A stretch of DNA of 64,000 bases from Actinomycetota bacterium. GTDB lineage: Bacteria; Actinomycetota; Actinomycetes; S36-B12; UBA10799. The translations under genes and the position numbers were made by a program. Every line of letters begins with the position of its first letter. The first letter of the stretch is position 1. This document shows, one piece after another, positions 1 through 64,000 of this stretch. The notes below the pieces were generated by a model that saw only the letters and a program-made list of their open reading frames with translations, had not been told where the DNA came from and did not search any database. The stretch covers positions 153,108 to 217,107 of the forward strand of contig JACJWU010000003.1 in the NCBI GenBank assembly GCA_020636995.1, written 5' to 3'.

Positions 1-2
1 TC

Positions 3-1193
3 GCGCGGCACTTCCCAGTTCTGGGATTCGACATCGACTGTGAGCGCGTCGATGAGCTGACACGCGGCACGGACCGGACACGGGAGGTTGCTGGGGAGGA
101 TCTCGGCGGCGTGCGATTCACGTGCGACCCCGAGGACCTACATCCCGCGAACGTCTATATCGTGGCCGTCCCCACACCGGTCGACGCCCACAAGCGTCCC
201 GACCTGCGACCGCTGCTGGAGGCCTCCCGAATCGTGGGCGAGTCGCTGCGCCCGGGTGACCTCGTGATCTATGAATCGACCGTCTACCCCGGATGCACGG
301 AGGAGGACTGCATCCCCCCGCTCGAACAGGTCTCAGGGTTGCGGCTGCACACGGACTTCGCCGTGGGGTATTCGCCGGAGCGCATCAACCCTGGAGACCG
401 CCAACGCAAACTGCCGGACGTGACGAAGATCGTCAGCGGATCCAGCCCAGAGACGACGGAACGGGTCGCCGAACTCTACGAACGGATCATCACCGCCGGC
501 GTCCACCGCGCACCCTCCATCCGGGTGGCGGAGGCGGCGAAAGTCATCGAGAACACCCAGCGCGACGTGAACATCGCCTTGGTGAACGAACTCGCCATCC
601 TGTTCAACGAGCTCGGGCTGAACACCTCTGACGTCCTGGAGGCGGCCGGCACGAAGTGGAACTTCCTGCCTTTCCGGCCAGGTCTTGTGGGCGGGCACTG
701 CATCGGGGTCGACCCGTACTACCTGACCCACAAGGCGATGGAAGTGGGTCACTACCCCGAGGTGATCCTGGCGGGGCGCAGGATCAACGATTCGATGGGC
801 TCGTACGTCGCGGACCAGTTGGTCCTGTTGATGACGCGGAAGGGCCTGCGGGTCGGGGGCGCACACATCCTCGTGCTGGGACTAACGTTCAAGGAGAACT
901 GCCCGGACACCAAGAACACCCGCGTCGTCGACGTGGTCGGCAGACTGCGGGAGTACGGCGCAGTCGTGGAGGTAGCGGACCCGTGGGTGGGCGCGGAGCA
1001 GGCCAAGGAACTCGGAGTGGATCTCGTCGATCTGGACTCGGTCTGGGGTCGCGAGTACCAGGCGGCGATGCTCGCAGTGGCGCACGACCAGTTCGCAGGG
1101 GTCGGACCAGCGCTCAGAGACCTGGTGGGGACCGAGGGCGTACTCTACGACGTCAAGGGGATGCTGGGGTCGGAGGCTGACGGGACGCTGTGA
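3..1193 (+). CDS. Nucleotide-sugar 6-dehydrogenase, UDP-N-acetylhexosamine dehydrogenase-like (TviB/WbpO type). The 5' end lies outside the window.
   Basis: The frame is open from nt 3 with no stop before the GTG at 111. The translation carries VYIVAVPTPVD, GGHCIGVDPYYL and HYPEVILAGRRIND, typical of the UDP-glucose/GDP-mannose dehydrogenase family. Confidence 0.85.
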   Translation, partial: ARHFPVLGFDIDCERVDELTRGTDRTREVAGEDLGGVRFTCDPEDLHPANVYIVAVPTPVDAHKRPDLRPLLEASRIVGESLRPGDLVIYESTVYPGCTEEDCIPPLEQVSGLRLHTDFAVGYSPERINPGDRQRKLPDVTKIVSGSSPETTERVAELYERIITAGVHRAPSIRVAEAAKVIENTQRDVNIALVNELAILFNELGLNTSDVLEAAGTKWNFLPFRPGLVGGHCIGVDPYYLTHKAMEVGHYPEVILAGRRINDSMGSYVADQLVLLMTRKGLRVGGAHILVLGLTFKENCPDTKNTRVVDVVGRLREYGAVVEVADPWVGAEQAKELGVDLVDLDSVWGREYQAAMLAVAHDQFAGVGPALRDLVGTEGVLYDVKGMLGSEADGTL

Positions 1194-2088
1194 ACCACTC
1201 GCAAGTCGCAGCCACACCGTCACGCAGCCCGATCCGGGGAGCCCACCCGAGGCCCTTCAGCCGGGAGACGTCGAGCAGTTTCCTCGGGGTCCCGTCCGGC
1301 TTGCTGGTGTCCCACTCGACACGGCCGTCGAATCCGACGACCTCCGCTACCAAGGCTGCAAGTTCCCGGATGCTGATGTCCTCGCCGGTACCAATGTTGA
1401 CGTGCTGATCGCCATCGTAGTGCTCGATGAGATGCAGGATCGCCGAGGCGGCATCGTCGCTGTGCAGGAACTCCCGGCGGGGAGTGCCGGTGCCCCAAAG
1501 AGTCACGACGTCGTCGGCGTCGTGAAACTTGCGGATCATGGCAGGCAGGACGTGGCTGGAGTTGAGGTCGAAGTTGTCCCCGGGTCCGTAGAGATTCGTG
1601 GGCATTACCGAGATCCAGCGCCTGTTGTACTGCTCCCGGTACGAATTCACCGCCTCGATCCCCGCGATCTTGGCTATGGCATAGGCCTGATTGGTCGGCT
1701 CCAGCGGTCCGGTGAGCAATGCGGACTCCGGGATCGGCTGCGGTGCGAGTTTCGGGTAGATGCAGCTCGAGCCCAGGAACACGACCCGCTCCACGTCGGC
1801 GGCGTGCGCGGCTTCGAAGAGGTTGGTCTGGATGCGCAGGTTGTCGTTGAGGAAGTCCACGGGGTGCGTGGCGTTGGCCATGATCCCGCCGACCAGGGCA
1901 GCCGCCATCACCATGACCTGTGGGCGGGCTGACAGGACAGCGTCGAAAGCGGCGTCACGGTTCCGCAGGTCGACCTCGGCCGAGGACCAGCCCACCGTCT
2001 CGATCTCGCGCTCAAGCAGGGCCCGCCAGACCGCAGAGCCGACGAGGCCGCGATGGCCCGCCACATAGACGAGGGAGTCACTGAGCAC
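1153..2088 (-). CDS. fcl: GDP-L-fucose synthase (GDP-4-keto-6-deoxymannose 3,5-epimerase/4-reductase)
   Basis: Only the C-terminal 311 aa of the 584-aa track ORF look real. They include [20 protein letters not shown] and YAIAKIAG (the SDR S/YxxxK motifs). The GTG start at 2088 was read from the sequence; the upstream part of the ORF is antisense to gmd. Confidence 0.9.
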
Positions 2089-2112
2089 GTTCTGACGATA
2101 ACGTTGGCCGCA

Positions 2113-3087
2113 ATGAAGACGGCTTTCATCACGGGAATCACCGGGCAGGACGGGTCCTACCTGGCCGAGTTGCTGTTGGACAAGGGCTACACCGTCCACG
2201 GCCTGATCCGTCGCGCCTCGACCTTCAACACCCACCGGATCGATCACCTGTACCAGGATCCGCACGATCCGGAGGCACGCCTGTTCCTCCACTACGGAGA
2301 CCTGACGGACTCGTCGCGCCTGACCACACTGCTGGAGAAGGTCGGGCCGGACGAGGTGTACCACCTGGCAGCGCAATCCCACGTGCGGGTCTCGTTCGAC
2401 GAGCCCGAGTACACCGGGGATGTGACCGGTCTGGGCACCACGCGCATCCTCGAGGCCATCCGCGCGGCCCAGGTGCCGGTCAAGTTCTACCAGGCTTCGA
2501 GCTCGGAGATGTTCGGGAGTACACCGCCGCCGCAGTCCGAGTCCAGCCCGCTGCAACCGCGCAGTCCCTACGCGGCGGCGAAGGTGTACTCGTACTGGAC
2601 CGCCCGCAACTACCGCGAGGCCTACGGGATGTTCTCGGTCAACGGAATCCTGTTCAACCACGAATCCCCCCGCCGGGGTGAGACCTTCGTGAGCCGGAAG
2701 ATCTCGATGGCCGCCGCCCGGATCGCCGCCGGGGAGCAGCAACACCTCTACCTGGGCAATCTCGATGCCCGGCGGGACTGGGGGTATGCGAAGGAGTACG
2801 TGGAGGCGATGTGGCTGATGCTGCAGGCCGACGAACCTGCCGACTACGTGGTCGCGACGGGGACCGCGTATTCGGTGCGGGACTTCCTCGGCTTCGCGTT
2901 CGGTCACGTGGGGCTCGATTGGGAGAAGTACGTGCGTTTCGATGAGCGCTACCTGCGGCCCACCGAGGTGGATGAGTTGGTCGGCGACCCCAGCAAGGTG
3001 CAGGAGAAGCTCGGGTGGAAGGCGCAGACGATGGTGCCGGAGCTGGCGCGGTTGATGGTGGATGCAGACATGGAATTGCTGCGATGA
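2113..3087 (+). CDS. gmd: GDP-mannose 4,6-dehydratase
   Basis: The protein begins [22 protein letters not shown] and continues with further GMD-typical sequence. ATG at 2113. Divergent from fcl, with only 24 nt between the two start codons. Confidence 0.92.
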
Positions 3088-3806
3088 TCATGCTCAGCGG
3101 GCGGGGGCTGCGATCCTCGGTTCGCCGCGCTTACGCGAGGTGCAAGCCCGCGGCCTGGCGCACCACCCAGGAGGCCTATCTCCTTGCCGGACATGATGAC
3201 CTGCTGATCGAGAACCTGGGCCTGTCCACCGACTCCGTCGTGATTGAGGTTGGGGGGTATCAGGGCGCCTACGTCGCCGCCATCATCGAACGCTACGGGT
3301 GCACCGTCCACGTCTTCGAACCGGTGGACGACTTCTATGCGCAGTTGTGCCAACGGTTCGGGACGGACCCCCGCATCAGACTGCATCCCTACGGTCTGGC
3401 TGCCGTGGACGCGAAAACAACCTTCCAGTTGGCCGCTGACGCCACGGGCGGGAGCAGTTCCGGCGGCCGCACCGTTCCTGTGCAACTGCGCGCGGTCGCG
3501 ACCGTCATCAACGAGCTGCCCCCCAGCGTGGACGTGATGACGATCAATATCGAGGGTGCGGAGTACGAGGTGCTGCGCGCCATGGCAGAGGCGGGCATCC
3601 TGTCCCGTGTGCAACGGCTTCATGTCCAGTTCCATGACGTGGGGACCTCGACATCAACCTCGTTGGAGGAATGCCGCGCACTCCTGTCAGCCACCCACCA
3701 ACAGGCATGGTGCTTCGACATGGTGTGGGAGTGCTGGCAGCGGACGCCCGATGCCCCTCTACGCGAAATAGGGGCGAAGTCTGTCGTCGGACAGGACGAC
3801 CTCTAA
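3084..3806 (+). CDS. FkbM-family SAM-dependent methyltransferase
   Basis: Motifs [17 protein letters not shown] and [11 protein letters not shown]. The ATG at 3084 overlaps the gmd stop as ATGA. Confidence 0.75.
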
Positions 3807-4424
3807 CACCAGATCGGAGTACTCCTGCCGAAAGGTAGACCGTTGGAGCTCGTAGTCCGGGTCGCTCGAGACCACTTGCGGATCATGCACCGTCCGCTCG
3901 CTCACATGGCCGCGGGTGACCTCTGCCTTCACGGACTCGAAACGGGAAGGGTCCCAGTCGACATGCAGGAATTCCACGACGACGTGCAGGGCGGCCGGCA
4001 GATCCTCGTACCGGACTACGGCCTTCCGGTGGGTGAAGTCCTCCTGCAGCAGCCACTTCCGAAGGTGTGACGCGTACCTGTCCGACCAAAGGCGCACCTG
4101 GTCGTCACCCGAAGCCTGCGCGTACTTGAGCATGCTGTACACCGTCTCGACAGGATCCCGGTAAAGGTAGATGACGTTCGAGGCGGAGAAGTCGAGATCC
4201 ACGTCATGGATGTGCATGAACAAGTAGTCGGTGTTGTCGTGCGGGTAGAAGGCGCGAACGAGAGTCGGGCGCTGGGCGTACTGTTCGCACATCATCCGAA
4301 GCCAGTGACTACCGGTTCGCGGAAAGCTCACGAGGTAGACGGCGTCGGAGCGGCGGCGATAGGCGTTGATCGCTCGTTTCGAGGCCAGGCGGGAGGGGCC
4401 AGGTTCCCTGAGCCGGGAGAACAT
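3759..4424 (-). CDS. PAPS-dependent sulfotransferase-domain protein
   Basis: It has a 5'-PSB-like SFPRTGSHWL and a 3'-PB-like IYLYRDPVETVYS. The start is uncertain (ATG at 4424 or 4442). Confidence 0.7.
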   Translation of the reverse strand: MFSRLREPGPSRLASKRAINAYRRRSDAVYLVSFPRTGSHWLRMMCEQYAQRPTLVRAFYPHDNTDYLFMHIHDVDLDFSASNVIYLYRDPVETVYSMLKYAQASGDDQVRLWSDRYASHLRKWLLQEDFTHRKAVVRYEDLPAALHVVVEFLHVDWDPSRFESVKAEVTRGHVSERTVHDPQVVSSDPDYELQRSTFRQEYSDLVLEVVLSDDRLRPYFA

Positions 4425-5508
4425 GATGCAGAACACTAGCATTCGCTACGGTCGACGAGTGCTCCCCTCGGTGCTGCTCATCAGCAACCAAACGAGCACC
4501 GCGCGCTGCCCAGGGGTGGTGGCGGCGCTGCAGGAACTGTCCGCCTCGTCCGAGATCGGCGACGTGAGCGTCATACATGCAGGCGTAGGTCGTGAGCCGG
4601 CTGGCATCCGCGCCGAGAGAGTGGTGCGGGAAGTCCGCGCGTCCAGCGCCGACATCCTGCTCGTGTTATCCCTGAAGGATGCTGTGTCGGACATGCCCGG
4701 CATGGCGCGGGCCATCGCCGGGCGCCCGGTTCTCTATTGGGAGGGGGACCCGTGGGGCCGTGGGAAGAGAGTCTCCGATGCGATGCACGCGTGGATGGAA
4801 CTGAGCGCGATCGTCTTCAGTGTGGGGGGCGAGCCGCAGTCCGGACTGCTGCGGCGGGTGGGAGCAGGTGACGTCCGCCTGATCGTCCACACGTACGACC
4901 ATGTCCTCTTCGCCGAGGCCGAGAGGAGTTTCGACTGGGGCGCTCCCTCAGCAAGCGCCGGTTTCGTCGGCAGCAACCTGATGCGCGCACCACTCATCAG
5001 CGGATTACCGGGGTCCTGGCAGCGGTTCACGCTCGTGCGGCGTGTGCGAAACTCCCTACCCGGCTTCGCAGTGGCAGGTCCCGGTTGGCCCCCGGGCTGG
5101 TCGCAGGGTGCCATCCCGTTCGCCGACCAGGTCCCCTTTCTGCGCTCGTGTCGGCTATTGACGAACTGGGATCATTACCCCGCCACGCGCGACTACACCA
5201 GTGACCGACTTGCAATCACGATGATCGCCGGACGAGCGCAGGTGTCCACCTTGCACCCTGGGATGGCGTGGATCCCCGCTGAGGACCAAGGCGTATTCAC
5301 GGAGGCTACCGTCACTGCCGCCGTCGATAGGACGATTGAACTCGCCGCGCTGCCGGACGCGACTCTGCGCGACCTGGGCGAGAGCGCACATGCCTGGGCC
5401 AGGTTCCGGATGAGCCACCGCAACGCCTACCGATACATGCTGTCGTCCCTGGTCGATTCGGTGGCAGCCCCGACCCAGGAACCCTGGAACAGGCTACCCA
5501 CGCCATGA
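4423..5508 (+). CDS. Putative GT-B-fold glycosyltransferase (CgeB/DUF3880-like), function unverified
   Basis: A 361-aa ORF with coding-like composition whose stop overlaps the next gene's start. The resemblance to CgeB-type glycosyltransferases is from memory only. Confidence 0.45.
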   Translation: MMQNTSIRYGRRVLPSVLLISNQTSTARCPGVVAALQELSASSEIGDVSVIHAGVGREPAGIRAERVVREVRASSADILLVLSLKDAVSDMPGMARAIAGRPVLYWEGDPWGRGKRVSDAMHAWMELSAIVFSVGGEPQSGLLRRVGAGDVRLIVHTYDHVLFAEAERSFDWGAPSASAGFVGSNLMRAPLISGLPGSWQRFTLVRRVRNSLPGFAVAGPGWPPGWSQGAIPFADQVPFLRSCRLLTNWDHYPATRDYTSDRLAITMIAGRAQVSTLHPGMAWIPAEDQGVFTEATVTAAVDRTIELAALPDATLRDLGESAHAWARFRMSHRNAYRYMLSSLVDSVAAPTQEPWNRLPTP

Positions 5509-6272
5509 AGCGCTCAGTCGTGCTGCTCATGGGCCGGTTGGGGAATCAACTCTTCCAATACTCCTTCGCCCGTTGGCTTGAGACTCAGGGACATCAGGTG
5601 CGCTTCGATGTCTCTTCGGTCCGTCGCGAAGGCGTGGCCGACCCCTTGCAGGCCGCCGTCACCGCCTCGTGTATCCGCACGAGCCGGTTCTGGCCCACCC
5701 CACTGGGCCGGTTCGGTGAAGTGGCCTCGTTGATGCGCAGAGGTCTCGGTCCCGGGGACGTCGTTCTGGACACCAGCACCACCGGAGCGCGATCGACCGG
5801 TTCCCCACTGCGCGGGGCATGGTGGGCCGGTTACTGGCAGCAGGAGCGTTTTGCGCGTGTGGCCAGGGACGAACTGGGCAGAATGTGCGCGGTTCCGGAC
5901 GAGCCACGGGCAGAAATCGCCGTCCATGTTCGCCGTGGCGACTTCGTGGACCTGACCATCTCACAAGACTCGCAGTGGTACGCGCGAGCCGTGAGGGAAG
6001 CGTCCCGGCGGATGCCGGGGGCGCCGGTACGTGTCGTCAGCGATGACCCGCAGTGGTGCCAGCAGGAACTGAACCTGCCGGATGTCCAGTACACAAAGGA
6101 TGCCTCCGTGATGGATGACTTCCGCACCCTGGCGCAATCACGCCTCGTCGTGGCTTCCGCCAGCACGTTCTCATGGTGGGCCTGTTACCTCGGCCAGCGG
6201 TCCTGCATCCATCCGCCCGACCCGGAACGCGCTGATCTCTGGAACGCTGTAAACGGGACCGTACTCGATTAG
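5505..6272 (+). CDS. GT11 alpha-1,2-fucosyltransferase
   Basis: N-terminal GRLGNQLFQY and HVRRGDF motifs are characteristic of family GT11. ATGA overlap with the upstream gene. Confidence 0.85.
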   Translation: MKRSVVLLMGRLGNQLFQYSFARWLETQGHQVRFDVSSVRREGVADPLQAAVTASCIRTSRFWPTPLGRFGEVASLMRRGLGPGDVVLDTSTTGARSTGSPLRGAWWAGYWQQERFARVARDELGRMCAVPDEPRAEIAVHVRRGDFVDLTISQDSQWYARAVREASRRMPGAPVRVVSDDPQWCQQELNLPDVQYTKDASVMDDFRTLAQSRLVVASASTFSWWACYLGQRSCIHPPDPERADLWNAVNGTVLD

Positions 6273-7717
6273 TCCCGCGCCAGCAGACGGTCCAATGCCG
6301 GCAGTCGGCGACGGGCCGCATATAGGCACCCTAGGTAGGCGACGGCGACGAGAGCGCACGCGGTGAGGGTGATGACGCGACCGGATCCGGCGATCAGCAG
6401 CCCCGGCAGGCACAGGGCTAGAGCAAGCACGAATGCAGTCGTCAGCAGCCTCCCAACGCGCCTACCCTGCAGAAGATCACGCCGGGCCGCAGTGATCAGG
6501 GTGACGAGCAGCCCCAACAGGGCCGACGCAACCATCCCCACACCCAGCCACAGCCAATTCCCGGTCAGGGCCACCCCCAAGGCCGCAGCTGCGAGAGCGG
6601 CGATCCGCCAGGCCTGAACCGTCCACAGGACTGGGAAGTTGTCGGTCGCCTCCAGTGCGGTGAAGAGGACCACGTTCACAGCGACGATGCATGCAGACAC
6701 CCACAGCCACGCCGCCATCTGTCCGGACAAGGACCAACCCGGCCCCAGGATCAAGGAAACGGCCGCGGGTACAGCAGGCAGGAAGGCCCCTGCCGTGGGC
6801 AACACCACGAATGCCGAGGCGACAACCATGTCGCTCCACAGCAGGTTCCGCTGCCGTGAACCCTCCCGCTCGCCTCGCATCACTGAGAAGAAGATCGTCG
6901 TCCAGGCACTGGTCGCCGACTCCACAGGTACCTGGGTCAGGCTGGTCGCCCTGTTCCAACTCCCCAGGGCACTCGGGCCGACCGATCTGGCAAGAACCAC
7001 CAACGGCACAGTTGTGGCAACGTACGTCAGGGCCGAATTGGTTGATGAGCGAAGGCTGAACACCACCTCACGTCTGGCGCCGGACACCCTCAAGGCAGGC
7101 ATCGCCTGGCCCTGCAGCAACGCCACGCCCAGTACGAGGGAGACGACCTGAACGGTGATGGGCATGACGACCAGCGACACCGCCGCACCGCTCTGCACGG
7201 CCATCACCCCGACGACGATGCCGGTGACCGTTGCTGTCGCCGTCACGAGGTTGTAGGCGGTTATCCGCCGCCGCCGGCGCAGTACGCCGAGCAGCACGCC
7301 GGCATAAGCCGATACGGGAAGAGTGAAGGCCAGCCACCGGATCATCGATGCAGATTGAGGTACGCCCCACAGCATGGCGATGGGCCCGGCGAGCAGCATC
7401 ACCACCAACATGAGTGCCGTGGCGATGAGTAGCGAAGCAGAAATGAGGGCGCGGCCCTGGTGGGGATCTTCGTCCAGACTGCGGGCAGATGCCTTCGTGG
7501 CGCCGCTGACCGCGAAGAGAGCGGCGATCGCGATGGTGGACATTGCCGCGGCATACGCGCCGAAGACCGCGGCGGGGAATGTGCGTGCGGTCACGCCCGC
7601 GTACACAAGTTGAAGCAGCATGCCCATCACCTGCACACCCCACACGGCGGCCACACCGGTGAGCAGGCCCCCGCGAGCGCTCCTGGAGGCGACAGTTCGC
7701 TTTTCCGGATCAGACAC
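6269..7717 (-). CDS. Polysaccharide flippase (Wzx / MOP superfamily)
   Basis: Polytopic membrane protein with about 12 hydrophobic segments, located in a glycan cluster. The GTG at 7717 overlaps the upstream stop by 8 nt; the ATG at 7801 is an alternative start. Confidence 0.7.
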   Translation of the reverse strand: MSDPEKRTVASRSARGGLLTGVAAVWGVQVMGMLLQLVYAGVTARTFPAAVFGAYAAAMSTIAIAALFAVSGATKASARSLDEDPHQGRALISASLLIATALMLVVMLLAGPIAMLWGVPQSASMIRWLAFTLPVSAYAGVLLGVLRRRRRITAYNLVTATATVTGIVVGVMAVQSGAAVSLVVMPITVQVVSLVLGVALLQGQAMPALRVSGARREVVFSLRSSTNSALTYVATTVPLVVLARSVGPSALGSWNRATSLTQVPVESATSAWTTIFFSVMRGEREGSRQRNLLWSDMVVASAFVVLPTAGAFLPAVPAAVSLILGPGWSLSGQMAAWLWVSACIVAVNVVLFTALEATDNFPVLWTVQAWRIAALAAAALGVALTGNWLWLGVGMVASALLGLLVTLITAARRDLLQGRRVGRLLTTAFVLALALCLPGLLIAGSGRVITLTACALVAVAYLGCLYAARRRLPALDRLLARD

Positions 7718-8804
7718 CCAGCCACCCCCGAACACCGGCAGCGAAGCGATCGGCCATCTCTTGGACCCCGTATCGGGTGGCGTCGGCCCGACAAGCCGCA
7801 CTCATCGTCGCCAGGCGGTCATGGTCGTGAAGCAAGGTGACGAGGTCGCGGGCGAAAGCGGAAGGCGAGGTCTGCCGGGGCACGAACACGCTCTGTCGCA
7901 CGCGGTCGAGGTAGTCGGCCTCGGGACCATGCCCGCAGTTCTCGCGCGTCACCACCGGACGTCCGGCCGCCAGTGCGTCCACGGCCACCAGGCCGACGGC
8001 GGAGGGCATCGCGATGACATCGCACGACGCGAGTACGAGCGCCTTGTCCCGACCTGTCATCCGCCCAACCGGCACAACGGGGATGCCTTCCGTACGTGCC
8101 TGCCGGACCTTTGCGGCTGATGGACCCTCTCCTGCGACCACCCAGCGGAAGTCCTCGTCGAGGCGTCCCGCGGCAGCAGCGGCCCGGAGGAGATAGTCAA
8201 CCCCTTTAGCCTCATCAAGACCTCCTACGAACAGGGCCGTTCTCCCCTGTGTCAGCCCCTGCCGGGCCCGGAACTCCTCAACATCGCTGGCGTCCAGTTC
8301 GTGGAGATGGCGAAGAAGTGACCGCGTATCGATACTGTTGTTCACCACGGTGACGCGCTGGGCAGGAAAGCCCGCCCTCGTCACCGCCTCGGCGACAGGC
8401 TGAGTGTAGGCGAAGAACCAGTCGGCACGACGCAACAGCAGACTCGTGTCCCAGCCGAGGTTCGCATGCCCCCACACCGCCAGCGGGCCACGGGTCACGA
8501 CCATGGGCCAGGTCTCAAGATTCTTGGCCGCGAACTCGGTGATCACCGCATCCGGACGCGAGCCGCGGTGGGGCATGGGTCGCCATCGGAGGCGATCACC
8601 TGTCAGTCGTCCCAAGCGGTCGGGCATGGCGATGGTCGCGACGGAGGTTCCCACCGCGTCGCCGCGTTCGGTGGTGTCACGCCCGAGGCCCAGCACGAGG
8701 TTCACTCCTAGTGCCCGCAGACGGGTGTCCAGTTCCTCGAAGAACGGGGCCCGGTACTCCGGTATGTATGACTGCACGACCAGCAGCGTGGTCATCGGGT
8801 CCAT
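7710..8804 (-). CDS. GT4 (group 1) glycosyltransferase
   Basis: GT-B C-terminal pattern (FVGGLDEAKGVDYLL and later MPSAVGLVAVDALAAGRPVV). Start is the ATG at 8804 or at 8795; the latter forms an ATGA overlap with the upstream stop. Confidence 0.8.
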   Translation of the reverse strand: MDPMTTLLVVQSYIPEYRAPFFEELDTRLRALGVNLVLGLGRDTTERGDAVGTSVATIAMPDRLGRLTGDRLRWRPMPHRGSRPDAVITEFAAKNLETWPMVVTRGPLAVWGHANLGWDTSLLLRRADWFFAYTQPVAEAVTRAGFPAQRVTVVNNSIDTRSLLRHLHELDASDVEEFRARQGLTQGRTALFVGGLDEAKGVDYLLRAAAAAGRLDEDFRWVVAGEGPSAAKVRQARTEGIPVVPVGRMTGRDKALVLASCDVIAMPSAVGLVAVDALAAGRPVVTRENCGHGPEADYLDRVRQSVFVPRQTSPSAFARDLVTLLHDHDRLATMSAACRADATRYGVQEMADRFAAGVRGWLGV

Positions 8805-9625
8805 CCCACGCGCCGACTCAGTTGGCTGACCTGACCAGTGGCAAACCACCACGGCCAACGCCAGTCGCCGTGCCTGCGCAGGAACTTCATCTGCGCGCGC
8901 CAGGGCAGACCCTTGGGTGAGTTGAGGTCGGCCCAAGCCCGGGGCAACGACATCCGCTGCTTGACACGCGGTCCCACGTCACAGACCCCGACGAAACCCG
9001 GGATCTGCAGAATGTGGATTCCCTGACCACGTGCTCGCAGACCGTAGTCCGTGTCAGCGTAGGCATGCGGGTAAGCGCCGTCGATCGGACCGACCACCTC
9101 CCTGACTGCGGCCGGCACGAGGACCGCATTGCCCTCGAAGGTGTCACACTCGAGCATGGTCCGCGGGGTCAGCAGCGGCCCCAGTCGCAGGGGATGGGGG
9201 CCGAGGCGACGACGGCCCCCGTAGGTGATCTCCTCGACATCGCTGGCCCGTGTGGCTCCGACAGCGATGGCACCGGGGTGTGCCCTCACCACAGCCATCA
9301 GCCGCGCCACCGCATCCTCGTAGAGCCGGGTATCGTCGTTGAGCCAGAGGTACGCGTATGGCTGGGTCCTGGCCGCCGCAGTGTCCGCGACCGACATCCC
9401 CCGCGCCCAGAAATAGTTGCCGTCGCCGTGAATCACAGTCACGGAGGGGAACTCTTTCGCCAGCGCCTCGGCGGTACCGTCTGTGGAGCCGTCGTCGACG
9501 AGGAAGACCCCCAGATCGAAGTCGCTGCCGCGGCCGGTCTGGCCGTCCAGCAGGCGCAGGCAGTCCAGCGTCGTCTCACGACGGTTGTGGACGGTCATCA
9601 GTACCGCCACTCGCTGCCTCGGCAC
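8792..9625 (-). CDS. GT2 glycosyltransferase
   Basis: N-terminal VAVLMTVHNRRETTLDCL and VDDGSTDGT, typical of the GT-A fold of family GT2. Confidence 0.85.
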   Translation of the reverse strand: MPRQRVAVLMTVHNRRETTLDCLRLLDGQTGRGSDFDLGVFLVDDGSTDGTAEALAKEFPSVTVIHGDGNYFWARGMSVADTAAARTQPYAYLWLNDDTRLYEDAVARLMAVVRAHPGAIAVGATRASDVEEITYGGRRRLGPHPLRLGPLLTPRTMLECDTFEGNAVLVPAAVREVVGPIDGAYPHAYADTDYGLRARGQGIHILQIPGFVGVCDVGPRVKQRMSLPRAWADLNSPKGLPWRAQMKFLRRHGDWRWPWWFATGQVSQLSRRVGWTR

Positions 9626-9755
9626 GAGGTCATGCTAAGCGCTGTCCGCCTCTGCACCGCGGGTCTCGCCCCATCGGCAGTCAGGGCATGGCCGGTCGTG
9701 CCCCCGGCGATGGAGTGCCGTTAGCCTCAAGAACACCTGGTGCAGAGGGGTAAGC

Positions 9756-11555
9756 GTGTGCGGCATCGTCGGACGGGTCGACTTCGACGGTACAGATCTG
9801 TCCCAACTCGATCTGTCTGCCGCTCTGACGTCGTTGCGCGCTCGAGGACCCGATGCACAGGGCACGTGGCGCCGACAGTGGGCGGCGCTGGGTCACACAC
9901 GGTTGGCCATCGTCGATCTTGACGAACGCTCCAACCAGCCCTTCATCAGCGCCGACGGCAACTACGTCCTGACGTACAACGGCGAGATCTACAACCATCC
10001 GGAACTACGCCGCCAACTCCAGCAGCATTGGCGGTTCTCGACGTCCGGGGACACCGAAGTTGTACTCGCGGCACTGGTCACATGGGGGACTGAAGCATTC
10101 TCTCGGTTCAACGGCATGTGGGCCCTGGCGTTGGTGGACGTGGCGCGACGACGACTCCTCTTGGCTCGGGATCGCTTTGGCGTCAAACCCCTGTACGTCG
10201 CGGCGGAGACTTCTGGTGGGTTCGTCTTCGGGTCGACCGTCACGGCCCTCCAGACCCTGATGGACACCCCGCTGCGCCCAGACATGCAACACCTGAGCCG
10301 TTACCTCGTCACCGCAGCCTCCCACCTCGATTCGTCCACGTTCTACGAGGGCGTACGGGAACTCAATCCGGGAACTTGGCTGCAGGTGAGTACGGAAGGT
10401 CGTCGGGAGGGCCGCTACTGGAATCTACCCCTCCCGCAAGCGGGACGACGGATCGACACGGATCGTCTGGAGTGGTTGCTGAGGGACAGCGTCCACGTTC
10501 GTCTGCGATCGGACGTCCCGGTGGGAGTCACGCTGTCAGGTGGGCTCGACTCATCTCTCATTGCGACGCTGATGAGCGAAGACGAGGGTGCCTCCATGGC
10601 ATTCACCGCATCCGGTGGCGGATCGAACTCCGAAAGTGAGGAGGCGGCCACGTACGCCGGGCTGTTGGGCATGCCCTGGGTCGGGGTGGACCTCCCCACC
10701 CGTCTCGGACCGGAATTCCTGGCTGCCCGCATCTCCGAACTTGACGGACCGAACGCCAGCCCAGCAGCCAACGCAGTCTGGTACATCATGCGAACTGCCG
10801 CCGCCGCGGGCAGGCGGGTTGTGCTGGAGGGCCAGGGCGCGGACGAGATCTTCGGCGGGTACTCCTCGATCGTCGGGCCCTTCTGGCTCAAGGACCGACT
10901 CATGCACCGCGACCTGACCGGAGCACGGCGGGCCTGGCTGGGTCTGACCTGGGATCTGGGCACCCGTCAGGCACTGCAGCATTCGATCAGGCGTCTTGTC
11001 CCCGGAGCACACGACATGTACGGCAGGCGCCGAGGAAACGCCGCGTGCCTGACGGGAGAGTTGGACGTCCGGGTCGAACCTCTCACGCGTCCGGGGATGA
11101 CGGCCGCGGAGGTTCTGCACGCCTGCGTCAATGATGTCCTGCGCAGTCTGCTGCACTATGGGGATCGCATGTCCATGGCTCACTCGGTAGAGACCCGGCA
11201 ACCCTTTCTCGATTACCGGATCGTCGAGGAGGTCAGCAGCAGCGACATGGCGCAGCGATTCGCCGAAGGTAGAGGCAAAGACTCGTTGCGCGCGGTCGGT
11301 GGGAGGGTGCTGCGCTCGCAGAAACCAGCTCGTGCGCCGAAGCGGGGGTTCCCCGTCCCCACGCTGCGCTGGATCCAGGACCCTGAGTGCCAGGACCTGC
11401 TGGCGCGGGGGCACCTCGTCGAACGCGGGCTGCTGGATGCACGGCAAGTCCGCGAGTTGCTCGACTCGGCCGCGACAGGCAAGGCACCGATGCGCACACA
11501 GAGCGCATACCGACTCCTGACCGCGGAACTATGGTGGCGCGACCAGGGCTGGTGA
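9756..11555 (+). CDS. Asparagine synthase (glutamine-hydrolysing)-type amidotransferase
   Basis: Starts MCGIVG (N-terminal nucleophile Cys) and has an SGGLDSS PP-loop. Its glycan-cluster context resembles the WbpS-type uronamide-forming enzymes. Confidence 0.85.
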   Translation: MCGIVGRVDFDGTDLSQLDLSAALTSLRARGPDAQGTWRRQWAALGHTRLAIVDLDERSNQPFISADGNYVLTYNGEIYNHPELRRQLQQHWRFSTSGDTEVVLAALVTWGTEAFSRFNGMWALALVDVARRRLLLARDRFGVKPLYVAAETSGGFVFGSTVTALQTLMDTPLRPDMQHLSRYLVTAASHLDSSTFYEGVRELNPGTWLQVSTEGRREGRYWNLPLPQAGRRIDTDRLEWLLRDSVHVRLRSDVPVGVTLSGGLDSSLIATLMSEDEGASMAFTASGGGSNSESEEAATYAGLLGMPWVGVDLPTRLGPEFLAARISELDGPNASPAANAVWYIMRTAAAAGRRVVLEGQGADEIFGGYSSIVGPFWLKDRLMHRDLTGARRAWLGLTWDLGTRQALQHSIRRLVPGAHDMYGRRRGNAACLTGELDVRVEPLTRPGMTAAEVLHACVNDVLRSLLHYGDRMSMAHSVETRQPFLDYRIVEEVSSSDMAQRFAEGRGKDSLRAVGGRVLRSQKPARAPKRGFPVPTLRWIQDPECQDLLARGHLVERGLLDARQVRELLDSAATGKAPMRTQSAYRLLTAELWWRDQGW

Positions 11556-12677
11556 TCACAAGACAGCGGAATACAACGACTTCAGGTCTTTCACCCATCG
11601 CTCCTCGGTGAAGTTGCGCTCATAGCAGTCACGGGCCGCCGTACGCAGATCGCTGCCGCCCTGACGGCAGAACGCGAGCGCAGAGCGCAACGACGGGGCT
11701 CCACCGTCATAGACCGCCCCGACGCCGAAGCGCTCCACAAGGGCGGCGGAGACCGTGGCCTCCCTGGCGACGATCGGGGTACCCGCTCGCAAGGCCTCGA
11801 TCACCACGGTCGGATGGACTTCCATTGCGAGACTGGGGAACACCAGCCCCTCCGCGCCCGCGAGGGCCTTTGCTACGTCGGCCCGGTCGCCGGCATACCA
11901 CCGGATGCCATCAGGGGCGATCGCCTGCATCTGTGCGGCCAACGGTCCCGCACCCCAGACGGCGAGCGGCTCCGTGTCCGGCCAGATATTCAGCAGCGCC
12001 GCCAGACCCTTCTCAGGGGTGAGCCGTCCTGCAAACATCCATCCGTTCCGGGGGGACGAGGCGTCGGCGGTGATATCCGGGATGCCGGTGGGGATGACGT
12101 GGCTCTTGCCCCCATCCATGCCAGCCTCCACGTAGATCTCCCGCTGACTCTGCGACAGGAACACCACCGCTTCGGCACGCTGCAGGACAGGGTTGCGACG
12201 CGCTCCGCCGGCTGAGGCGACAGCCAGAGGAATAGTGGCCATCCGGCTGTCGCGGTAACAGCCGTGCCTGACCGCATTCAACGTTCCATGGCTGACGCAA
12301 TCGGTGCAGAAATGCCCGTCGCGCAGCAGAAGGCCATTGGCGCACAACGGCCGATAGTTGTGGACGGTAGCTACGATCGGGCCCTGCCACTGCCCCAGCC
12401 ATCGCGTACCCATCGACGGGAACAGGTTGTGGACATGCACCAGGTCAGGTCGGAGACGCCGCAGTTCCGCAGTGGGATCGCCCCCCCGGCCGGTGGCGGT
12501 GATCATTGCCACCCTGACCGGATCCCAGGGATGCCGTACCTCCCGGTCCGACCATCGTCCGACAAGCGCCACCTCCACCTCGGCCTGACTCAGAGCTTCG
12601 ATCTGCGCCGTCACCGCAAGGTTCTCGCCGCTGGGCTGACCGCTGCGGTAGAAGGAATGCACAATGGCGACCTTCAC
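11556..12677 (-). CDS. GT4 glycosyltransferase
   Basis: Begins VKVAIVHSFY. The GTG at 12677 overlaps the upstream stop as GTGA. The 5' part of the 552-aa track ORF is non-coding shadow. Confidence 0.8.
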   Translation of the reverse strand: MKVAIVHSFYRSGQPSGENLAVTAQIEALSQAEVEVALVGRWSDREVRHPWDPVRVAMITATGRGGDPTAELRRLRPDLVHVHNLFPSMGTRWLGQWQGPIVATVHNYRPLCANGLLLRDGHFCTDCVSHGTLNAVRHGCYRDSRMATIPLAVASAGGARRNPVLQRAEAVVFLSQSQREIYVEAGMDGGKSHVIPTGIPDITADASSPRNGWMFAGRLTPEKGLAALLNIWPDTEPLAVWGAGPLAAQMQAIAPDGIRWYAGDRADVAKALAGAEGLVFPSLAMEVHPTVVIEALRAGTPIVAREATVSAALVERFGVGAVYDGGAPSLRSALAFCRQGGSDLRTAARDCYERNFTEERWVKDLKSLYSAVL

Positions 12678-13906
12678 GGGACGTCTGCGTCCCCCCGCGC
12701 GGAAAGCCCGGCCCCGAGGAAGACCCAGGCCCATGACGGCCATGCGTAGAAGAAGCCGAAGGCCGCAGTTGCGATGAGGCAGATCGGCAGAACGGGCGGC
12801 ACGAGCCAGCGATACGCCGTCGCACGCAGGAACAACACAACGAAGACGCCGAGTCCCAGCAGCCCGAGCATCGACAGCAGATCGACCAGCATGCTGTGCG
12901 AGCTGATGGTCGGGTTCATCACACTGCTCCCTGGACCCCAGACCGGGGTGGGTCCCCACATACCCCCGGTGAGCCACTCCATGAGGCTGCGCGATTGCGT
13001 CAGTCGCGACTCCCACATGTCCAAACGCCAACTGAAAGTACCCACCGACTCGAAGGAATCCGGCAGCGACGGTCCCGCCTGCGCCGATGGGCCGCTGGGC
13101 AGGATGGACCAGGGTGTGAGCACTGGCATCACCGCGGAAAGAACGAAGAAGGCCGCCACCGCAAGGAATCCCGTCATCTGCCGGAACGACACCCCCCGGC
13201 ACTTGCCGTCCCACATCAAGAGCACGAGGGCCACCAGCAGCGCGATCCAGACGCTGCGGTGCTGAGCCAGCACCACAGTGGCGCCGAGCACGACAACCAC
13301 GGCCGTGCGGACGCGCGACGACAAGCGGCCCTCCCCGGCAGCAAGGACCAGGCCGAGCACCATCATCAAGGCGGCGGGGGCGCCCACCGGCCGGTCGCCG
13401 TAGAACTCGGCGGGGCCATTGAGTTGCGCAGGAGGGCTATGCCAGAACAACAGGCCCGTGAGGCACACGCCGGCGATGACGAGGGCGTAGCCGATAATGA
13501 TGGGCCCCCACAGCCACCAGCAGGCCCGGTAGAAGGTCAGACCGAGGAGCAAGAACGCCAGGGCGAGCAACCACTGCGACCAGTAGTTGATGGCTATTCG
13601 GGAACCGTCCTGCGCGGACCAGAAGGCGAAGCCGACGACCACCTGCACGAGGAACGCGCCTATGAGCCACTTGGTCGTGGTCGTCCAGCGGCGCCATGGA
13701 AGCGCGGAGACGACCACCGCCATCACGACGTAGAAGGTCATCAGCTCGCGGGTGCGCGAGACATAGGTGCTCGCAAACCCGAACGTGTCGAAAGTCGTGA
13801 TCAGAAGCGCCCACACGAACACTGCGGTGGCGATGGTCGCAAGTACGGGCCGGTCATCCCATCCTGAGGTCTCCCGGCTCTGCACAGGCGCCGCGAAGGC
13901 CGTCAT
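12674..13906 (-). CDS. O-antigen polymerase/ligase-family membrane protein (Wzy-like)
   Basis: About 10 hydrophobic segments plus a larger loop. The position in the cluster fits a polymerase. ATG at 13906. Confidence 0.65.
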   Translation of the reverse strand: MTAFAAPVQSRETSGWDDRPVLATIATAVFVWALLITTFDTFGFASTYVSRTRELMTFYVVMAVVVSALPWRRWTTTTKWLIGAFLVQVVVGFAFWSAQDGSRIAINYWSQWLLALAFLLLGLTFYRACWWLWGPIIIGYALVIAGVCLTGLLFWHSPPAQLNGPAEFYGDRPVGAPAALMMVLGLVLAAGEGRLSSRVRTAVVVVLGATVVLAQHRSVWIALLVALVLLMWDGKCRGVSFRQMTGFLAVAAFFVLSAVMPVLTPWSILPSGPSAQAGPSLPDSFESVGTFSWRLDMWESRLTQSRSLMEWLTGGMWGPTPVWGPGSSVMNPTISSHSMLVDLLSMLGLLGLGVFVVLFLRATAYRWLVPPVLPICLIATAAFGFFYAWPSWAWVFLGAGLSARGDADVP

Positions 13907-14040
13907 CCAGCCATCCCCGGCCCGCTCATCACCGCACTGACGGGGGACTGACCATCCATGGCACCCAATGTAGCCACCGTCGCCGACCGGGTCGGTGCGT
14001 CCCGCGGCGTTTTCCGGACACGCACCCATCGGAGGAGTCC

Positions 14041-15360
14041 ATGATGAGATCCATGTCCGTGGCGGAAGTGCTGGAAGCACCAGAACGTCCTTCGCGTCTT
14101 CTGGCGACACTCGCCCTCGTCGTTCCGGCGATGGCAGCGCTCGTCATCGGCTTGACGCATCTCACGCTGCGGCCGTTGTGGACCGACGAGTTGATCACTA
14201 TCAGCCGCGTTGAGAATGGTTTCGGGAGGCTGATCTCGGACACCTGGGACCTGCCACTGCTGCCCTACTATGCGACCGTCTACATCTGGACCCTCGGTGG
14301 GCAGTTCACGTCCGACGCCTGGCTGAGGGGACTCAGCCTGGCGATGACTGTGGCAGCGGTGACTACCTGCGCGGCAGCGATCAGGCGTCTCTACGGGCCG
14401 TGGACGGCGCTCGTCGGCGGCTCTCTGCTGGCAATCGCCCCATCGGTGGCCTACTACGCGCAAGAGGGCCGGGCCTATGCCGTCGGGCTGTTCCTCGTCT
14501 GTCTGTCCACCTTCGCGTTGGTCAGGATGGTCCTGGTCCAACCGCAGCGCTCCATCTGGCTGTACAGCCTCAGCGTGGGCGCATCAGCAGTTCTGATGCA
14601 GTCGGCCCTGATGGTCCTGGTCATCCACCCCGTGGTGTTGCTGGCATTGCCCGGTCCTGTCAAAGCACGGCTGATCCGATGGGGTAGGGCGGTCGCATTG
14701 GCCCTGCCCCTGGTCGTGCTGGCCGCCGTGCTGCTGACCTTGCACGGTTCATCGGTACATGGGTGGCTCGCAGGACCCGACCCGGGTGACCTACTGAAGG
14801 TCCCCGCATTGATCACGCGGTGGGGACCATACGGGCTGATCCTGATCAGCGTGGCTCTTCTGACCCGTCAAGGGCTGGCATGGCTGGCGGGCGGTGCCGC
14901 CGCCGTAGCGGCCATCTGGCTGCTGAGTGTCATGGGCACGAGCTTCTGGTTGGAGGGCACCCTCACCCTGCTCATGCCGATCCTCGCCATGGCTTGCGCC
15001 GCGTCGCTGAGTGGGTTGCGTAGCAGCACGATGCTCGTATGGCTGTGCTTCATCGCGGTGGTGACCCTGCCACAGACCTACGGGGTCGTTTCCCGGATTG
15101 AACCGACTCGCTACAGCCGCGCCGTCGTAGACACGGTGGTCGATTCCGATGCCCGACAGGTGCTTGTCACAGAACCGGGGTTGACCTTTGGGGTCGCTGC
15201 CGCGTTCAGGCATTACGCACCGGACGTCGAGGTCCAGATCGTCGAACCGGCACAGTCGATGCCGAACCGGCCCTACTGGATCATCGGATCCAACCAGTCC
15301 TGTGCAGCGGGTCTACCGACTCAGTTGACGCCCACACTCACAATGACGCTGTGCCCTTGA
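14041..15360 (+). CDS. GT-C-fold membrane glycosyltransferase (ArnT/PMT_2-like)
   Basis: Polytopic protein with an RPLWTDE motif in the first extracytoplasmic loop, as in GT39/GT83-type enzymes. Confidence 0.55.
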   Translation: MMRSMSVAEVLEAPERPSRLLATLALVVPAMAALVIGLTHLTLRPLWTDELITISRVENGFGRLISDTWDLPLLPYYATVYIWTLGGQFTSDAWLRGLSLAMTVAAVTTCAAAIRRLYGPWTALVGGSLLAIAPSVAYYAQEGRAYAVGLFLVCLSTFALVRMVLVQPQRSIWLYSLSVGASAVLMQSALMVLVIHPVVLLALPGPVKARLIRWGRAVALALPLVVLAAVLLTLHGSSVHGWLAGPDPGDLLKVPALITRWGPYGLILISVALLTRQGLAWLAGGAAAVAAIWLLSVMGTSFWLEGTLTLLMPILAMACAASLSGLRSSTMLVWLCFIAVVTLPQTYGVVSRIEPTRYSRAVVDTVVDSDARQVLVTEPGLTFGVAAAFRHYAPDVEVQIVEPAQSMPNRPYWIIGSNQSCAAGLPTQLTPTLTMTLCP

Positions 15361-15382
15361 CGCCCCGAGCGGTCCAGCCCCG

Positions 15383-16273
15383 ATGAATAGACTCGGGCAC
15401 GTGGATCTCAACGGGACTCTCATAGGGCGGTTGCATCAAACTCGCTTGAGTCATCTCGTCAAAACGACGGCAGTGACGTCGGAACTCGCTAGCCGGTGGT
15501 GGGATCGCCAGCAGGCCGTCCGGTTCGCTGCTGCCATCGACCGCCTCGCCGCGCCCCTCTCAGCGGAGGAGAGCGCCATCAACGGGCCCGCGCAGGTGCC
15601 TTCGCGGCAGGAGGTCATGGAGAAGATGCCGCCGCTGATCCTCGCCGGAGAGACGTTCAGCGACGAGATGGGCCGTTGGTGCCGCACGTCGAAGTTCGCA
15701 TCAGTCACCCAGGATCCCGGTTCCTGCGGCTACCAGGACATCTACGCTCGACTACTCGACCACATGCGGCAGGGCAGGCCCCGGATCCTCGAGATCGGCA
15801 TCGGAATCAATGATCCTTCCGCCCGCAGCGGAATGGAGACCGCGCATAGCCCAGGTGCGTCCTTGGTGGGGTGGAGTGAGTACTTCCCCGAGTCAGAGGT
15901 GCACGGCGCCGACGTCGATGAGCGCTGTCTGGTGAACACCGACCGATACACAACGCACAAGGTCGACCAACGGGATCCGGACTCGTTGGCACGGCTGGCA
16001 GCGCTGCTGGGCCCCCCCGTCGACTTGATAGTGGACGACGGTCTACACACCCCGGAGGCGAACGGGAACACGATCGCGGCTCTGCTGCCGCTGATCAGCC
16101 CCGCCGGCGTCATGGTCATCGAAGACATCCAGCCGCGCTTCGATGCCCTGTGGGAGGAGTTCGTGGAGGGCCTGCGCACCGAATACGCGGGCGTCTACTA
16201 CCCGTCCAGGATTCTGCGCCAGTACCGCGACCCGGGATCGGCCGGAGGGATGGCAGTCATCACCCGCCGATGA
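15383..16273 (+). CDS. Class I SAM-dependent methyltransferase
   Basis: ILEIGIGIN (motif I) and DLIVDDGLHTPE (CmcI/TylF-like). Confidence 0.65.
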   Translation: MNRLGHVDLNGTLIGRLHQTRLSHLVKTTAVTSELASRWWDRQQAVRFAAAIDRLAAPLSAEESAINGPAQVPSRQEVMEKMPPLILAGETFSDEMGRWCRTSKFASVTQDPGSCGYQDIYARLLDHMRQGRPRILEIGIGINDPSARSGMETAHSPGASLVGWSEYFPESEVHGADVDERCLVNTDRYTTHKVDQRDPDSLARLAALLGPPVDLIVDDGLHTPEANGNTIAALLPLISPAGVMVIEDIQPRFDALWEEFVEGLRTEYAGVYYPSRILRQYRDPGSAGGMAVITRR

Positions 16274-16282
16274 GCACGGGAC

Positions 16283-17692
16283 TCAGTAAGCTCCCCGGCC
16301 ACCCACGACGGCACTGACCGTGCTCGCCAAGATCACGAAGTCCATCGACAGCGACCAGTTCTCGACGTAGTACAGGTCGAGCCGCACCGACTCCTCCCAC
16401 GACAGGTCCGAGCGCCCGCGCACCTGCCACAGCCCTGTCATCCCGGGCCGCGCACGCAGTCGGCGGACGGCCAGGTCGTCGTACCGCTCGACGTCGTCGC
16501 GCGGGTGCGGTCGCGGACCGACCAACGACATGTCGCCGCGCCACACGTTGATCAACTGTGGCAACTCATCCAGGGAGAACCGCCGCAGGAACCGGCCGAT
16601 CCGCGTGATCCGCGGGTCGTCGGCCATCTTGAAGGTGGCGCCGTCGTCGCCGTGGGCGGCGCGCAGTTCGTCCCGGCGGGCATCGGCGTCCACGTACATG
16701 GTCCGGAACTTCCAGCACAGGAACGTTCGGCCGTCCAGGCCCACCCGCTCCTGCTTGAACAAGGCGGGACCGGGGGAGCCGCGCCGGATCACGAAGGCGA
16801 TGAGCAGCATCGGCAAGCCCAGCAGGATCAGGAGGATGCTGGACCCGACCACATCCGTGACCGCCTTGAGCACCACCGCCGTTCCGCTGAACTTGGGCAT
16901 GTCCACGCGCACGAACGACATGGACTCCACAGGCTCCACCGACAGCCGCGGGCCGGCCACCTCCACTAACGACGCGCTCACCATCAGCGACAGGTCGGTG
17001 TCCTCCATCGCCCAGCCCAGCGTGCGCGTGGCCTGTGGATCGATCTCGCCACCGGGGGCGAAGAGGACGGTATCGGCCTTGCTCGCCACCGCCGAGTCGA
17101 CTGCGGAACGTGGGCTCCACCCATCATCGAGCGCCAGGACACCCACCGTGACGAACCGGCCTTGGGAGCCAGCCAACTCGTCCTGTAACTTCGCCAGAGG
17201 GGATGGCGGGGCGATCAGGAATACCCTGTGCAGCGGCTTGCCTTCAGCCATCCGGCGGTGCAACCACCGCCGCATGAGGTTGCGCTCGAGCAGCAACAGG
17301 AGCAAGCCCGTGATCAGCACACCGAAGAGGAACCACCGACCGTATGTGGTGTTCGTCAGGTACGCCAGGCTCATCACGATCAGCCCGGTCCACATCGTCG
17401 CCACGATCACTCGTCGGTACTCCCCCAGCCCGTTCGCGATGATCGTGGCCTTCGTCGATTGTGCCTGCCACAGGGCCACCGGCCACACGACCAACAGTGC
17501 CGCCGAGAAGACTTGACGCGGCCGGTCATCGCTGAAGAATTGGCCCCCATAGCCCCAGCCGAGAAGTAGTCCGGTGACGATCGCGAGAAGGATCACAGCC
17601 ACGTCGAGCGCCCGCACCCGCAACTGGTAGTCACGGAGAAACTCGTTGCGCGTCGAGACCCGCGGCTGCCGGGTGCTGAGCCGCTGCGTCAC
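16283..17692 (-). CDS. Polyprenyl-phosphate glycosyl-1-phosphate transferase (WbaP/CpsE-type priming enzyme)
   Basis: The C-terminal bacterial sugar-transferase domain has [28 protein letters not shown] and [12 protein letters not shown] overlap with the upstream gene at 17692. Confidence 0.9.
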
Positions 17693-18663
17693 GGGGAACC
17701 TGCCATGTTGTTGCCGTACTGCTTCTGGAACCAGTTGACCGTCTGTTCGAGGCCCTTGTCCAGGGGCACCTGAGCCGACCACCCCAGCAGGCGACCAGCC
17801 AGCGTCGCGTCGGGCATGCGCTGCATGGGGTCGTCGGTCGGCAGGGGTTCATGCACGATCGACGCGTCTACCCCGACGATCTCGGCGACCTTTGCCGCGA
17901 GCTGCTGCATCGTGACCTCCTCGGGGTTTCCGAGGTTGACCGGACCGCTGACGTCAGGCGGCGTGTTCATCATCGCCAGCAGTCCGTCCACCAGGTCATC
18001 GACGTAGCAGAAGGACCGGGTCTGTTGCCCGGATCCATACATCGTCAAGGGTTCGCCGGCGAGAGCCTGCATGATGAAGTTGCTCACCACCCGTCCGTCA
18101 TCGGGCGCCATCCGCGGACCGTAGGTGTTGAAGATCCGCACGATCTTGGTGTCCATCCCGTGCTGCCGGCGGTAGTCCATGAACAGCGTCTCGGCGCAGC
18201 GCTTGCCCTCGTCGTAGCAGGAGCGCGGGCCGATCGGGTTCACGTTGCCCCAGTAGTCCTCACTCTGGGGGTGGATCGTCGGGTCCCCGTACACCTCGGA
18301 GGTAGAGGCCAAGAGAATGCGGGCCTTCGTGCGCTTGGCCAGGCCGAGCATGTTGATCGATCCGTGCACGCTCGTCTTCGTGGTCTGGACGGGGTCGCGC
18401 TGGTAGTGGATGGGCGATGCCGGGCAGGCGAGGTGGTAGATCTCGTCGACCTCCACGTACAGCGGGAACGTGACGTCGTGGCGCATGAGCTCGAAACGCG
18501 GGTGCGCGATCAGGTGCTCGACGTTCACCCGCGACGACGAGTAGAAGTTGTCGACGCACAGCACCTCGTGCCCCTGACCCAGCAGTCGCTCGCACAGGTG
18601 GGATCCGATAAACCCGGCACCACCGGTCACGAGGACGCGGCGCGGCACAGAGGGGGCACTCAC
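17689..18663 (-). CDS. UDP-glucuronate decarboxylase (UDP-xylose synthase)
   Basis: [18 protein letters not shown] and VDNFYSS, followed by [18 protein letters not shown], which is typical of UXS. Confidence 0.88.
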
Positions 18664-18695
18664 GTCGTGAGACTACACCGGATCTCGGAATGACC

Positions 18696-19283
18696 TCAGC
18701 CCTCCGCGCGCGCCTCCATCCCCGCCAGGAGCGCGTCCAGCATCGCCTCGAACGCGGCATCGGGATCCTCGGCGAAACCGATCCCTAGCAGTTCCAGGCT
18801 CACGGCGCCGTGCAAGGCCGACCAGATCTGCTGGGCGACATCGACGTCGGAACCGGCACCGAGGGGCCGCAGGCTGCGGGCGGCGGCCACGTTGCCCACG
18901 AGCTGATCGAACGATGCAAACGCCTCGAGCATCCCGCGTTCGGTCGGCTCGATCTCATGCATGCGCTCGAACATCAGCCGGTAATGCTCGGGATGCGCGA
19001 TCGCGAACTCGCGGTACTTCACGCAACCGGCGCGCAGACGCGCCACAGCATCCGGGCCGTTGGCGGAGGCGACCATCGCCTGCAACTGCTGGAACCCCCT
19101 GATGAACAACGCTTCGAGCAGGCCCTGCTTGCCCTCGAACCGGTTGTAGACGCCCATCGGCGCGACGCCTGCGCAGGTGGCCACCTTGCGCACCGTGATG
19201 GCCTCCGGTCCCTCTTCGGTGAGGATCTGCTCGGCAGCGCGCAGCAGACCCTCCTCCACATCCCGACTTGGCGTTCGTCCCAT
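18696..19283 (-). CDS. TetR-family transcriptional regulator
   Basis: N-terminal HTH ITVRKVATCAGVAPMGVYNRF. Divergent from an MFS pump gene. Confidence 0.9.
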   Translation of the reverse strand: MGRTPSRDVEEGLLRAAEQILTEEGPEAITVRKVATCAGVAPMGVYNRFEGKQGLLEALFIRGFQQLQAMVASANGPDAVARLRAGCVKYREFAIAHPEHYRLMFERMHEIEPTERGMLEAFASFDQLVGNVAAARSLRPLGAGSDVDVAQQIWSALHGAVSLELLGIGFAEDPDAAFEAMLDALLAGMEARAEG

Positions 19284-19294
19284 GTGTGTAGTAT

Positions 19295-19324
19295 AACGTT
19301 CTACATATCTAGAACGTTGTTCTA
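19295..19324. promoter_or_regulatory. Candidate TetR operator
   Basis: AACGTTCTA-N6-TAGAACGTT is a perfect 9-bp inverted repeat, overlapping a second palindrome TAGAAC-GTT-GTTCTA. It sits in the AT-richer 59-nt gap between the TetR and MFS start codons. Confidence 0.6.
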
Positions 19325-19342
19325 TAGAAAGGAAAGCCGCGC

Positions 19343-20878
19343 ATGTCTGTTCTCACGGAGGTCCGATCCCCGCAACGGACCCGTACACGGTGGTGGATCC
19401 TCGCCGTGCTCTGCCTGAGCCTGTTCATGGTGGTCGTCGACAACACGATCGTGAACGTGGCTCTGCCCACTCTCAGCGAGGAGCTGTCGGCCACCACGGC
19501 GAACCTCCAGTGGATCGTCGACGCATACACCTTGGTGTTCTCGGCGCTGCTGCTGGCGTTCGGCTACTTCGGCGACCGGACCGGCAGGCGCCGCGCCCTG
19601 CAGTTCGGGCTGGTCATCTTCGCGATCACGTCCGGGCTGGCAGCGCTGTCGCAGACGACGGAACAACTCATCGGCGCCCGCGCCCTCATGGGGGTCGGCG
19701 CCGCGATGATCTTCCCGGCGACGCTGGCGATCATCATCAACGTCTTCACCGACACCCGGGAGCGCGCGATGGCGATCGGTATCTGGTCCGGGGTGACCGG
19801 CCTCGCCGTCGCCGCCGGCCCCGTGACCGGCGGGCTGCTGCTCGAGCACTACTGGTGGGGGTCGATCTTCCTGGTCAACATCCCCATCGCGCTGCTGGCG
19901 CTGGTCGCCGGTCGCCTTCTGATCCCCGACAGTCGCGACCCCCGCCCGGGCCGGCTGGACCGGCTCGGCCTGCTCCTGTCGGTGACCTCCGTGGCGGCGA
20001 TCGTCTGGGCGGTCATCGAAGCTCCCCATCGCGGGTGGACCTCTCCGGAGGTCGTGATCGTCGGGACCACCGGGCTGCTCCTCCTCGCGGCGTTCGTCGC
20101 CCAGGAACTCCGGACCCGCTACCCGCTGCTCGACGTCTCCCTGTTCCGCAACCCGCGGTTCTCGGCGGCCAGCGTGGCGATCGCGTCAGCGTTCTTCGGC
20201 CTGTTCGGGTTCATCTTCCTCATCACCCAGTACATGCAGCTGGTGCAGGGCTACAGCCCCCTACAGGCCGGCCTGCGAACCGTGCCGTTCGCGGTGGTGA
20301 CCGGCGTCTTCTCCCCGCTGTCCATCGCGATCATGCACCGGATCGGCAGCAAGGCCGTCGTCGCGTTCGGCCTGACGCTGATGAGCGCGGGCTTCGTGAT
20401 GGCGTCGACGCTCGACGCCGACAGCGCGTACTTCGGCCCGGTACTGGCGAGCATGGTGGTGATGGCGGCAGGCCTCGGCCTCACCACCAGCCCGGCGACC
20501 GAGGCGATCATGGGCGCGCTGCCCGCCGACAAGGCCGGCGTCGGTTCGGCGGTCAACGACACCACCCGTGAACTCGGCGGCACCCTCGGGGTCGCCATCG
20601 TCGGCTCGGTGTTCGCAAGCCTCTACGGGCCTCGGATCGTGGACGGACTCAACGGCTTCCCGGACCAGGTCGTCGCCCTGGCCGAGGAGTCGATGGGCGC
20701 CGCGGTGGTGCTGTCCGAGCAGATCCCCCAGGGTGAGGTACTGCTCGAGGCCGCCCGGTCGGCGTTCATGGCGGGCTTCCAGGCCGGGTCACTGGTGGCT
20801 GCCGCCGCCACAGGGATCGGCGCAGTCCTCGCGCTGCTGTGGCTGCCTGCCCGGCACCGCGTCACAGCATCGACGTGA
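19343..20878 (+). CDS. MFS transporter, DHA2 (EmrB/QacA, 14-TM) type
   Basis: Length, hydrophobic profile and the GDRTGRRR motif. Paired with the TetR gene. Confidence 0.88.
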   Translation: MSVLTEVRSPQRTRTRWWILAVLCLSLFMVVVDNTIVNVALPTLSEELSATTANLQWIVDAYTLVFSALLLAFGYFGDRTGRRRALQFGLVIFAITSGLAALSQTTEQLIGARALMGVGAAMIFPATLAIIINVFTDTRERAMAIGIWSGVTGLAVAAGPVTGGLLLEHYWWGSIFLVNIPIALLALVAGRLLIPDSRDPRPGRLDRLGLLLSVTSVAAIVWAVIEAPHRGWTSPEVVIVGTTGLLLLAAFVAQELRTRYPLLDVSLFRNPRFSAASVAIASAFFGLFGFIFLITQYMQLVQGYSPLQAGLRTVPFAVVTGVFSPLSIAIMHRIGSKAVVAFGLTLMSAGFVMASTLDADSAYFGPVLASMVVMAAGLGLTTSPATEAIMGALPADKAGVGSAVNDTTRELGGTLGVAIVGSVFASLYGPRIVDGLNGFPDQVVALAEESMGAAVVLSEQIPQGEVLLEAARSAFMAGFQAGSLVAAAATGIGAVLALLWLPARHRVTAST

Positions 20879-22208
20879 GCCTCCGGGTCGCGATCTGGAC
20901 GGGATCCCACACCGGGGAGAACGGCGGCGCGTAGGCCATGTCACAACTCGTGACCTCCTCCACCGTCATCCCGTTCCAGATCGCGACCGCGGCGGCATCG
21001 ATGCGTTTGCCGGCGCCGGCCTGTCCGACGATCTGACAACCGAGCAGACGACCGGTGCCGCGCTCGGCGATGGCCTTGACGTGGATCGGGCCTGCACCCG
21101 GGGCGTAGTGGGCCTTCGTCGTCGCGCGGATCGTCACGCTCACCACGTCGAGGCCGAGGTCCCTCGCCTCCTGCTCACGCAGGCCCACCCGCGAGATCTC
21201 GAGTTCACAGATCTTCGACACGGCCGTACCGACGATCCCGGGGAACCGCAGATCACCACCGGCGAGATTCGCACCGATGACACGACCGTGCTTGTTGGCG
21301 TGGGTCCCGAGCGGCACATGCAAGCGACGGCCAGTGATCCGGTCGCCGACCTCCACGCAGTCCCCACCCGCCCAGATCCCCGGATGGTCGAGCACCTGCA
21401 TCCGGTCGTCGGTGAGCAGCCCGCCGCGTTCCCCGATCGGGAGCCCCGCGGCGGCGGCCACGTCGGCGTTGGGACGCACACCGAGGCCGAGCACCACGAT
21501 GTCCGCCGGGTACCTCCCGCGCTGGGTGACCACGGCGGCGGCGCGGCCACTGTCCCCCGCCTCGATCGACTGCACCGGCTCACCACCCCGGTATGAGATG
21601 CCCATCTTCTCCATCGCCGTGGCGATCAACGCACCCATGTCGGTATCGAGTGTCGTCATCGGCTGCTCGGCCTGATCCACGACGGTGACCTGCAGACCGC
21701 GCCTCTTCATCGCCTCGGCCATCTCGATGCCGATGTAGCCGGCGCCGATGACGACCGCGGTGTTCGGACCGCGGTGCATGCTGTCGAGCACCTGCAGGCC
21801 GTCGTCGAGGGTCTGGACACCGTGCACACCCGGCAGGTCGATGCCCGGGATCGGCGCACGGATGGGGACCGCACCCGTGCCGATGACCAACTGGTCGAAG
21901 GCCAGGTCCTCGGTTCCCCCGGAATCGGTGGTCGCGCTCACCGTCCTTGCCTCGACGTCGATCGCCGTGACCGTCCAGCCGGTGCGCAGATCCAGGCCGT
22001 TCGCCCGGTGTTGCTCGGGGGTCCGCGCCACGAGTCCGTCCGGGCCCTCGACCTCGCCGGCCATCCAGTACGGGATCCCACACGCCGAGTAGGACGTCCA
22101 TGGCTGTCGCTCGAGGACGATCACCTCGGCCGACTCACCCAGCGCCCGCTTGGCCCCCGACGCCGCCGATGCTCCACAGGCGTCGCCGCCGATCACCACG
22201 ATTCGCAT
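20862..22208 (-). CDS. FAD-dependent pyridine-nucleotide-disulfide oxidoreductase (CoA-disulfide reductase / NADH oxidase family)
   Basis: MRIVVIGGDACGASAA dinucleotide fold, and SYSACGIPYW matching the single active-site Cys motif of the family. The ATG at 22244 is an alternative start. Confidence 0.8.
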   Translation of the reverse strand: MRIVVIGGDACGASAASGAKRALGESAEVIVLERQPWTSYSACGIPYWMAGEVEGPDGLVARTPEQHRANGLDLRTGWTVTAIDVEARTVSATTDSGGTEDLAFDQLVIGTGAVPIRAPIPGIDLPGVHGVQTLDDGLQVLDSMHRGPNTAVVIGAGYIGIEMAEAMKRRGLQVTVVDQAEQPMTTLDTDMGALIATAMEKMGISYRGGEPVQSIEAGDSGRAAAVVTQRGRYPADIVVLGLGVRPNADVAAAAGLPIGERGGLLTDDRMQVLDHPGIWAGGDCVEVGDRITGRRLHVPLGTHANKHGRVIGANLAGGDLRFPGIVGTAVSKICELEISRVGLREQEARDLGLDVVSVTIRATTKAHYAPGAGPIHVKAIAERGTGRLLGCQIVGQAGAGKRIDAAAVAIWNGMTVEEVTSCDMAYAPPFSPVWDPVQIATRRLTSML

Positions 22209-22264
22209 GGTCGTATCCTTCCTGGACGGGGCGGGGGTGGCCATTCGGCGCAGTCCGGCTCCCT

Positions 22265-22381
22265 TTGTGACGACGTTGGCTGCGCCCGGACCCCCGTTGT
22301 CACGAAGGTGCTGGGTCCAGACCAGCCAGAGCGCCCACCTTCGTCACAATCGCGGACCGTGGGGGCGCACCTTCGTCACAA
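22265..22381. promoter_or_regulatory. Four-copy 14-nt motif array (TTGTGACGAAGGTG-like) in a divergent intergenic region
   Basis: Forward copies at 22265-22278 and 22297-22310. Reverse copies at 22336-22349 and 22368-22381. Spacing is 32 nt within each pair, and the two pairs are inverted relative to each other. Confidence 0.6.
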
Positions 22382-22418
22382 AGACGCCGCGGCGGCCGCG
22401 CGGCGCGACCCGGCCACG

Positions 22419-23159
<741 letters not shown>

Positions 23160-23166
23160 GCACGAC

Positions 23167-23703
23167 ATGAAGGGCATCATCTTCAACCTCGTCGAAGAGG
23201 TGGTCGCCAACGATCACGGGCCGGATGCGTGGGACGACATCCTCGCGGCGGCCGGCGTCGAGGGCGCCTACACCGCCGTCGGCTCCTACTCCGACGACGA
23301 ACTGCTTGCCATCGTCAGCGCCGCAGCCACCGCGACGGGCGCCTCGGAGGACGACATCCTGCGCCATGTCGGCCGCTATTCGATCCCGCCGCTGGCGCAG
23401 CGTTACCCGGAGTTCTTCACCCTGCATCGTGGCCTGCGCACATTCCTGCCGAGTTTGAACAGCGTGATCCACCCGGAGGTCCGCAAGCTGTACCCGGGCG
23501 CGCAGCCCCCTCACTTCACGATCACCGACGACGCCGACGGCGGGATCCTGATGGAGTACCACTCCCAGCGCAGCATGTGCCGTCTGGCCGAAGGGCTCAC
23601 GCTGGGTGCCGCCGATCACTACGGGGAGCCGGTGACGGTCACACACCCGCAGTGCACTCGCGAGGGTGCCTCCCACTGCCTGCTGCGGGTCGACCTGGGA
23701 TGA
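23167..23703 (+). CDS. H-NOX (haem nitric oxide/oxygen binding, HNOB) domain protein
   Basis: A 178-aa protein beginning MKGIIF. It has a proximal-His context LNSVIH(102)PEV, P114-P115 and Y131-x-S133-x-R135. Confidence 0.85.
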   Translation: MKGIIFNLVEEVVANDHGPDAWDDILAAAGVEGAYTAVGSYSDDELLAIVSAAATATGASEDDILRHVGRYSIPPLAQRYPEFFTLHRGLRTFLPSLNSVIHPEVRKLYPGAQPPHFTITDDADGGILMEYHSQRSMCRLAEGLTLGAADHYGEPVTVTHPQCTREGASHCLLRVDLG

Positions 23704-25388
23704 CCGATCACGAACTCCTCGAGGCACGGGCACAGATCGCCCGGCTCCAACGTCGCGTGGAGCGCGAGCGCGCGGCCCGGCGGGAGTCCGAAGAGGTCGC
23801 AGAAAGATCTCTGCGCAGGCTGTACGCGCGGCAGCGGGCTCTTGACCTGCTGACGCGTTCGGCGGCGGCCTCCAACTCGGCGACCGACGATCAAGCGGCC
23901 TTCACCGAGGTCATGACGATGATCGTCGAGGAGTACGAGTGGAACGTCGGTCATCTGCTGTCCCCCGCCAGGGACGATCCATCTGTACTGGTCTCAAGCG
24001 GCCTGTGGGTGGGCAGTCCACAGGACCCCTTCTTCCGCGAGGTGCGGGCGGCCACGGTTGCCGCACGCTTCGGACCGGGCGTCGGCATCCCCGGGCGGGT
24101 GATGGTGCACGGTCCGCGGTGGGAGAACCAACCCACCGACCTCATCCCGGCCCGCCAACACCTCGTCTCCCAGGGCAGCGTCTTCGCGTTCGGTGTGATG
24201 GTCGAGTCCGTCCTCGTGGGCGTACTCGAGTTCCTCAGCGCTGTCCCCAAGCCCGAGGATCCCGACCTCGTGGAACTGGCCACACCGATGGGCGAACAAC
24301 TGGGCCGGGTCATCGAACGCGCCAAGGCGCGTGAGGCCGAGCAACGACACCGGGTCGAACTCGAGCGCACCGTCAAGGAACGCACCGACGACCTGCGCAA
24401 GGCCCGCGATCGCGCCGAGGCACTGGCCCGTGCCCGCAGCGCCCTGTTCAACACGGTCACCCACGAACTGTCCACCCCGATCCATGCGGCACAGGCGGCA
24501 CTGGAGAAGCAGCCGCCGGAGGTGGTCACCGCCACCTCCCAATTGAACCTGCTGGGCAAGCGCATCGACGCGCTGATCGCTGTGGCCTCGGAGAGCGGGC
24601 AGGGGACCACCGGGAAGCCCACGGTGTGCGTGCTCGCAGACATGGTCACGGACGCCTGCGCGGCCCAGCGCGCCCTGATCACCCCCCACGGCGGATCTCT
24701 GAACCTGACCGTGGACCCGAGTGCGGCCGAAGAGGTGCTCATCGACTCGGAGCGGGTGCGAACCGCCATCGACACCCTCATGGCCGGCATCCGTCTTGCC
24801 AGGGCAAGTGCCGAGGTCGGCGTCCGTGTCCACCTCGCCGGCCACCGTGCGGTGTTGGATTTCCGGGCGCCAGGAGTGCATCCCGATCCGGGGTCGTTGG
24901 AGGTGGTTCGCAGCGCCTGCGAAGCCGCATCCGGCTCGGTGACCATGCGGGACTCCGCCATTGAACTGTCCTTCCCGGTGTCCCGACCACGTCTGCGCCG
25001 CTTCGGCACCAACCGCAGGGTGCTGCTCGTCGATGACACGAAGGTCACACAGCAACTGGCGTCGGCGATGCTCCACGACGCCGGCTACGACGTCGATGTC
25101 GCAGGCGACGGGCTGGAGGCCATTGAGCGGGTCACCGAGCAGCCCTACGGGGTCGTCCTCATGGACGTCCGCATGCCGCGACTCGACGGGCTGGAGGCCA
25201 CTCGCCGGATCCGCGGCGGAGTGGCCGGCGATGAGCGGACGGAGATCCCCATCGTGGCGATGACGGCCGACACTGGTCCGGGCGCCGCGGAGCAGTGCAT
25301 GCTTGCCGGGGTCGATGCGTATGTCCCGAAGCCGTTCACGAAAGACACCCTGTTGACCCTCGTGGCCCGGTACGTGACCCCGCAGTGA
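23700..25388 (+). CDS. Coiled-coil-GAF-DHp(HisKA)-degenerate catalytic domain-REC hybrid sensor protein
   Basis: ATGA overlap with the H-NOX stop. H-box NTVTHELSTPIH. The C-terminal REC domain carries LLVDD, LMDVRMPRLDG and VPKPF. I could not find N, G1 or G2 boxes between the DHp and REC domains. Confidence 0.85.
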   Translation: MTDHELLEARAQIARLQRRVERERAARRESEEVAERSLRRLYARQRALDLLTRSAAASNSATDDQAAFTEVMTMIVEEYEWNVGHLLSPARDDPSVLVSSGLWVGSPQDPFFREVRAATVAARFGPGVGIPGRVMVHGPRWENQPTDLIPARQHLVSQGSVFAFGVMVESVLVGVLEFLSAVPKPEDPDLVELATPMGEQLGRVIERAKAREAEQRHRVELERTVKERTDDLRKARDRAEALARARSALFNTVTHELSTPIHAAQAALEKQPPEVVTATSQLNLLGKRIDALIAVASESGQGTTGKPTVCVLADMVTDACAAQRALITPHGGSLNLTVDPSAAEEVLIDSERVRTAIDTLMAGIRLARASAEVGVRVHLAGHRAVLDFRAPGVHPDPGSLEVVRSACEAASGSVTMRDSAIELSFPVSRPRLRRFGTNRRVLLVDDTKVTQQLASAMLHDAGYDVDVAGDGLEAIERVTEQPYGVVLMDVRMPRLDGLEATRRIRGGVAGDERTEIPIVAMTADTGPGAAEQCMLAGVDAYVPKPFTKDTLLTLVARYVTPQ

Positions 25389-25390
25389 CC

Positions 25391-27796
25391 TCAGGTGCTC
25401 GCAGTGGCGTCCACCAGGAAGTCGCGCATCTGCGTCTCCACGACCTCGGCCTCGGCGGTCACGTCAGCCAGCAGAGTGTCCGTGGCATCCGTCTCCATCT
25501 GGGCGCAGATCGCACTGAGCCGCTGGGCCCCCAGCATCGCCGACGCTCCCTTCAGGGCGTGCGCGGCTGACCGCACCGCCTCCCGCGAGCCCTCGCCGTA
25601 CCCCCTGTGGATCTCCACGAGGCGTCCAGGCAACTCCTCGAGGTACACACCCACGGCATCGCGAACCAACCCCGGGTCGCCGAGGTCATCGCCGAGTTGC
25701 CACAGCACTGCTGTGTCGAGAGTGATGTCGGACGTGGACCGCGCCGCAGCCACCTGCACCGGCGCCTCCCCGGGAAGGCGCTCCAGCACCTTGGTGATTC
25801 CGATGTGCAGTTCGGCACTGGTCGTGGGCTTGAGAACGTACCCGTTGAAACCCGCCGCAGCCAGCACCGACCGATCGATCCACCCGGGATCGGCGGTCAG
25901 CGCAAGTACCGCCAGGGTGTCGACGTCGGCGAGGCGTTCGCGGATGACCTTGACCGCTTCCAGGCCATCCATCACGGGCATGTTCAAGTCGAGCAGAACG
26001 ATGTCGTACTTGTCGCGCGCGATCTCCTCCACCGCCGCCGCCCCATCACTGACCGTGTGGACCGATGCCCCCATCCTCTGCAGCATCTCGGCGATCAGTG
26101 TGCGGTTGGTGGCGTCGTCCTCCGCGAGCAGGACCGGCAGCCCGGGGGGAAGCGCGAGGGTTTCGCGTACCACGGTGACCGGCACATCGGCGCCCAACGC
26201 CTCCAGCAGCCGTTCCATCGTCCACGGCAGGGCAAGGTACTCACCGGCGGTGGGCGCCGCCGCGACAGTCACGGTGGGTCCCATGATCAGAAGCCGGTGA
26301 CCGTCCGTGACCGGCATCGTGGCCTCCGGAGCAGCGGTGTCCGTGATCACCCGTACGTGCAGGGTCTCGGATTCCCCCGTGCACTGCGCAAGGATCTCCT
26401 TGCCCATCCGCTGCAACGCCATCGAAACCGCCTCGACCGCGAGCGGGTGCCCTTCGACCGTCGCCGCGCCCGAGATCCGCATCGCGTGCGCCGGGTGCTT
26501 CTCCTGCAGGGAACCCACCGGCAACAGCACGCGGAACGCAGTGCCCTTGCCCAACTCGCTGGTCACCGTCAGCGATCCGCCGAGGGCCGTGGTCAGTCGC
26601 TGAGCGATGGCCAACCCGAGGCCGGACCCGCCGTGCTTCTTGTGGACCCCGGGACCACCCTGCACGAACATCTCGAACACCGACTTCTGGGCCTCTTCGG
26701 TCATGCCGGGGCCGGTGTCTGTCACGCGGATGTCGATCCAGGGTTTGCGCTCGAACCTCGCGGGGCGGGCCACCACAGTGACCACACCCTCGTCGGTGAA
26801 CTTGACGGCGTTGGACACGAGGTTGAGCAGGATCTGCTGGAGGCGACTGATGTCGGTGTTGATCCATCCGTCGAGGTCAGGGCTGGCGGCGCCGATGAGC
26901 GGCACCTTCTTGCGCTGGGAGATCGGACCGACCATCTGCAAGACGTCGCTAATCAGTTCGCAGATGTCCGTGTCGGACTTGTGCACCTCGAGCTTGCCGG
27001 CCTCGAACCGTGCAAGGTCGAGCAGGTTGTTCAACAGCGTCGTCAGACCGTCTGCGGAATGTTGAACGCCCACGACCAGTTCGCGGGTACGGGCATCCAG
27101 TGGACGCTGCAGCAGGAGATCGACCATTCCCACGATTCCCGAGACGGGCGTGCGGACATCATGGCTGATCGTGGCGAGCAGACTCTGACGGCCTTCCGCG
27201 AGTTGCTCTGCGTCGCTGAGCAACCCGAGTTGAAGGTCCATGGTGGACGCCGCGGTGTCGAGGTTGGATCGCCGGGCGTAGCGCAGGAGCTGACCGAGCA
27301 AGGTGGCCATCACCATCGCGATCGCATAGTGCGACCAGTTGGCGCTCGGGATGTGGAGCATGGCGAGCACCCACGAGACCCACATGACAGCGGTGATCGC
27401 CACGTTCCAACCGGTCCGCAGGATCGCCATGCCTGCGCCGATGACGATCAGCATGAAGTTCGTCGTCTGCCACTCCTCCTGGCTCAGGTAGAGGTGCAGT
27501 GCGGAGTTCGCGATGAGGACCAGGAACACAGCGACGAGCACCAACGTGCCGTTCTCGGTGATCGTCTTGCGCCGCGCAGCCCACGCCACCGCCAGCAGCA
27601 GCACCGCGCTCACCGCGGCGACGGCGGACATGATCATGCCTTCCTCGCCGCCGACCAGCACCGGGTGCAGCAGCGCGAGCAACGCGAACAGCAGCCCGAG
27701 GAACAACCCGGCCGGGTACACGGTGCGCGCAGCCGCAGCGTCGTAGCGGACCTGCGGATCCGGGGAGAGCTCGGGTGGTATCCGGATCACTGCCAT
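25391..27796 (-). CDS. Tripartite hybrid sensor histidine kinase (multi-TM sensor-HisKA-HATPase-REC-HPt)
   Basis: SHDVRTPV H-box, NLVSNAVKFT, DTGPGM and GGSGLGLAIAQ. REC domain (LLAEDD, LLDLNMPVMDG). HPt motif HALKGASAMLGA. The N-terminus has about 6 hydrophobic helices. Confidence 0.9.
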   Translation of the reverse strand: MAVIRIPPELSPDPQVRYDAAAARTVYPAGLFLGLLFALLALLHPVLVGGEEGMIMSAVAAVSAVLLLAVAWAARRKTITENGTLVLVAVFLVLIANSALHLYLSQEEWQTTNFMLIVIGAGMAILRTGWNVAITAVMWVSWVLAMLHIPSANWSHYAIAMVMATLLGQLLRYARRSNLDTAASTMDLQLGLLSDAEQLAEGRQSLLATISHDVRTPVSGIVGMVDLLLQRPLDARTRELVVGVQHSADGLTTLLNNLLDLARFEAGKLEVHKSDTDICELISDVLQMVGPISQRKKVPLIGAASPDLDGWINTDISRLQQILLNLVSNAVKFTDEGVVTVVARPARFERKPWIDIRVTDTGPGMTEEAQKSVFEMFVQGGPGVHKKHGGSGLGLAIAQRLTTALGGSLTVTSELGKGTAFRVLLPVGSLQEKHPAHAMRISGAATVEGHPLAVEAVSMALQRMGKEILAQCTGESETLHVRVITDTAAPEATMPVTDGHRLLIMGPTVTVAAAPTAGEYLALPWTMERLLEALGADVPVTVVRETLALPPGLPVLLAEDDATNRTLIAEMLQRMGASVHTVSDGAAAVEEIARDKYDIVLLDLNMPVMDGLEAVKVIRERLADVDTLAVLALTADPGWIDRSVLAAAGFNGYVLKPTTSAELHIGITKVLERLPGEAPVQVAAARSTSDITLDTAVLWQLGDDLGDPGLVRDAVGVYLEELPGRLVEIHRGYGEGSREAVRSAAHALKGASAMLGAQRLSAICAQMETDATDTLLADVTAEAEVVETQMRDFLVDATAST

Positions 27797-27925
27797 ACGT
27801 CCTTATCGACGGGAAGAGCGCAATGCTTAACGGTACGCGGTTGGCCCGGGACGGCGCCGGGTGAGCGGTGGGTGGGTGGGGTTTCGCCGCCCTGCGATCG
27901 ACCGTGAGGCATACTGGGAGGCGCC

Positions 27926-27999
27926 GCGGGTGTAGTTCAATGGCAGAACATCAGCTTCCCAAGCTGACAGTGCGGGTTCGATTCCCGTCACCCGCTCCA
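27926..27999 (+). tRNA. tRNA-Gly (anticodon CCC)
   Basis: Acceptor stem GCGGGTG/CACCCGC. Anticodon stem TCAGC/GCTGA with loop TTCCCAA. T-loop GGTTCGATTCC. Encoded CCA. Confidence 0.9.
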
Positions 28000-28000
28000 C
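27956..28000 (+). repeat. attL core: the 3' part of tRNA-Gly
   Basis: TTCCCAAGCTGACAGTGCGGGTTCGATTCCCGTCACCCGCTCCAC, repeated at 46598-46642. Confidence 0.85.
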
Positions 28001-28007
28001 AGGAAAA

Positions 28008-28043
28008 GGGCCTCTGACCAGCACAAACACCGGTCAGAGGCCC
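28008..28043 (+). terminator. Hairpin downstream of tRNA-Gly
   Basis: GGGCCTCTGACC-N12-GGTCAGAGGCCC is a perfect 12-bp stem, followed by TTCTTC. Confidence 0.55.
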
Positions 28044-28105
28044 TTCTTCATGCGTCCTCGTAGTGCCCCGCAATGCCCGTTTCGTGCGACGAATGGCATG
28101 CTTTG

Positions 28106-28124
28106 GTTGCACGTTCGTTGCACG
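28106..28124 (+). repeat. Candidate integrase arm-type site (left)
   Basis: GTTGCACGTTCGTTGCACG, identical to 46515-46533. It contains an internal tandem GTTGCAC with 11-nt phasing. Confidence 0.5.
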
Positions 28125-28167
28125 GCCGATCGCACGGCCAGCAGCCTGAGGACGGGGAGGGGTCAAG

Positions 28168-29329
28168 ATGGGACGCCAGTTCGGGGCCATCAGGAAGTTG
28201 CCCAGCGGGAACTTCCAGGCAAGCTATGTCGCACCGGGGATCGGTCGGGTGACCGCTGCCCATCACCTTCGCCAGGTACGACCAGGCCGACACCTGGCTG
28301 GCCGCCCAGCGAGTCGACCTCGCGCGCGAGACGTGGAAGGCGCCATCCGTAGGCAGCATCTCCCTGCGGCAATACGCGGTTCCGTGGCTATCGCAGCGCA
28401 AGCTCAAGCCGCGCACGGCCGATCTGTACCAGCGCCTGCTGAACCTGCACCTGCTGCCGGAGCTGGGCGACAGGCCCCTCAAGGGGCTGACCCCCGCCGT
28501 GGTCCGCGCCTGGCACTCTGATCTCGGGAGCACAACCGGGCCGACCGCGCAGGCGCAGTCCTACCGGCTCCTTCGCACGATCCTCAACCAGGCCATGCGC
28601 GACGGCGAGATCCCGAGCAACCCCTGCCAGATCGTGGGGGCCGGTTCCACACAAACGGCCGAGCGGCCCGTGCCGACGTTGGCCCAGGTGCACCAACTGG
28701 CCGACCTCGTGCCTGCCCGGTACGAGGCGTTGGTCCTGGTCGCCGCCTACGGCGGCCTGCGCTTCGGAGAGCTCACGGCGCTTACCCGCGCCGACGTGAT
28801 TCTCCGGGAAGACAAGCTGCCCGTGCTGCGCGTCCGAAAGTCGATGAGTCGGCTGAACGGGAAATGGCTCGTGGGTTCCCCCAAGTCGGACGCGGGTATG
28901 CGCAACGTCGCCCTTCCGACCTTCCTCGGCCCCATCCTCACCGAGCACCTCGAAACCCAGGTCCGTGCCGGTGACGCCGCCCTGGTGTTCGCGACACGAT
29001 CGGGCCGCCCATTGCACAACGGGAACTGGACCTCGACCTTCAAGCGCGCCAAGACCCAGATCGGCCTGGACGACTGCCATTTCCACGACCTTCGCCATGC
29101 TGCCGCAACTGCAGCGGTCCAGTCCGGCGCCACCTTGAAGGACACGATGGCGCGCCTCGGCCACGCCAGCCCGCGGGCCACCATGATCTATCAGCACACC
29201 GCCCCAGATCGGGACGAGGGCATCGCCCACGCCTTGGATGTGGTCGCGAGGGAAGCTCAGCAGGGCAAGGCCATCCCACTGAACAAAGAGGGGGGCAGCC
29301 AGCCGGGATCGGAGGTGTCAGCGGGCTGA
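28168..29329 (+). pseudogene. Tyrosine recombinase / phage-type integrase, frameshifted
   Basis: The N-terminus (MGRQFGAIRKLPSGNFQASYVAPG) is in one frame. The rest (TFARYDQADTWLAAQ, then HDLRHAAAT, then LGHASPRATMIYQH) is in another. The frame change must lie between 28253 and 28265. The second frame has no start codon before 28499. Confidence 0.8.
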
Positions 29330-29350
29330 GCGCTGCACCCCGGTGATCGG

Positions 29351-29388
29351 CCCCCCGGAAATGGCGCTACAGGCGCTACACCGCTAAT
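29351..29388 (+). repeat. C-run-GAA-(GCGCTACA x3) module, copy B
   Basis: CCCCCCGGAAATGGCGCTACAGGCGCTACACCGCTAAT. Related copies at 30990-31029 (+) and 42513-42551 (-). Confidence 0.6.
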
Positions 29389-30989
29389 GGGGGTGCAACG
29401 GCCTCTTCCGAGCGGGGAGGGTGTTGTCCGAGCCGCCGCCGGGTGAGCACTGCTACCCGCAGTCCCGTGGAGGTCTGACTGTAGATCGTGCCCCCGGTGG
29501 TCGGTGAGGAGGCGGAGATGGCTGGTGGGATGACGTGCCGACGAGCACTGGTCCATTAGCGCGCTGCGCGCCTTCTCTGGCTCTGCTGGTGGGTCCGGAG
29601 GTGCGATGGAGGTGAGCGGATGCTGTTCGTCGGGGATGACTGGTCCGAGGCCCATCACGACGTGGAGATCGTCGATGACGCCGGAGGTGTGCTGGCCAAG
29701 CGCCGGCTCCCTGAGGGGGTAGCGGGGCTGCTGGAGCTGCATGAGGTGATCGCCGATCATCTCGGCGACGACGACCAGCCCGGTTCGGTGGTCGTCGGGA
29801 TCGAGACCGACCGGGGTCCGTGGGTCGCTGCCCTGGCCGCAGCCGGGTACGCGGTGTTCGCGATCAACCCGGTGCAGGTGGCCCGCTACCGGGAACGGCA
29901 CTCGGCGTCGGGGGCCAAGTCCGACCGCGGCGACGCGCACACGCTGGCCGAGATCGTGCGCCTGGACGGGCTCACCATCAGCCGCTAGCCCTGGACTCGA
30001 GCCTGGCCGAGCAGGTCAAGGTACTGACCCGCTCGCACCAGACCCTGATCTGGACCCGGCGCCGGCAGGCCAACCTGCTGCGCTCCACGCTGCGCGAGTT
30101 CTACCCAGGCGCCCTGGCCGCGTTCGGCGACAACCTGACCGACCGGGACACCGTGGCGGTGCTGGCGGCCGCCCCATCACCAGCCAAGGGTGCGGCACTG
30201 ACCCGGTCACGGATCGCCGCGGTGCTGCGCCGGGCCGGGCGCAAGCGCAACGTCGACCTCGCCGCAACCCGGATCCAGACGGCACTGCGCACCCCGCAGC
30301 TGGGCCTGACCCCTGGGCTGGCCGACGCCTACGCGGCCACCGTGAGCGCCTACGTGGCCGTGATCGGCGAGCTCAACAAGCAGATCGAGGTCCTTGACGA
30401 GGTGGTGGGGGCCCATTTTGGCCAGCACCCGGACGCCCAGATCCTGCTGAGCCAACCAGGGCTCGGACCGATCCTGGGTGCCCGGGTCCTCGCTGAGTTC
30501 GGCGACGCCCCAGGCCGCTACGCCGACGCCAAGGCCCGCAAGAACTACGCCGGCACCAGCCCGATCACCCGCGCATCCGGGCTGAAACGCGTCGTGATGG
30601 CCCGCTACGCCCGCAACCGCCGCCTCGCCGACGCGCTCTACCTGCAAGCCTTCGCCGCCCTGACCGTCTCCCCCGGCGCACGGGCCTACTACGACCGGCA
30701 CCGCTCCGCCGGCGCCACCCACCACCAAGCACTGCGCGCCCTGGCCAACCGACTCGTCGGCATCCTGCACGGCTGCCTCGAGCACCACACCCACTACGAC
30801 GAGACCCTCGCTTGGCAACACCAACCACACACCGGAACCCGAGCCGCCTGAGCTCCCCGCCAGCCCGCCCCCGGACCGCACCCGCAGCCGGGGTCAAGGC
30901 GTGGGCCGCAGGCCCACCCCGAAGGGCATCGGCCTTGACACCGGCCAGGACGCGGTCACCCTGACCGGCCGCGGGGGCACTCCCGCCTG
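29389..30989 (+). mobile_element. IS110-family insertion sequence (boundaries approximate)
   Basis: Contains the IS110-type transposase reading frames. The limits are set provisionally at the two flanking GCGCTACA modules. No terminal inverted repeats were seen, as expected for this family. Confidence 0.45.
29620..30851 (+). pseudogene. IS110-family (DEDD) transposase, frameshifted
   Basis: The N-terminal MLFVGDDWSEAHHDVEIVD frame stops at TAG 29986-29988. The remainder (HHQPLALDSSLAEQVKVL to LAWQHQ) continues in another frame. The shift is near 29966-29972 (GACGGGCTCAC). Confidence 0.8.
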
Positions 30990-31029
30990 CCCCCCCGAAA
31001 CGCCGCTACACCGCAACAGCCGCTACACC
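30990..31029 (+). repeat. C-run-GAA-(CGCTACA-type x3) module, copy C
   Basis: CCCCCCCGAAACGCCGCTACACCGCAACAGCCGCTACACC. Confidence 0.55.
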
Positions 31030-31431
31030 AGGGGCCCCCTCTTGACGAGTTCAAGCCGTGGGATGTCTACGCGCATACCTCCCAAGCACGAGGGCGAGGG
31101 CCAGGTGGTCATTCGGAGGAAGATGCGTAGCGGGCCAGCTGTTCAACTACCCGGGCGCGCTTCTCGCGGCCCCTCGCGCCTTCGTGGCCATCGCGGCCGT
31201 CTTTCCGGACACCCGGAACGGCCACGCGTCCGGTATCGCCACGAGGCGCGCGCTTCGCGGCGGAAGGGGGCACCTTGGCGCGGCGCGGCACATACCGAGC
31301 GCTGTCCCGAATCAACGACACCCGCCACGAGGTCGTCGTCGTTCGCATCGACCACCGCCGTGACGTTTACCGGGTCAGCTGGCGGAAACTGGGTGCGGGC
31401 TCCGTCATCCGGCGACGCGCCCTTGCTTCGG

Positions 31432-31875
31432 TCAGGGCCGCCGGTTCGTCGCGCCCGGTAGGCCGACGTCGTGGGCGGCCAGGTGATCGAGCACCCGGTG
31501 GGCGAGGTCGAGGGTCAGGTTCAGGATCGCGTGGATCGTTCGGGTGAGGGCCACGGCGTCCAGTCCGGTGGTGGCGTGGGCGAGTTCCTCGACACGTGCC
31601 GCGAGGGACCGGTGCTGAGCAGCCATCGCCGAGGTCAGCAGCCGGACGCACGCGTCCTCCTGGCTCGAGTCCCGGGCCGCCTTGTCGAACTGCGCGTGAA
31701 TGGCGAGGTTGTCGGCCAGTGCGGCGAGCAGGTTGTCCCGGTGCTCGTGGATGGGCTCACCCGTGGTGGCAGCGGTGTGGATCGCCACCGCCAGGGGAGG
31801 GAATCTGGCGATCGTGCGTTCGTCGAGCTCGACAACGCGGTGCAGGGCGGCCGACTGGAACTGTGTGGGGTTCAC
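31432..31875 (-). CDS. Hypothetical His-rich helical protein
   Basis: The GTG at 31875 overlaps the stop of the MMPL remnant as GTGA. I could assign no family. Confidence 0.4.
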   Translation of the reverse strand: MNPTQFQSAALHRVVELDERTIARFPPLAVAIHTAATTGEPIHEHRDNLLAALADNLAIHAQFDKAARDSSQEDACVRLLTSAMAAQHRSLAARVEELAHATTGLDAVALTRTIHAILNLTLDLAHRVLDHLAAHDVGLPGATNRRP

Positions 31876-33510
31876 GTAGGTCCCCGCAACGGGGCGCCGT
31901 CGAGGGCGTCGACCTCGTCCTGGAAGGGGTCTTGGGTGGGGGGTTCCAGGGCGATCCTGGGTAGCCGGCGATCGAGCCACTGCGGGATCCACCAGGCGCG
32001 CCGGTCAGCCAGGGCCATGGCTGCCGGGACGAGGACCAGCCTGACCAGGGTGGCGTCGATGGCGATCGCGACCGCGAGCCCGAAGCCGAACAGGTTGACC
32101 ACCCTCTGGTCGTTGAGCAGGAAGCTGAGGAAGACGACGACCATGACCGAGGCAGCCGCGGTGATCACGCGGGCGGTGGCGGCCACGCCGTTGGCCACTG
32201 AGGCCCCGGCGTCATCGGTGCGGCGGAACTCCTCACGGACCCGGCTGAGCAGGAACACCTCGTAGTCCATGGACAGGCCGAACAGGACCGCGAACAGCAT
32301 CATCGGGGCGAAGGACTCGATGGGTCCCGGGGCTGTGCCGAACACGTCGTCGAACCAGCCCCACTGGAACACCGCGACCACGACCCCGTAGGCAGCGCCC
32401 ACCGAGAGCAGGTTCATGGCCGCTGCCTTGAACGGGATGAAGACCGATCGGAACTCGACGAGCAGCAGCGCCATGCTCAGCAGGACGACGAAGCCGATGA
32501 ACTAGAGCATCCGATCAGCGAGCCGGTCGGCCAGGTCCACGGCGGTCGCGGTGGCACCGCCCACGTGCGACGTCCCCTCGGCCTGGGGCAGCACGTCCGT
32601 GCGCAGTCGGTGGACCAGGTCCTCGGTGGAGGCGTCCTGCGGCGACCCGACCGGGACGACGTTGACGATGCCGGCGGTCGCGCTGGGGTTGAGGGTGGCG
32701 CTGGGCACGCTCGCGACTCCCGGCGTGGCAGCCAGGTCGGTGCGCAGCTCGTCGAGCCAGGCCTGGGCCTGCTCCGGCGAGGTGGCGCTGAGGTACTCGG
32801 CAGTGATCAGCAGCGGCCCGGTCCAGCCGGGACCGAACGCGTGCGCGACGATGTCGTAGGACCGCCGAGCGGTGCTGTCCGAGGGTGCGGACCCACCGTC
32901 GCTGCTGCCCAACCTGATCGAGAGCAACGGCGCGGCCAGGATCAACAGGACCACGGTTGCGGAGACCAGGTAGGGCCAGGGACGACGCTGGATGCGCCGG
33001 GTCCACCGGTGCCAGCCGCTGCCGTGGTCATCGGCGTGGTCGAAGCGTGGGCGGCGGACGCGCAGGCGGTCGAGGTTCCCGCCGAACACGGCCAGCAGCG
33101 CGGGCAGCAGGGTGACGGCCGCGAGCATCGTGGCGGCGACCGTGATGGCGCTGGCCAGGCCGAGCGCCGATACGAACGGGATCCCGATCAGGAACAGGCT
33201 GAGCAGCGCGACCATCACGGTGGAACCTGCCACCAGGACCGAGCGCCCGGCCGTGCCGACCGTGGTCTGGATCGACTCCCGCGGGTCGTGGCCGGTGATC
33301 ATCCCCTCCCGGTGCCGGGTCACGATCAGCAGCGCGTAGTCGATCCCGACACCGAGCCCGATCATCGCCGCGACGACCGGCGCGGAGGTCCCGATCGGGA
33401 TCCACGCGGACAGCAGGCCCACGACCGACAGGCCGAAGGCGAGGGCGAAGAGGGCCGTCACGATCGGCACGACCATGGCGTAGAGCGACCCGAAGGCGAG
33501 CAGGAGCGGG
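31872..33510 (-). pseudogene. MMPL-family (RND-type) transporter remnant
   Basis: MMPL-like TM blocks are present (GVGIDYALLIVTRHRE and later FIGFVVLLSMALLLVEFRS). An in-frame TAG at 32502-32504 interrupts them. The first TM helix and the first extracytoplasmic domain are missing. Confidence 0.75.
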
Positions 33511-33574
33511 GAATGAGGCCACTCCCCCGGCGTCCCCCGAGGCACCCGGCTCGGCCACGATTGAGGAGCTGGTC

Positions 33575-33904
33575 GTGACCGCCGTCGAGGACGCGGTGCA
33601 GCGCATGCTGGCCCAGGAGGACCTCGCCCGGTTCGTCTATAGCCTGCCCGTCCGGCACAGCGCCCTGCTGCGACCGGAGATTCGCACCACACCTCCCGTG
33701 TTCGTCGAGGTCACCCACCTGCTCGAGCAGGGGGTGCACCGAGGTGAGGTCCGCGACGACATCCCCGTCGACCTCCTCGCGCGCCACGTCCTCGCGGCCC
33801 TGGAGACCGCGATGCGCGACTGGGCCGAGGGCCGCGTCGAGGACCCGATGGCCCACCTGCGGACCATGCTCACCCTGAGCTTCCACGGCGTGACCAGGCC
33901 GTAG
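33575..33904 (+). pseudogene. TetR-family regulator, C-terminal ligand domain only (HTH missing)
   Basis: The helical C-terminal-type sequence has no recognisable HTH upstream in frame. It abuts the truncated 5' end of the divergent MMPL gene. Confidence 0.45.
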
Positions 33905-33992
33905 GGAGCGCCGCCACGCGCTGTCAGCGGACGACCGGTACCTGGCCGTCGAGATGATCGCCAGACTCCTGGCCAAGGGCCGGCTGCGGTAG

Positions 33993-34325
33993 CTATCCCT
34001 GGACCGCCACGGAGAGCAGGACCACGCTGTCCTCGAGTGCCTCCAGGCCGTGCCGACCCAGAGGGATGACCAGCAGGTCGCCCGCTGACCCGTCCCAGGC
34101 GGACTCGTCCTCAGTCAGGCGCACCGATCCATGCAGGACCTGGAGCGTGGCCTCGCCGGGGCTCTCGTGCTCGTCGAGGCGGTGGCCGCTGGCCAGCGCG
34201 ATCAGGGTCTGGCGCAACGTGTGCTCATGTCCGCCGTAGACAGTGTGGGCGCTTCGCCCGCTGGAGGCCCCGCGGGCGGCGGTGAGGTGCTGGTGGACCA
34301 GTTCGGTCAATGACGTGGTCTGCAT
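33993..34325 (-). CDS. Cupin-domain protein
   Basis: A 110-aa protein. HESPGEATLQVLHGSV followed by GDLLVIPLGRHGLEAL fits the two cupin motifs. ATG at 34325. Confidence 0.7.
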   Translation of the reverse strand: MQTTSLTELVHQHLTAARGASSGRSAHTVYGGHEHTLRQTLIALASGHRLDEHESPGEATLQVLHGSVRLTEDESAWDGSAGDLLVIPLGRHGLEALEDSVVLLSVAVQG

Positions 34326-34384
34326 GAGGTGCCCTTCTCGGATGGGTGCGTTCTGGGGGTCGGGGAATGGCGGTGTGCGCGGGG

Positions 34385-34693
34385 TCAGGTTCGGGACACC
34401 TGGACGTGCCCGTCGTGGACGCGTACCGGATAGGTGCGGACCGGTGCGGTCGCGGGCAGGTTCAGGGCCGCGCCGGTGCGCAGGTCGAACTTCGAGCCGT
34501 GCATCCAGCACTCGATCGTGGCGCCGTCGACCTCGCCCTCGGAAAGGGGCACGGCGGCGTGGGTGCATTCGTCGTGGACGGCGAAGACATCGGCGCCTGC
34601 ACGGACCACGCAGATGGCGTCACCGTCGACCATGACCGCGACCGGCATCCCGGCGGCCAGGTTGCGGAACTCGCACACGGTGATCCAACTCAT
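34385..34693 (-). CDS. Rieske [2Fe-2S] ferredoxin-type protein
   Basis: CTH-x17-CWMHG matches CxH...CxxH. About 100 aa, as for oxygenase ferredoxin subunits. Confidence 0.88.
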   Translation of the reverse strand: MSWITVCEFRNLAAGMPVAVMVDGDAICVVRAGADVFAVHDECTHAAVPLSEGEVDGATIECWMHGSKFDLRTGAALNLPATAPVRTYPVRVHDGHVQVSRT

Positions 34694-34836
34694 CTCGTGT
34701 CTTCCTCAGTCGCAGCAGCCCCTGACGTGTGGGTAGCGCAGGACGGGCAGCCGTCTGCCGAACGGCCGTTGAGCCGGCCGCAGTTGGGGCACACCTGTGA
34801 CAGCCAGCAGGCCGGGTCACCACCCTGCTCGCTCAC
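34690..34836 (-). CDS. Small zinc-ribbon protein (48 aa), not resolved as a separate ORF in the six-frame track
   Basis: Reading from the GTG at 34836 gives VSEQGGDPACWLSQVCPNCGRLNGRSADGCPSCATH. The stop overlaps the Rieske ATG as ATGA. Confidence 0.5.
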   Translation of the reverse strand: MSEQGGDPACWLSQVCPNCGRLNGRSADGCPSCATHTSGAAATEEDTR

Positions 34837-34888
34837 CGTGACGCCCGCACTGTAGCCGTCGCAGGGTTCGGTGCGGTCCGCGGGACGT

Positions 34889-35317
34889 TCACGGTGCCCG
34901 CTTCTGGATGCGGTCCCACGCTGCCCCGTCGAGGGCGACGGCTGCGGCCGGGAAGATGCCGTTCTCCTCCTTGTCGATGTGGCGGCGCAGCAGGTTCTCG
35001 AGCTCCTGGACGTCTGAGTGGTCACCATCAGCAACTCTGGCCAGGCGGGCGTCGATCTCCCGGTGCTCGGCGCACAGGGCGTCGACATGGTCCGCGAAGT
35101 CCTCGTCGAGGCGCAGCTCGGCGAACAGGCCCTGCTCCTCGCCCCTCGTGTGCGGGTCGAGCAGGGCCGCGAGCTCCTCAACAGCAGTCGCCGCCTCCGT
35201 ACCGTCACCGTCGAGGACGACGCGGCGCAGGGCACCGGTGGCATTGATGATCGCCACGTGCTCGGTGGACAGCCGACCGATCATGGTGATGGCCCGGCAG
35301 CCGCAGTAGGAGCACAC
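34889..35317 (-). CDS. Hemerythrin (HHE cation-binding) domain protein
   Basis: N-terminal MCSYCGC, and His/Glu-rich helices (STEHVAI, HTRGEEQ, CAEHREID, RRHIDKEEN). Confidence 0.8.
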   Translation of the reverse strand: MCSYCGCRAITMIGRLSTEHVAIINATGALRRVVLDGDGTEAATAVEELAALLDPHTRGEEQGLFAELRLDEDFADHVDALCAEHREIDARLARVADGDHSDVQELENLLRRHIDKEENGIFPAAAVALDGAAWDRIQKRAP

Positions 35318-35323
35318 GAGCGA

Positions 35324-35617
35324 TCAGGCGCGCTGCAGCCGGATGTGCCACGCCTCCGGACCGGCCTGCAGGTACTCGACGGCAACGCCCTCGGGGTAGC
35401 GGTCGCGGGCCTGCGCGAGGAGGGGCTGCGGATCGTGCGGGGCCACCAGGACCAGGGCGCCACCGCTGGGCAGGGAGTCCAGCGCCCCGAAGATGGCAGC
35501 GTGCCGGATGGCGTGCGGGATCTCCCGAGCATCAAGCACCGGCGCGTCGTGGCCCTGGGACTCGCCGCAGGTGCAGCCGGAGTGCGAGTGGGGCAGGGTA
35601 GGCAGGGGCTCGATCAC
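35324..35617 (-). CDS. DUF2249-like protein
   Basis: LDAREIPHAIRHAAIFGALDSL followed by LVLVAPHDPQPLL, then WHIRLQR. This matches my memory of the DUF2249 pattern. A GAGGAG Shine-Dalgarno sequence lies 7 nt upstream of the GTG at 35617. Confidence 0.7.
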   Translation of the reverse strand: MIEPLPTLPHSHSGCTCGESQGHDAPVLDAREIPHAIRHAAIFGALDSLPSGGALVLVAPHDPQPLLAQARDRYPEGVAVEYLQAGPEAWHIRLQRA

Positions 35618-35628
35618 GGTGGACTCCT

Positions 35629-35682
35629 CGGTTGTGGCTGGGTGTGGCTGGGTGTGGCTGGGTGTGGCTGGGTGTTGGCTGG
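35629..35682. repeat. Tandem 10-nt repeat (GGTGTGGCTG), about 5 copies
   Basis: Three perfect units at 35641-35670 are flanked by 11-nt variants (GGTTGTGGCTG and GGTGTTGGCTG). The array fills the divergent intergenic region. Confidence 0.9.
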
Positions 35683-35702
35683 ACCGTTCACCAAATACTA
35701 CA

Positions 35703-36425
35703 GTGTCTCCTGTGGAAAATCACGGCCCTCGCCCCATCCGGCACGACGACGCCCTGCCTTGGCTGTCTCCTGCCCGCGCCCGGGTCCTTGAGTTCCTCCA
35801 GTCCCAGGCCGGCCCGGTCGCTGCGGAGCAAGTTGCCGGAGTGTTCGGCCAGCATGTGAACACCGTGCGCGGACATCTCGACGCGCTCGTCGAGGACGGC
35901 CTGGCACTGCGTCACCGGCAGGGCACCTCCGGTCGCGGGCGACCCGCATGGCACTACCGGGCCAACCCCCAGAACCCGGAGCCCGACGCGCGGGTCCGCG
36001 AGTACGGGGCGCTGGCCGGAGCCCTGGCAGCGCACCTGATCCGGACCTGCCCTTCCCCCACCGAAGAGGCGCGGGTCGCGGGGGTCGACTGGGGCCGCCG
36101 GATCGCCCAGGACCGGCATCGCCAGCCTTCCCCAGCCGCTCAGGACACCACCCATGCCCGCCACGAGGTCCTGGCCATCCTCGACGACCTCGGGTTCGCG
36201 CCGCAGGAATCCTCCGACTGCGACAGCGTGCGGCTGCTTCGGTGCCCCCTGCTGGACGTCGCCCGCCAGTACCCCGAGATCATCTGCCAGGTCCACATGG
36301 GGCTGATCTCGGGCGCGCTCACCGAGCTCGGAGGCGATGACGCGGGGGTCGACCTGCTGCCGTTCGCCGAGGCCGATGCCTGCCGGCTGGTCCTGCCCCA
36401 CGCTCCCTCGCCGGCGCGGTCATGA
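35703..36425 (+). CDS. Winged-helix transcriptional regulator with a Cys-rich C-terminal domain (ArsR/SufR-like, COG2345-like)
   Basis: HTH region ARVLEFLQSQAGPVAAEQVAGVFGQHVNTVRGHLDAL. C-terminal SSDCDSVRLLRCPLLDVARQYPEIICQVH, then ADACRL. Start is the GTG at 35703 or 35712. Confidence 0.75.
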   Translation: MSPVENHGPRPIRHDDALPWLSPARARVLEFLQSQAGPVAAEQVAGVFGQHVNTVRGHLDALVEDGLALRHRQGTSGRGRPAWHYRANPQNPEPDARVREYGALAGALAAHLIRTCPSPTEEARVAGVDWGRRIAQDRHRQPSPAAQDTTHARHEVLAILDDLGFAPQESSDCDSVRLLRCPLLDVARQYPEIICQVHMGLISGALTELGGDDAGVDLLPFAEADACRLVLPHAPSPARS

Positions 36426-37546
36426 CCACCACAGACGTGGACGCGGAGCACCCCCAGCCGAGGTCGCGTCGCACTCCGGTGCCCCGCCCGGTGCCCCGGG
36501 GCCGGCTCGCGCTGCTGCTGGGCGGTGGCGTCGCCATGCTCCTGGGGCTGGACGCGGGACTTCTGCTGCTCGGCCTGCCCGCACCGGTGACCATCGAGCG
36601 CCTGCCCGAGGTCCACGGGCAGCTGATGCTCATCGGCTTCCTCGGCACCGTGATCGCCCTGGAGCGGGCCGTGGCACTGCGCCGGCCCTGGGGCTTCAGC
36701 GCGCCACTGGCCACCGGGTTCGGCTCCCTGCTGCTGCTCACCGCCCTGCCCATCGAGGTCGGGCAGGTTGTCCAGCTGATCGGACTCTCGGTGCTGGTCG
36801 GGATCTACGGTGCCCTATGGCGGCGGGCGGCATCCACGGCGGTCGCGATCCAATGGCTGGGCGCCGTGCTCGCCACCGGTGGGGTGCTGCTGTGGACCAC
36901 CGGCGTCACCACCGGTGCCCTGTTCCCCTGGCTGGCCGGCTTCCTCGTGCTCACGATCGCCGGCGAGCGCCTCGAGCTGGCCCATGTGGCGGCACCGGGA
37001 CCGGGCGCTCAGGCCGGCCTGCTGGGGATCAGCGCTGCAGTCGCGATCGGCGCAGCCGCGGCCCTGCTCTGGCCGACCCCGGGGACTGAGGTCTTCGGCC
37101 TGGCCCTGCTGGCCCTCGTGGGGTGGCTGCTGCGCCACGACGTGGCCACCCGCACGGTGCGCTCGGTGGGTCTCCCCCGGTACTCGGCGGTCAACCTGCT
37201 GCTGGGGATGGCCTGGCTGGCGGTCGCCGGCGGATCCTGGGTGGTGCTCGGCCCCCAGGTCGACGGCCCCGGCTACGACCTGGTCGTCCACGCGGTGACC
37301 CTGGGCTTCGCCATGTCCATGGTGCTCGCACACGCCCCGATCATCCTGCCCGCGGTCCTGGTCCGACCGCTGCCCTACCGCCCGGTGCTCTACGCCGCCA
37401 CCCTGGCGCTGCAGCTCTCGCTGATCCTGCGGGTTGCCGGTGACATCCGCGGGATCGGGTGGGCCTGGCAGGGTGGCGGGGCGGGCAACGTCCTGGCACT
37501 GCTGGGATTCGTGGCGCTGTCGGCCGTCCTGGTCGTGCGCCGATGA
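36422..37546 (+). CDS. Polytopic membrane protein of unknown function (possibly NnrS-like)
   Basis: ATGA coupling at both ends. About 10-12 hydrophobic helices with conserved-looking His (EVHGQLMLIGF, VVHAVTLGFAMSMVLAHAP). Confidence 0.7.
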   Translation: MTTTDVDAEHPQPRSRRTPVPRPVPRGRLALLLGGGVAMLLGLDAGLLLLGLPAPVTIERLPEVHGQLMLIGFLGTVIALERAVALRRPWGFSAPLATGFGSLLLLTALPIEVGQVVQLIGLSVLVGIYGALWRRAASTAVAIQWLGAVLATGGVLLWTTGVTTGALFPWLAGFLVLTIAGERLELAHVAAPGPGAQAGLLGISAAVAIGAAAALLWPTPGTEVFGLALLALVGWLLRHDVATRTVRSVGLPRYSAVNLLLGMAWLAVAGGSWVVLGPQVDGPGYDLVVHAVTLGFAMSMVLAHAPIILPAVLVRPLPYRPVLYAATLALQLSLILRVAGDIRGIGWAWQGGGAGNVLALLGFVALSAVLVVRR

Positions 37547-40167
37547 ACCGGTCCACGTGGCACGCCCGCACCTCCACCGTCGTCCTGGCCTGGCTGGCTG
37601 CCGCCGCGCTCGTGGCGCTGGCGCATCGGCAGGTCCCCGCCTCCACCTGGCTGATGGTGCACCTGCTGATGCTGGGGGCGGTCACCAACGCCCTGGTCAT
37701 CTGGAGCTGGCACTTCACGGTCGCGGTGCTGCGGGCACCGCCAGCCAGGTCCCGCCGGGGTGAGGTGCTGCGCCTGGTTGCCGTCAACGCCGGCGCCCTC
37801 TCGGTCGTTGCGGGGGTGCTGCTCGACGTTGCGCCCGCCGTGGCTGTCGGCGCCGCGCTCCTGGCTGGCGCTGTGCTCAGCCACGTGGTGACGCTGCTCA
37901 CGATGATGCGCCGTGCCCTGCCCAGCCGGTTCGCGATCACGGTGCGGGCCTACGTGGCGGCGGGGATCCTGCTGATCCCGGGGATCGCCCTGGGAGTGGC
38001 CCTCGCAGACGGGTCGCAGGCTCCCACCGTGCACAGCCAGCTGCTGCTGGCCCATGTGTCGGTGAACCTGATGGGCTGGGTCGGGCTGCCCATCATGGGA
38101 ACGCTGGTGACCCTGTGGCCCACGATGCTGCGTACCCGGTTGGCGCCCGGAGCTGAGCGCAACGCGCGGCGGGCGCTGCCGGCGTTCGTCCTGGGCACCC
38201 TGGTCACCGCCGCAGGCGTGCTCGCCTCGGTCCATCTGCTCGCCGTCGCCGGGATCGCCGCATACCTGGTCGGGATCGCCTGGACGATCGGACCCATGGC
38301 GGTCGCGATACGCCAGCGCCCGCCGGCCTCGTTCCCCGCCTGGTCGACGCTGGCGGGGGTCGGGTGGATCGTGTCGTCGCTGGCCTCCTTCGCCCTGGTG
38401 CTCGCGCTGAACCCGGACGCGGAGACTGCGACCCAGAGCATGGGGACGTTGACAGCCGCGGTCATCGTCGGTGGTGTCCTCCAGGTGCTCCTGGGTGCCC
38501 TGAGCTACCTGTTGCCGGTGATGGCCCGTGGGGGGCCCGCCTCGATGCGCCAGCGAATCGCGCACGTCGACCGGGGACTCGGCCTTCGCCTGGTGACCGT
38601 GAACCTCGGGCTCGCCGTGTGCGTGCTGCCCAGCCCGAGTGCGGTCCGGGTGCTGGCCTCCGTGGCCGTGCTCGCAGCGCTGGTCAGCACTGGCGCCCTG
38701 CTCGTCACCGGGACCCGCACCGCCCCACCGGGGGTGGACCCGGCGACCTCGGAGGGCGCCGTGGCCCCCGCACCCGGCCTGGGCCGGCACAGCCACGGCA
38801 TCGCGCTCGGGCTCGCCGTCATCCTGCTCGCCGTGGCCGGCGGAGTGGCGCTCGACCCGGCAGCCCTGGGAGGTGCCGCAGCCACTGCTGAGCCGGCCTC
38901 CGCGGGAGTCACGGCCACCGGCGAGGTCACCCGGGTCACGGTCACCATCCAGGGGATGCGCTTCACCCCGGACACGCTCCGGGTGCCCGCCGGGAACTCG
39001 CTGCAGATCACCGTGGTCAACAGCGGCGACGACGTGCACGACCTGGTCCTGGAGACCGGTGAGCGCACGCCGCGGCTCTCCCCGGGACAGTCGGCTACGC
39101 TGGAGATCCCCGTCGTGGGCCGCGACCTGGCCGGGTGGTGCTCCATCGCCGGTCACCGGCAGATGGGCATGGTCCTGGCCATCGAGGTCGACGGGGCCGG
39201 TGCCACCACCGCCGGGCTTGGGACCTCCGGGGAGCACTCAGAGCTCACCGAACACACCGACACCGGCGGCGAGCTGGAATCGGCAGACCGCCCCAGTCCG
39301 GACCTCATGGCTGAGCCCGGTCCCGGGTTCAGCGCGTACGACGCACGCCTGGCGCCGGCACCCAAGAGCCGCACCCACCGGGTCCGCCTGGTCGTGACCG
39401 AGACGGAGGCCGAGGTGGCCCCGGGTGTCCGCCAGACCCGATGGACCTTCGGTGGCACCGCACCGGGGCCTGTCCTGCGCGGGCGGGTCGGCGACACATT
39501 CCTGGTCACCCTGGTCAACGACGGCTCCATCGGGCACTCGATCGACTTCCACGCCGGCGCCCTGGCCCCGGACCGCCCGATGCGCACCATCGCCCCCGGG
39601 GAGGAGCTGCTCTACCGGTTCACCGCCACCCGGGCGGGCATCTGGATGTACCACTGCTCGACGATGCCGAGGTCCATGCACATCGCCAACGGGATGTTCG
39701 GGGCGGTAATCATCGACCCACCCGACCTCGCCCCGGTCGACGAGGAGTTCGTCCTCGTGCAGTCCGAGTCCTACCTCGGACCCCAGGGCGCCACCGCCGA
39801 TGCCGACGCGATCGCCGCCGGTGAGCACGACCTGGTCAGCTTCAACGGCTACCCCATGCAGTACCGCCACCAGCCCCTGACCGTCGGCGTGGGCGACCGG
39901 GTGCGGATCTGGGTCCTGGCCGCCGGACCCAACATCGGCTCGGCGTTCCACGTCGTCGGCGGCCAGTTCGACACCGTCTACCGGGAGGGCACCTACGACC
40001 TGACCCCCGGAACCGGTGGCTCCCAGGTCCTCGGCCTGTTCCCGGCACAGGGCGGCTTCGTCGAGCTCCCCCTCCCCGAAGCCGGCAACTACCCCTTCGT
40101 CTCCCACATCATGTCCGACGCCGAACGCGGCGCCACCGGGATCCTGCAGGCCGTGGTCGCTCCCTGA
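37543..40167 (+). CDS. nirK: Copper-containing nitrite reductase fused to an N-terminal ~13-TM domain and an extra cupredoxin domain
   Basis: The C-terminal part has GHSIDFH, YHCSTMPRSMHIANGMFG, AFHVVGG and FVSHIM, which supply the T1 and T2 Cu ligands plus the catalytic Asp and His. The middle domain has DVHDL and WCSIAGHRQMGM. The first ~445 aa are hydrophobic helices. Confidence 0.88.
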   Translation: MNRSTWHARTSTVVLAWLAAAALVALAHRQVPASTWLMVHLLMLGAVTNALVIWSWHFTVAVLRAPPARSRRGEVLRLVAVNAGALSVVAGVLLDVAPAVAVGAALLAGAVLSHVVTLLTMMRRALPSRFAITVRAYVAAGILLIPGIALGVALADGSQAPTVHSQLLLAHVSVNLMGWVGLPIMGTLVTLWPTMLRTRLAPGAERNARRALPAFVLGTLVTAAGVLASVHLLAVAGIAAYLVGIAWTIGPMAVAIRQRPPASFPAWSTLAGVGWIVSSLASFALVLALNPDAETATQSMGTLTAAVIVGGVLQVLLGALSYLLPVMARGGPASMRQRIAHVDRGLGLRLVTVNLGLAVCVLPSPSAVRVLASVAVLAALVSTGALLVTGTRTAPPGVDPATSEGAVAPAPGLGRHSHGIALGLAVILLAVAGGVALDPAALGGAAATAEPASAGVTATGEVTRVTVTIQGMRFTPDTLRVPAGNSLQITVVNSGDDVHDLVLETGERTPRLSPGQSATLEIPVVGRDLAGWCSIAGHRQMGMVLAIEVDGAGATTAGLGTSGEHSELTEHTDTGGELESADRPSPDLMAEPGPGFSAYDARLAPAPKSRTHRVRLVVTETEAEVAPGVRQTRWTFGGTAPGPVLRGRVGDTFLVTLVNDGSIGHSIDFHAGALAPDRPMRTIAPGEELLYRFTATRAGIWMYHCSTMPRSMHIANGMFGAVIIDPPDLAPVDEEFVLVQSESYLGPQGATADADAIAAGEHDLVSFNGYPMQYRHQPLTVGVGDRVRIWVLAAGPNIGSAFHVVGGQFDTVYREGTYDLTPGTGGSQVLGLFPAQGGFVELPLPEAGNYPFVSHIMSDAERGATGILQAVVAP

Positions 40168-40168
40168 T

Positions 40169-41389
40169 TCAGGCGCCGTCCTCAGGCTGGGACCACGTGA
40201 TCTGGACCTCGGCGAACCCGCCTGCGGGAGCGCTGGCCCGCACCGGCTCGCCAGCCAACCGGAACGCGGGCTTCGCCGCCAGAAGCGTGTCCAGCACGAT
40301 CCCGAGTTCCAGGCGCGACAGCCCCTCGCCGGGGCAGTAGTGCGGACCACGCCCGTAGAGCAGGTTACCGGCCGCATCCCTGTCCAGCCGGAACTCAGTC
40401 GGCTCGGCGAACACGGCCGGGTCGCGCTGCACAGCCGGCCACAGGATCGTCACTGGAGCATCACTCGGGATCACCCGGTCAGCGACGTGCACCGGTCGGG
40501 TCGCGCGCCGGCGGTTGGTCACCAGAGGCGCCTCCAGGCGCAGCATCTCGTCTATGGCCGCCTGGCGCAGGCCGTCAGGCCCTGCGCGCAGCCGGGCCCG
40601 CACGTCGGGGTTACGGGCCAGGAACTCCACGATGATGCCCACCGCGGCCGAGATCGTGCCCAACTCACCAGCGGTCCAGTTGCGCACGATGCTGACCAGC
40701 TCTTCGTCGGTCAGCGGCCTGCCGTCCACGCGCTCGTCGAGCAGCTGGTGCGTGAGGGTCCGGGGGGCGCTCGGTGCTTGCGCCCGGGCGCGGTCTAGTT
40801 CGGCGACGATGATGCGATCAAAGTGAGCGGCCACCCGGTCGAGCCCGGCGCGGTCCCGTTCCCGGGTCGCCCGCTGCGAATCCACCGCCCACGCCCGCAG
40901 CGCCTCGGCCACGGCTGGCGGCCAGCCCAAGTAGGCGCACTGCGCCTGGGCGGCGTACGGCTCGCCGAGCGCGGTCATCACCTCGACTGGCTGGCCGGCC
41001 GCGGACAGGTCCACCACCAGCGACTCGGCGATCCGGCGCAGGTCCGGAGCGAATTCCGCGACGCGTTGCGGTGTGAAGCATCGGTCGACCACCGCCCGGA
41101 ACGCCGCGTGCTCGGCACCGTCCATCCCGTTGGGCACCGCCACATGGGTCGATACCCGCGAGCTGAATGTGACCGGATCGTGCAGGGCCGCCAGCACGTC
41201 GGCGTGGCGCAACAGCGACCAGCCTTGAGTCTCGCTGTACGCGACCGGGCACCGCTCACGGAGCGCGTCATAGGTCCGGGTCTGGTCGTCGCCCACCTCG
41301 CGCGGGTCCCACTCCGACACCTGATCCGAACCTCCAGTGATATCCACGGCGCGCAGTGTAGTGAGATGATCCAGTCTTCCCTGGCCCAC
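40169..41389 (-). CDS. Cytochrome P450
   Basis: EMLRLE (ExxR) and YGRGPHYCPGEGL (Cys-ligand loop). Convergent with nirK, with 1 nt between the two stops. Confidence 0.88.
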   Translation of the reverse strand: MGQGRLDHLTTLRAVDITGGSDQVSEWDPREVGDDQTRTYDALRERCPVAYSETQGWSLLRHADVLAALHDPVTFSSRVSTHVAVPNGMDGAEHAAFRAVVDRCFTPQRVAEFAPDLRRIAESLVVDLSAAGQPVEVMTALGEPYAAQAQCAYLGWPPAVAEALRAWAVDSQRATRERDRAGLDRVAAHFDRIIVAELDRARAQAPSAPRTLTHQLLDERVDGRPLTDEELVSIVRNWTAGELGTISAAVGIIVEFLARNPDVRARLRAGPDGLRQAAIDEMLRLEAPLVTNRRRATRPVHVADRVIPSDAPVTILWPAVQRDPAVFAEPTEFRLDRDAAGNLLYGRGPHYCPGEGLSRLELGIVLDTLLAAKPAFRLAGEPVRASAPAGGFAEVQITWSQPEDGA

Positions 41390-41452
41390 GCCGGTGCCGA
41401 GCTCGCTGGCCGAGCGAAGGGTCGCGACAAGCCGGATCTGTGGATCGGCGCG

Positions 41453-42067
41453 TCAGCTGCTGGCACTCCGCGGGTCGAGCATGGTCAGTGCCATCCGGGA
41501 GGGCTCGAGGGCCAGGATTTCGTGGGGCACGCGGGATCCGATGTGGACCAGCCCGCCTGGGCTGAGTTCGACGTGCTCCCCATCCGCACCGACGCGCAGC
41601 CGCCCGTCGAGGACCTGCAGCAGGATCGGGACACCAGCCCGGGTTGTTCGGCCTGCCCGCGCGGGCAACCCGGACCGGAGCGCGGCGTCTATGTCGGCGG
41701 CGATCGTCTGCAGGGTGACCAGGCCGGCCACGGTCAGCGGGCCGCCGGTGGCGTTGAGGTGGCGGGCGATCTGGTTGAGGTTGTTTCCGATCCGGGCCAG
41801 CTGGACCACCACCGCCGGATCCACTGGCGGGGCCACCGCTCGGCCCAACCCGGTCCGGCGTCGCGGCGGGCGGCGGCCCACCCACCCTGCAGGCTCACCG
41901 GGTCGCGCCGCGGCGACCTGCCCGCGGACCCAATCGGAGACCGTCAGCTCGGCGGCAGCAGCCGCAGCTCGCCAGCCCGCGGCGACCTGCTCGGGCAGGC
42001 GCACCGTCACCTTCGCGGTGGACGCGCCCTGCGGGGCGCGTGGTGGGCGACCCATCAGGGCGCCCAC
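41453..42067 (-). CDS. Chimeric ORF: MobC-like mobilisation protein fused to the C-terminal half of a cupin
   Basis: The N-terminal ~145 aa contain LARIGNNLNQIARHLN (the MobC signature). The C-terminal ~60 aa (ILLQVLDGRLRV and later GGLVHIGSRVPHEILALE) parallel the second half of the cupin at 33993-34325. Confidence 0.6.
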   Translation of the reverse strand: MGALMGRPPRAPQGASTAKVTVRLPEQVAAGWRAAAAAAELTVSDWVRGQVAAARPGEPAGWVGRRPPRRRTGLGRAVAPPVDPAVVVQLARIGNNLNQIARHLNATGGPLTVAGLVTLQTIAADIDAALRSGLPARAGRTTRAGVPILLQVLDGRLRVGADGEHVELSPGGLVHIGSRVPHEILALEPSRMALTMLDPRSASS

Positions 42068-42352
42068 TCGGGGGATCGAAGGGGGCCGCAGGCCCCCTCG
42101 CCGGCCTCGGCCGGACGGAGGCCGCGACAGCGGATTCCGTCCGACGAGTAGGCTGGCTTGCTCTCATCGGGCATGGCCCTGACGGGTGAGGTGGAAGCGG
42201 GCTGGCTTCCGGACGCTGGCAACGACGGGGGGGTCGGAACACGCCAGATCCGTTTGCGGCTTGCCCTCGGATGCCAGCCCTTGCGAAGGGTCCCGCGCCA
42301 TTGGGCGCAGGCCCGGCACACCCGCGCCTCGCCGACAGCATTGGTCGGATGT

Positions 42353-43711
42353 TCACGCCCCGACACTGTGGCCTCCAGCGGTGGTGCGTCCAGATGTAGC
42401 GGCCAGGGCCTCACGCGTAGCGCCGTCGTCGGTGAGCGCCGCTACAGCTGTTGGCAGCCGTTCTTCACGGAATTGAGCACGATTCGTTCCCGATTCCTCT
42501 TGATGATGAGTGTGTGTAGCGGGTGTAGCGCCTGTAGCGGGCTTCTGGGGGACGCCCCCGAACGGGTTCCCAACTGGCTCCCCATGAATGGGCGGTAGGT
42601 AGCGCATCCACGCATCGGAGAGGTCGACCTGGCGATAGCCCTTGGCGACCGTGGCTCCGACGCGGAGGTTGGTCGACCGGATCTCATAGCCGCGCAGGCG
42701 TCGAGCCAGGCCAGACGGGTCCAGCGGCTTGCCGCGCAGATCCCTCCACGGGGATTCCTCCAGACCCAACAGGCCCGCCAGGAGGGGGGCCGTCGCCAGG
42801 GCATCCGGGTTGCCAGCCTCGAGGAAGACCCGACGCAGGTCCGCCAGCAACAGCAGGCTGAGCGAAGGCTCGGCTGCGCCGGCGCGGCCTGCGACGAAGT
42901 GCAGGCACGCCTCGGCCGCACGACCCGGCCAGGCTCCGCCGACTCCTTCGGCGACCGCCAACAGCGGCTCCCAAACATCGGCTGGCCGATCCGTCACACC
43001 AGCGGGCAGCACGGGGTCCTCGGGTATGACCAGAGAGTCGAGGGCGGCAGCCAACTGCTCGCCGATCGCCAGACCCTCGGGCTCGTGGACCCGCAACCGG
43101 TAGGGCTCGACGGCCTCGCCCGGACCCCGCCGGCGCATCTTGACGATGACGGATCGTGTGGCGATCGTGTCTGGCACGTCGTGCAAGCCGGCAAGGGCAA
43201 CGGCCGCGAAGGAAGCGAAGCTGACCACCGTGTGGGTGTTGCCGACTGACTCGCACCGGAAGGTGAGGCCCGACCGGCGGTGACCGGCGTTGAGGAACGC
43301 CCGCAGTTCCTCGTTCTCCCTGGCCTTCGGTCCGAACACCGAGTCGATCTCGTCGAAGAGGATCGTCGGCCGGTTGTCGAGGTCGCCCACGGCCCGGAAC
43401 AGGGCCGCCGGAGTGCAGTGAACGGCGTGCATCGGCCTGCGGACGAGCGAGCCGATCACCTCCAGCGCCCGGGTCTTGCCGCTACCAGGCTCTGGGGACA
43501 GGAAGGCCAGCCTGGGCGTTGAGTCGAAGTGCTCGAGCAGGTAGCTGTGCGCCACCCAGAGGGACGTGGCCACGCGGGCGTACTCGCTGGGGAAGCAGAC
43601 GAACCTGCCGAGGAATGCTTCCGTGGCGTCCAGGGCTTCGGACGGAGGCATGGGGCGCGAGTTGCCCCCGCCGACCTGGTTCGGGGACCGCGCCTCGGGC
43701 CGCGCAGTCAT
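42353..43711 (-). CDS. DUF3631-like P-loop protein of integrative elements
   Basis: SPEPGSGKTRALEV (Walker A) and TILFDEID (Walker B-like). The ATG at 43711 overlaps the stop of the Xis-like gene as ATGA. Confidence 0.75.
   Translation of the reverse strand: MTARPEARSPNQVGGGNSRPMPPSEALDATEAFLGRFVCFPSEYARVATSLWVAHSYLLEHFDSTPRLAFLSPEPGSGKTRALEVIGSLVRRPMHAVHCTPAALFRAVGDLDNRPTILFDEIDSVFGPKARENEELRAFLNAGHRRSGLTFRCESVGNTHTVVSFASFAAVALAGLHDVPDTIATRSVIVKMRRRGPGEAVEPYRLRVHEPEGLAIGEQLAAALDSLVIPEDPVLPAGVTDRPADVWEPLLAVAEGVGGAWPGRAAEACLHFVAGRAGAAEPSLSLLLLADLRRVFLEAGNPDALATAPLLAGLLGLEESPWRDLRGKPLDPSGLARRLRGYEIRSTNLRVGATVAKGYRQVDLSDAWMRYLPPIHGEPVGNPFGGVPQKPATGATPATHTHHQEESGTNRAQFREERLPTAVAALTDDGATREALAATSGRTTAGGHSVGA
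42513..42551 (-). repeat. C-run-GAA-(CGCTACA x3) module, copy A (inside the DUF3631 3' coding region)
   Basis: The minus strand reads CCCCCAGAAGCCCGCTACAGGCGCTACACCCGCTACAC. Confidence 0.55.
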
Positions 43712-44100
43712 GACCGACCCCACTCCGCGACCGAACCCGCGGCCAGGGCCTTGTCGAGCATCCGCGACGCGGCAGCACGGGCGTCCGGATCCGCACGAGT
43801 TGCTCGGCGCTTGGCCGTCTTCACTGGAACGGCAGGCGCCGGGGTTGGGGCCACCTCCACAGCGGGAACGGTCCTGGCTGCGATGAAGTCGACGATCTGC
43901 GCCTCGGTGTAGCCGATCCGGTGACGCTGGTCCCCAACGCCAAGACGGACGTGACCTATCGCGCCGCAGAGGGTGAGCTTGCGCAGCATCGACGTGGAGA
44001 TGTTGAGCCTCTGGGCTGCCTCGCTCGGGAGGTGGACGCGCGGGGTACCAATTGGATCCCGGGCGGTGGTGGATGGATGAGCGTTCGTGCTTCGTAACAT
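43708..44100 (-). CDS. Excisionase/MerR-type helix-turn-helix DNA-binding protein
   Basis: HLPSEAAQRLNISTSMLRKLTLCGAIGHVRLG, then YTEAQIVDFI. Located upstream of the DUF3631 gene. Confidence 0.65.
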   Translation of the reverse strand: MLRSTNAHPSTTARDPIGTPRVHLPSEAAQRLNISTSMLRKLTLCGAIGHVRLGVGDQRHRIGYTEAQIVDFIAARTVPAVEVAPTPAPAVPVKTAKRRATRADPDARAAASRMLDKALAAGSVAEWGRS

Positions 44101-44202
44101 GAGGGGGCGAGGGCACGCCGCGGAGTCAAGGGCAGGACGTGGGAGGTCGGCACACAGGCGCTCCGGGGCGTGCCCGACTCCTCACGATCGATGGGGTCGC
44201 AA

Positions 44203-44766
44203 CTACGCGGCGCCGGCCTCCGCGCATCGCTGCGGCGAACCGGGCGCTCGCAGTTCGGCCACGAAACGTGCCAACTGGAGGGGCGAGGGCACGGGCCAGG
44301 AGTTGGTGAGCGCACGCATCCTGATGGAGGCGACGCAGGTCCGCCAAGGCCTTCCCACCAAGTGGGTGACCAGGCCGGCGAAGGCAAGCCGGATGGCAAG
44401 CCGCACACGAGCAAGGGTGGTCACAGCCCGAGAGGCCCTCCGATGAAGGCGGTCCGCAGGAAGGATCTGGAGGCCCAGCAACACCGACGTGAGGATCACC
44501 GCCCACGACGTGGCAACCCCCAGGACTGTCGGCACCTCCTGGCTCTGCGTCAACCACCGCAGCTGTACGAGAGCAAGGACCAGACTCGCCGCCAGGGTGA
44601 CGATCTCGGGCAAGAAGTACGCGAACACCTCGGGCCAGGTTGCGGCCGGCGGTCGCGATCTGTCGCCTTCCCTGGCGTTGGACCACGGGTGATGCGGTAC
44701 GGACTGCGGCACACGAAGCCCTGATAAGGCTCGGGTTGCGGCCGTTCCACGCATGGAATGCACCAT
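44203..44766 (-). CDS. Hypothetical small membrane protein
   Basis: Two or three hydrophobic helices. Same orientation as the Xis-like gene. No recognisable family. Confidence 0.3.
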   Translation of the reverse strand: MVHSMRGTAATRALSGLRVPQSVPHHPWSNAREGDRSRPPAATWPEVFAYFLPEIVTLAASLVLALVQLRWLTQSQEVPTVLGVATSWAVILTSVLLGLQILPADRLHRRASRAVTTLARVRLAIRLAFAGLVTHLVGRPWRTCVASIRMRALTNSWPVPSPLQLARFVAELRAPGSPQRCAEAGAA

Positions 44767-44901
44767 AGCGTCCGATTCGTCCGGCTGACTACGGGGGGCA
44801 AAGCTAAGGTGAGAGTTTGCGTAGTTTAGTCTCCACGTCCAGATGTGCGCTCGGAACGATTGGGATGACCACACCCTGGCGCGCCAGCACTGCCATCTCG
44901 C

Positions 44902-44932
44902 GAGTGATACTCTAAAGCTCTGAAAGTATCAC
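44902..44932. promoter_or_regulatory. Inverted repeat upstream of the fic gene
   Basis: AGTGATACT-N13-AGTATCACT has 9-bp perfect arms. It lies 30 nt upstream of the GTG at 44962, in a locally lower-GC stretch. Confidence 0.45.
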
Positions 44933-44961
44933 TTCGACCGCAGATCGGTAGACAAGTAGCA

Positions 44962-46122
44962 GTGGATCCCAGCCAGTTCAGTCCGAAGAGCAGGGCCAAC
45001 GTTCGCCGTGCTGAGGGCGGATACTGGGCGTTCCTCCCGCCGCCGCTTCCGCCCGACGTCGCCCTCTCGCCGAAGCTGATCGGCGCACTCTCGGAGGCCG
45101 ACCGAGCGGTCGGCGAGGTATCCGGCTTGGGCCGCACGCTGCCGAATCCCCACCTGCTCGCTATGTCGCTGTTGCGACGTGAGGCGGTACTGTCCAGCCG
45201 CATCGAAGGCACTCAGGCATCAATGTCGGACTTAGTGCTCTTCGAGGTCGATCCCGCGACAGCTGATCGCTCGGGCGACGTGCAGGAAGTGGCCAACTAC
45301 GTCAGAGCGGCCAACCATGTGCTGGACCCCGGGCGGCGGCTTCCGATGAGCCTGCCGCTGTTGCTTGAGGCCCACGCAATGCTGCTGGAGGGTGCTCGTG
45401 GCGCTTCCGCCTCGCCTGGGGAGTTCCGTCGCAGCCAGAACTGGATCGGAGCCCCGGGTAGCTCGCTGCAGGACGCCACGTACGTGCCGCCCGCACCAGA
45501 GGAGTTGTGGGGCTGCCTGGATGCGTTCGAGAAGTACCTGCACGCCAATGACGAACTACCTCCGCTGCTTCGGATCGCCGCGATCCACTACCAGTTCGAG
45601 GCCATCCACCCCTTCCTCGACGGCAACGGTCGGATCGGCCGTCTTCTCGTGGTGGCCCTCATGGTCGAGTGGGGCCTGTTACCCAGCCCATTGCTGGAAA
45701 TCTCCGCCTACATCGAGCCCCGGCGGGACGCCTACTACGACGCCCTCTCGGCCGTCAGTGTCGATGGGGACTGGCAAGGATGGTTCCACTACTTCCTGGA
45801 GGCCGTAACCGTGCAGTGCCACTCAACCGTCGAGCGTGCGACCAAGCTTCGAGCGCTGCGCGACGACTACCGCGCAAGGATGGCCACACCTCGGGCGTCC
45901 GCCCTGCTACCGACGTTGGTGGACTCGCTGTTCGCGTCACCAGCCACAACAATCGCCCAAGCCCGGTCACTGCTCGGCGTCACCCATCGAGCGGCCACGA
46001 TGAATGTGGAGAAGCTCGTCTCTTCGGGGATCCTTACCGAGGTAGCTGGCCGGGGGCGGTCTCGGCTCTTCCTCGCCACCGAGATCCTGGACACCCTAGC
46101 CACTGTGCCGACGCCCCGGTGA
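44962..46122 (+). CDS. Fic-family protein (class II, N-terminal inhibitory helix)
   Basis: HPFLDGNGRIGR active-site motif. N-terminal SSRIEG matches the (S/T)xxxE(G/N) inhibitory motif. Confidence 0.9.
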   Translation: MDPSQFSPKSRANVRRAEGGYWAFLPPPLPPDVALSPKLIGALSEADRAVGEVSGLGRTLPNPHLLAMSLLRREAVLSSRIEGTQASMSDLVLFEVDPATADRSGDVQEVANYVRAANHVLDPGRRLPMSLPLLLEAHAMLLEGARGASASPGEFRRSQNWIGAPGSSLQDATYVPPAPEELWGCLDAFEKYLHANDELPPLLRIAAIHYQFEAIHPFLDGNGRIGRLLVVALMVEWGLLPSPLLEISAYIEPRRDAYYDALSAVSVDGDWQGWFHYFLEAVTVQCHSTVERATKLRALRDDYRARMATPRASALLPTLVDSLFASPATTIAQARSLLGVTHRAATMNVEKLVSSGILTEVAGRGRSRLFLATEILDTLATVPTPR

Positions 46123-46233
46123 GACATTCTTGACTGGCCGCACGCGGAGCCGCCTGCACCAGACTGCTTCGTCGGCGGCCAGTTCGCCGCTACCTTGGGC
46201 AGCATCGCCAGCACTCGGAGAGGGGTGAGCGCC

Positions 46234-46482
46234 ATGTGCGTGGTGCCGAATCGCGACATGGACCCAACGCCCGAGTTTGGCCCGCAGAGGCGGGCTGCAG
46301 AGCATTGTCGGTCCAACGAAGCCGAGGCCGGGGCAATCCTCGCCGCGGCTGTCCTCCCGGTCAGAGAAGGCCTATTCACAGCACTCCACAAGTCGTTCGC
46401 TGACCTTGGTGGAGGGGAGCTCGAACTGCCGCCCCGGACCCCGGATGGCGCTCGCCGTATCGGCAAGGACCGGTCCCCTTGA
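46234..46482 (+). CDS. Ribbon-helix-helix antitoxin-like ORF (FitA/VapB-like), possibly degenerate, with no cognate toxin
   Basis: RRAAEHCRSNEAEAGAILAAAV followed by GGGELELPPRTP resembles RHH antitoxins. A GGAGAGG sequence lies 9 nt upstream of the ATG. Confidence 0.4.
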   Translation: MCVVPNRDMDPTPEFGPQRRAAEHCRSNEAEAGAILAAAVLPVREGLFTALHKSFADLGGGELELPPRTPDGARRIGKDRSP

Positions 46483-46510
46483 TCCCGCTCTCCAAGCTGC
46501 TCGAACCGCG

Positions 46511-46533
46511 GTTCGTTGCACGTTCGTTGCACG
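46511..46533 (+). repeat. Candidate integrase arm-type site (right)
   Basis: GTTCGTTGCAC GTTCGTTGCAC G. It shares an identical 19-mer with 28106-28124. Confidence 0.5.
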
Positions 46534-46597
46534 TGCTACTTCGGTCGCCTCTGAAAGTGCCCACGCCATAGGCATTTCCGCTTTCGCGACTGACAGA

Positions 46598-46642
46598 TTC
46601 CCAAGCTGACAGTGCGAGTTCGATTCTCGTCACCCGCTCCAC
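46598..46642 (+). repeat. attR core: a displaced 3' fragment of a tRNA-Gly
   Basis: 43/45 identity to 27956-28000. There is no tRNA 5' half upstream. Confidence 0.85.
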
Positions 46643-46645
46643 GAC

Positions 46646-46673
46646 GAAGACCCCCAAGGCTTTGGGGGTCTTC
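46646..46673 (+). terminator. Hairpin after the tRNA fragment
   Basis: GAAGACCCCCAA-GGCT-TTGGGGGTCTTC is a perfect 12-bp stem. Confidence 0.6.
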
Positions 46674-46914
46674 GTCATGGATGTTGGATTGCACGGCGAG
46701 AATCGGGAGGAGCGTCCCGAAGGGGCGCGACGGCTCTCGTCACCCGCTCCAACGCTGACCGCCACCAGCAGATTGCAGAACCGACCAGAAACTGGCCCGA
46801 AACGCAATCTGCCCCGGCAGCGCCCAACAGCCAGTGCGCCGGCAGGGCCGAACTACCGATCCTCTGTACGTGCGTGGACTTACCGGAGCCCCTTTCCGCG
46901 GGTACCCATGCCCG

Positions 46915-48768
46915 ATGAAGGTCTTCCTCAGCGCCGCCCTGCTTCTGAGCTCCATGACGCTGGGCGCCGCCGGGCCCGCCGGTGCGGACGGCGTCTGGAG
47001 GGATCCGGTTGATATCTCCCCAGCAGCGCGCGACGGGTCCTCTCCACAGATCACCAGTTCGGCTGACGGCAAACGGCTCACGAGCGTCTGGATCAGCAAC
47101 GACGGTGTCCAGGACCGCGCCACCGGTGCCGTCAGTTCCGACCATGGGGAGACGTGGTCGCAGGGGGTCCCTCTCAACTCCATCACGGGAAACTCCACTG
47201 GCGTCAAGTTGGCCGGCTCGCAGGACGGCAGGCGGGCTGTCGCGACGTTCGTCGACTTCGAGGAGGGCGTCAACAAGAAGATCGTCCGATCGGCCACCCT
47301 CACCGACGGCGTGTGGGCAGCACCCGTTGACGTATCGGCGTTGGCGTCCTCGGCCGGCAGTCCCTCACCGACCGTTGCGATGACACCGGATGGCCAGAAG
47401 GTGGTGGGGTTGTTCGCACAGTTCCAAGGCCCGTTGCACCAGATCCAGGCACGTACGTCGACGAACTCCGGCGCCACGTACGCCCCACCCGTCCCGGTGG
47501 CCGCGAACGTGACGGCGCCAAGCGACCTGGGGGTGGTGTCCTCCTCCGACGGGCAGCGCCTCGCGGCGGTGTGGGAGGAGGAGATCGCCGGAGTCGACAC
47601 CGTTCGCGCCTCGTTCTCCAACAACGCCGGGGGGACGTGGTCGTCTCCGGATACCCTGTCCAGTCCCACCCGCATCTCGAGCAATCCCGATCTGTTGATG
47701 AATGCCGACGGTTCCCGCGTCGTGGCGGTGTGGCAGGAGTTCGTCAGCTCCGGCCAGACACTGATCCAGACGCGCACACTGGCCGGCGGCATCTGGGCGC
47801 CTTCCGTGCGCCTCTCGCCGGTGGGCCAGAGCAGCAACAACCCGCGGATCAGCGGGGCCGCAGACGGCTCGCGAACCACGGTCGTCTGGGCGAACGAGAC
47901 GGTCCTCGGCGTGCAGAGCGCACACGCTGTGGGGGACACATGGGCGGGCCCCGGAGCGGTATCGGAGCCGGGACCAGCCGTCTTCACACCCGATGTCGCG
48001 AGCAGCACCGACGGCCTGCGGGTTTCGGCGGTGTGGAACAAGTCCAACACGCAGATCCTGAGCTCTGAGAGTGACGATGGCGGCGCCACGTGGGTCTCCA
48101 CGGTCAGCACCTCGGCAGCTGCAGCGGGTACTGGCAGCCCGCGCATCGCTGCAGCCGCCAGCGGATTCCGGTTCGCAGCGGTATGGGTCCGCCCAGACGG
48201 GACGAACAGCCGGATCCAGGCCGGAACCTACTTCGAGGCCCGGAGTCAGGACATCACCTTCTCGCAACCGGGCGATCTGACGGTGGGCGCCTCCGCGACC
48301 CTGACAGCGACGGCGACCTCCGGGTTACCCGTAACCCTGACCACCACGACCCCCGCGGTGTGCGCGGTCGCAGGCAACCAACTCACGGCCCTCGCGGCCG
48401 GCACCTGCTCGATCGTCGCCAGCCAACCGGGCGACGTCGACTTCCTCGCGGCTGCCGACGTGACGCGCACCGTGGCCACAGTCCGCGGACAACAACGCCT
48501 CGCCTGCGCCAAGACTCCCCCGGCCAGACTCAAGAAGCGCGGCAAGACCGTGGTGCTGCCGAAGAACTGCCGTACCGATGCCGGTCAACGGGTCACGGTG
48601 AAGGTGGACGGCACACGCAAGTCGCTACGCAACGTCAAGGTGATCAAGAAGGCGGGCGGGACGACGGTGCGCACCTTCGGCACGAAGGTCCGTCTGAAGT
48701 TGACGTATCGGGCTTCTGAAACCGGCGCGGTAGAGGCGTTGCGACAGGTGCGCCGCGTCCGTAACTGA
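46915..48768 (+). CDS. Secreted BNR/Asp-box repeat protein (sialidase-like beta-propeller) with a C-terminal Ig-like and basic region
   Basis: Signal peptide MKVFLSAALLLSSMTLGAAGPAGA. Asp-boxes SSDHGETWS, STNSGATYA, SNNAGGTWS and SDDGGATWV. Confidence 0.8.
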   Translation: MKVFLSAALLLSSMTLGAAGPAGADGVWRDPVDISPAARDGSSPQITSSADGKRLTSVWISNDGVQDRATGAVSSDHGETWSQGVPLNSITGNSTGVKLAGSQDGRRAVATFVDFEEGVNKKIVRSATLTDGVWAAPVDVSALASSAGSPSPTVAMTPDGQKVVGLFAQFQGPLHQIQARTSTNSGATYAPPVPVAANVTAPSDLGVVSSSDGQRLAAVWEEEIAGVDTVRASFSNNAGGTWSSPDTLSSPTRISSNPDLLMNADGSRVVAVWQEFVSSGQTLIQTRTLAGGIWAPSVRLSPVGQSSNNPRISGAADGSRTTVVWANETVLGVQSAHAVGDTWAGPGAVSEPGPAVFTPDVASSTDGLRVSAVWNKSNTQILSSESDDGGATWVSTVSTSAAAAGTGSPRIAAAASGFRFAAVWVRPDGTNSRIQAGTYFEARSQDITFSQPGDLTVGASATLTATATSGLPVTLTTTTPAVCAVAGNQLTALAAGTCSIVASQPGDVDFLAAADVTRTVATVRGQQRLACAKTPPARLKKRGKTVVLPKNCRTDAGQRVTVKVDGTRKSLRNVKVIKKAGGTTVRTFGTKVRLKLTYRASETGAVEALRQVRRVRN

Positions 48769-48772
48769 CTTG

Positions 48773-49213
48773 TCAGCTGGATTCGACGGCCGAGCAGTAG
48801 TCGAGCAACTCCGGCGGCAAGCCTGCGCTGGCGGTTCCACACACCTCGTCGGAGGTCGAGACGTCCCAGGTGTCGCCGCTGGCCTGCAGGAAGAAGACCG
48901 TGGGACCGGGCTGGACCTCGACGGCGGCCCACTGCGTACCGGACACATCTGCACAGTTGAACTTGACCATCTCGGAGCCCTCGGGGATGGCGGCGAGGAT
49001 GGCCTCCTCCGTGCACAGATCGCCCGTCGTGGGCGAGGCCGTCGGGGTGGTCTCGGTCTCGGTGGGGGTCGGCGAAGCGACCGGCGATGCGGCGGTCTGG
49101 GTCGGGGTCGGGGTCGACTCCGACGTCGACGAGGAACTCGAGCATCCGGCCAGCGCCGCGATGGACAGTCCGGCGACCAGGGCGACGGCGTGAGTCGAGC
49201 GCAGGCTGGGCAT
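48773..49213 (-). CDS. Lipoprotein, unknown function
   Basis: Lipobox LAGC after a signal sequence, followed by a Ser/Thr/Pro-rich linker. Confidence 0.65.
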   Translation of the reverse strand: MPSLRSTHAVALVAGLSIAALAGCSSSSSTSESTPTPTQTAASPVASPTPTETETTPTASPTTGDLCTEEAILAAIPEGSEMVKFNCADVSGTQWAAVEVQPGPTVFFLQASGDTWDVSTSDEVCGTASAGLPPELLDYCSAVESS

Positions 49214-49281
49214 GGCGATCTCCTTCTGGTTGGGCTTGGTCCATCATTCCGGCAGAGGGCGCCGGGGTGGCGGAGGCGCGC

Positions 49282-50160
49282 TCAGCTCCCGGGAACCAGA
49301 ACCGCCCGGCTCTCGGTCTGCGTGGCCATGGCCATCTCCGGAAGCGAGTCGGTCTGGTCATCGGTCCGGCCGCGCGGGGTGAGGTAGTCCTCGAGTCGGC
49401 CCACTTCGAAGCCCTGCCTACGGATGTCTTTGACCGCCCTGCGCAGCGCCGGGACCAGACCTTCGCGGAAGTGGGTGAGGATGATGTCGCCCGGCTCGAG
49501 TCCGGCCTGCTTCGTCTGGTACTCCAGCCGCTTTCCCGGCAAGCTAACCGACCAGTGCACCACCCAGTCCAACCCACAACGCCCCGCCGCCGCCAGCGTC
49601 GAGGCGTTGTAGGCGCCATACGGCGGGCGCAGCATCCAGGGCACCTGCCCGGCCTGCTCGACGATGTCCTCGTTGGCGTCGCAGATCTCGGACTGCGGGT
49701 TCGCCATCTTCGGAAGTGCGGTGTGCGTGACCGTGTGGTTCTGGATCGATCCCACCGGCTCCAAGCCCTTCCAGTAGGGCCAGCTGACGATCGTGCCGGT
49801 GGTGAGGAACGCGGTGATCGGGATGCGCTCGTCGGTGAGGAACGCCAGCAGTTCGGGATCCTCGTACAGACCGTCGTCGATCGTGATGAAGACGACCTTG
49901 TCCTCGGTGTCGACGGAATGGACCACCTGCGCCGGTCCGCGGCTCTTCAACCCGGACGCGGTGGGGCGCGGCGACGGCTCCTGAGTCACGGCGACCTGCT
50001 CCATCGAGGGTTCCTCAGGGGCGGAAGCCTGCGTTGCGCATCCCGTCAGGAGCATGGCTCCGGCCAGCGTCGGCAGGAGGAGGCGGCTTCCCACCCACGC
50101 ACCGTAACCCGATGATCGCGTACTTCGGCGCAGACACTTCCACCGGCGGCCCGCAGTCAT
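49282..50160 (-). CDS. Polysaccharide deacetylase (NodB homology) lipoprotein
   Basis: FITIDDG, HTVTHT and PPYGAYN motifs. LLTGC lipobox. Confidence 0.8.
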   Translation of the reverse strand: MTAGRRWKCLRRSTRSSGYGAWVGSRLLLPTLAGAMLLTGCATQASAPEEPSMEQVAVTQEPSPRPTASGLKSRGPAQVVHSVDTEDKVVFITIDDGLYEDPELLAFLTDERIPITAFLTTGTIVSWPYWKGLEPVGSIQNHTVTHTALPKMANPQSEICDANEDIVEQAGQVPWMLRPPYGAYNASTLAAAGRCGLDWVVHWSVSLPGKRLEYQTKQAGLEPGDIILTHFREGLVPALRRAVKDIRRQGFEVGRLEDYLTPRGRTDDQTDSLPEMAMATQTESRAVLVPGS

Positions 50161-50273
50161 CCGGTCGGGTATAGGGATCGGCCGGAAGGTGGAGAAGTCG
50201 GGTGAGGTTCTAGCCGCCAGAGGCCGGGACGCAGTACTCTCGGCAGGTCAATCGATCAGGTGAGGTGGGTTCC

Positions 50274-50972
50274 ATGACTCCCCGACGACTTCTCGCACCG
50301 GTGATCGCGGCCACCGTCGCAGTCACCGGCATCATCGCGATCCCGACCGGCGCGGCTTCGGCCGCGACGAAGTACAAGGCGTGCGCCAACAAGAAGACCG
50401 GCGAGATGCGCCTCGTGGTCAAGGGCAAGAAGTGCAAGAAGAACGAGAAGAAGCTCAAGTGGAACGTCAAGGGTCCGGCCGGTGGCACAGGCGCTACCGG
50501 TCCGCAGGGTCCTGTCGGAGAACGCGGCCCGGCCGGGGCATTCAACGCCGTCGACCAGACCGGAAAGGTGATCGGGCCGATCGTAGGCTTCTTCTCGGGC
50601 GTCTACCCGATGGTGCGCCTGTCCAGTGGCGCCATCCTTGTTTGGGACGGCAACCCGTCGAACGCGAACCCGCTTCCATTCGTTGCTCCTGAGGTGTTCT
50701 ACCGTCAGGCCGGCTGCTCCGGGGACGCCTACGGCCTGTACTCGCCTGGCTTGCCGTTCGATCTCGGCATCGTCATCGGCTCACCGCCCGCGCCCGGCTC
50801 CCCGATCTACCGCCTGCAGCCAGGTACCCCACAGTCGTTCACGGCACTCTCGACCCTTACCCCGGCCGGTTGCCAGGCAACTTCATCGGCCATCTCCATG
50901 GCGTACATCGCCAAACCTGCCGGGAGTGTGCCGACGGTAGCCCAGCCGTTCTACATCGAGCCGCAGTCGTAG
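50274..50972 (+). CDS. Secreted protein with a Lys-rich Cys pair and a short Gly-X-Y stretch
   Basis: Signal peptide, then KACANKKTGEMRLVVKGKKCKK, then GPAGGTGATGPQGPVGERGPAG. A GGTGAGG Shine-Dalgarno sequence lies 8 nt upstream of the ATG at 50274. Confidence 0.65.
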   Translation: MTPRRLLAPVIAATVAVTGIIAIPTGAASAATKYKACANKKTGEMRLVVKGKKCKKNEKKLKWNVKGPAGGTGATGPQGPVGERGPAGAFNAVDQTGKVIGPIVGFFSGVYPMVRLSSGAILVWDGNPSNANPLPFVAPEVFYRQAGCSGDAYGLYSPGLPFDLGIVIGSPPAPGSPIYRLQPGTPQSFTALSTLTPAGCQATSSAISMAYIAKPAGSVPTVAQPFYIEPQS

Positions 50973-51025
50973 GGCGGCCAGCCTCCGCTGGCGCAAACCC
51001 TCCACCCGAACGCGACCGCCTGCCC

Positions 51026-52060
51026 TCATCGCGGGATGAGCGCCCACATGTCGAGGTCCAGCAGCACGCCCGGCGCGTACTTGCCGTCCTCACCGCGCAG
51101 CGTCATCGACTCGTCGCGGCCCTTGGTGGCCACCAGGCGCAACCGCAGAGCACCGACGCTTGGCTCAGGTGTCTCGGCCTTGTCGAGCACCTCCGACCAG
51201 GCGTAGACGGTGTCGCCGGCGAAAGCGGGCGAGGTGTGGGCACCGGCGTTGATCGCCGCGATCAGTTGCGCGTTCGCCAGGCCGTTGAAGGACAACGCCC
51301 GCGCCATGGAAATGATGTGCCCGCCGTAGATGAGTCGTTTGCCGTCCGGTCGCGCCTCGGTGTTGAAGTGCACCTTCGCGGTGTTCTGCCACAGGCGGGT
51401 CGCGAGCATGTGCTCAGGGTCGGTGAGGGTCACGCCGTCGACGTGGTCGATCTTCTCCCCGACCTCGTAGTCGTCGAAGCGGTGGGGCTCCCCGGCGGCA
51501 ACCGTGTCGTAGCCGCTGAAGTCGAGACCACTCGGCAGCACGAGATACGCCGGGTCCACGACCTTGGCCAGATCCGGGATGACCGTCTCGGGGGCGGCCG
51601 CCTCGGGATCGCGCTTGTGCACCATGACCCAGCGCGCCCATTCGATGGCGGTCTCGCCGCGCTGGTTGGTCGCCACCGAGCGGACGTAGACGACGCCGCT
51701 CTTGCCGTTGGAGTTCTCCTTGAGTCCGATCACGGTCGAAGACGTGCGCAGGGTGTCGCCCGGAACGACGGGTTGGTGGAACCGGCACTCGGCGTAGCCG
51801 AGGTTCGCCACCGCGTTCAGCGAGATGTCGGGGACGGTCTTGCCGAACGCGATGTGGAAGCCGACCAGTTCCTCGACGGGATGTGGCACCAGGCCGATGT
51901 CACCGGCGAAGGTCGCCGAGGACGGGATCGCGAATCGCGTGGGGTACAGCGCGCCGTACACAGCGCGGTCTCCTTCGGTGACGGTGCGCGGCGTGGCGTG
52001 CTCGATCACCTGTCCGATTTCGAAGTCTTCGAAGAAGTTGCCGGGGTTCGTCTTGCTCAT
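51026..52060 (-). CDS. MaoC-family double-hotdog hydratase (mesaconyl-CoA hydratase-like)
   Basis: A 344-aa protein beginning MSKTNPGNFFEDFEIGQ, with two hotdog-length halves. Confidence 0.7.
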   Translation of the reverse strand: MSKTNPGNFFEDFEIGQVIEHATPRTVTEGDRAVYGALYPTRFAIPSSATFAGDIGLVPHPVEELVGFHIAFGKTVPDISLNAVANLGYAECRFHQPVVPGDTLRTSSTVIGLKENSNGKSGVVYVRSVATNQRGETAIEWARWVMVHKRDPEAAAPETVIPDLAKVVDPAYLVLPSGLDFSGYDTVAAGEPHRFDDYEVGEKIDHVDGVTLTDPEHMLATRLWQNTAKVHFNTEARPDGKRLIYGGHIISMARALSFNGLANAQLIAAINAGAHTSPAFAGDTVYAWSEVLDKAETPEPSVGALRLRLVATKGRDESMTLRGEDGKYAPGVLLDLDMWALIPR

Positions 52061-52125
52061 GGTCCGAAACTACTCCCGAGCTCGCGCAGACCCTGACGGG
52101 CCTCCGTCGAGGCGGGGGCGTGCGA

Positions 52126-54342
52126 CTATCGGGCCGTCAGCGTCACCGGCACCGCGTTGAGCACGGCCGTCCCCGACAGCGGGTCCATGCCCGTCGCCGG
52201 GGTCAGCACATTCACGTTCGGTCCCCGGGTGGCATCCGCGGTCCAGGCATCCGCCTGCGACCATCCGTGCGGCAGGCAGACGACGCCGGGCCGCACCGCA
52301 TCGGTCACCTCCACGACCACCTCCACCGAACCGCTGTCCGACGTGAGAACAGCCACCGCCTTCGCACCGACGCCGGCCCGTTCAGCATCGTCGGGATGGA
52401 CCTGCAGCGTTGCCCGGCTCGAACCGCCGGCAAGCCGGGGAAGCGTTCGCAGCCACGAGTTGTTGGTGCGCAGCTGCCGGCGGCCCACGAGCGCGAGGTC
52501 GGGCACCGAGACCCGGGGCAGCGCGTCAACCAGCCGCGCGATCTCATCCACGATCGGCTCGGGGAACACCTCGATGCGACCGGTCGGGGTACGTAGAACC
52601 TCCGGCATACGCGCGGTGAGCGGACCGAGATCAACGCCTGCGGGAGCCGCCTCGAGCGCCGCGAGGTCGAGGTCGGCGTAGGGCCCGCCGCGCAGTGAGA
52701 GATCCAGCAATCGCGGCACCCCGCGGCGGGGCGCGACCGCAGCCAGCAGTTCGGCCGGATCACCCACCCGGCGAGCCACCTCGAAGGCGACCAGGTCGTC
52801 CATCTGCTCGACCGTCGGCTCGGGCACTCCGTTCACGACGGATGCTGCAATGGCGGCCAGCCGCAACAGGGTCTCGCCCTCGTCCCGCTCCGTCTCGCCG
52901 AGGGGGAACACCGCAGGAGACCAGCGGGCCGTGTTGCGCACGGCCAGCGAGGCGAACACCACGTCGTAGTGGTCGCGGGCCAGCGGAGAGGGCGCGGGCA
53001 GGATGACATCGGCGTGCCGCGAGGTCTCGGTGACGTACGCGTCGAGGCAGATCAGCAGGTCCAACTCGCCGAGCGCTAGCTCGAGGCGGTCAGCGTCCGG
53101 TGTCGAGACCACAGGGTTCCCCGCCACCGTGATCAGGGCCCGCACCCGTTCACCGGTGTCGGGATCAGGGGTGTCGATCTCCTCGGCGAGGGCAGCCACC
53201 GGGAACTCCCCCAACGCACTCGGCAACCCCCGCACACGCGTGCGCTGACTGCCCGGAATCCGTACGCCCCGCCCCCGGCCAGGTTCGCCGAACGTCGTCG
53301 GACCCCCCGCGGGCGGAAGGGGGAACATCACACCGCCCGGGCGATCCAGGTTGCCGGTGAGAAGGTTGAGCAGTGCGATGAGCCACGACGCGAGGGTGCC
53401 GAACGATGTCGGTTCACCAGCGACGTTCAGCGCCGAGGTGGACGTGCCCATCCGCCCGTACACCGCCGCTGACTCCGCTGTCGCGACCTCGCGTGCCAGG
53501 GTCACGATGGCAGACGCGGACAGGCCCGTCGGGTCGCTGACCGCCTCGGGCGTGAACGCGGACAGCAGCTCGCCGACCCGGAAGACCTCCTCCTGCCGGA
53601 CCCAGGGCTCGGCTGCTCCCATGGTCACCAACCCCTCGGCGAACAGGACGTTGACCATCGCAGCCAGCAAGAGCACGTCGGTTCCCGGGCGGATCGCAAG
53701 GTGCTCGTCGGCGGCCGCTGCGGTGCGCGTGCGCACCGGATCGACCACGATCATGCGGCCCCCGCGTGCTCGAAGTGCCCGCACCCGACCGGGCATGTCC
53801 GGCACGGTCATCAGGGATCCGTTCGAGACCAGGGGATTCCCGCCGATCACGACGAACAGATCAGTGCGATCGATGTCCGGGACGGGCACCGACAACTCGG
53901 TCCCGTACATCAGGCCCAGCGCCACCTGCTGCGGCATCTGGTCTACCGTGCTGGCCGAGAAGCGATAGCGCGTGGCCAGTGCCCGCACCAGCGCCGGCAG
54001 GTAGAAGGTGCTTGTGACGTTGTGCGAGTTCGGGTTGCCCAGGTAGAGCGCAACCGCGTTCGGTCCGGACTCACCGATCACGGTCCGAAGGCCCTCGCGG
54101 ATCCGGTCGAAGGCCTCGTCCCAGGTCGCCTCCCGAAGCTCGCCGTCGACGCGGACCAACGGGGCTCGCAGCCGCGCCGGATCATGGTGCAGATCCCCGA
54201 TCGCGACACCCTTCGGGCAGACGAATCCTTTACTGAACACATCGTCTGCATCGCCACGCACCGACACGACACGGTCGCCGTCGAGGGTCAGTTCAAGACC
54301 ACAGGTCGCCTCGCACAAAGGGCAGACGTGGCGGACGGTCAT
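52126..54342 (-). CDS. Molybdopterin (bis-MGD) oxidoreductase
   Basis: N-terminal CPLCEATCGL followed by FVCPKG (an Fe-S motif). Length and sequence blocks are typical of the DMSO-reductase/formate-dehydrogenase superfamily. Confidence 0.85.
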   Translation of the reverse strand: MTVRHVCPLCEATCGLELTLDGDRVVSVRGDADDVFSKGFVCPKGVAIGDLHHDPARLRAPLVRVDGELREATWDEAFDRIREGLRTVIGESGPNAVALYLGNPNSHNVTSTFYLPALVRALATRYRFSASTVDQMPQQVALGLMYGTELSVPVPDIDRTDLFVVIGGNPLVSNGSLMTVPDMPGRVRALRARGGRMIVVDPVRTRTAAAADEHLAIRPGTDVLLLAAMVNVLFAEGLVTMGAAEPWVRQEEVFRVGELLSAFTPEAVSDPTGLSASAIVTLAREVATAESAAVYGRMGTSTSALNVAGEPTSFGTLASWLIALLNLLTGNLDRPGGVMFPLPPAGGPTTFGEPGRGRGVRIPGSQRTRVRGLPSALGEFPVAALAEEIDTPDPDTGERVRALITVAGNPVVSTPDADRLELALGELDLLICLDAYVTETSRHADVILPAPSPLARDHYDVVFASLAVRNTARWSPAVFPLGETERDEGETLLRLAAIAASVVNGVPEPTVEQMDDLVAFEVARRVGDPAELLAAVAPRRGVPRLLDLSLRGGPYADLDLAALEAAPAGVDLGPLTARMPEVLRTPTGRIEVFPEPIVDEIARLVDALPRVSVPDLALVGRRQLRTNNSWLRTLPRLAGGSSRATLQVHPDDAERAGVGAKAVAVLTSDSGSVEVVVEVTDAVRPGVVCLPHGWSQADAWTADATRGPNVNVLTPATGMDPLSGTAVLNAVPVTLTAR

Positions 54343-54836
54343 GAGCGGACCTGCACGTGGAAGGTGTGTCGCCAGGTGCCGTCCTTGCGGTGGATCGATT
54401 CACACCAGCCCCGGGCACCGTCATACTTCCCCGAGCCGCCGATCACGGGCCGGACGACCGATGTGCGCTCGGCCACCGTGGGTGCCTGCTGCTGGTAGAC
54501 CGCGACGCCACCGACGATCAACTGGTTGCGCGCCTTGCCGATCGAGAAGACCAGATCAGCGGTCCGGTACTCCTTGCCCGCGGACGGCACGCCGACCTCC
54601 GTGGTGAGCAAAGAGCCCGTCATGAACCCGATGCGCGTCGACTTCCCCGGCTTCGTGAGCTTCGCGTAGAAGGTGCGCAGATCGCCCGGGCTCGCAGTAC
54701 CGGGTGTGACCGGGTTCAGGTTCGCCGTCACCGCCGGATGGGCCACCTTGATCACGAGGTCGGAATCCGCGAAGGCTGGGGAGGCAGCCGCCCCGATGGA
54801 CAAGACGGTGATGGCGATCAGGAGGCGTCGGAGCAT
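54339..54836 (-). CDS. Secreted hypothetical protein (possibly dirigent/AOC-barrel-like)
   Basis: Signal peptide ending AFA. The stop overlaps the start of the molybdoenzyme gene. Confidence 0.55.
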   Translation of the reverse strand: MLRRLLIAITVLSIGAAASPAFADSDLVIKVAHPAVTANLNPVTPGTASPGDLRTFYAKLTKPGKSTRIGFMTGSLLTTEVGVPSAGKEYRTADLVFSIGKARNQLIVGGVAVYQQQAPTVAERTSVVRPVIGGSGKYDGARGWCESIHRKDGTWRHTFHVQVRS

Positions 54837-54872
54837 GGCCTGACTTTACGCGCGGGCCCACCTGGTGGCCAG

Positions 54873-55628
54873 GTGGTGCGCGATCCTGGAACGGTGCTGG
54901 GGATTCTGGTGGCAGCGGCAATCGTGCTGCCGCCTGTCGATGTGCCTGCCGACTACCAACTCGGCGGTGCCTACCCGCCGCCGCCCGGGGTCGGTGTCGT
55001 CGCGCGTGACCGGAGCGACGATCCCGTGTCCGGTGCGTACAACATCTGCTACGTCAACGGATTCCAGACCCAGCCCGGTCAGCGTCGCTGGTGGCTGCGG
55101 GTCCACCCCGATCTGGTGCTGCGCCGCGGGGGAAGGGTCGTCAGCGACCCGGGCTGGCCGGGGGAGATGCTCCTGGACACGAGCACCGCCGCCAAACGCC
55201 GGGCGATCACGCACGTGGTGGGACGCTGGATCGACAGGTGCGGCCGCGATGGCTTCCAGGCCGTCGAGACCGACAACCTCGACTCGTGGACCCGCAGCGG
55301 GGGACTGCTCACGCGCACGCACAACCGCGCCCTGGCACGGTTGCTCGCCACCCGGGCGCACGCGCGTGATCTGGCGTTCGCACAGAAGAACGCGGCTTCG
55401 TTGACAGGCGCGCCGTTCTTCGACTTCGCCGTGGTCGAGGAATGCCAGCGGTACGCCGAATGCGGACGGTTCCTTCGCCGCTACGAGGATCGCGTGATCG
55501 AGATCGAGTACCGGCGGCGGGATTTCACGGCGGCGTGCCGGTCACATGGCGACCGGATCGCGGTCGTCCTGCGGGATCGGGAGCTGCGACCTGACATGTC
55601 GCGCGGGTACCGCTTCGCCGTGTGCTGA
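54873..55628 (+). CDS. GH114-like endo-alpha-1,4-polygalactosaminidase
   Basis: YNICYVNGFQTQ, then GFQAVETDNLDSW, then DFAVVEECQRY, resembling GH114. GTG at 54873. The longer track ORF is shadow. Confidence 0.7.
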   Translation: MVRDPGTVLGILVAAAIVLPPVDVPADYQLGGAYPPPPGVGVVARDRSDDPVSGAYNICYVNGFQTQPGQRRWWLRVHPDLVLRRGGRVVSDPGWPGEMLLDTSTAAKRRAITHVVGRWIDRCGRDGFQAVETDNLDSWTRSGGLLTRTHNRALARLLATRAHARDLAFAQKNAASLTGAPFFDFAVVEECQRYAECGRFLRRYEDRVIEIEYRRRDFTAACRSHGDRIAVVLRDRELRPDMSRGYRFAVC

Positions 55629-55629
55629 A

Positions 55630-56184
55630 TCAGCGCAGGAACGCCCGTGTGCGCTCCATCAACAACTCCGCGGCCTCAGGATCGAAATCAGAGCATGAAG
55701 GGTCGGCGAACAGGTGCGCGTCGCCGGGGTAGATGAAGACCTCCCCGCCGCTGGCGGCCACCAGCGCGTCCACCTCATCGCGCTCGATCCACGGGTCGTC
55801 CTGCGCGAAGTGGATCTGCAACGGCAGGCCGGGCGGCCAGGGTTTCGGGAACCACTTCGGATCGGTGCCCCCGTGGTAGAGCAGCGCCCCCCGCGCACCC
55901 TTGCGGGTCTGGGCCAGGGATTGTGCGGCGACCGAGCCGAGCGAGAACCCCGCGTACACGACCTTCTTCGGCAGTTTCGCGACCGCGGCATCGGCTTTGC
56001 GGACGATGACCCCCATGCCGAGGTCCTCGGCGAGCGCCACGCCCTCCGCGAGATCCGAGAAGACCGCGCCGTCGTAGAGATCGGGTGTGTGGACCTTGTG
56101 CTTGGCCGCCCGCAGTTCATCGGCGAAGGCCAGGAACCCCTCGGTCTGGCCCAGAGCGCTGTGGAACAGGATGACGTCGGTCAC
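55630..56184 (-). CDS. Dienelactone hydrolase-family protein
   Basis: A 184-aa protein beginning MTDVILFHSALG, with GFSLGS (a nucleophile elbow). Confidence 0.75.
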   Translation of the reverse strand: MTDVILFHSALGQTEGFLAFADELRAAKHKVHTPDLYDGAVFSDLAEGVALAEDLGMGVIVRKADAAVAKLPKKVVYAGFSLGSVAAQSLAQTRKGARGALLYHGGTDPKWFPKPWPPGLPLQIHFAQDDPWIERDEVDALVAASGGEVFIYPGDAHLFADPSCSDFDPEAAELLMERTRAFLR

Positions 56185-56202
56185 GCCTCCACCCTAGGCA
56201 CG

Positions 56203-57369
56203 TCAGTCGCGGCCGAACAGGTCCCGGGTGTAGACCCTGTCCACCACGTCGCGGATCTCATCGGAGATCCGGTTGGCCACGATGACCGACGAGCGGCGCT
56301 TGAACTCGGCGAGATCGTTGACGACCTCCGAGTGGTAGAAGTGCGATTCGGTGAGCACCGGCTCGTACACGATCACCTCGAGGCCCTTGGCCTTCAGGCG
56401 CTTCATGATCCCCTGGACGCTGGAGGTGCGGTAGTTGTCCGAGCCCTCCTTCATGACGAGGCGGTAGATGCCCACCACCGCGGGCTGGAGCGCGAGGATC
56501 TGCTCGGCGACGAAGTCCTTGCGGGTCGCGTTGGCATCGACCACCGCCCGGATGAGATCCTGCGGCACGTCCTGGTAGTTGGCCAGCAACTGCTTGGTGT
56601 CCTTCGGAAGGCAATACCCCCCGTAGCCGAACGAGGGGTTGTTGTAGTGCCGTCCTACCCGGGGGTCGAGGCTCACACCGGTGATGATGTCGCGACTGTC
56701 CATGCCGTGGCTCGACGCGAAGGTGTCGAGCTCGTTGAAGAACGCCACGCGCATGGCGAGGTAGGTGTTGGCGAAGAGCTTGATCGCTTCGGCCTGCTTC
56801 GCGTCGGTGATGAGGACAGGCGCGGTGGGCTCCAGCGAACCCTCCAGCATGAGGTCGGCGAACTCCTTGCCGCGCTCCGACCGCTGCCCCACCACGATCC
56901 GGGACGGGTGCAGGTTGTCGTGCAGTGCCTTGCCCTCCCGCAGGAACTCGGGGGCGAACAGGATCTGGTCGGTGTCGTGCTCCTCGCACATCCGATCGGT
57001 GAACCCCACGGGGATCGTCGACTTGATGACGATGGTGGCCGATGGTTCGATGGCCGTGACCTGTGCGATGACCGCCTCGACGGAACTCGTGTCGAAGAAG
57101 TTCGCGTCGGGGTCGTAGTCGGTGGGCGTGGCCACGACGACGAACCGGGCCCCGGCGTACGCCTCGAACGGATCGGAGGTGGCGTGCAGGTCCAACTCCA
57201 CGCGTGCGAGGTACTCCTCGATCTCCGGATCCTCGATGGGCGACCGGCGATCGTTGACCGCCGCCACCCGGTGCGCGTCGATGTCGAAGGCCACGACTTC
57301 GTGGCGTTGGGCGAGCAACACGGCATTGGACAGGCCGACGTACCCCATCCCCGCCACAGCGATCTTCAC
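56203..57369 (-). CDS. ugd: UDP-glucose 6-dehydrogenase
   Basis: [20 protein letters not shown] and [11 protein letters not shown] (catalytic Cys). GTG at 57369. The 5' extension of the 661-aa track ORF is shadow. Confidence 0.9.
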
Positions 57370-57426
57370 GTGCCAATGATAGGCGCGGTCCTTGTGACCA
57401 TCCCCCACGTCCGGCAAGGTGGGCCC

Positions 57427-57978
57427 ATGAAGACCGCATCTGTTGTCATCGCCGCCGCTGCGCTCACCGCCGGACTCGCCGCCCCCGCCGCGGCCGCCGA
57501 CAAGGTACCGGTCAAGCTCAAGGTCAAGGACTGTAAGGGTTGCAGCGTGATGGCCACCTGGTCGAAGACCGGCAAAGCAGACGGGAACTTCAAATCCGCG
57601 ACCAAGAAGGCGGCGACGTCCTCGACGACCCTGACCTTCAACGTCCCCAAGGGGTACTACCTGTACTTCACGGCCACCAGCCCCAAGGCCGCCATGGACG
57701 CGGCGAGCGTGATGGTCACCCAGTTCGTCGGGAAGTCGACCGGGGACAGGGTCTCCGCCAGCGCTGTGCCGTCGCTCAACGACGGCGCCTCGTACTGCAT
57801 GAAGGCCAAGAAGACCACGATCTCGACGAAGGCCGCGCTGATCCCGGCCGGCGGCAGCAACCTCCTGGCCTTCTGGGCGAACCCGCAACTCAAGGCCATG
57901 GGGACGAAGATCAACGACGGGATCAGCGGGGTGTACGGCACGCAGAACACGCTGCTGTGCAAGGGCGCGTATTACTGA
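57427..57978 (+). CDS. Secreted hypothetical protein
   Basis: Signal peptide [32 protein letters not shown] upstream of the ATG. Confidence 0.6.
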
Positions 57979-58063
57979 GCCACGGCACTCAAGCGGTGGG
58001 GCCGCTGCTGAGGCGTGGGTTTGACCGCACACGCCGGCGGTCCACGGGTCTACCCTGACAATC

Positions 58064-60580
58064 GTGAAGTTGATCGCCGCCGCCGTCGCTGTCTTGGGCA
58101 TCACGGCCGGTTCGGTGGCGTGGTCGGCGGTGCCGCAACACCTCCCCTCCGCAACGTCGAAGACCGAACCCGGCGCCCCCTGGCCCACGATGCGTCACGA
58201 TCTGCGCAACACCGGCGCGTCCGACCTGCGTGGGCTGGACCCCGGGACCAAGCCGTGGTCCTTCCAAACCGGCAAGGGCATCTTCTCCACACCTGTCATC
58301 GCGGCCGACGGCACCATCTACGTCGGGTCCGCCGATCACAACCTCTACGGGCTGTCCGAGGAGGGCGAGGAGGTCTGGCGCTTCGAGACCGGGGAGATCA
58401 TCGACACCGCGCCCGCCCTGCTCGACGACGACACGCTGATCATCGGGTCCGGCGACGAGAACATGTACAAGGTCAGTACCGATCCGGCGATCCCCTCCCA
58501 CCAACGTGTGGTGTGGACCTTCACACCCACGCTGCCGACCGTCGAAGGCCAGCTGGTGAACTGGTGGGAGGGTAGCCCGAACGTCGGCCCGGACGGGGTC
58601 ATCTACCAGGGCAACACCGGCGGCGGGGCCTACGCGGTGAACCCCGACGGCACCGAGAAGTGGGCCTACCAGGCGCAGAACTCGGTGTGGACGGTCCCGT
58701 CCATGGACGATTCCGGCACCACCTTCTGGGGTTCGGTCGACCTGCGCCTGTTCGCACTCAACGCCGACGGCACGCAGAAGTGGCAACGCACGACGCTGGG
58801 ATACGTGACATCGTCGCCGGCATTGGGGCCGGACGGCACGATCTACGCCGGTTCCTTCGACGGGAGCATGTACGCGCTGGACTCCGCCGACGGATCGGTG
58901 AAGTGGAAGCTGCAGACCGGTGACCACATCTACGCCTCCCCCGCACTCGTGGAGAAGGACGGGACGCTGGAGCAGATCATCATCGGCTCCACGGATGGAC
59001 TGCTCTACTCCGTGGACCCGAGCGGTGACGTGCTGTGGACCTACGACACCGGCGCACCGATCCGCAGCTCCCCGGTCGTCGGGCAGGCGCCGGTCGACGG
59101 CGGCTCCCCGATCGTCTACGTGGGTGCGGCCAACGGCCACGTCGTCGCCGTCAACGTCAACGACGGCTCGCGGCGCTGGACCTACGACACCACCGCCACC
59201 GAGCCCACCCTGGCCACGCGCAACCAGCTCAACTCCTCACCGGCGCTGGGGACCAAAGGCGTCTACATCGGCAGTCAGGACGGCGCGGTCTGGTTCGTGC
59301 CCTACGACCACTGCCTGCGACCGGGGCAGTCCGACGCCCGGTGCGTGACGGCGGACCTCCCCAGCGACGGCATGTACGCGTACGGGGTCGACGTCGGCGG
59401 CGGCCTCGTGCCGCCCGACCAGCCGGTCGCGATCAGCCCCGCCGGCTACATGACGGGCCGGGTCGTGGTGCGCAAGGACGGACGCAGCGTCCCCGCGCGC
59501 CTCGTGCCTGCGCCCGACGTCCAGCAGTTGGTGAGCGTCGAGCCGGCGGTGGACGTCGATGTCTCGGTGTCCGGGGACGGCCGCTACGTGTTCGTCCGGC
59601 CGCTGGAGATGCTCCCCGCGCAGACCACCTACAAAGTCACAGTGCAGGGTGTGGTCACTACGGGTGGTCCGCGACTGGGAAACGTGTCTCTGGGTAGCGG
59701 CGAACTCGAACCCTTCCGCGGGACGTTCACCGTGCGCACCGGTGACGACGGTACGGCCTGGGACCCGAAAGTGCAGGCCGACCAGACCTCGGGGCTGTCC
59801 CTGTCCCGATTGGCCACGCCGCTGCCGCCGATGCTGCCGAGCGTCAACCAGATCGGCTTCGACTTCTACGACTGGATCGGTGGCGCGGTGAAGACCGAGA
59901 AGGACGCCACGGTGGTGTGGTTCGTCGGCGCCAAGCGCAACGACGACGGTGAGATCGTCGCGGACCCGTCCTCGCTGTTCGCCTTCCCTGTAGCCGGGCA
60001 GCAACGCGCAGGCACATTTCTCATGAACGCCAGCGGCGTGAATCTCTGGTTCACGTTCGGGCCGGTGCCACTGCAGCGTTTCGACCTGAGAGGGACCTTC
60101 GACGACAAGGGCCAGGTGAAGCCTGACTCGCAGTTCATGGCCCAAGCCGTGTGCGCGGACATCCCCGGCTACGGGTCGCAGATGCCCGCGACGGGGATGT
60201 GCGACACCCAGGGCGTGCTCACCGCCGCCGGGACGTTCCTGGGCGAGCAGGCCGAGTCGCCAGCGGTGCGCCGAGTGCCCGGGATGAAGATCGGGGACAT
60301 CACGTACACGCCCGGGTCACCGGCCACGGTGTCGACCACCATCGACGCACCAGTTGGCTACACCAGCGACGATCACTTCGTGTCGATCCTGCTGATCGGT
60401 GACGACGGCCTGCCGGTGCCGATCGACTACTACAGCAGCACGAAGCTCGAGACCGATGAGAGCCAGCGGATCACCGGTGTCACGGTGACTGTGGACGAGC
60501 CGCTGCCCGCGAACTTCCGGGCCGTGGTGATGACCGACGCCTTCCCGGCGAAGACCCAGGACCTCGGGGGTGCGTCATGA
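58064..60580 (+). CDS. Secreted PQQ-like beta-propeller repeat protein with a large C-terminal extension
   Basis: Repeated (D/S)GxxYxG(S/T)xDxxLYAL-type blades ([38 protein letters not shown]). Confidence 0.75.
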
Positions 60581-61677
60581 TCCGCGCGTTCATCGACGGT
60601 GTGATCGCGGTCCTGCTCGCGGTCGTCATGGGGGTGCTCATCGCACTCGCACTCGCGGAACTCGGCCTCACGGACACCCCCTGGCTGACCCTCGGGCCAT
60701 GGCTGGCGGGAGTCGGGCTGCTGGGAGCCTGGCAACAGGAGGTGACCGCCGACCTGGCCGGTGGGTTGGAGTGGACCACCACCGCAACGGGTGCTCCACT
60801 CCTGGTGACCTGGGTGGCGGCGCTCTACATCGCATTGCGGGCCAAACGGGGCACATGGCTGCAGGCACTCCCGGCGGCCGCGGGGGCCGCCGTCGCGGCG
60901 GCACTGCTGGTGGCGGCGACCCGCACGTCAGACACCCTGACCAACGACGCCGGCTCGGTGACCGCCAGCGAGGGTCTGACCTGGCTGTGGAGCAGCGACC
61001 GTCCCGGCGCGGTGATCGGTGCCGCGGCGCTGGTGGCCGTCGTGTGGTTGCTGAAGACAGCGGCATTGCGTTGGTGGAGATCGGGCCGCGGGGTCGCCTG
61101 GAGCCTGCTGGTCGGCCTGGGTCTCGTCCTGACCGTCGCCGTCGCCGGAGGGCTCTACTACCTCACCAGTTCGATGGCCGTCGGCCTCGCGGTGGGGTTG
61201 CTCTACCCGCTCGCAGGAACGCTTGCGCTGTTCGGGCTCGCCGGGGCGCCGGTCGAGGCCAGCCTCACCCGGCTCACCCCTGAGACCCTGTCGCTGACGA
61301 CATGGTCGGAGAGCCTGGTCTACGGGGTCGGTGGGACGGTCGCTGCGCTCGTGCTCGCCGTCCTCGTCGGGCTCATCATGCGGATCTTCAAGCACCGCAG
61401 TACGTGGTTGGGCGCAGTGACCGTGACCGCCGTACTCGCAGCGTTCCTGGGATGGGCGATGAGTACCACGGTCGAGGTGCCTGCGAGCCTGGGCGCGGAA
61501 ACGACAGTGTGGGTGAACCCGCTCTTCGCCGCCGCAGTGGGAGCGGTCCTGGGGCTGGTCACGCGGTTCTTCGCGGGTCGGCCGAAGGAGGACAGCACGC
61601 CGCCTGCGCCTGCTCAGCCCGCGGCGGACAACGACATCGACGCCCTGCTGGCCGAGGTGGGGGAACGGCCGGCCTGA
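60577..61677 (+). CDS. Polytopic membrane protein, unknown function
   Basis: ATGA overlap with the propeller gene. Multiple hydrophobic helices. Confidence 0.6.
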   Translation: MIRAFIDGVIAVLLAVVMGVLIALALAELGLTDTPWLTLGPWLAGVGLLGAWQQEVTADLAGGLEWTTTATGAPLLVTWVAALYIALRAKRGTWLQALPAAAGAAVAAALLVAATRTSDTLTNDAGSVTASEGLTWLWSSDRPGAVIGAAALVAVVWLLKTAALRWWRSGRGVAWSLLVGLGLVLTVAVAGGLYYLTSSMAVGLAVGLLYPLAGTLALFGLAGAPVEASLTRLTPETLSLTTWSESLVYGVGGTVAALVLAVLVGLIMRIFKHRSTWLGAVTVTAVLAAFLGWAMSTTVEVPASLGAETTVWVNPLFAAAVGAVLGLVTRFFAGRPKEDSTPPAPAQPAADNDIDALLAEVGERPA

Positions 61678-61699
61678 TCGCGCCTCTTAGAATCGACCC

Positions 61700-62098
61700 A
61701 TGCTCAAGGGATTCCGGGATTTCATTCTTCGCGGCAACGTCATCGACCTCGCAGTGGCGGTCGTCATCGGCGCGGCCTTCACCGCATTGATCGGCGCGTT
61801 CAACACCGCCCTCATCACCCCGATCGTGAACAGCTTCTTCAATCTGCTGGGCCTGAGCAAGGACGGCATCGGCGGGACGATCGGGCTGCCCGGCGACCAG
61901 GTGATCAACATCGGCCTCATCGTGGGCGCGACCATCACCTTCCTCATCACCGCAGCCGTTGTCTACTTCGTGTTCGTCGCTCCCATGAACGCCGCCAAGA
62001 GCCGCTTCGGGAAAGAGAAAGAGGAGGTGGCGGACGCCACCGCTGAGGAACTGCTCACCGAGATCCGCGACCTGCTCAAGGAGCAGAAGCAGGGCTGA
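61700..62098 (+). CDS. mscL: Large-conductance mechanosensitive channel
   Basis: MLKGFRDFILRGNVIDLAVAVVIGAAF is the classic MscL N-terminus. Confidence 0.92.
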   Translation: MLKGFRDFILRGNVIDLAVAVVIGAAFTALIGAFNTALITPIVNSFFNLLGLSKDGIGGTIGLPGDQVINIGLIVGATITFLITAAVVYFVFVAPMNAAKSRFGKEKEEVADATAEELLTEIRDLLKEQKQG

Positions 62099-62251
62099 GC
62101 CCCGCGCGCTACCGACCCTTCCCTGGTGAGTGCTGCGCGGTTACCGGTTCGCCGCCCGTAAACCCGCAACCGCGCGACACTCAACCGAGCATTGGCCCAC
62201 ACAGCCTGGGAAAGGCTGCGGTCCCCCACACCGCTGGCCGAAGATGTCCTC

Positions 62252-64000
62252 ATGGACGAAGCACACATCCTCGACCGTGCCGAGCGGGTCCTGCGGGACC
62301 GGATCTATGCCGCCGGCGCGATCGGGTGGCACCGGCTGAGCATCGCCATCAACCGAATCGTCGGTGAGCCCGTCGACTTCGCAACGGCGCGCGCTGGAAC
62401 CTATGACCCGGTCTCCTCGGGTGAGGCGTGGGGCACTCCCTGGTCGACGGCCTGGTTCCACGTGACCGGAGAGGTCCCCGAGCAATGGCCCGTGGATGAC
62501 GTCGATCTCGATGTCGACCTCGGCTGGACGTGGGGTCCGTCGACCGGCGAGGCACTGATCCACACCCCGGACGGCCTCACCGTCGAGTCCATCGGACCCG
62601 GACGTCCGCGCATCCCGTGGCGCGACCGCACGGTGGACATCTACATCGAGGCCGCCGCCAACCCGATGCCCACGTTCGATTGGTTCCCCACCGACTCCAG
62701 CCTTGGCCCGCTGCCGGACGCACCACCCCGGATGGTGATCTCGCGCGCCCACCTCGTTCGCGTCAACCGGGTCGGCGAGTCCGCCGCCGACGACATGGTC
62801 CTCGCCCTGCAACTGGCACGTGAGATGAGCGACCGTGCCCGGCGCAACCAGGTGCTTCGGGCGATCGCGGCCGCCTGTGACATCGTCGACGACCTGACCC
62901 TGCCTGACGAGGAGCGGTGGATCGTGTTCCGCAAGGCGCTCGCACCCGTCTTCGACAACGCGGCCCTGCCCGGCGCACCGCACATGTACGCGGTGGCGAA
63001 CGCCCACATCGACAGTGCCTGGCTATGGCCGTTCCGGGAGACGGTCCGCAAGGTCGCCCGTTCTTTCAGCAACGCCCTGGCGGTGATGGACGACGAACCG
63101 CAGATGCGGTTCGGATCCTCGCAGGTGCAACACCTGGCGTGGATGGAGCAGTTCCATCCGCACATGTTCGAGCGGATCAAGCAGCGGGTTGCGCAAGGAG
63201 AGTGGCTGCTTCTGGGCGGAACGTGGGTCGAACCGGACGGCAACATGCCCTCCGGGGAGTCGTTCGCGCGGCAGTTCCTCATCGGTCAGACATGGCTGCA
63301 GGAGCATTTCGGGCAGATCGCGGACACGTTCTGGCTGCCCGACACCTTCGGGTATTCCGCGGGTCTTCCGCAGATCGCCCGTGCGGCGGGCTGCGACACC
63401 TTCGTCACGCAGAAGCTGTCCTGGAACTCGGTGAACGTGTTCCCGTACACGACGCTGGAATGGGAGGGCCTCGACGGAACTCGGCTGTTGACCCACTTCC
63501 CGCCGGCGGACAGCTACGGGTGTGCCGTGCTACCGGCGGAGCTCGCGAAGTCGCAGGCCAAGATGATCGAGCAGTCCGCCGACGAGGGGCTACTGCTGTT
63601 CGGCTACGGCGACGGAGGTGGCGGGCCGACCCGCGACATGGTTGAACGGACCCGTCGGTTGAGCATCGCCGGACTGCCACACATCGAACTGAGCACGGTG
63701 CGCGAGTTCTTCGCCGCGGTCCGCGAATCAGTACCGGAGCCGCCGGTGTGGTCCGGCGAGTTGTACCTGGAGTACCACCGGGGCACGCTGACCAGCGAGA
63801 GCCGGATCAAGCAGTTGCACCGGCGGGCCGAGGTCCTGCTGCGTGAGTCGGAGATGTGGGCCACGGCGGCAGTGTTGCAGCGGGGTGCGGGATACCCGGC
63901 ACACGAGTTGCAGCACCTCTGGCGGGAGTTGCTGCTCATGCAGTTCCACGACGTGCTGCCCGGGACCTCCATCGGTTGGGTCCACGACGAGGCCATCGAA
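62252..64000 (+). CDS. GH38 alpha-mannosidase; the 3' end lies outside the window
   Basis: My own translation of frame 2 from the ATG at 62252 gives GEAWGTPWSTAWFH, then NAHIDSAWLWPFRET, then WLPDTFGY, then LYLEYHRGT, then MQFHDVLPGTS. There is no stop before the window end, so the ORF is absent from the track. Confidence 0.85.
   Translation, partial: MDEAHILDRAERVLRDRIYAAGAIGWHRLSIAINRIVGEPVDFATARAGTYDPVSSGEAWGTPWSTAWFHVTGEVPEQWPVDDVDLDVDLGWTWGPSTGEALIHTPDGLTVESIGPGRPRIPWRDRTVDIYIEAAANPMPTFDWFPTDSSLGPLPDAPPRMVISRAHLVRVNRVGESAADDMVLALQLAREMSDRARRNQVLRAIAAACDIVDDLTLPDEERWIVFRKALAPVFDNAALPGAPHMYAVANAHIDSAWLWPFRETVRKVARSFSNALAVMDDEPQMRFGSSQVQHLAWMEQFHPHMFERIKQRVAQGEWLLLGGTWVEPDGNMPSGESFARQFLIGQTWLQEHFGQIADTFWLPDTFGYSAGLPQIARAAGCDTFVTQKLSWNSVNVFPYTTLEWEGLDGTRLLTHFPPADSYGCAVLPAELAKSQAKMIEQSADEGLLLFGYGDGGGGPTRDMVERTRRLSIAGLPHIELSTVREFFAAVRESVPEPPVWSGELYLEYHRGTLTSESRIKQLHRRAEVLLRESEMWATAAVLQRGAGYPAHELQHLWRELLLMQFHDVLPGTSIGWVHDEAIE

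Follow-up and report, generated by a model that had tools for sequence, protein, structure and literature searches.

A predicted membrane-integral copper nitrite reductase of Actinobacteria carrying a domain with a heme-copper-oxidase-like fold

What does a large polytopic membrane domain do at the N-terminus of a copper nitrite reductase (NirK)? The question is raised by an 874-codon open reading frame (ORF; 37543..40167, + strand) in the 64,000-nucleotide stretch of actinobacterial DNA analysed here (the window), the product of which begins with a 13-helix membrane region, continues with a type-1 copper cupredoxin and ends in a complete NirK. A preliminary description of this DNA had recognised the same three parts, and they are borne out by the intact ORF, the domain matches and the conservation of the copper ligands.

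That description had not settled whether the architecture was already on record. Bioinformatically it is: the NirK of P. acnes, of about 900 aa, was reported to carry, besides a cupredoxin, a transmembrane domain of 400 aa to which no function is assigned (Decleyre 2016, PMC4770552), in a paper that itself credits the architecture to previous work and cites an earlier survey of genomes for new classes of copper nitrite reductase. Biochemically, our literature search found no characterisation of this class with the order TM-cupredoxin-NirK. The fusion thus represents a known but uncharacterised class. The long NirK of Propionibacterium/Cutibacterium acnes, from the same phylum, has the same domain order over about 900 aa and the same C-x4-H-x4-M arrangement, and no structural difference from it is apparent (PMC4770552); the fusion described here is another member. 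What we have worked out is the oxidase-like fold, the coupled gene upstream (encoding protein X) and the conserved regulator/DUF2249 surroundings.

The fused gene and its distribution

The ORF is intact, and no stop codon or change of frame interrupts the thirteenth transmembrane helix (TM13) or the linkers. Its ATG overlaps the stop codon of the 374-aa ORF encoding protein X (36422..37546, + strand) as cgccgATGAacc, which confirms the ATGA coupling to an upstream polytopic protein noted earlier. The identical 874-aa protein was found on 157 contigs from independent sources, and 66 of 80 species-representative genomes carry the fusion as a single ORF; they are isolates or MAGs from many genera, among them Mycobacterium, Rhodococcus, Streptomyces, Arthrobacter and Nocardioides. 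These counts dispel the worry, voiced in the preliminary description, that two genes had been joined by the assembly. Together with the in-frame TM13 and linkers they refute an assembly or annotation artefact, a reading that can be dismissed and for which we found nothing in favour, beyond the metagenome-type origin of the window sequence and a few relatives in which the gene is split or frameshifted (loci L033 and L088).

In Micromonospora the gene occurs in a split form, in which the order X, membrane domain (Y) and cupredoxin-NirK is kept, the genes overlap and the operon adjoins narGH. Judged by its sequence, the 874-aa gene product is a copper nitrite reductase integral to the membrane, and its class is common in Actinobacteria.

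The copper domains

Ligand conservation was assessed in an alignment of the query and 66 fused homologues (n = 67). The tethered type-1 copper cupredoxin comprises residues 459-550 (38917..39192, + strand), as supported by the Pfam family Cupredoxin_1 (PF13473, E 7.8e-10), which covers residues 459-523, and by the alignment with the structure 2dv6. Its ligands H499, C533, H538 and M543 are present in 67/67 sequences. The earlier identification of a cupredoxin therefore stands, but not the C-x4-H-x2-M spacing proposed for it: M541, the methionine that this spacing implies, is found in 61/67 sequences, against 67/67 for M543. The axial methionine is most likely M543, which gives a C-x4-H-x4-M motif, as in the NirK of Hyphomicrobium denitrificans (HdNiR, 2dv6).

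The two-domain NirK comprises residues 610-874 (39370..40164, + strand), and the TIGR02376 profile aligns to residues 610-869 (E 5.8e-41, 140.9 bits). The type-1 copper ligands are H665, C705, H713 and M718, the type-2 copper ligands H670, H704 and H855, and the catalytic residues D668 and H803. With the exception of M718, all of these are conserved in 66/67 sequences, the remaining one being gapped there; position 718 is Met in 59 sequences and Leu in seven, with one gapped. Apart from M718, the ligand set is thus kept wherever the alignment covers it, in line with the complete NirK, including catalytic Asp and His, that had been read from the DNA.

More than 50 solved NirK structures match the copper region by sequence. 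The best match among solved structures is 2dv6 (E 6.5e-46), in which the N-terminal cupredoxin and the NirK align as one unit with residues 477-869, sharing both type-1 copper sites, the type-2 site and the catalytic Asp and His. HdNiR, however, works in the periplasm as a soluble protein and receives its electrons from a soluble cytochrome c, whereas the unit described here is covalently joined to a 13-helix membrane region and has a long acidic linker between cupredoxin and NirK.

We consider it improbable that the C-terminal domain is, in vivo, another two-domain multicopper oxidase with a different substrate. Such a function would accord with the TIGR02376 score, which does not reach the equivalog cutoff of 296.3 bits, with the database names of these proteins ('multicopper oxidase domain-containing protein' or 'copper oxidase') and with PDB matches such as 3gdc, 4kns and 7rab, which are titled just 'multicopper oxidase'. 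It conflicts with the NirK-specific residues D668 and H803 and the three-His type-2 copper site, all in place in every sequence except the gapped one, and with the absence of the trinuclear-cluster HxH motif set. Moreover, bona fide NirK structures, HdNiR among them, give the strongest matches (E 1e-46 to 1e-38), and in Micromonospora the operon is linked to narGH. By sequence, the domain is classed as a NirK of the divergent clade II type.

Topology and fold of the membrane region

Hydropathy analysis and the AlphaFold model place a 12-helix core at residues 3-392, within domain Y (residues 1-392; 37543..38718, + strand), followed by TM13 at residues 415-437 (38785..38853, + strand; hydropathy peak 2.53, model helix H415-437). 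Every even-numbered loop of the membrane region holds a cluster of arginines, which by the positive-inside rule puts the N-terminus inside the cell and everything beyond TM13 outside. In the model the chain leaves TM12 at its cytoplasmic end and crosses to the outside through TM13, beyond which it is predicted to continue into a flexible linker, the cupredoxin and the NirK. The count of about 13 helices and the location of the copper domains outside the cell, both proposed before, therefore agree with hydropathy, model and arginine distribution alike.

Domain Y was modelled by AlphaFold with a pLDDT of 91.5. In a Foldseek search against the PDB the top 43 matches were all subunit I of heme-copper oxidases and NO reductases (HCO/NOR), comprising NorB, CcoN, ba3, aa3, bo3 and qNOR, with TM-scores of 0.5-0.6 and a probability of 1.00; the match that follows drops to a probability of 0.18 (E 0.29). 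The best match is NorB of cNOR, with an E value of 5.5e-4 as compared with 6.7e-4 for cbb3 and ba3, an order that lies within noise. At the sequence level, profile and sequence searches gave no Pfam, NCBIfam or PDB match for Y, PF00115 (COX1) matched neither X nor Y even at E 5, and alignment to NorB with hhalign gave a probability of 0.2%. Profile checks for the CopD and cytochrome b families, which had been suggested as possible relatives, gave no match either.

Among 248 homologues H40 (TM2) and H171 (TM6) of Y are 100% conserved and H57 is 88% conserved, and these residues lie in the recurrent histidine-containing segments that had attracted attention at the outset. H114, Q314, R349, Y137 and N354 are conserved in at least 94%. 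In the model, H40 and H171 sit in the outer halves of their helices. Y defines a conserved family of 12-TM domains with 1345 representatives at 50% identity, and we are confident, from the model, that it adopts the fold of the HCO/NOR catalytic subunits but does so without their six-histidine metal set.

Could this region simply anchor and organise the NirK trimer, or aid copper loading, with no redox chemistry of its own? Monoderm bacteria need tethers for their extracellular enzymes, other Gram-positive NirKs are called membrane-bound or membrane-associated in a passage of PMC3475470, and our Pfam and NCBIfam searches brought up no cofactor motif of a known family. We nevertheless regard such a role as unlikely. 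TM13, a single helix, would suffice as an anchor, and in the Micromonospora split form the cupredoxin-NirK is made as a separate gene product. The earlier remark that the membrane module is far larger than an anchor is upheld by the size of the 12-TM family, by the HCO subunit-I fold and by the two invariant intramembrane histidines; Y keeps its invariant His, Gln and Arg within the membrane fused or unfused, and the fold of the HCOs is that of redox proteins and not of transporters.

Protein X and the comparison with heme-copper oxidases

Protein X, which is translationally coupled to the fusion, belongs to no Pfam or NCBIfam family. From its AlphaFold model (pLDDT 91.6), Foldseek matches and conservation it is predicted to be a second 12-TM protein with an HCO subunit-I-like fold, its best match being CcoN of cbb3 (8smr_E; TM-score 0.72, rmsd 4.8 Å, probability 1.00). 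Its invariant residues include H65 in TM2, H290, M300 and H304 in TM10, E81/R82, E182/R183/E185 and D240. X lies directly upstream of 59 of the 66 fused genes; the other seven are without it.

X and Y share with the HCO superfamily (NorB of cNOR/qNOR, CcoN, CoxA/CyoB; PF00115) the 12-TM fold with the same helix order (TM-scores 0.5-0.72), conserved histidines on TM2, TM6 and TM10, and a cupredoxin on the outer face that recalls the CuA subunit II. The invariant histidines of Y (TM2, TM6) and X (TM2, TM10) would thus lie on helices that carry haem or metal ligands in the HCOs, an equivalence that we draw from helix order along the chain. Of the six HCO histidines (TM2, TM6, two on TM7, two on TM10), two or three are kept when positions are equated in this way: H40 and H171 of Y are at or near HCO positions, with H57 and H114 elsewhere, and H65 and H290/H304 of X are at HCO-type positions. 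Neither protein has the TM7 pair. Because the set is incomplete in this manner, neither X nor Y has a canonical binuclear centre for the reduction of O2 or NO.

A possible route of electrons to NirK

In the HCOs, the natural electron donor of subunit I is a cupredoxin domain (CuA) on its outer face, and the bo3 and qNOR branches draw their electrons from quinol. By analogy, and as far as the models go, an HCO fold with two invariant histidines is the kind of scaffold that would bind haem and, as in bo3 and qNOR, might accept electrons from quinol. We tentatively favour a reading, close to the one offered in the preliminary description and borne out in part, in which a heme-binding membrane module feeds electrons from menaquinol, through the cupredoxin, to NirK. 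H40 and H171 of Y would ligate a b-type haem in the membrane's outer half, and X may bind one through H65 and H290. The membrane module would oxidise menaquinol and pass single electrons from haem to the copper of the tethered cupredoxin, then to the type-1 and on to the type-2 copper of NirK, where nitrite would be reduced to NO outside the cell. In this way the fusion would stand in for soluble donors of the cytochrome c or pseudoazurin kind, presumed absent from a monoderm actinobacterium.

In favour of electron entry through the membrane module we count the conserved fusion and its split form, the copper sites, the outside topology, the HCO fold and the conserved histidines. Against it we count the seven fused genes that are without X, the copies of Y that occur without NirK, surroundings of an NO-related type and the TIGR02376 score below cutoff.

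Gene neighbourhood and NO handling

The layout around the fusion is conserved, with DUF2249/hemerythrin genes on one side and, divergently, the regulator, X and the fusion. In the window these are a hemerythrin-domain protein of 142 aa, taken as the longest ORF (34889..35317, - strand; PF01814, E 3.6e-16), a DUF2249 protein of 97 aa (35324..35617, - strand; PF10006, E 1.8e-25), divergent from the regulator-X-NirK operon, and an ArsR-like HTH_20 transcriptional regulator (35712..36425, + strand; PF12840, E 4.4e-07). L088 and L089 have, in the corresponding place, a single protein that combines hemerythrin and DUF2249. A DUF2249 homologue occurs in 57 of the 80 related genome loci and an HTH regulator homologue in 66 of 80. 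In Haloferax, denitrifying conditions induce DUF2249 proteins, and in Thermus such proteins have been implicated in the sensing of nitrate; in a passage of a citing paper, Pei, Li, Kinch and Grishin (2014) are said to link DUF2249 to the HCO superfamily.

Six of the 80 genomes, and locus L007, have Y but neither NirK nor cupredoxin, and L089 has X-Y but no NirK. The regulator, directly upstream of Y in NirK-less copies, and DUF2249 still adjoin Y at L007, L089 and in most of the six NirK-less genomes. Since these copies exist, the module must have a role independent of NirK, and they suit a role of its own, possibly related to NO, no less well than electron entry. The hemerythrin/DUF2249 surroundings, typical of NO- or nitrate-responsive gene sets, would suit the handling of NO equally well.

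X and Y might, accordingly, act on the NO set free by NirK at the membrane surface, by binding, sequestering or reducing it, in an NnrS-like protective role or a degenerate NO-reductase role; the fusion would then set an NO sink beside an NO source and would feed no electrons to NirK. The top fold match of Y to NorB, the regulator and DUF2249/hemerythrin partners kept by Y alone or X-Y alone, and the ties of DUF2249 to denitrification and nitrate sensing all point this way. In Sinorhizobium (pSymA), nirK directly adjoins nnrS in a parallel arrangement: NnrS (PF05940), a haem- and copper-containing protein of NO-responsive regulons, is another 12-TM, His-rich protein and is also found alone in NO-related contexts. 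Pei and co-workers (Protein Sci, 2014) reportedly proposed that 12-TM homologues of the HCOs with two conserved histidines hold one haem and, judging by gene context, serve in denitrification or in the detoxification of NO. X and Y presumably fit the account of these HCOH families given by Pei, Li, Kinch and Grishin in that year, 12-TM relatives of the HCOs with two conserved histidines.

We regard NO handling as the main rival to electron entry, and as somewhat less likely. X and Y are without the ligands of a binuclear centre (the three FeB/CuB histidines on TM6 and TM7 and the proximal histidine pair of TM10), and the rank of NorB above cbb3 and ba3 is, as noted, within noise. Even when profiles are compared, X and Y show no sequence similarity to NorB or NnrS: neither matches NnrS, one of the families first suggested for comparison, in Pfam, and hhalign against the NnrS alignment gave probabilities of 0.1-0.2%, while S. 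meliloti NnrS, as a positive control, matched PF05940 at E 1.9e-113. The pattern of conserved histidines in NnrS also differs from that in X and Y. Finally, NO handling leaves the electron supply of an extracellular NirK unexplained.

The start codon of the regulator is uncertain, gene calls on identical contigs placing it at 35493, 35712 or 35841. Between the start of the DUF2249 gene (35617) and the regulator start called here (35712), the divergent intergenic region holds four tandem 10-nt repeats, GGGTGTGGCT (35630..35679), which may serve the HTH regulator as an operator.

A nitrite reductase fused to a polytopic membrane domain

The sequence 37543-40167 (+) translates without interruption into an 874-aa protein (the fusion), in which a 13-helix membrane region is followed by a cupredoxin and a copper nitrite reductase (NirK). 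The ATG of the fusion gene and the stop codon of the ORF at 36422-37546 (+) overlap within cgccgATGAacc, in agreement with the earlier statement that a 374-aa polytopic protein (protein X) is coupled directly upstream. The three-part organization given in the preliminary description is real and correct, as judged from the translation, the Pfam/NCBIfam profiles and the ligand alignment. Cupredoxin_1 (Pfam) covers residues 459-523 and Cu-oxidase_3 (Pfam/NCBIfam) residues 618-727, and the NirK model TIGR02376 matches residues 610-869 (E 5.8e-41) with 140.9 bits, a score below its equivalog cutoff of 296.3. More than 50 solved NirK structures match the fusion, with 2dv6, the cupredoxin-tethered Hyphomicrobium denitrificans enzyme, as the best (residues 477-869, E 6.5e-46), in an alignment that takes in the extra cupredoxin as well as NirK.

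Motif positions assign the cupredoxin copper ligands to H499, C533, H538 and M543, those of the NirK type-1 site to H665, C705, H713 and M718, and those of the type-2 site to H670, H704 and H855, with D668 and H803 as the catalytic residues. When the fusion is aligned with 66 fused homologues of other genomes (n = 67), the four cupredoxin ligands are invariant (67/67), and the His, Cys and Asp residues of NirK occur in 66 of the 67 sequences, the remaining one being gapped there. The cupredoxin itself had been recognized correctly from the sequence, with a ligand motif read as C-x4-H-x2-M; the spacing is in fact C-x4-H-x4-M, since M543 is the invariant residue and M541 is present in 61/67. It is very unlikely that the C-terminal domain has an activity other than that of NirK, because the catalytic Asp and His are intact. 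The axial M718 of the type-1 site (about 39694-39696) is replaced by Leu in seven of the 67 sequences, drawn from the homologous loci L008-L087, and this exchange would be expected to give the site a higher redox potential.

Hydropathy and the AlphaFold model both show a core of 12 helices (residues 3-392), after which come a loop on the cytoplasmic side and helix 13 (415-437). Arg clusters are confined to the N-terminus and the loops that follow TM2, 4, 6, 8, 10 and 12, so that the positive-inside rule puts the cupredoxin and NirK outside the cell, as had been proposed from the helix count.

Distribution of the fusion

The exact protein is present on 157 contigs, mostly metagenome-assembled genomes labelled Nanopelagicales or Actinomycetota, under names that include "multicopper oxidase domain-containing protein" and "nitrite reductase (NO-forming)". 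With the membrane domain (residues 1-392, domain Y) as profile, 1345 cluster representatives are found at 50% identity, and scanning a single genome for each species gave at least 594 stretches that encode it. Among the best 80 of these, 66 loci carry Y, cupredoxin and NirK in a single ORF, one has a split or frameshifted fusion, seven are cut by a contig end so that the arrangement cannot be told, and six have Y with no NirK nearby. The identical contigs and the 66 single-ORF loci rule out an assembly artefact, so that the joining of two genes during assembly, raised earlier as a possible objection, is not borne out. Fusion-bearing genera include Mycobacterium, Mycolicibacterium, Rhodococcus, Streptomyces, Arthrobacter, Nocardioides, Intrasporangium, Sanguibacter, Cellulomonas and Knoellia. 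A Micromonospora chromosome encodes the parts separately, in overlapping genes that adjoin narGH and follow the order HTH regulator, X (398 aa), membrane domain (413 aa) and cupredoxin-NirK (465 aa), a natural fission form which argues that the parts work together. One metagenome-assembled genome, CAZECO01, has three paralogous fused membrane-domain/NirK genes (contigs L008, L012 and L014), with 89%, 59% and 58% identity to the window protein, respectively.

The fusion architecture is a known and widespread class, of which the window holds one more member, and it would not surprise a specialist versed in the 2007-2016 literature. Actinobacterial NirKs of 700-990 aa exist, and the TM domain is absent from some actinobacterial NirKs (Decleyre et al. 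2016, PMC4770552). The literature searched contained no biochemical or structural study of domain Y. What the present analysis adds is a confident, model-based assignment of the oxidase fold to Y and to the coupled X, together with the map of conserved His residues, the conserved operon with its NirK-less variants, and the place of this operon on a tRNA-Gly island.

Fold of the membrane domain and of protein X

Profile searches with the N-terminal 445 aa of the fusion plus 55 homologues, and with protein X, matched no family of Pfam or NCBIfam at E values up to 5, and thus none of the NnrS, CopD and cytochrome b families suggested beforehand. A search of PDB sequences with the Y profile likewise returned chance matches only (E 0.3 or worse). 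The AlphaFold model of Y, built with 55 homologues, has a pLDDT of 91.5 and a pTM of 0.89, and its Foldseek search against the PDB gave 43 consecutive matches, all of them catalytic subunits of the heme-copper oxidase (HCO) superfamily: cNOR NorB (3o0r_B and 4xyd_A), cbb3 CcoN, subunit I of ba3, aa3 and bo3 oxidases, and qNOR. These matches have E values from 5.5e-4 upward, TM-scores mostly of 0.5-0.6 and probabilities at or near 1.00, and the match that follows them is unrelated (E 0.29, probability 0.18). For X, the model (30 homologues, pLDDT 91.6) is closest to cbb3 CcoN (8smr_E; TM-score 0.72, rmsd 4.8 Å), and then to 3mk7 and the M. tuberculosis aa3 subunit. As both models match HCO subunits, the locus is predicted to encode two oxidase-fold proteins in tandem, X and then the fusion.

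We also compared X and Y as possible paralogues: BLASTP gave no match, and hhalign a colinear alignment over 285 columns with E 0.018 and a probability of 2.6%. A weak internal repeat, possibly three-fold, is seen in Y, with a probability of 28% (E 6e-4) for unit 1 against unit 2, and of 18% (E 1.3e-3) for unit 1 against unit 3.

Conserved residues of X and Y

Over 248 homologues of Y, H40 (TM2) and H171 (TM6), both in the outer half of the membrane, and R349 (TM11 region) are conserved in 100%, Q314 (TM10) in 99%, H114 (TM4) in 94%, H57 (inner end of TM2, otherwise Tyr) in 88% and H7 (TM1) in 70%. Over 119 homologues of X, the residues conserved in 99-100% are H65 (TM2), H290, M300 and H304 (TM10), and E81/R82, E182/R183/E185 and D240. 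A purely structural or copper-loading role of Y would leave its invariant intramembrane residues unexplained, and we consider it improbable.

HCOs have a six-His signature (TM2, TM6, two on TM7 and two on TM10), but neither X nor Y keeps the set, helix equivalence being taken here from helix order rather than from residue-level superposition, as the structural matches extend over the whole chain. X and Y are not canonical oxidases or NO reductases. NnrS, a 12-TM haem/copper protein, adjoins nirK in Sinorhizobium; hhalign gave no signal for the profiles of Y and X against the S. meliloti NnrS sequence or a 19-sequence NnrS alignment, nor for Y against NorB, and no canonical NorB or NnrS was found elsewhere in the 64-kb window. 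Pei and colleagues are said to have defined, in 2014, 12-TM "HCO homology" families, NnrS included, which reportedly have two conserved His predicted to bind one haem and a genomic context that ties them to denitrification and NO detoxification. X and Y fit this description.

Electron supply to NirK

The NO made by copper nitrite reductase, in the committed step of denitrification, is a source of N2O. Soil, wastewater and skin all harbour abundant actinobacteria, many of which carry only the long form of NirK. The actinobacterial cell has no periplasm and no soluble cytochrome c, and the question at stake is by which route electrons reach an extracellular NirK without them. Tentatively, we infer for every step a path in which menaquinol would reduce haem b in Y, and possibly also in X, from where electrons would pass to the tethered cupredoxin, the NirK type-1 Cu and finally the type-2 Cu. 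Such a redox role is favoured because Y is linked to cupredoxin-NirK covalently or as a conserved adjacent gene, and because its invariant His are on ligand-bearing helices, in the outer leaflet. The predicted fold also favours it: the natural partner of HCO subunit I is an outer-face cupredoxin (subunit II), and two branches of the superfamily, bo3 and qNOR, take electrons from quinol. If Y and X are the electron entry, nitrite would be reduced straight from the menaquinol pool, bypassing the bc complex, which would change both the energy yield and the reading of actinobacterial nirK gene counts.

Two further-reaching readings are quite unlikely, although either, if true, would add a new catalytic branch to the HCO superfamily. 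The fusion and X could form a self-contained two-step denitrification machine in the membrane, in which a non-canonical haem/metal site of the oxidase-fold domains turns the NO made by NirK into N2O, or these domains could be a new quinol:cupredoxin oxidoreductase with an additional, third pocket for haem, between TM2 and TM6, which canonical heme-copper oxidases leave empty. The fusion and X are a genetically defined two-gene system for testing oxidase-like membrane families, and a clean handle on the connection of actinobacterial NirK to the membrane.

Gene neighbourhood and NirK-less copies

An HTH_20 regulator, X and the fusion follow each other in this order on the + strand, and immediately upstream, on the - strand, are genes for a DUF2249 protein (35324-35617) and a hemerythrin-domain protein (34889-35317). 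Among the best 80 of at least 594 loci, the HTH regulator is present at 66 and DUF2249 at 57, and on two other contigs hemerythrin and DUF2249 form one fused protein in the equivalent divergent position. Denitrifying conditions induce DUF2249 proteins in Haloferax, and in Thermus such proteins have been implicated in nitrate sensing; a connection of DUF2249 with the HCO superfamily is credited, in a paper of 2024, to Pei, Li, Kinch and Grishin 2014.

NirK-less copies of Y mostly retain the HTH regulator and DUF2249. A stand-alone subfamily of Y (loci L007, L045, L067, L069, L070 and L072) occurs without X, cupredoxin or NirK, and another contig, L089, encodes X and a 581-aa Y with a C-terminal extension, again without NirK. 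The function of the X/Y module is therefore not wholly tied to NirK. These independent copies and the hemerythrin/DUF2249 context speak for the main rival to electron entry, that X and Y handle NO, as proposed for NnrS; a NO sink would explain the tolerance of nirK-bearing actinobacteria to their own NO. This reading is nevertheless rather doubtful, as the ligands of the binuclear centre are missing and the electron supply to NirK would be left unexplained.

Between the HTH regulator/X/NirK operon and the divergently transcribed DUF2249 gene lie four tandem copies of the 10-mer GGGTGTGGCT (35630-35679), which are a possible operator. Beside the hemerythrin gene, also on the - strand, are genes for a 102-aa Rieske [2Fe-2S] protein (34385-34693), with a homologue in only three of the best 80 loci, and a 110-aa cupin (33993-34325), with a homologue in 16 of them, often just downstream of NirK.

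The tRNA-Gly island

The whole nirK operon lies within an integrative island of ~18.6 kb (window 27926-46642), and the trait may thus be mobile. A tRNA-Gly(CCC) gene lies at 27926-27999, its 3' half is found as a 49-nt direct repeat at 27952-28000 and 46594-46642 (94% identical), and a second repeat of 22 nt is present at 28103 and 46512. Genes on the island include a phage-type integrase (at ~28.5 kb), IS110 transposases, MobC/NikA (41453-42067, -), DUF3631 (42353-44116, -) and Fic (44962-46122), and the GC content is 70-73% over 30-42 kb, against 65-68% in most of the remaining window.

The NirK gene meets, at its 3' end, a convergent cytochrome P450 gene (40169-41320, -). By analogy with fungal P450nor, which reduces NO, the P450 was considered as a conserved partner of NirK, but this was rejected, since only four of the best 80 loci have a homologue, and it looks like island cargo. 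Next to an IS110 copy, an MMPL/RND transporter gene (31872-33692, -) appears to be broken: pieces of ~200 aa and of 324-396 aa each cover no more than part of the MMPL profile, so that the island probably carries it in disrupted form.
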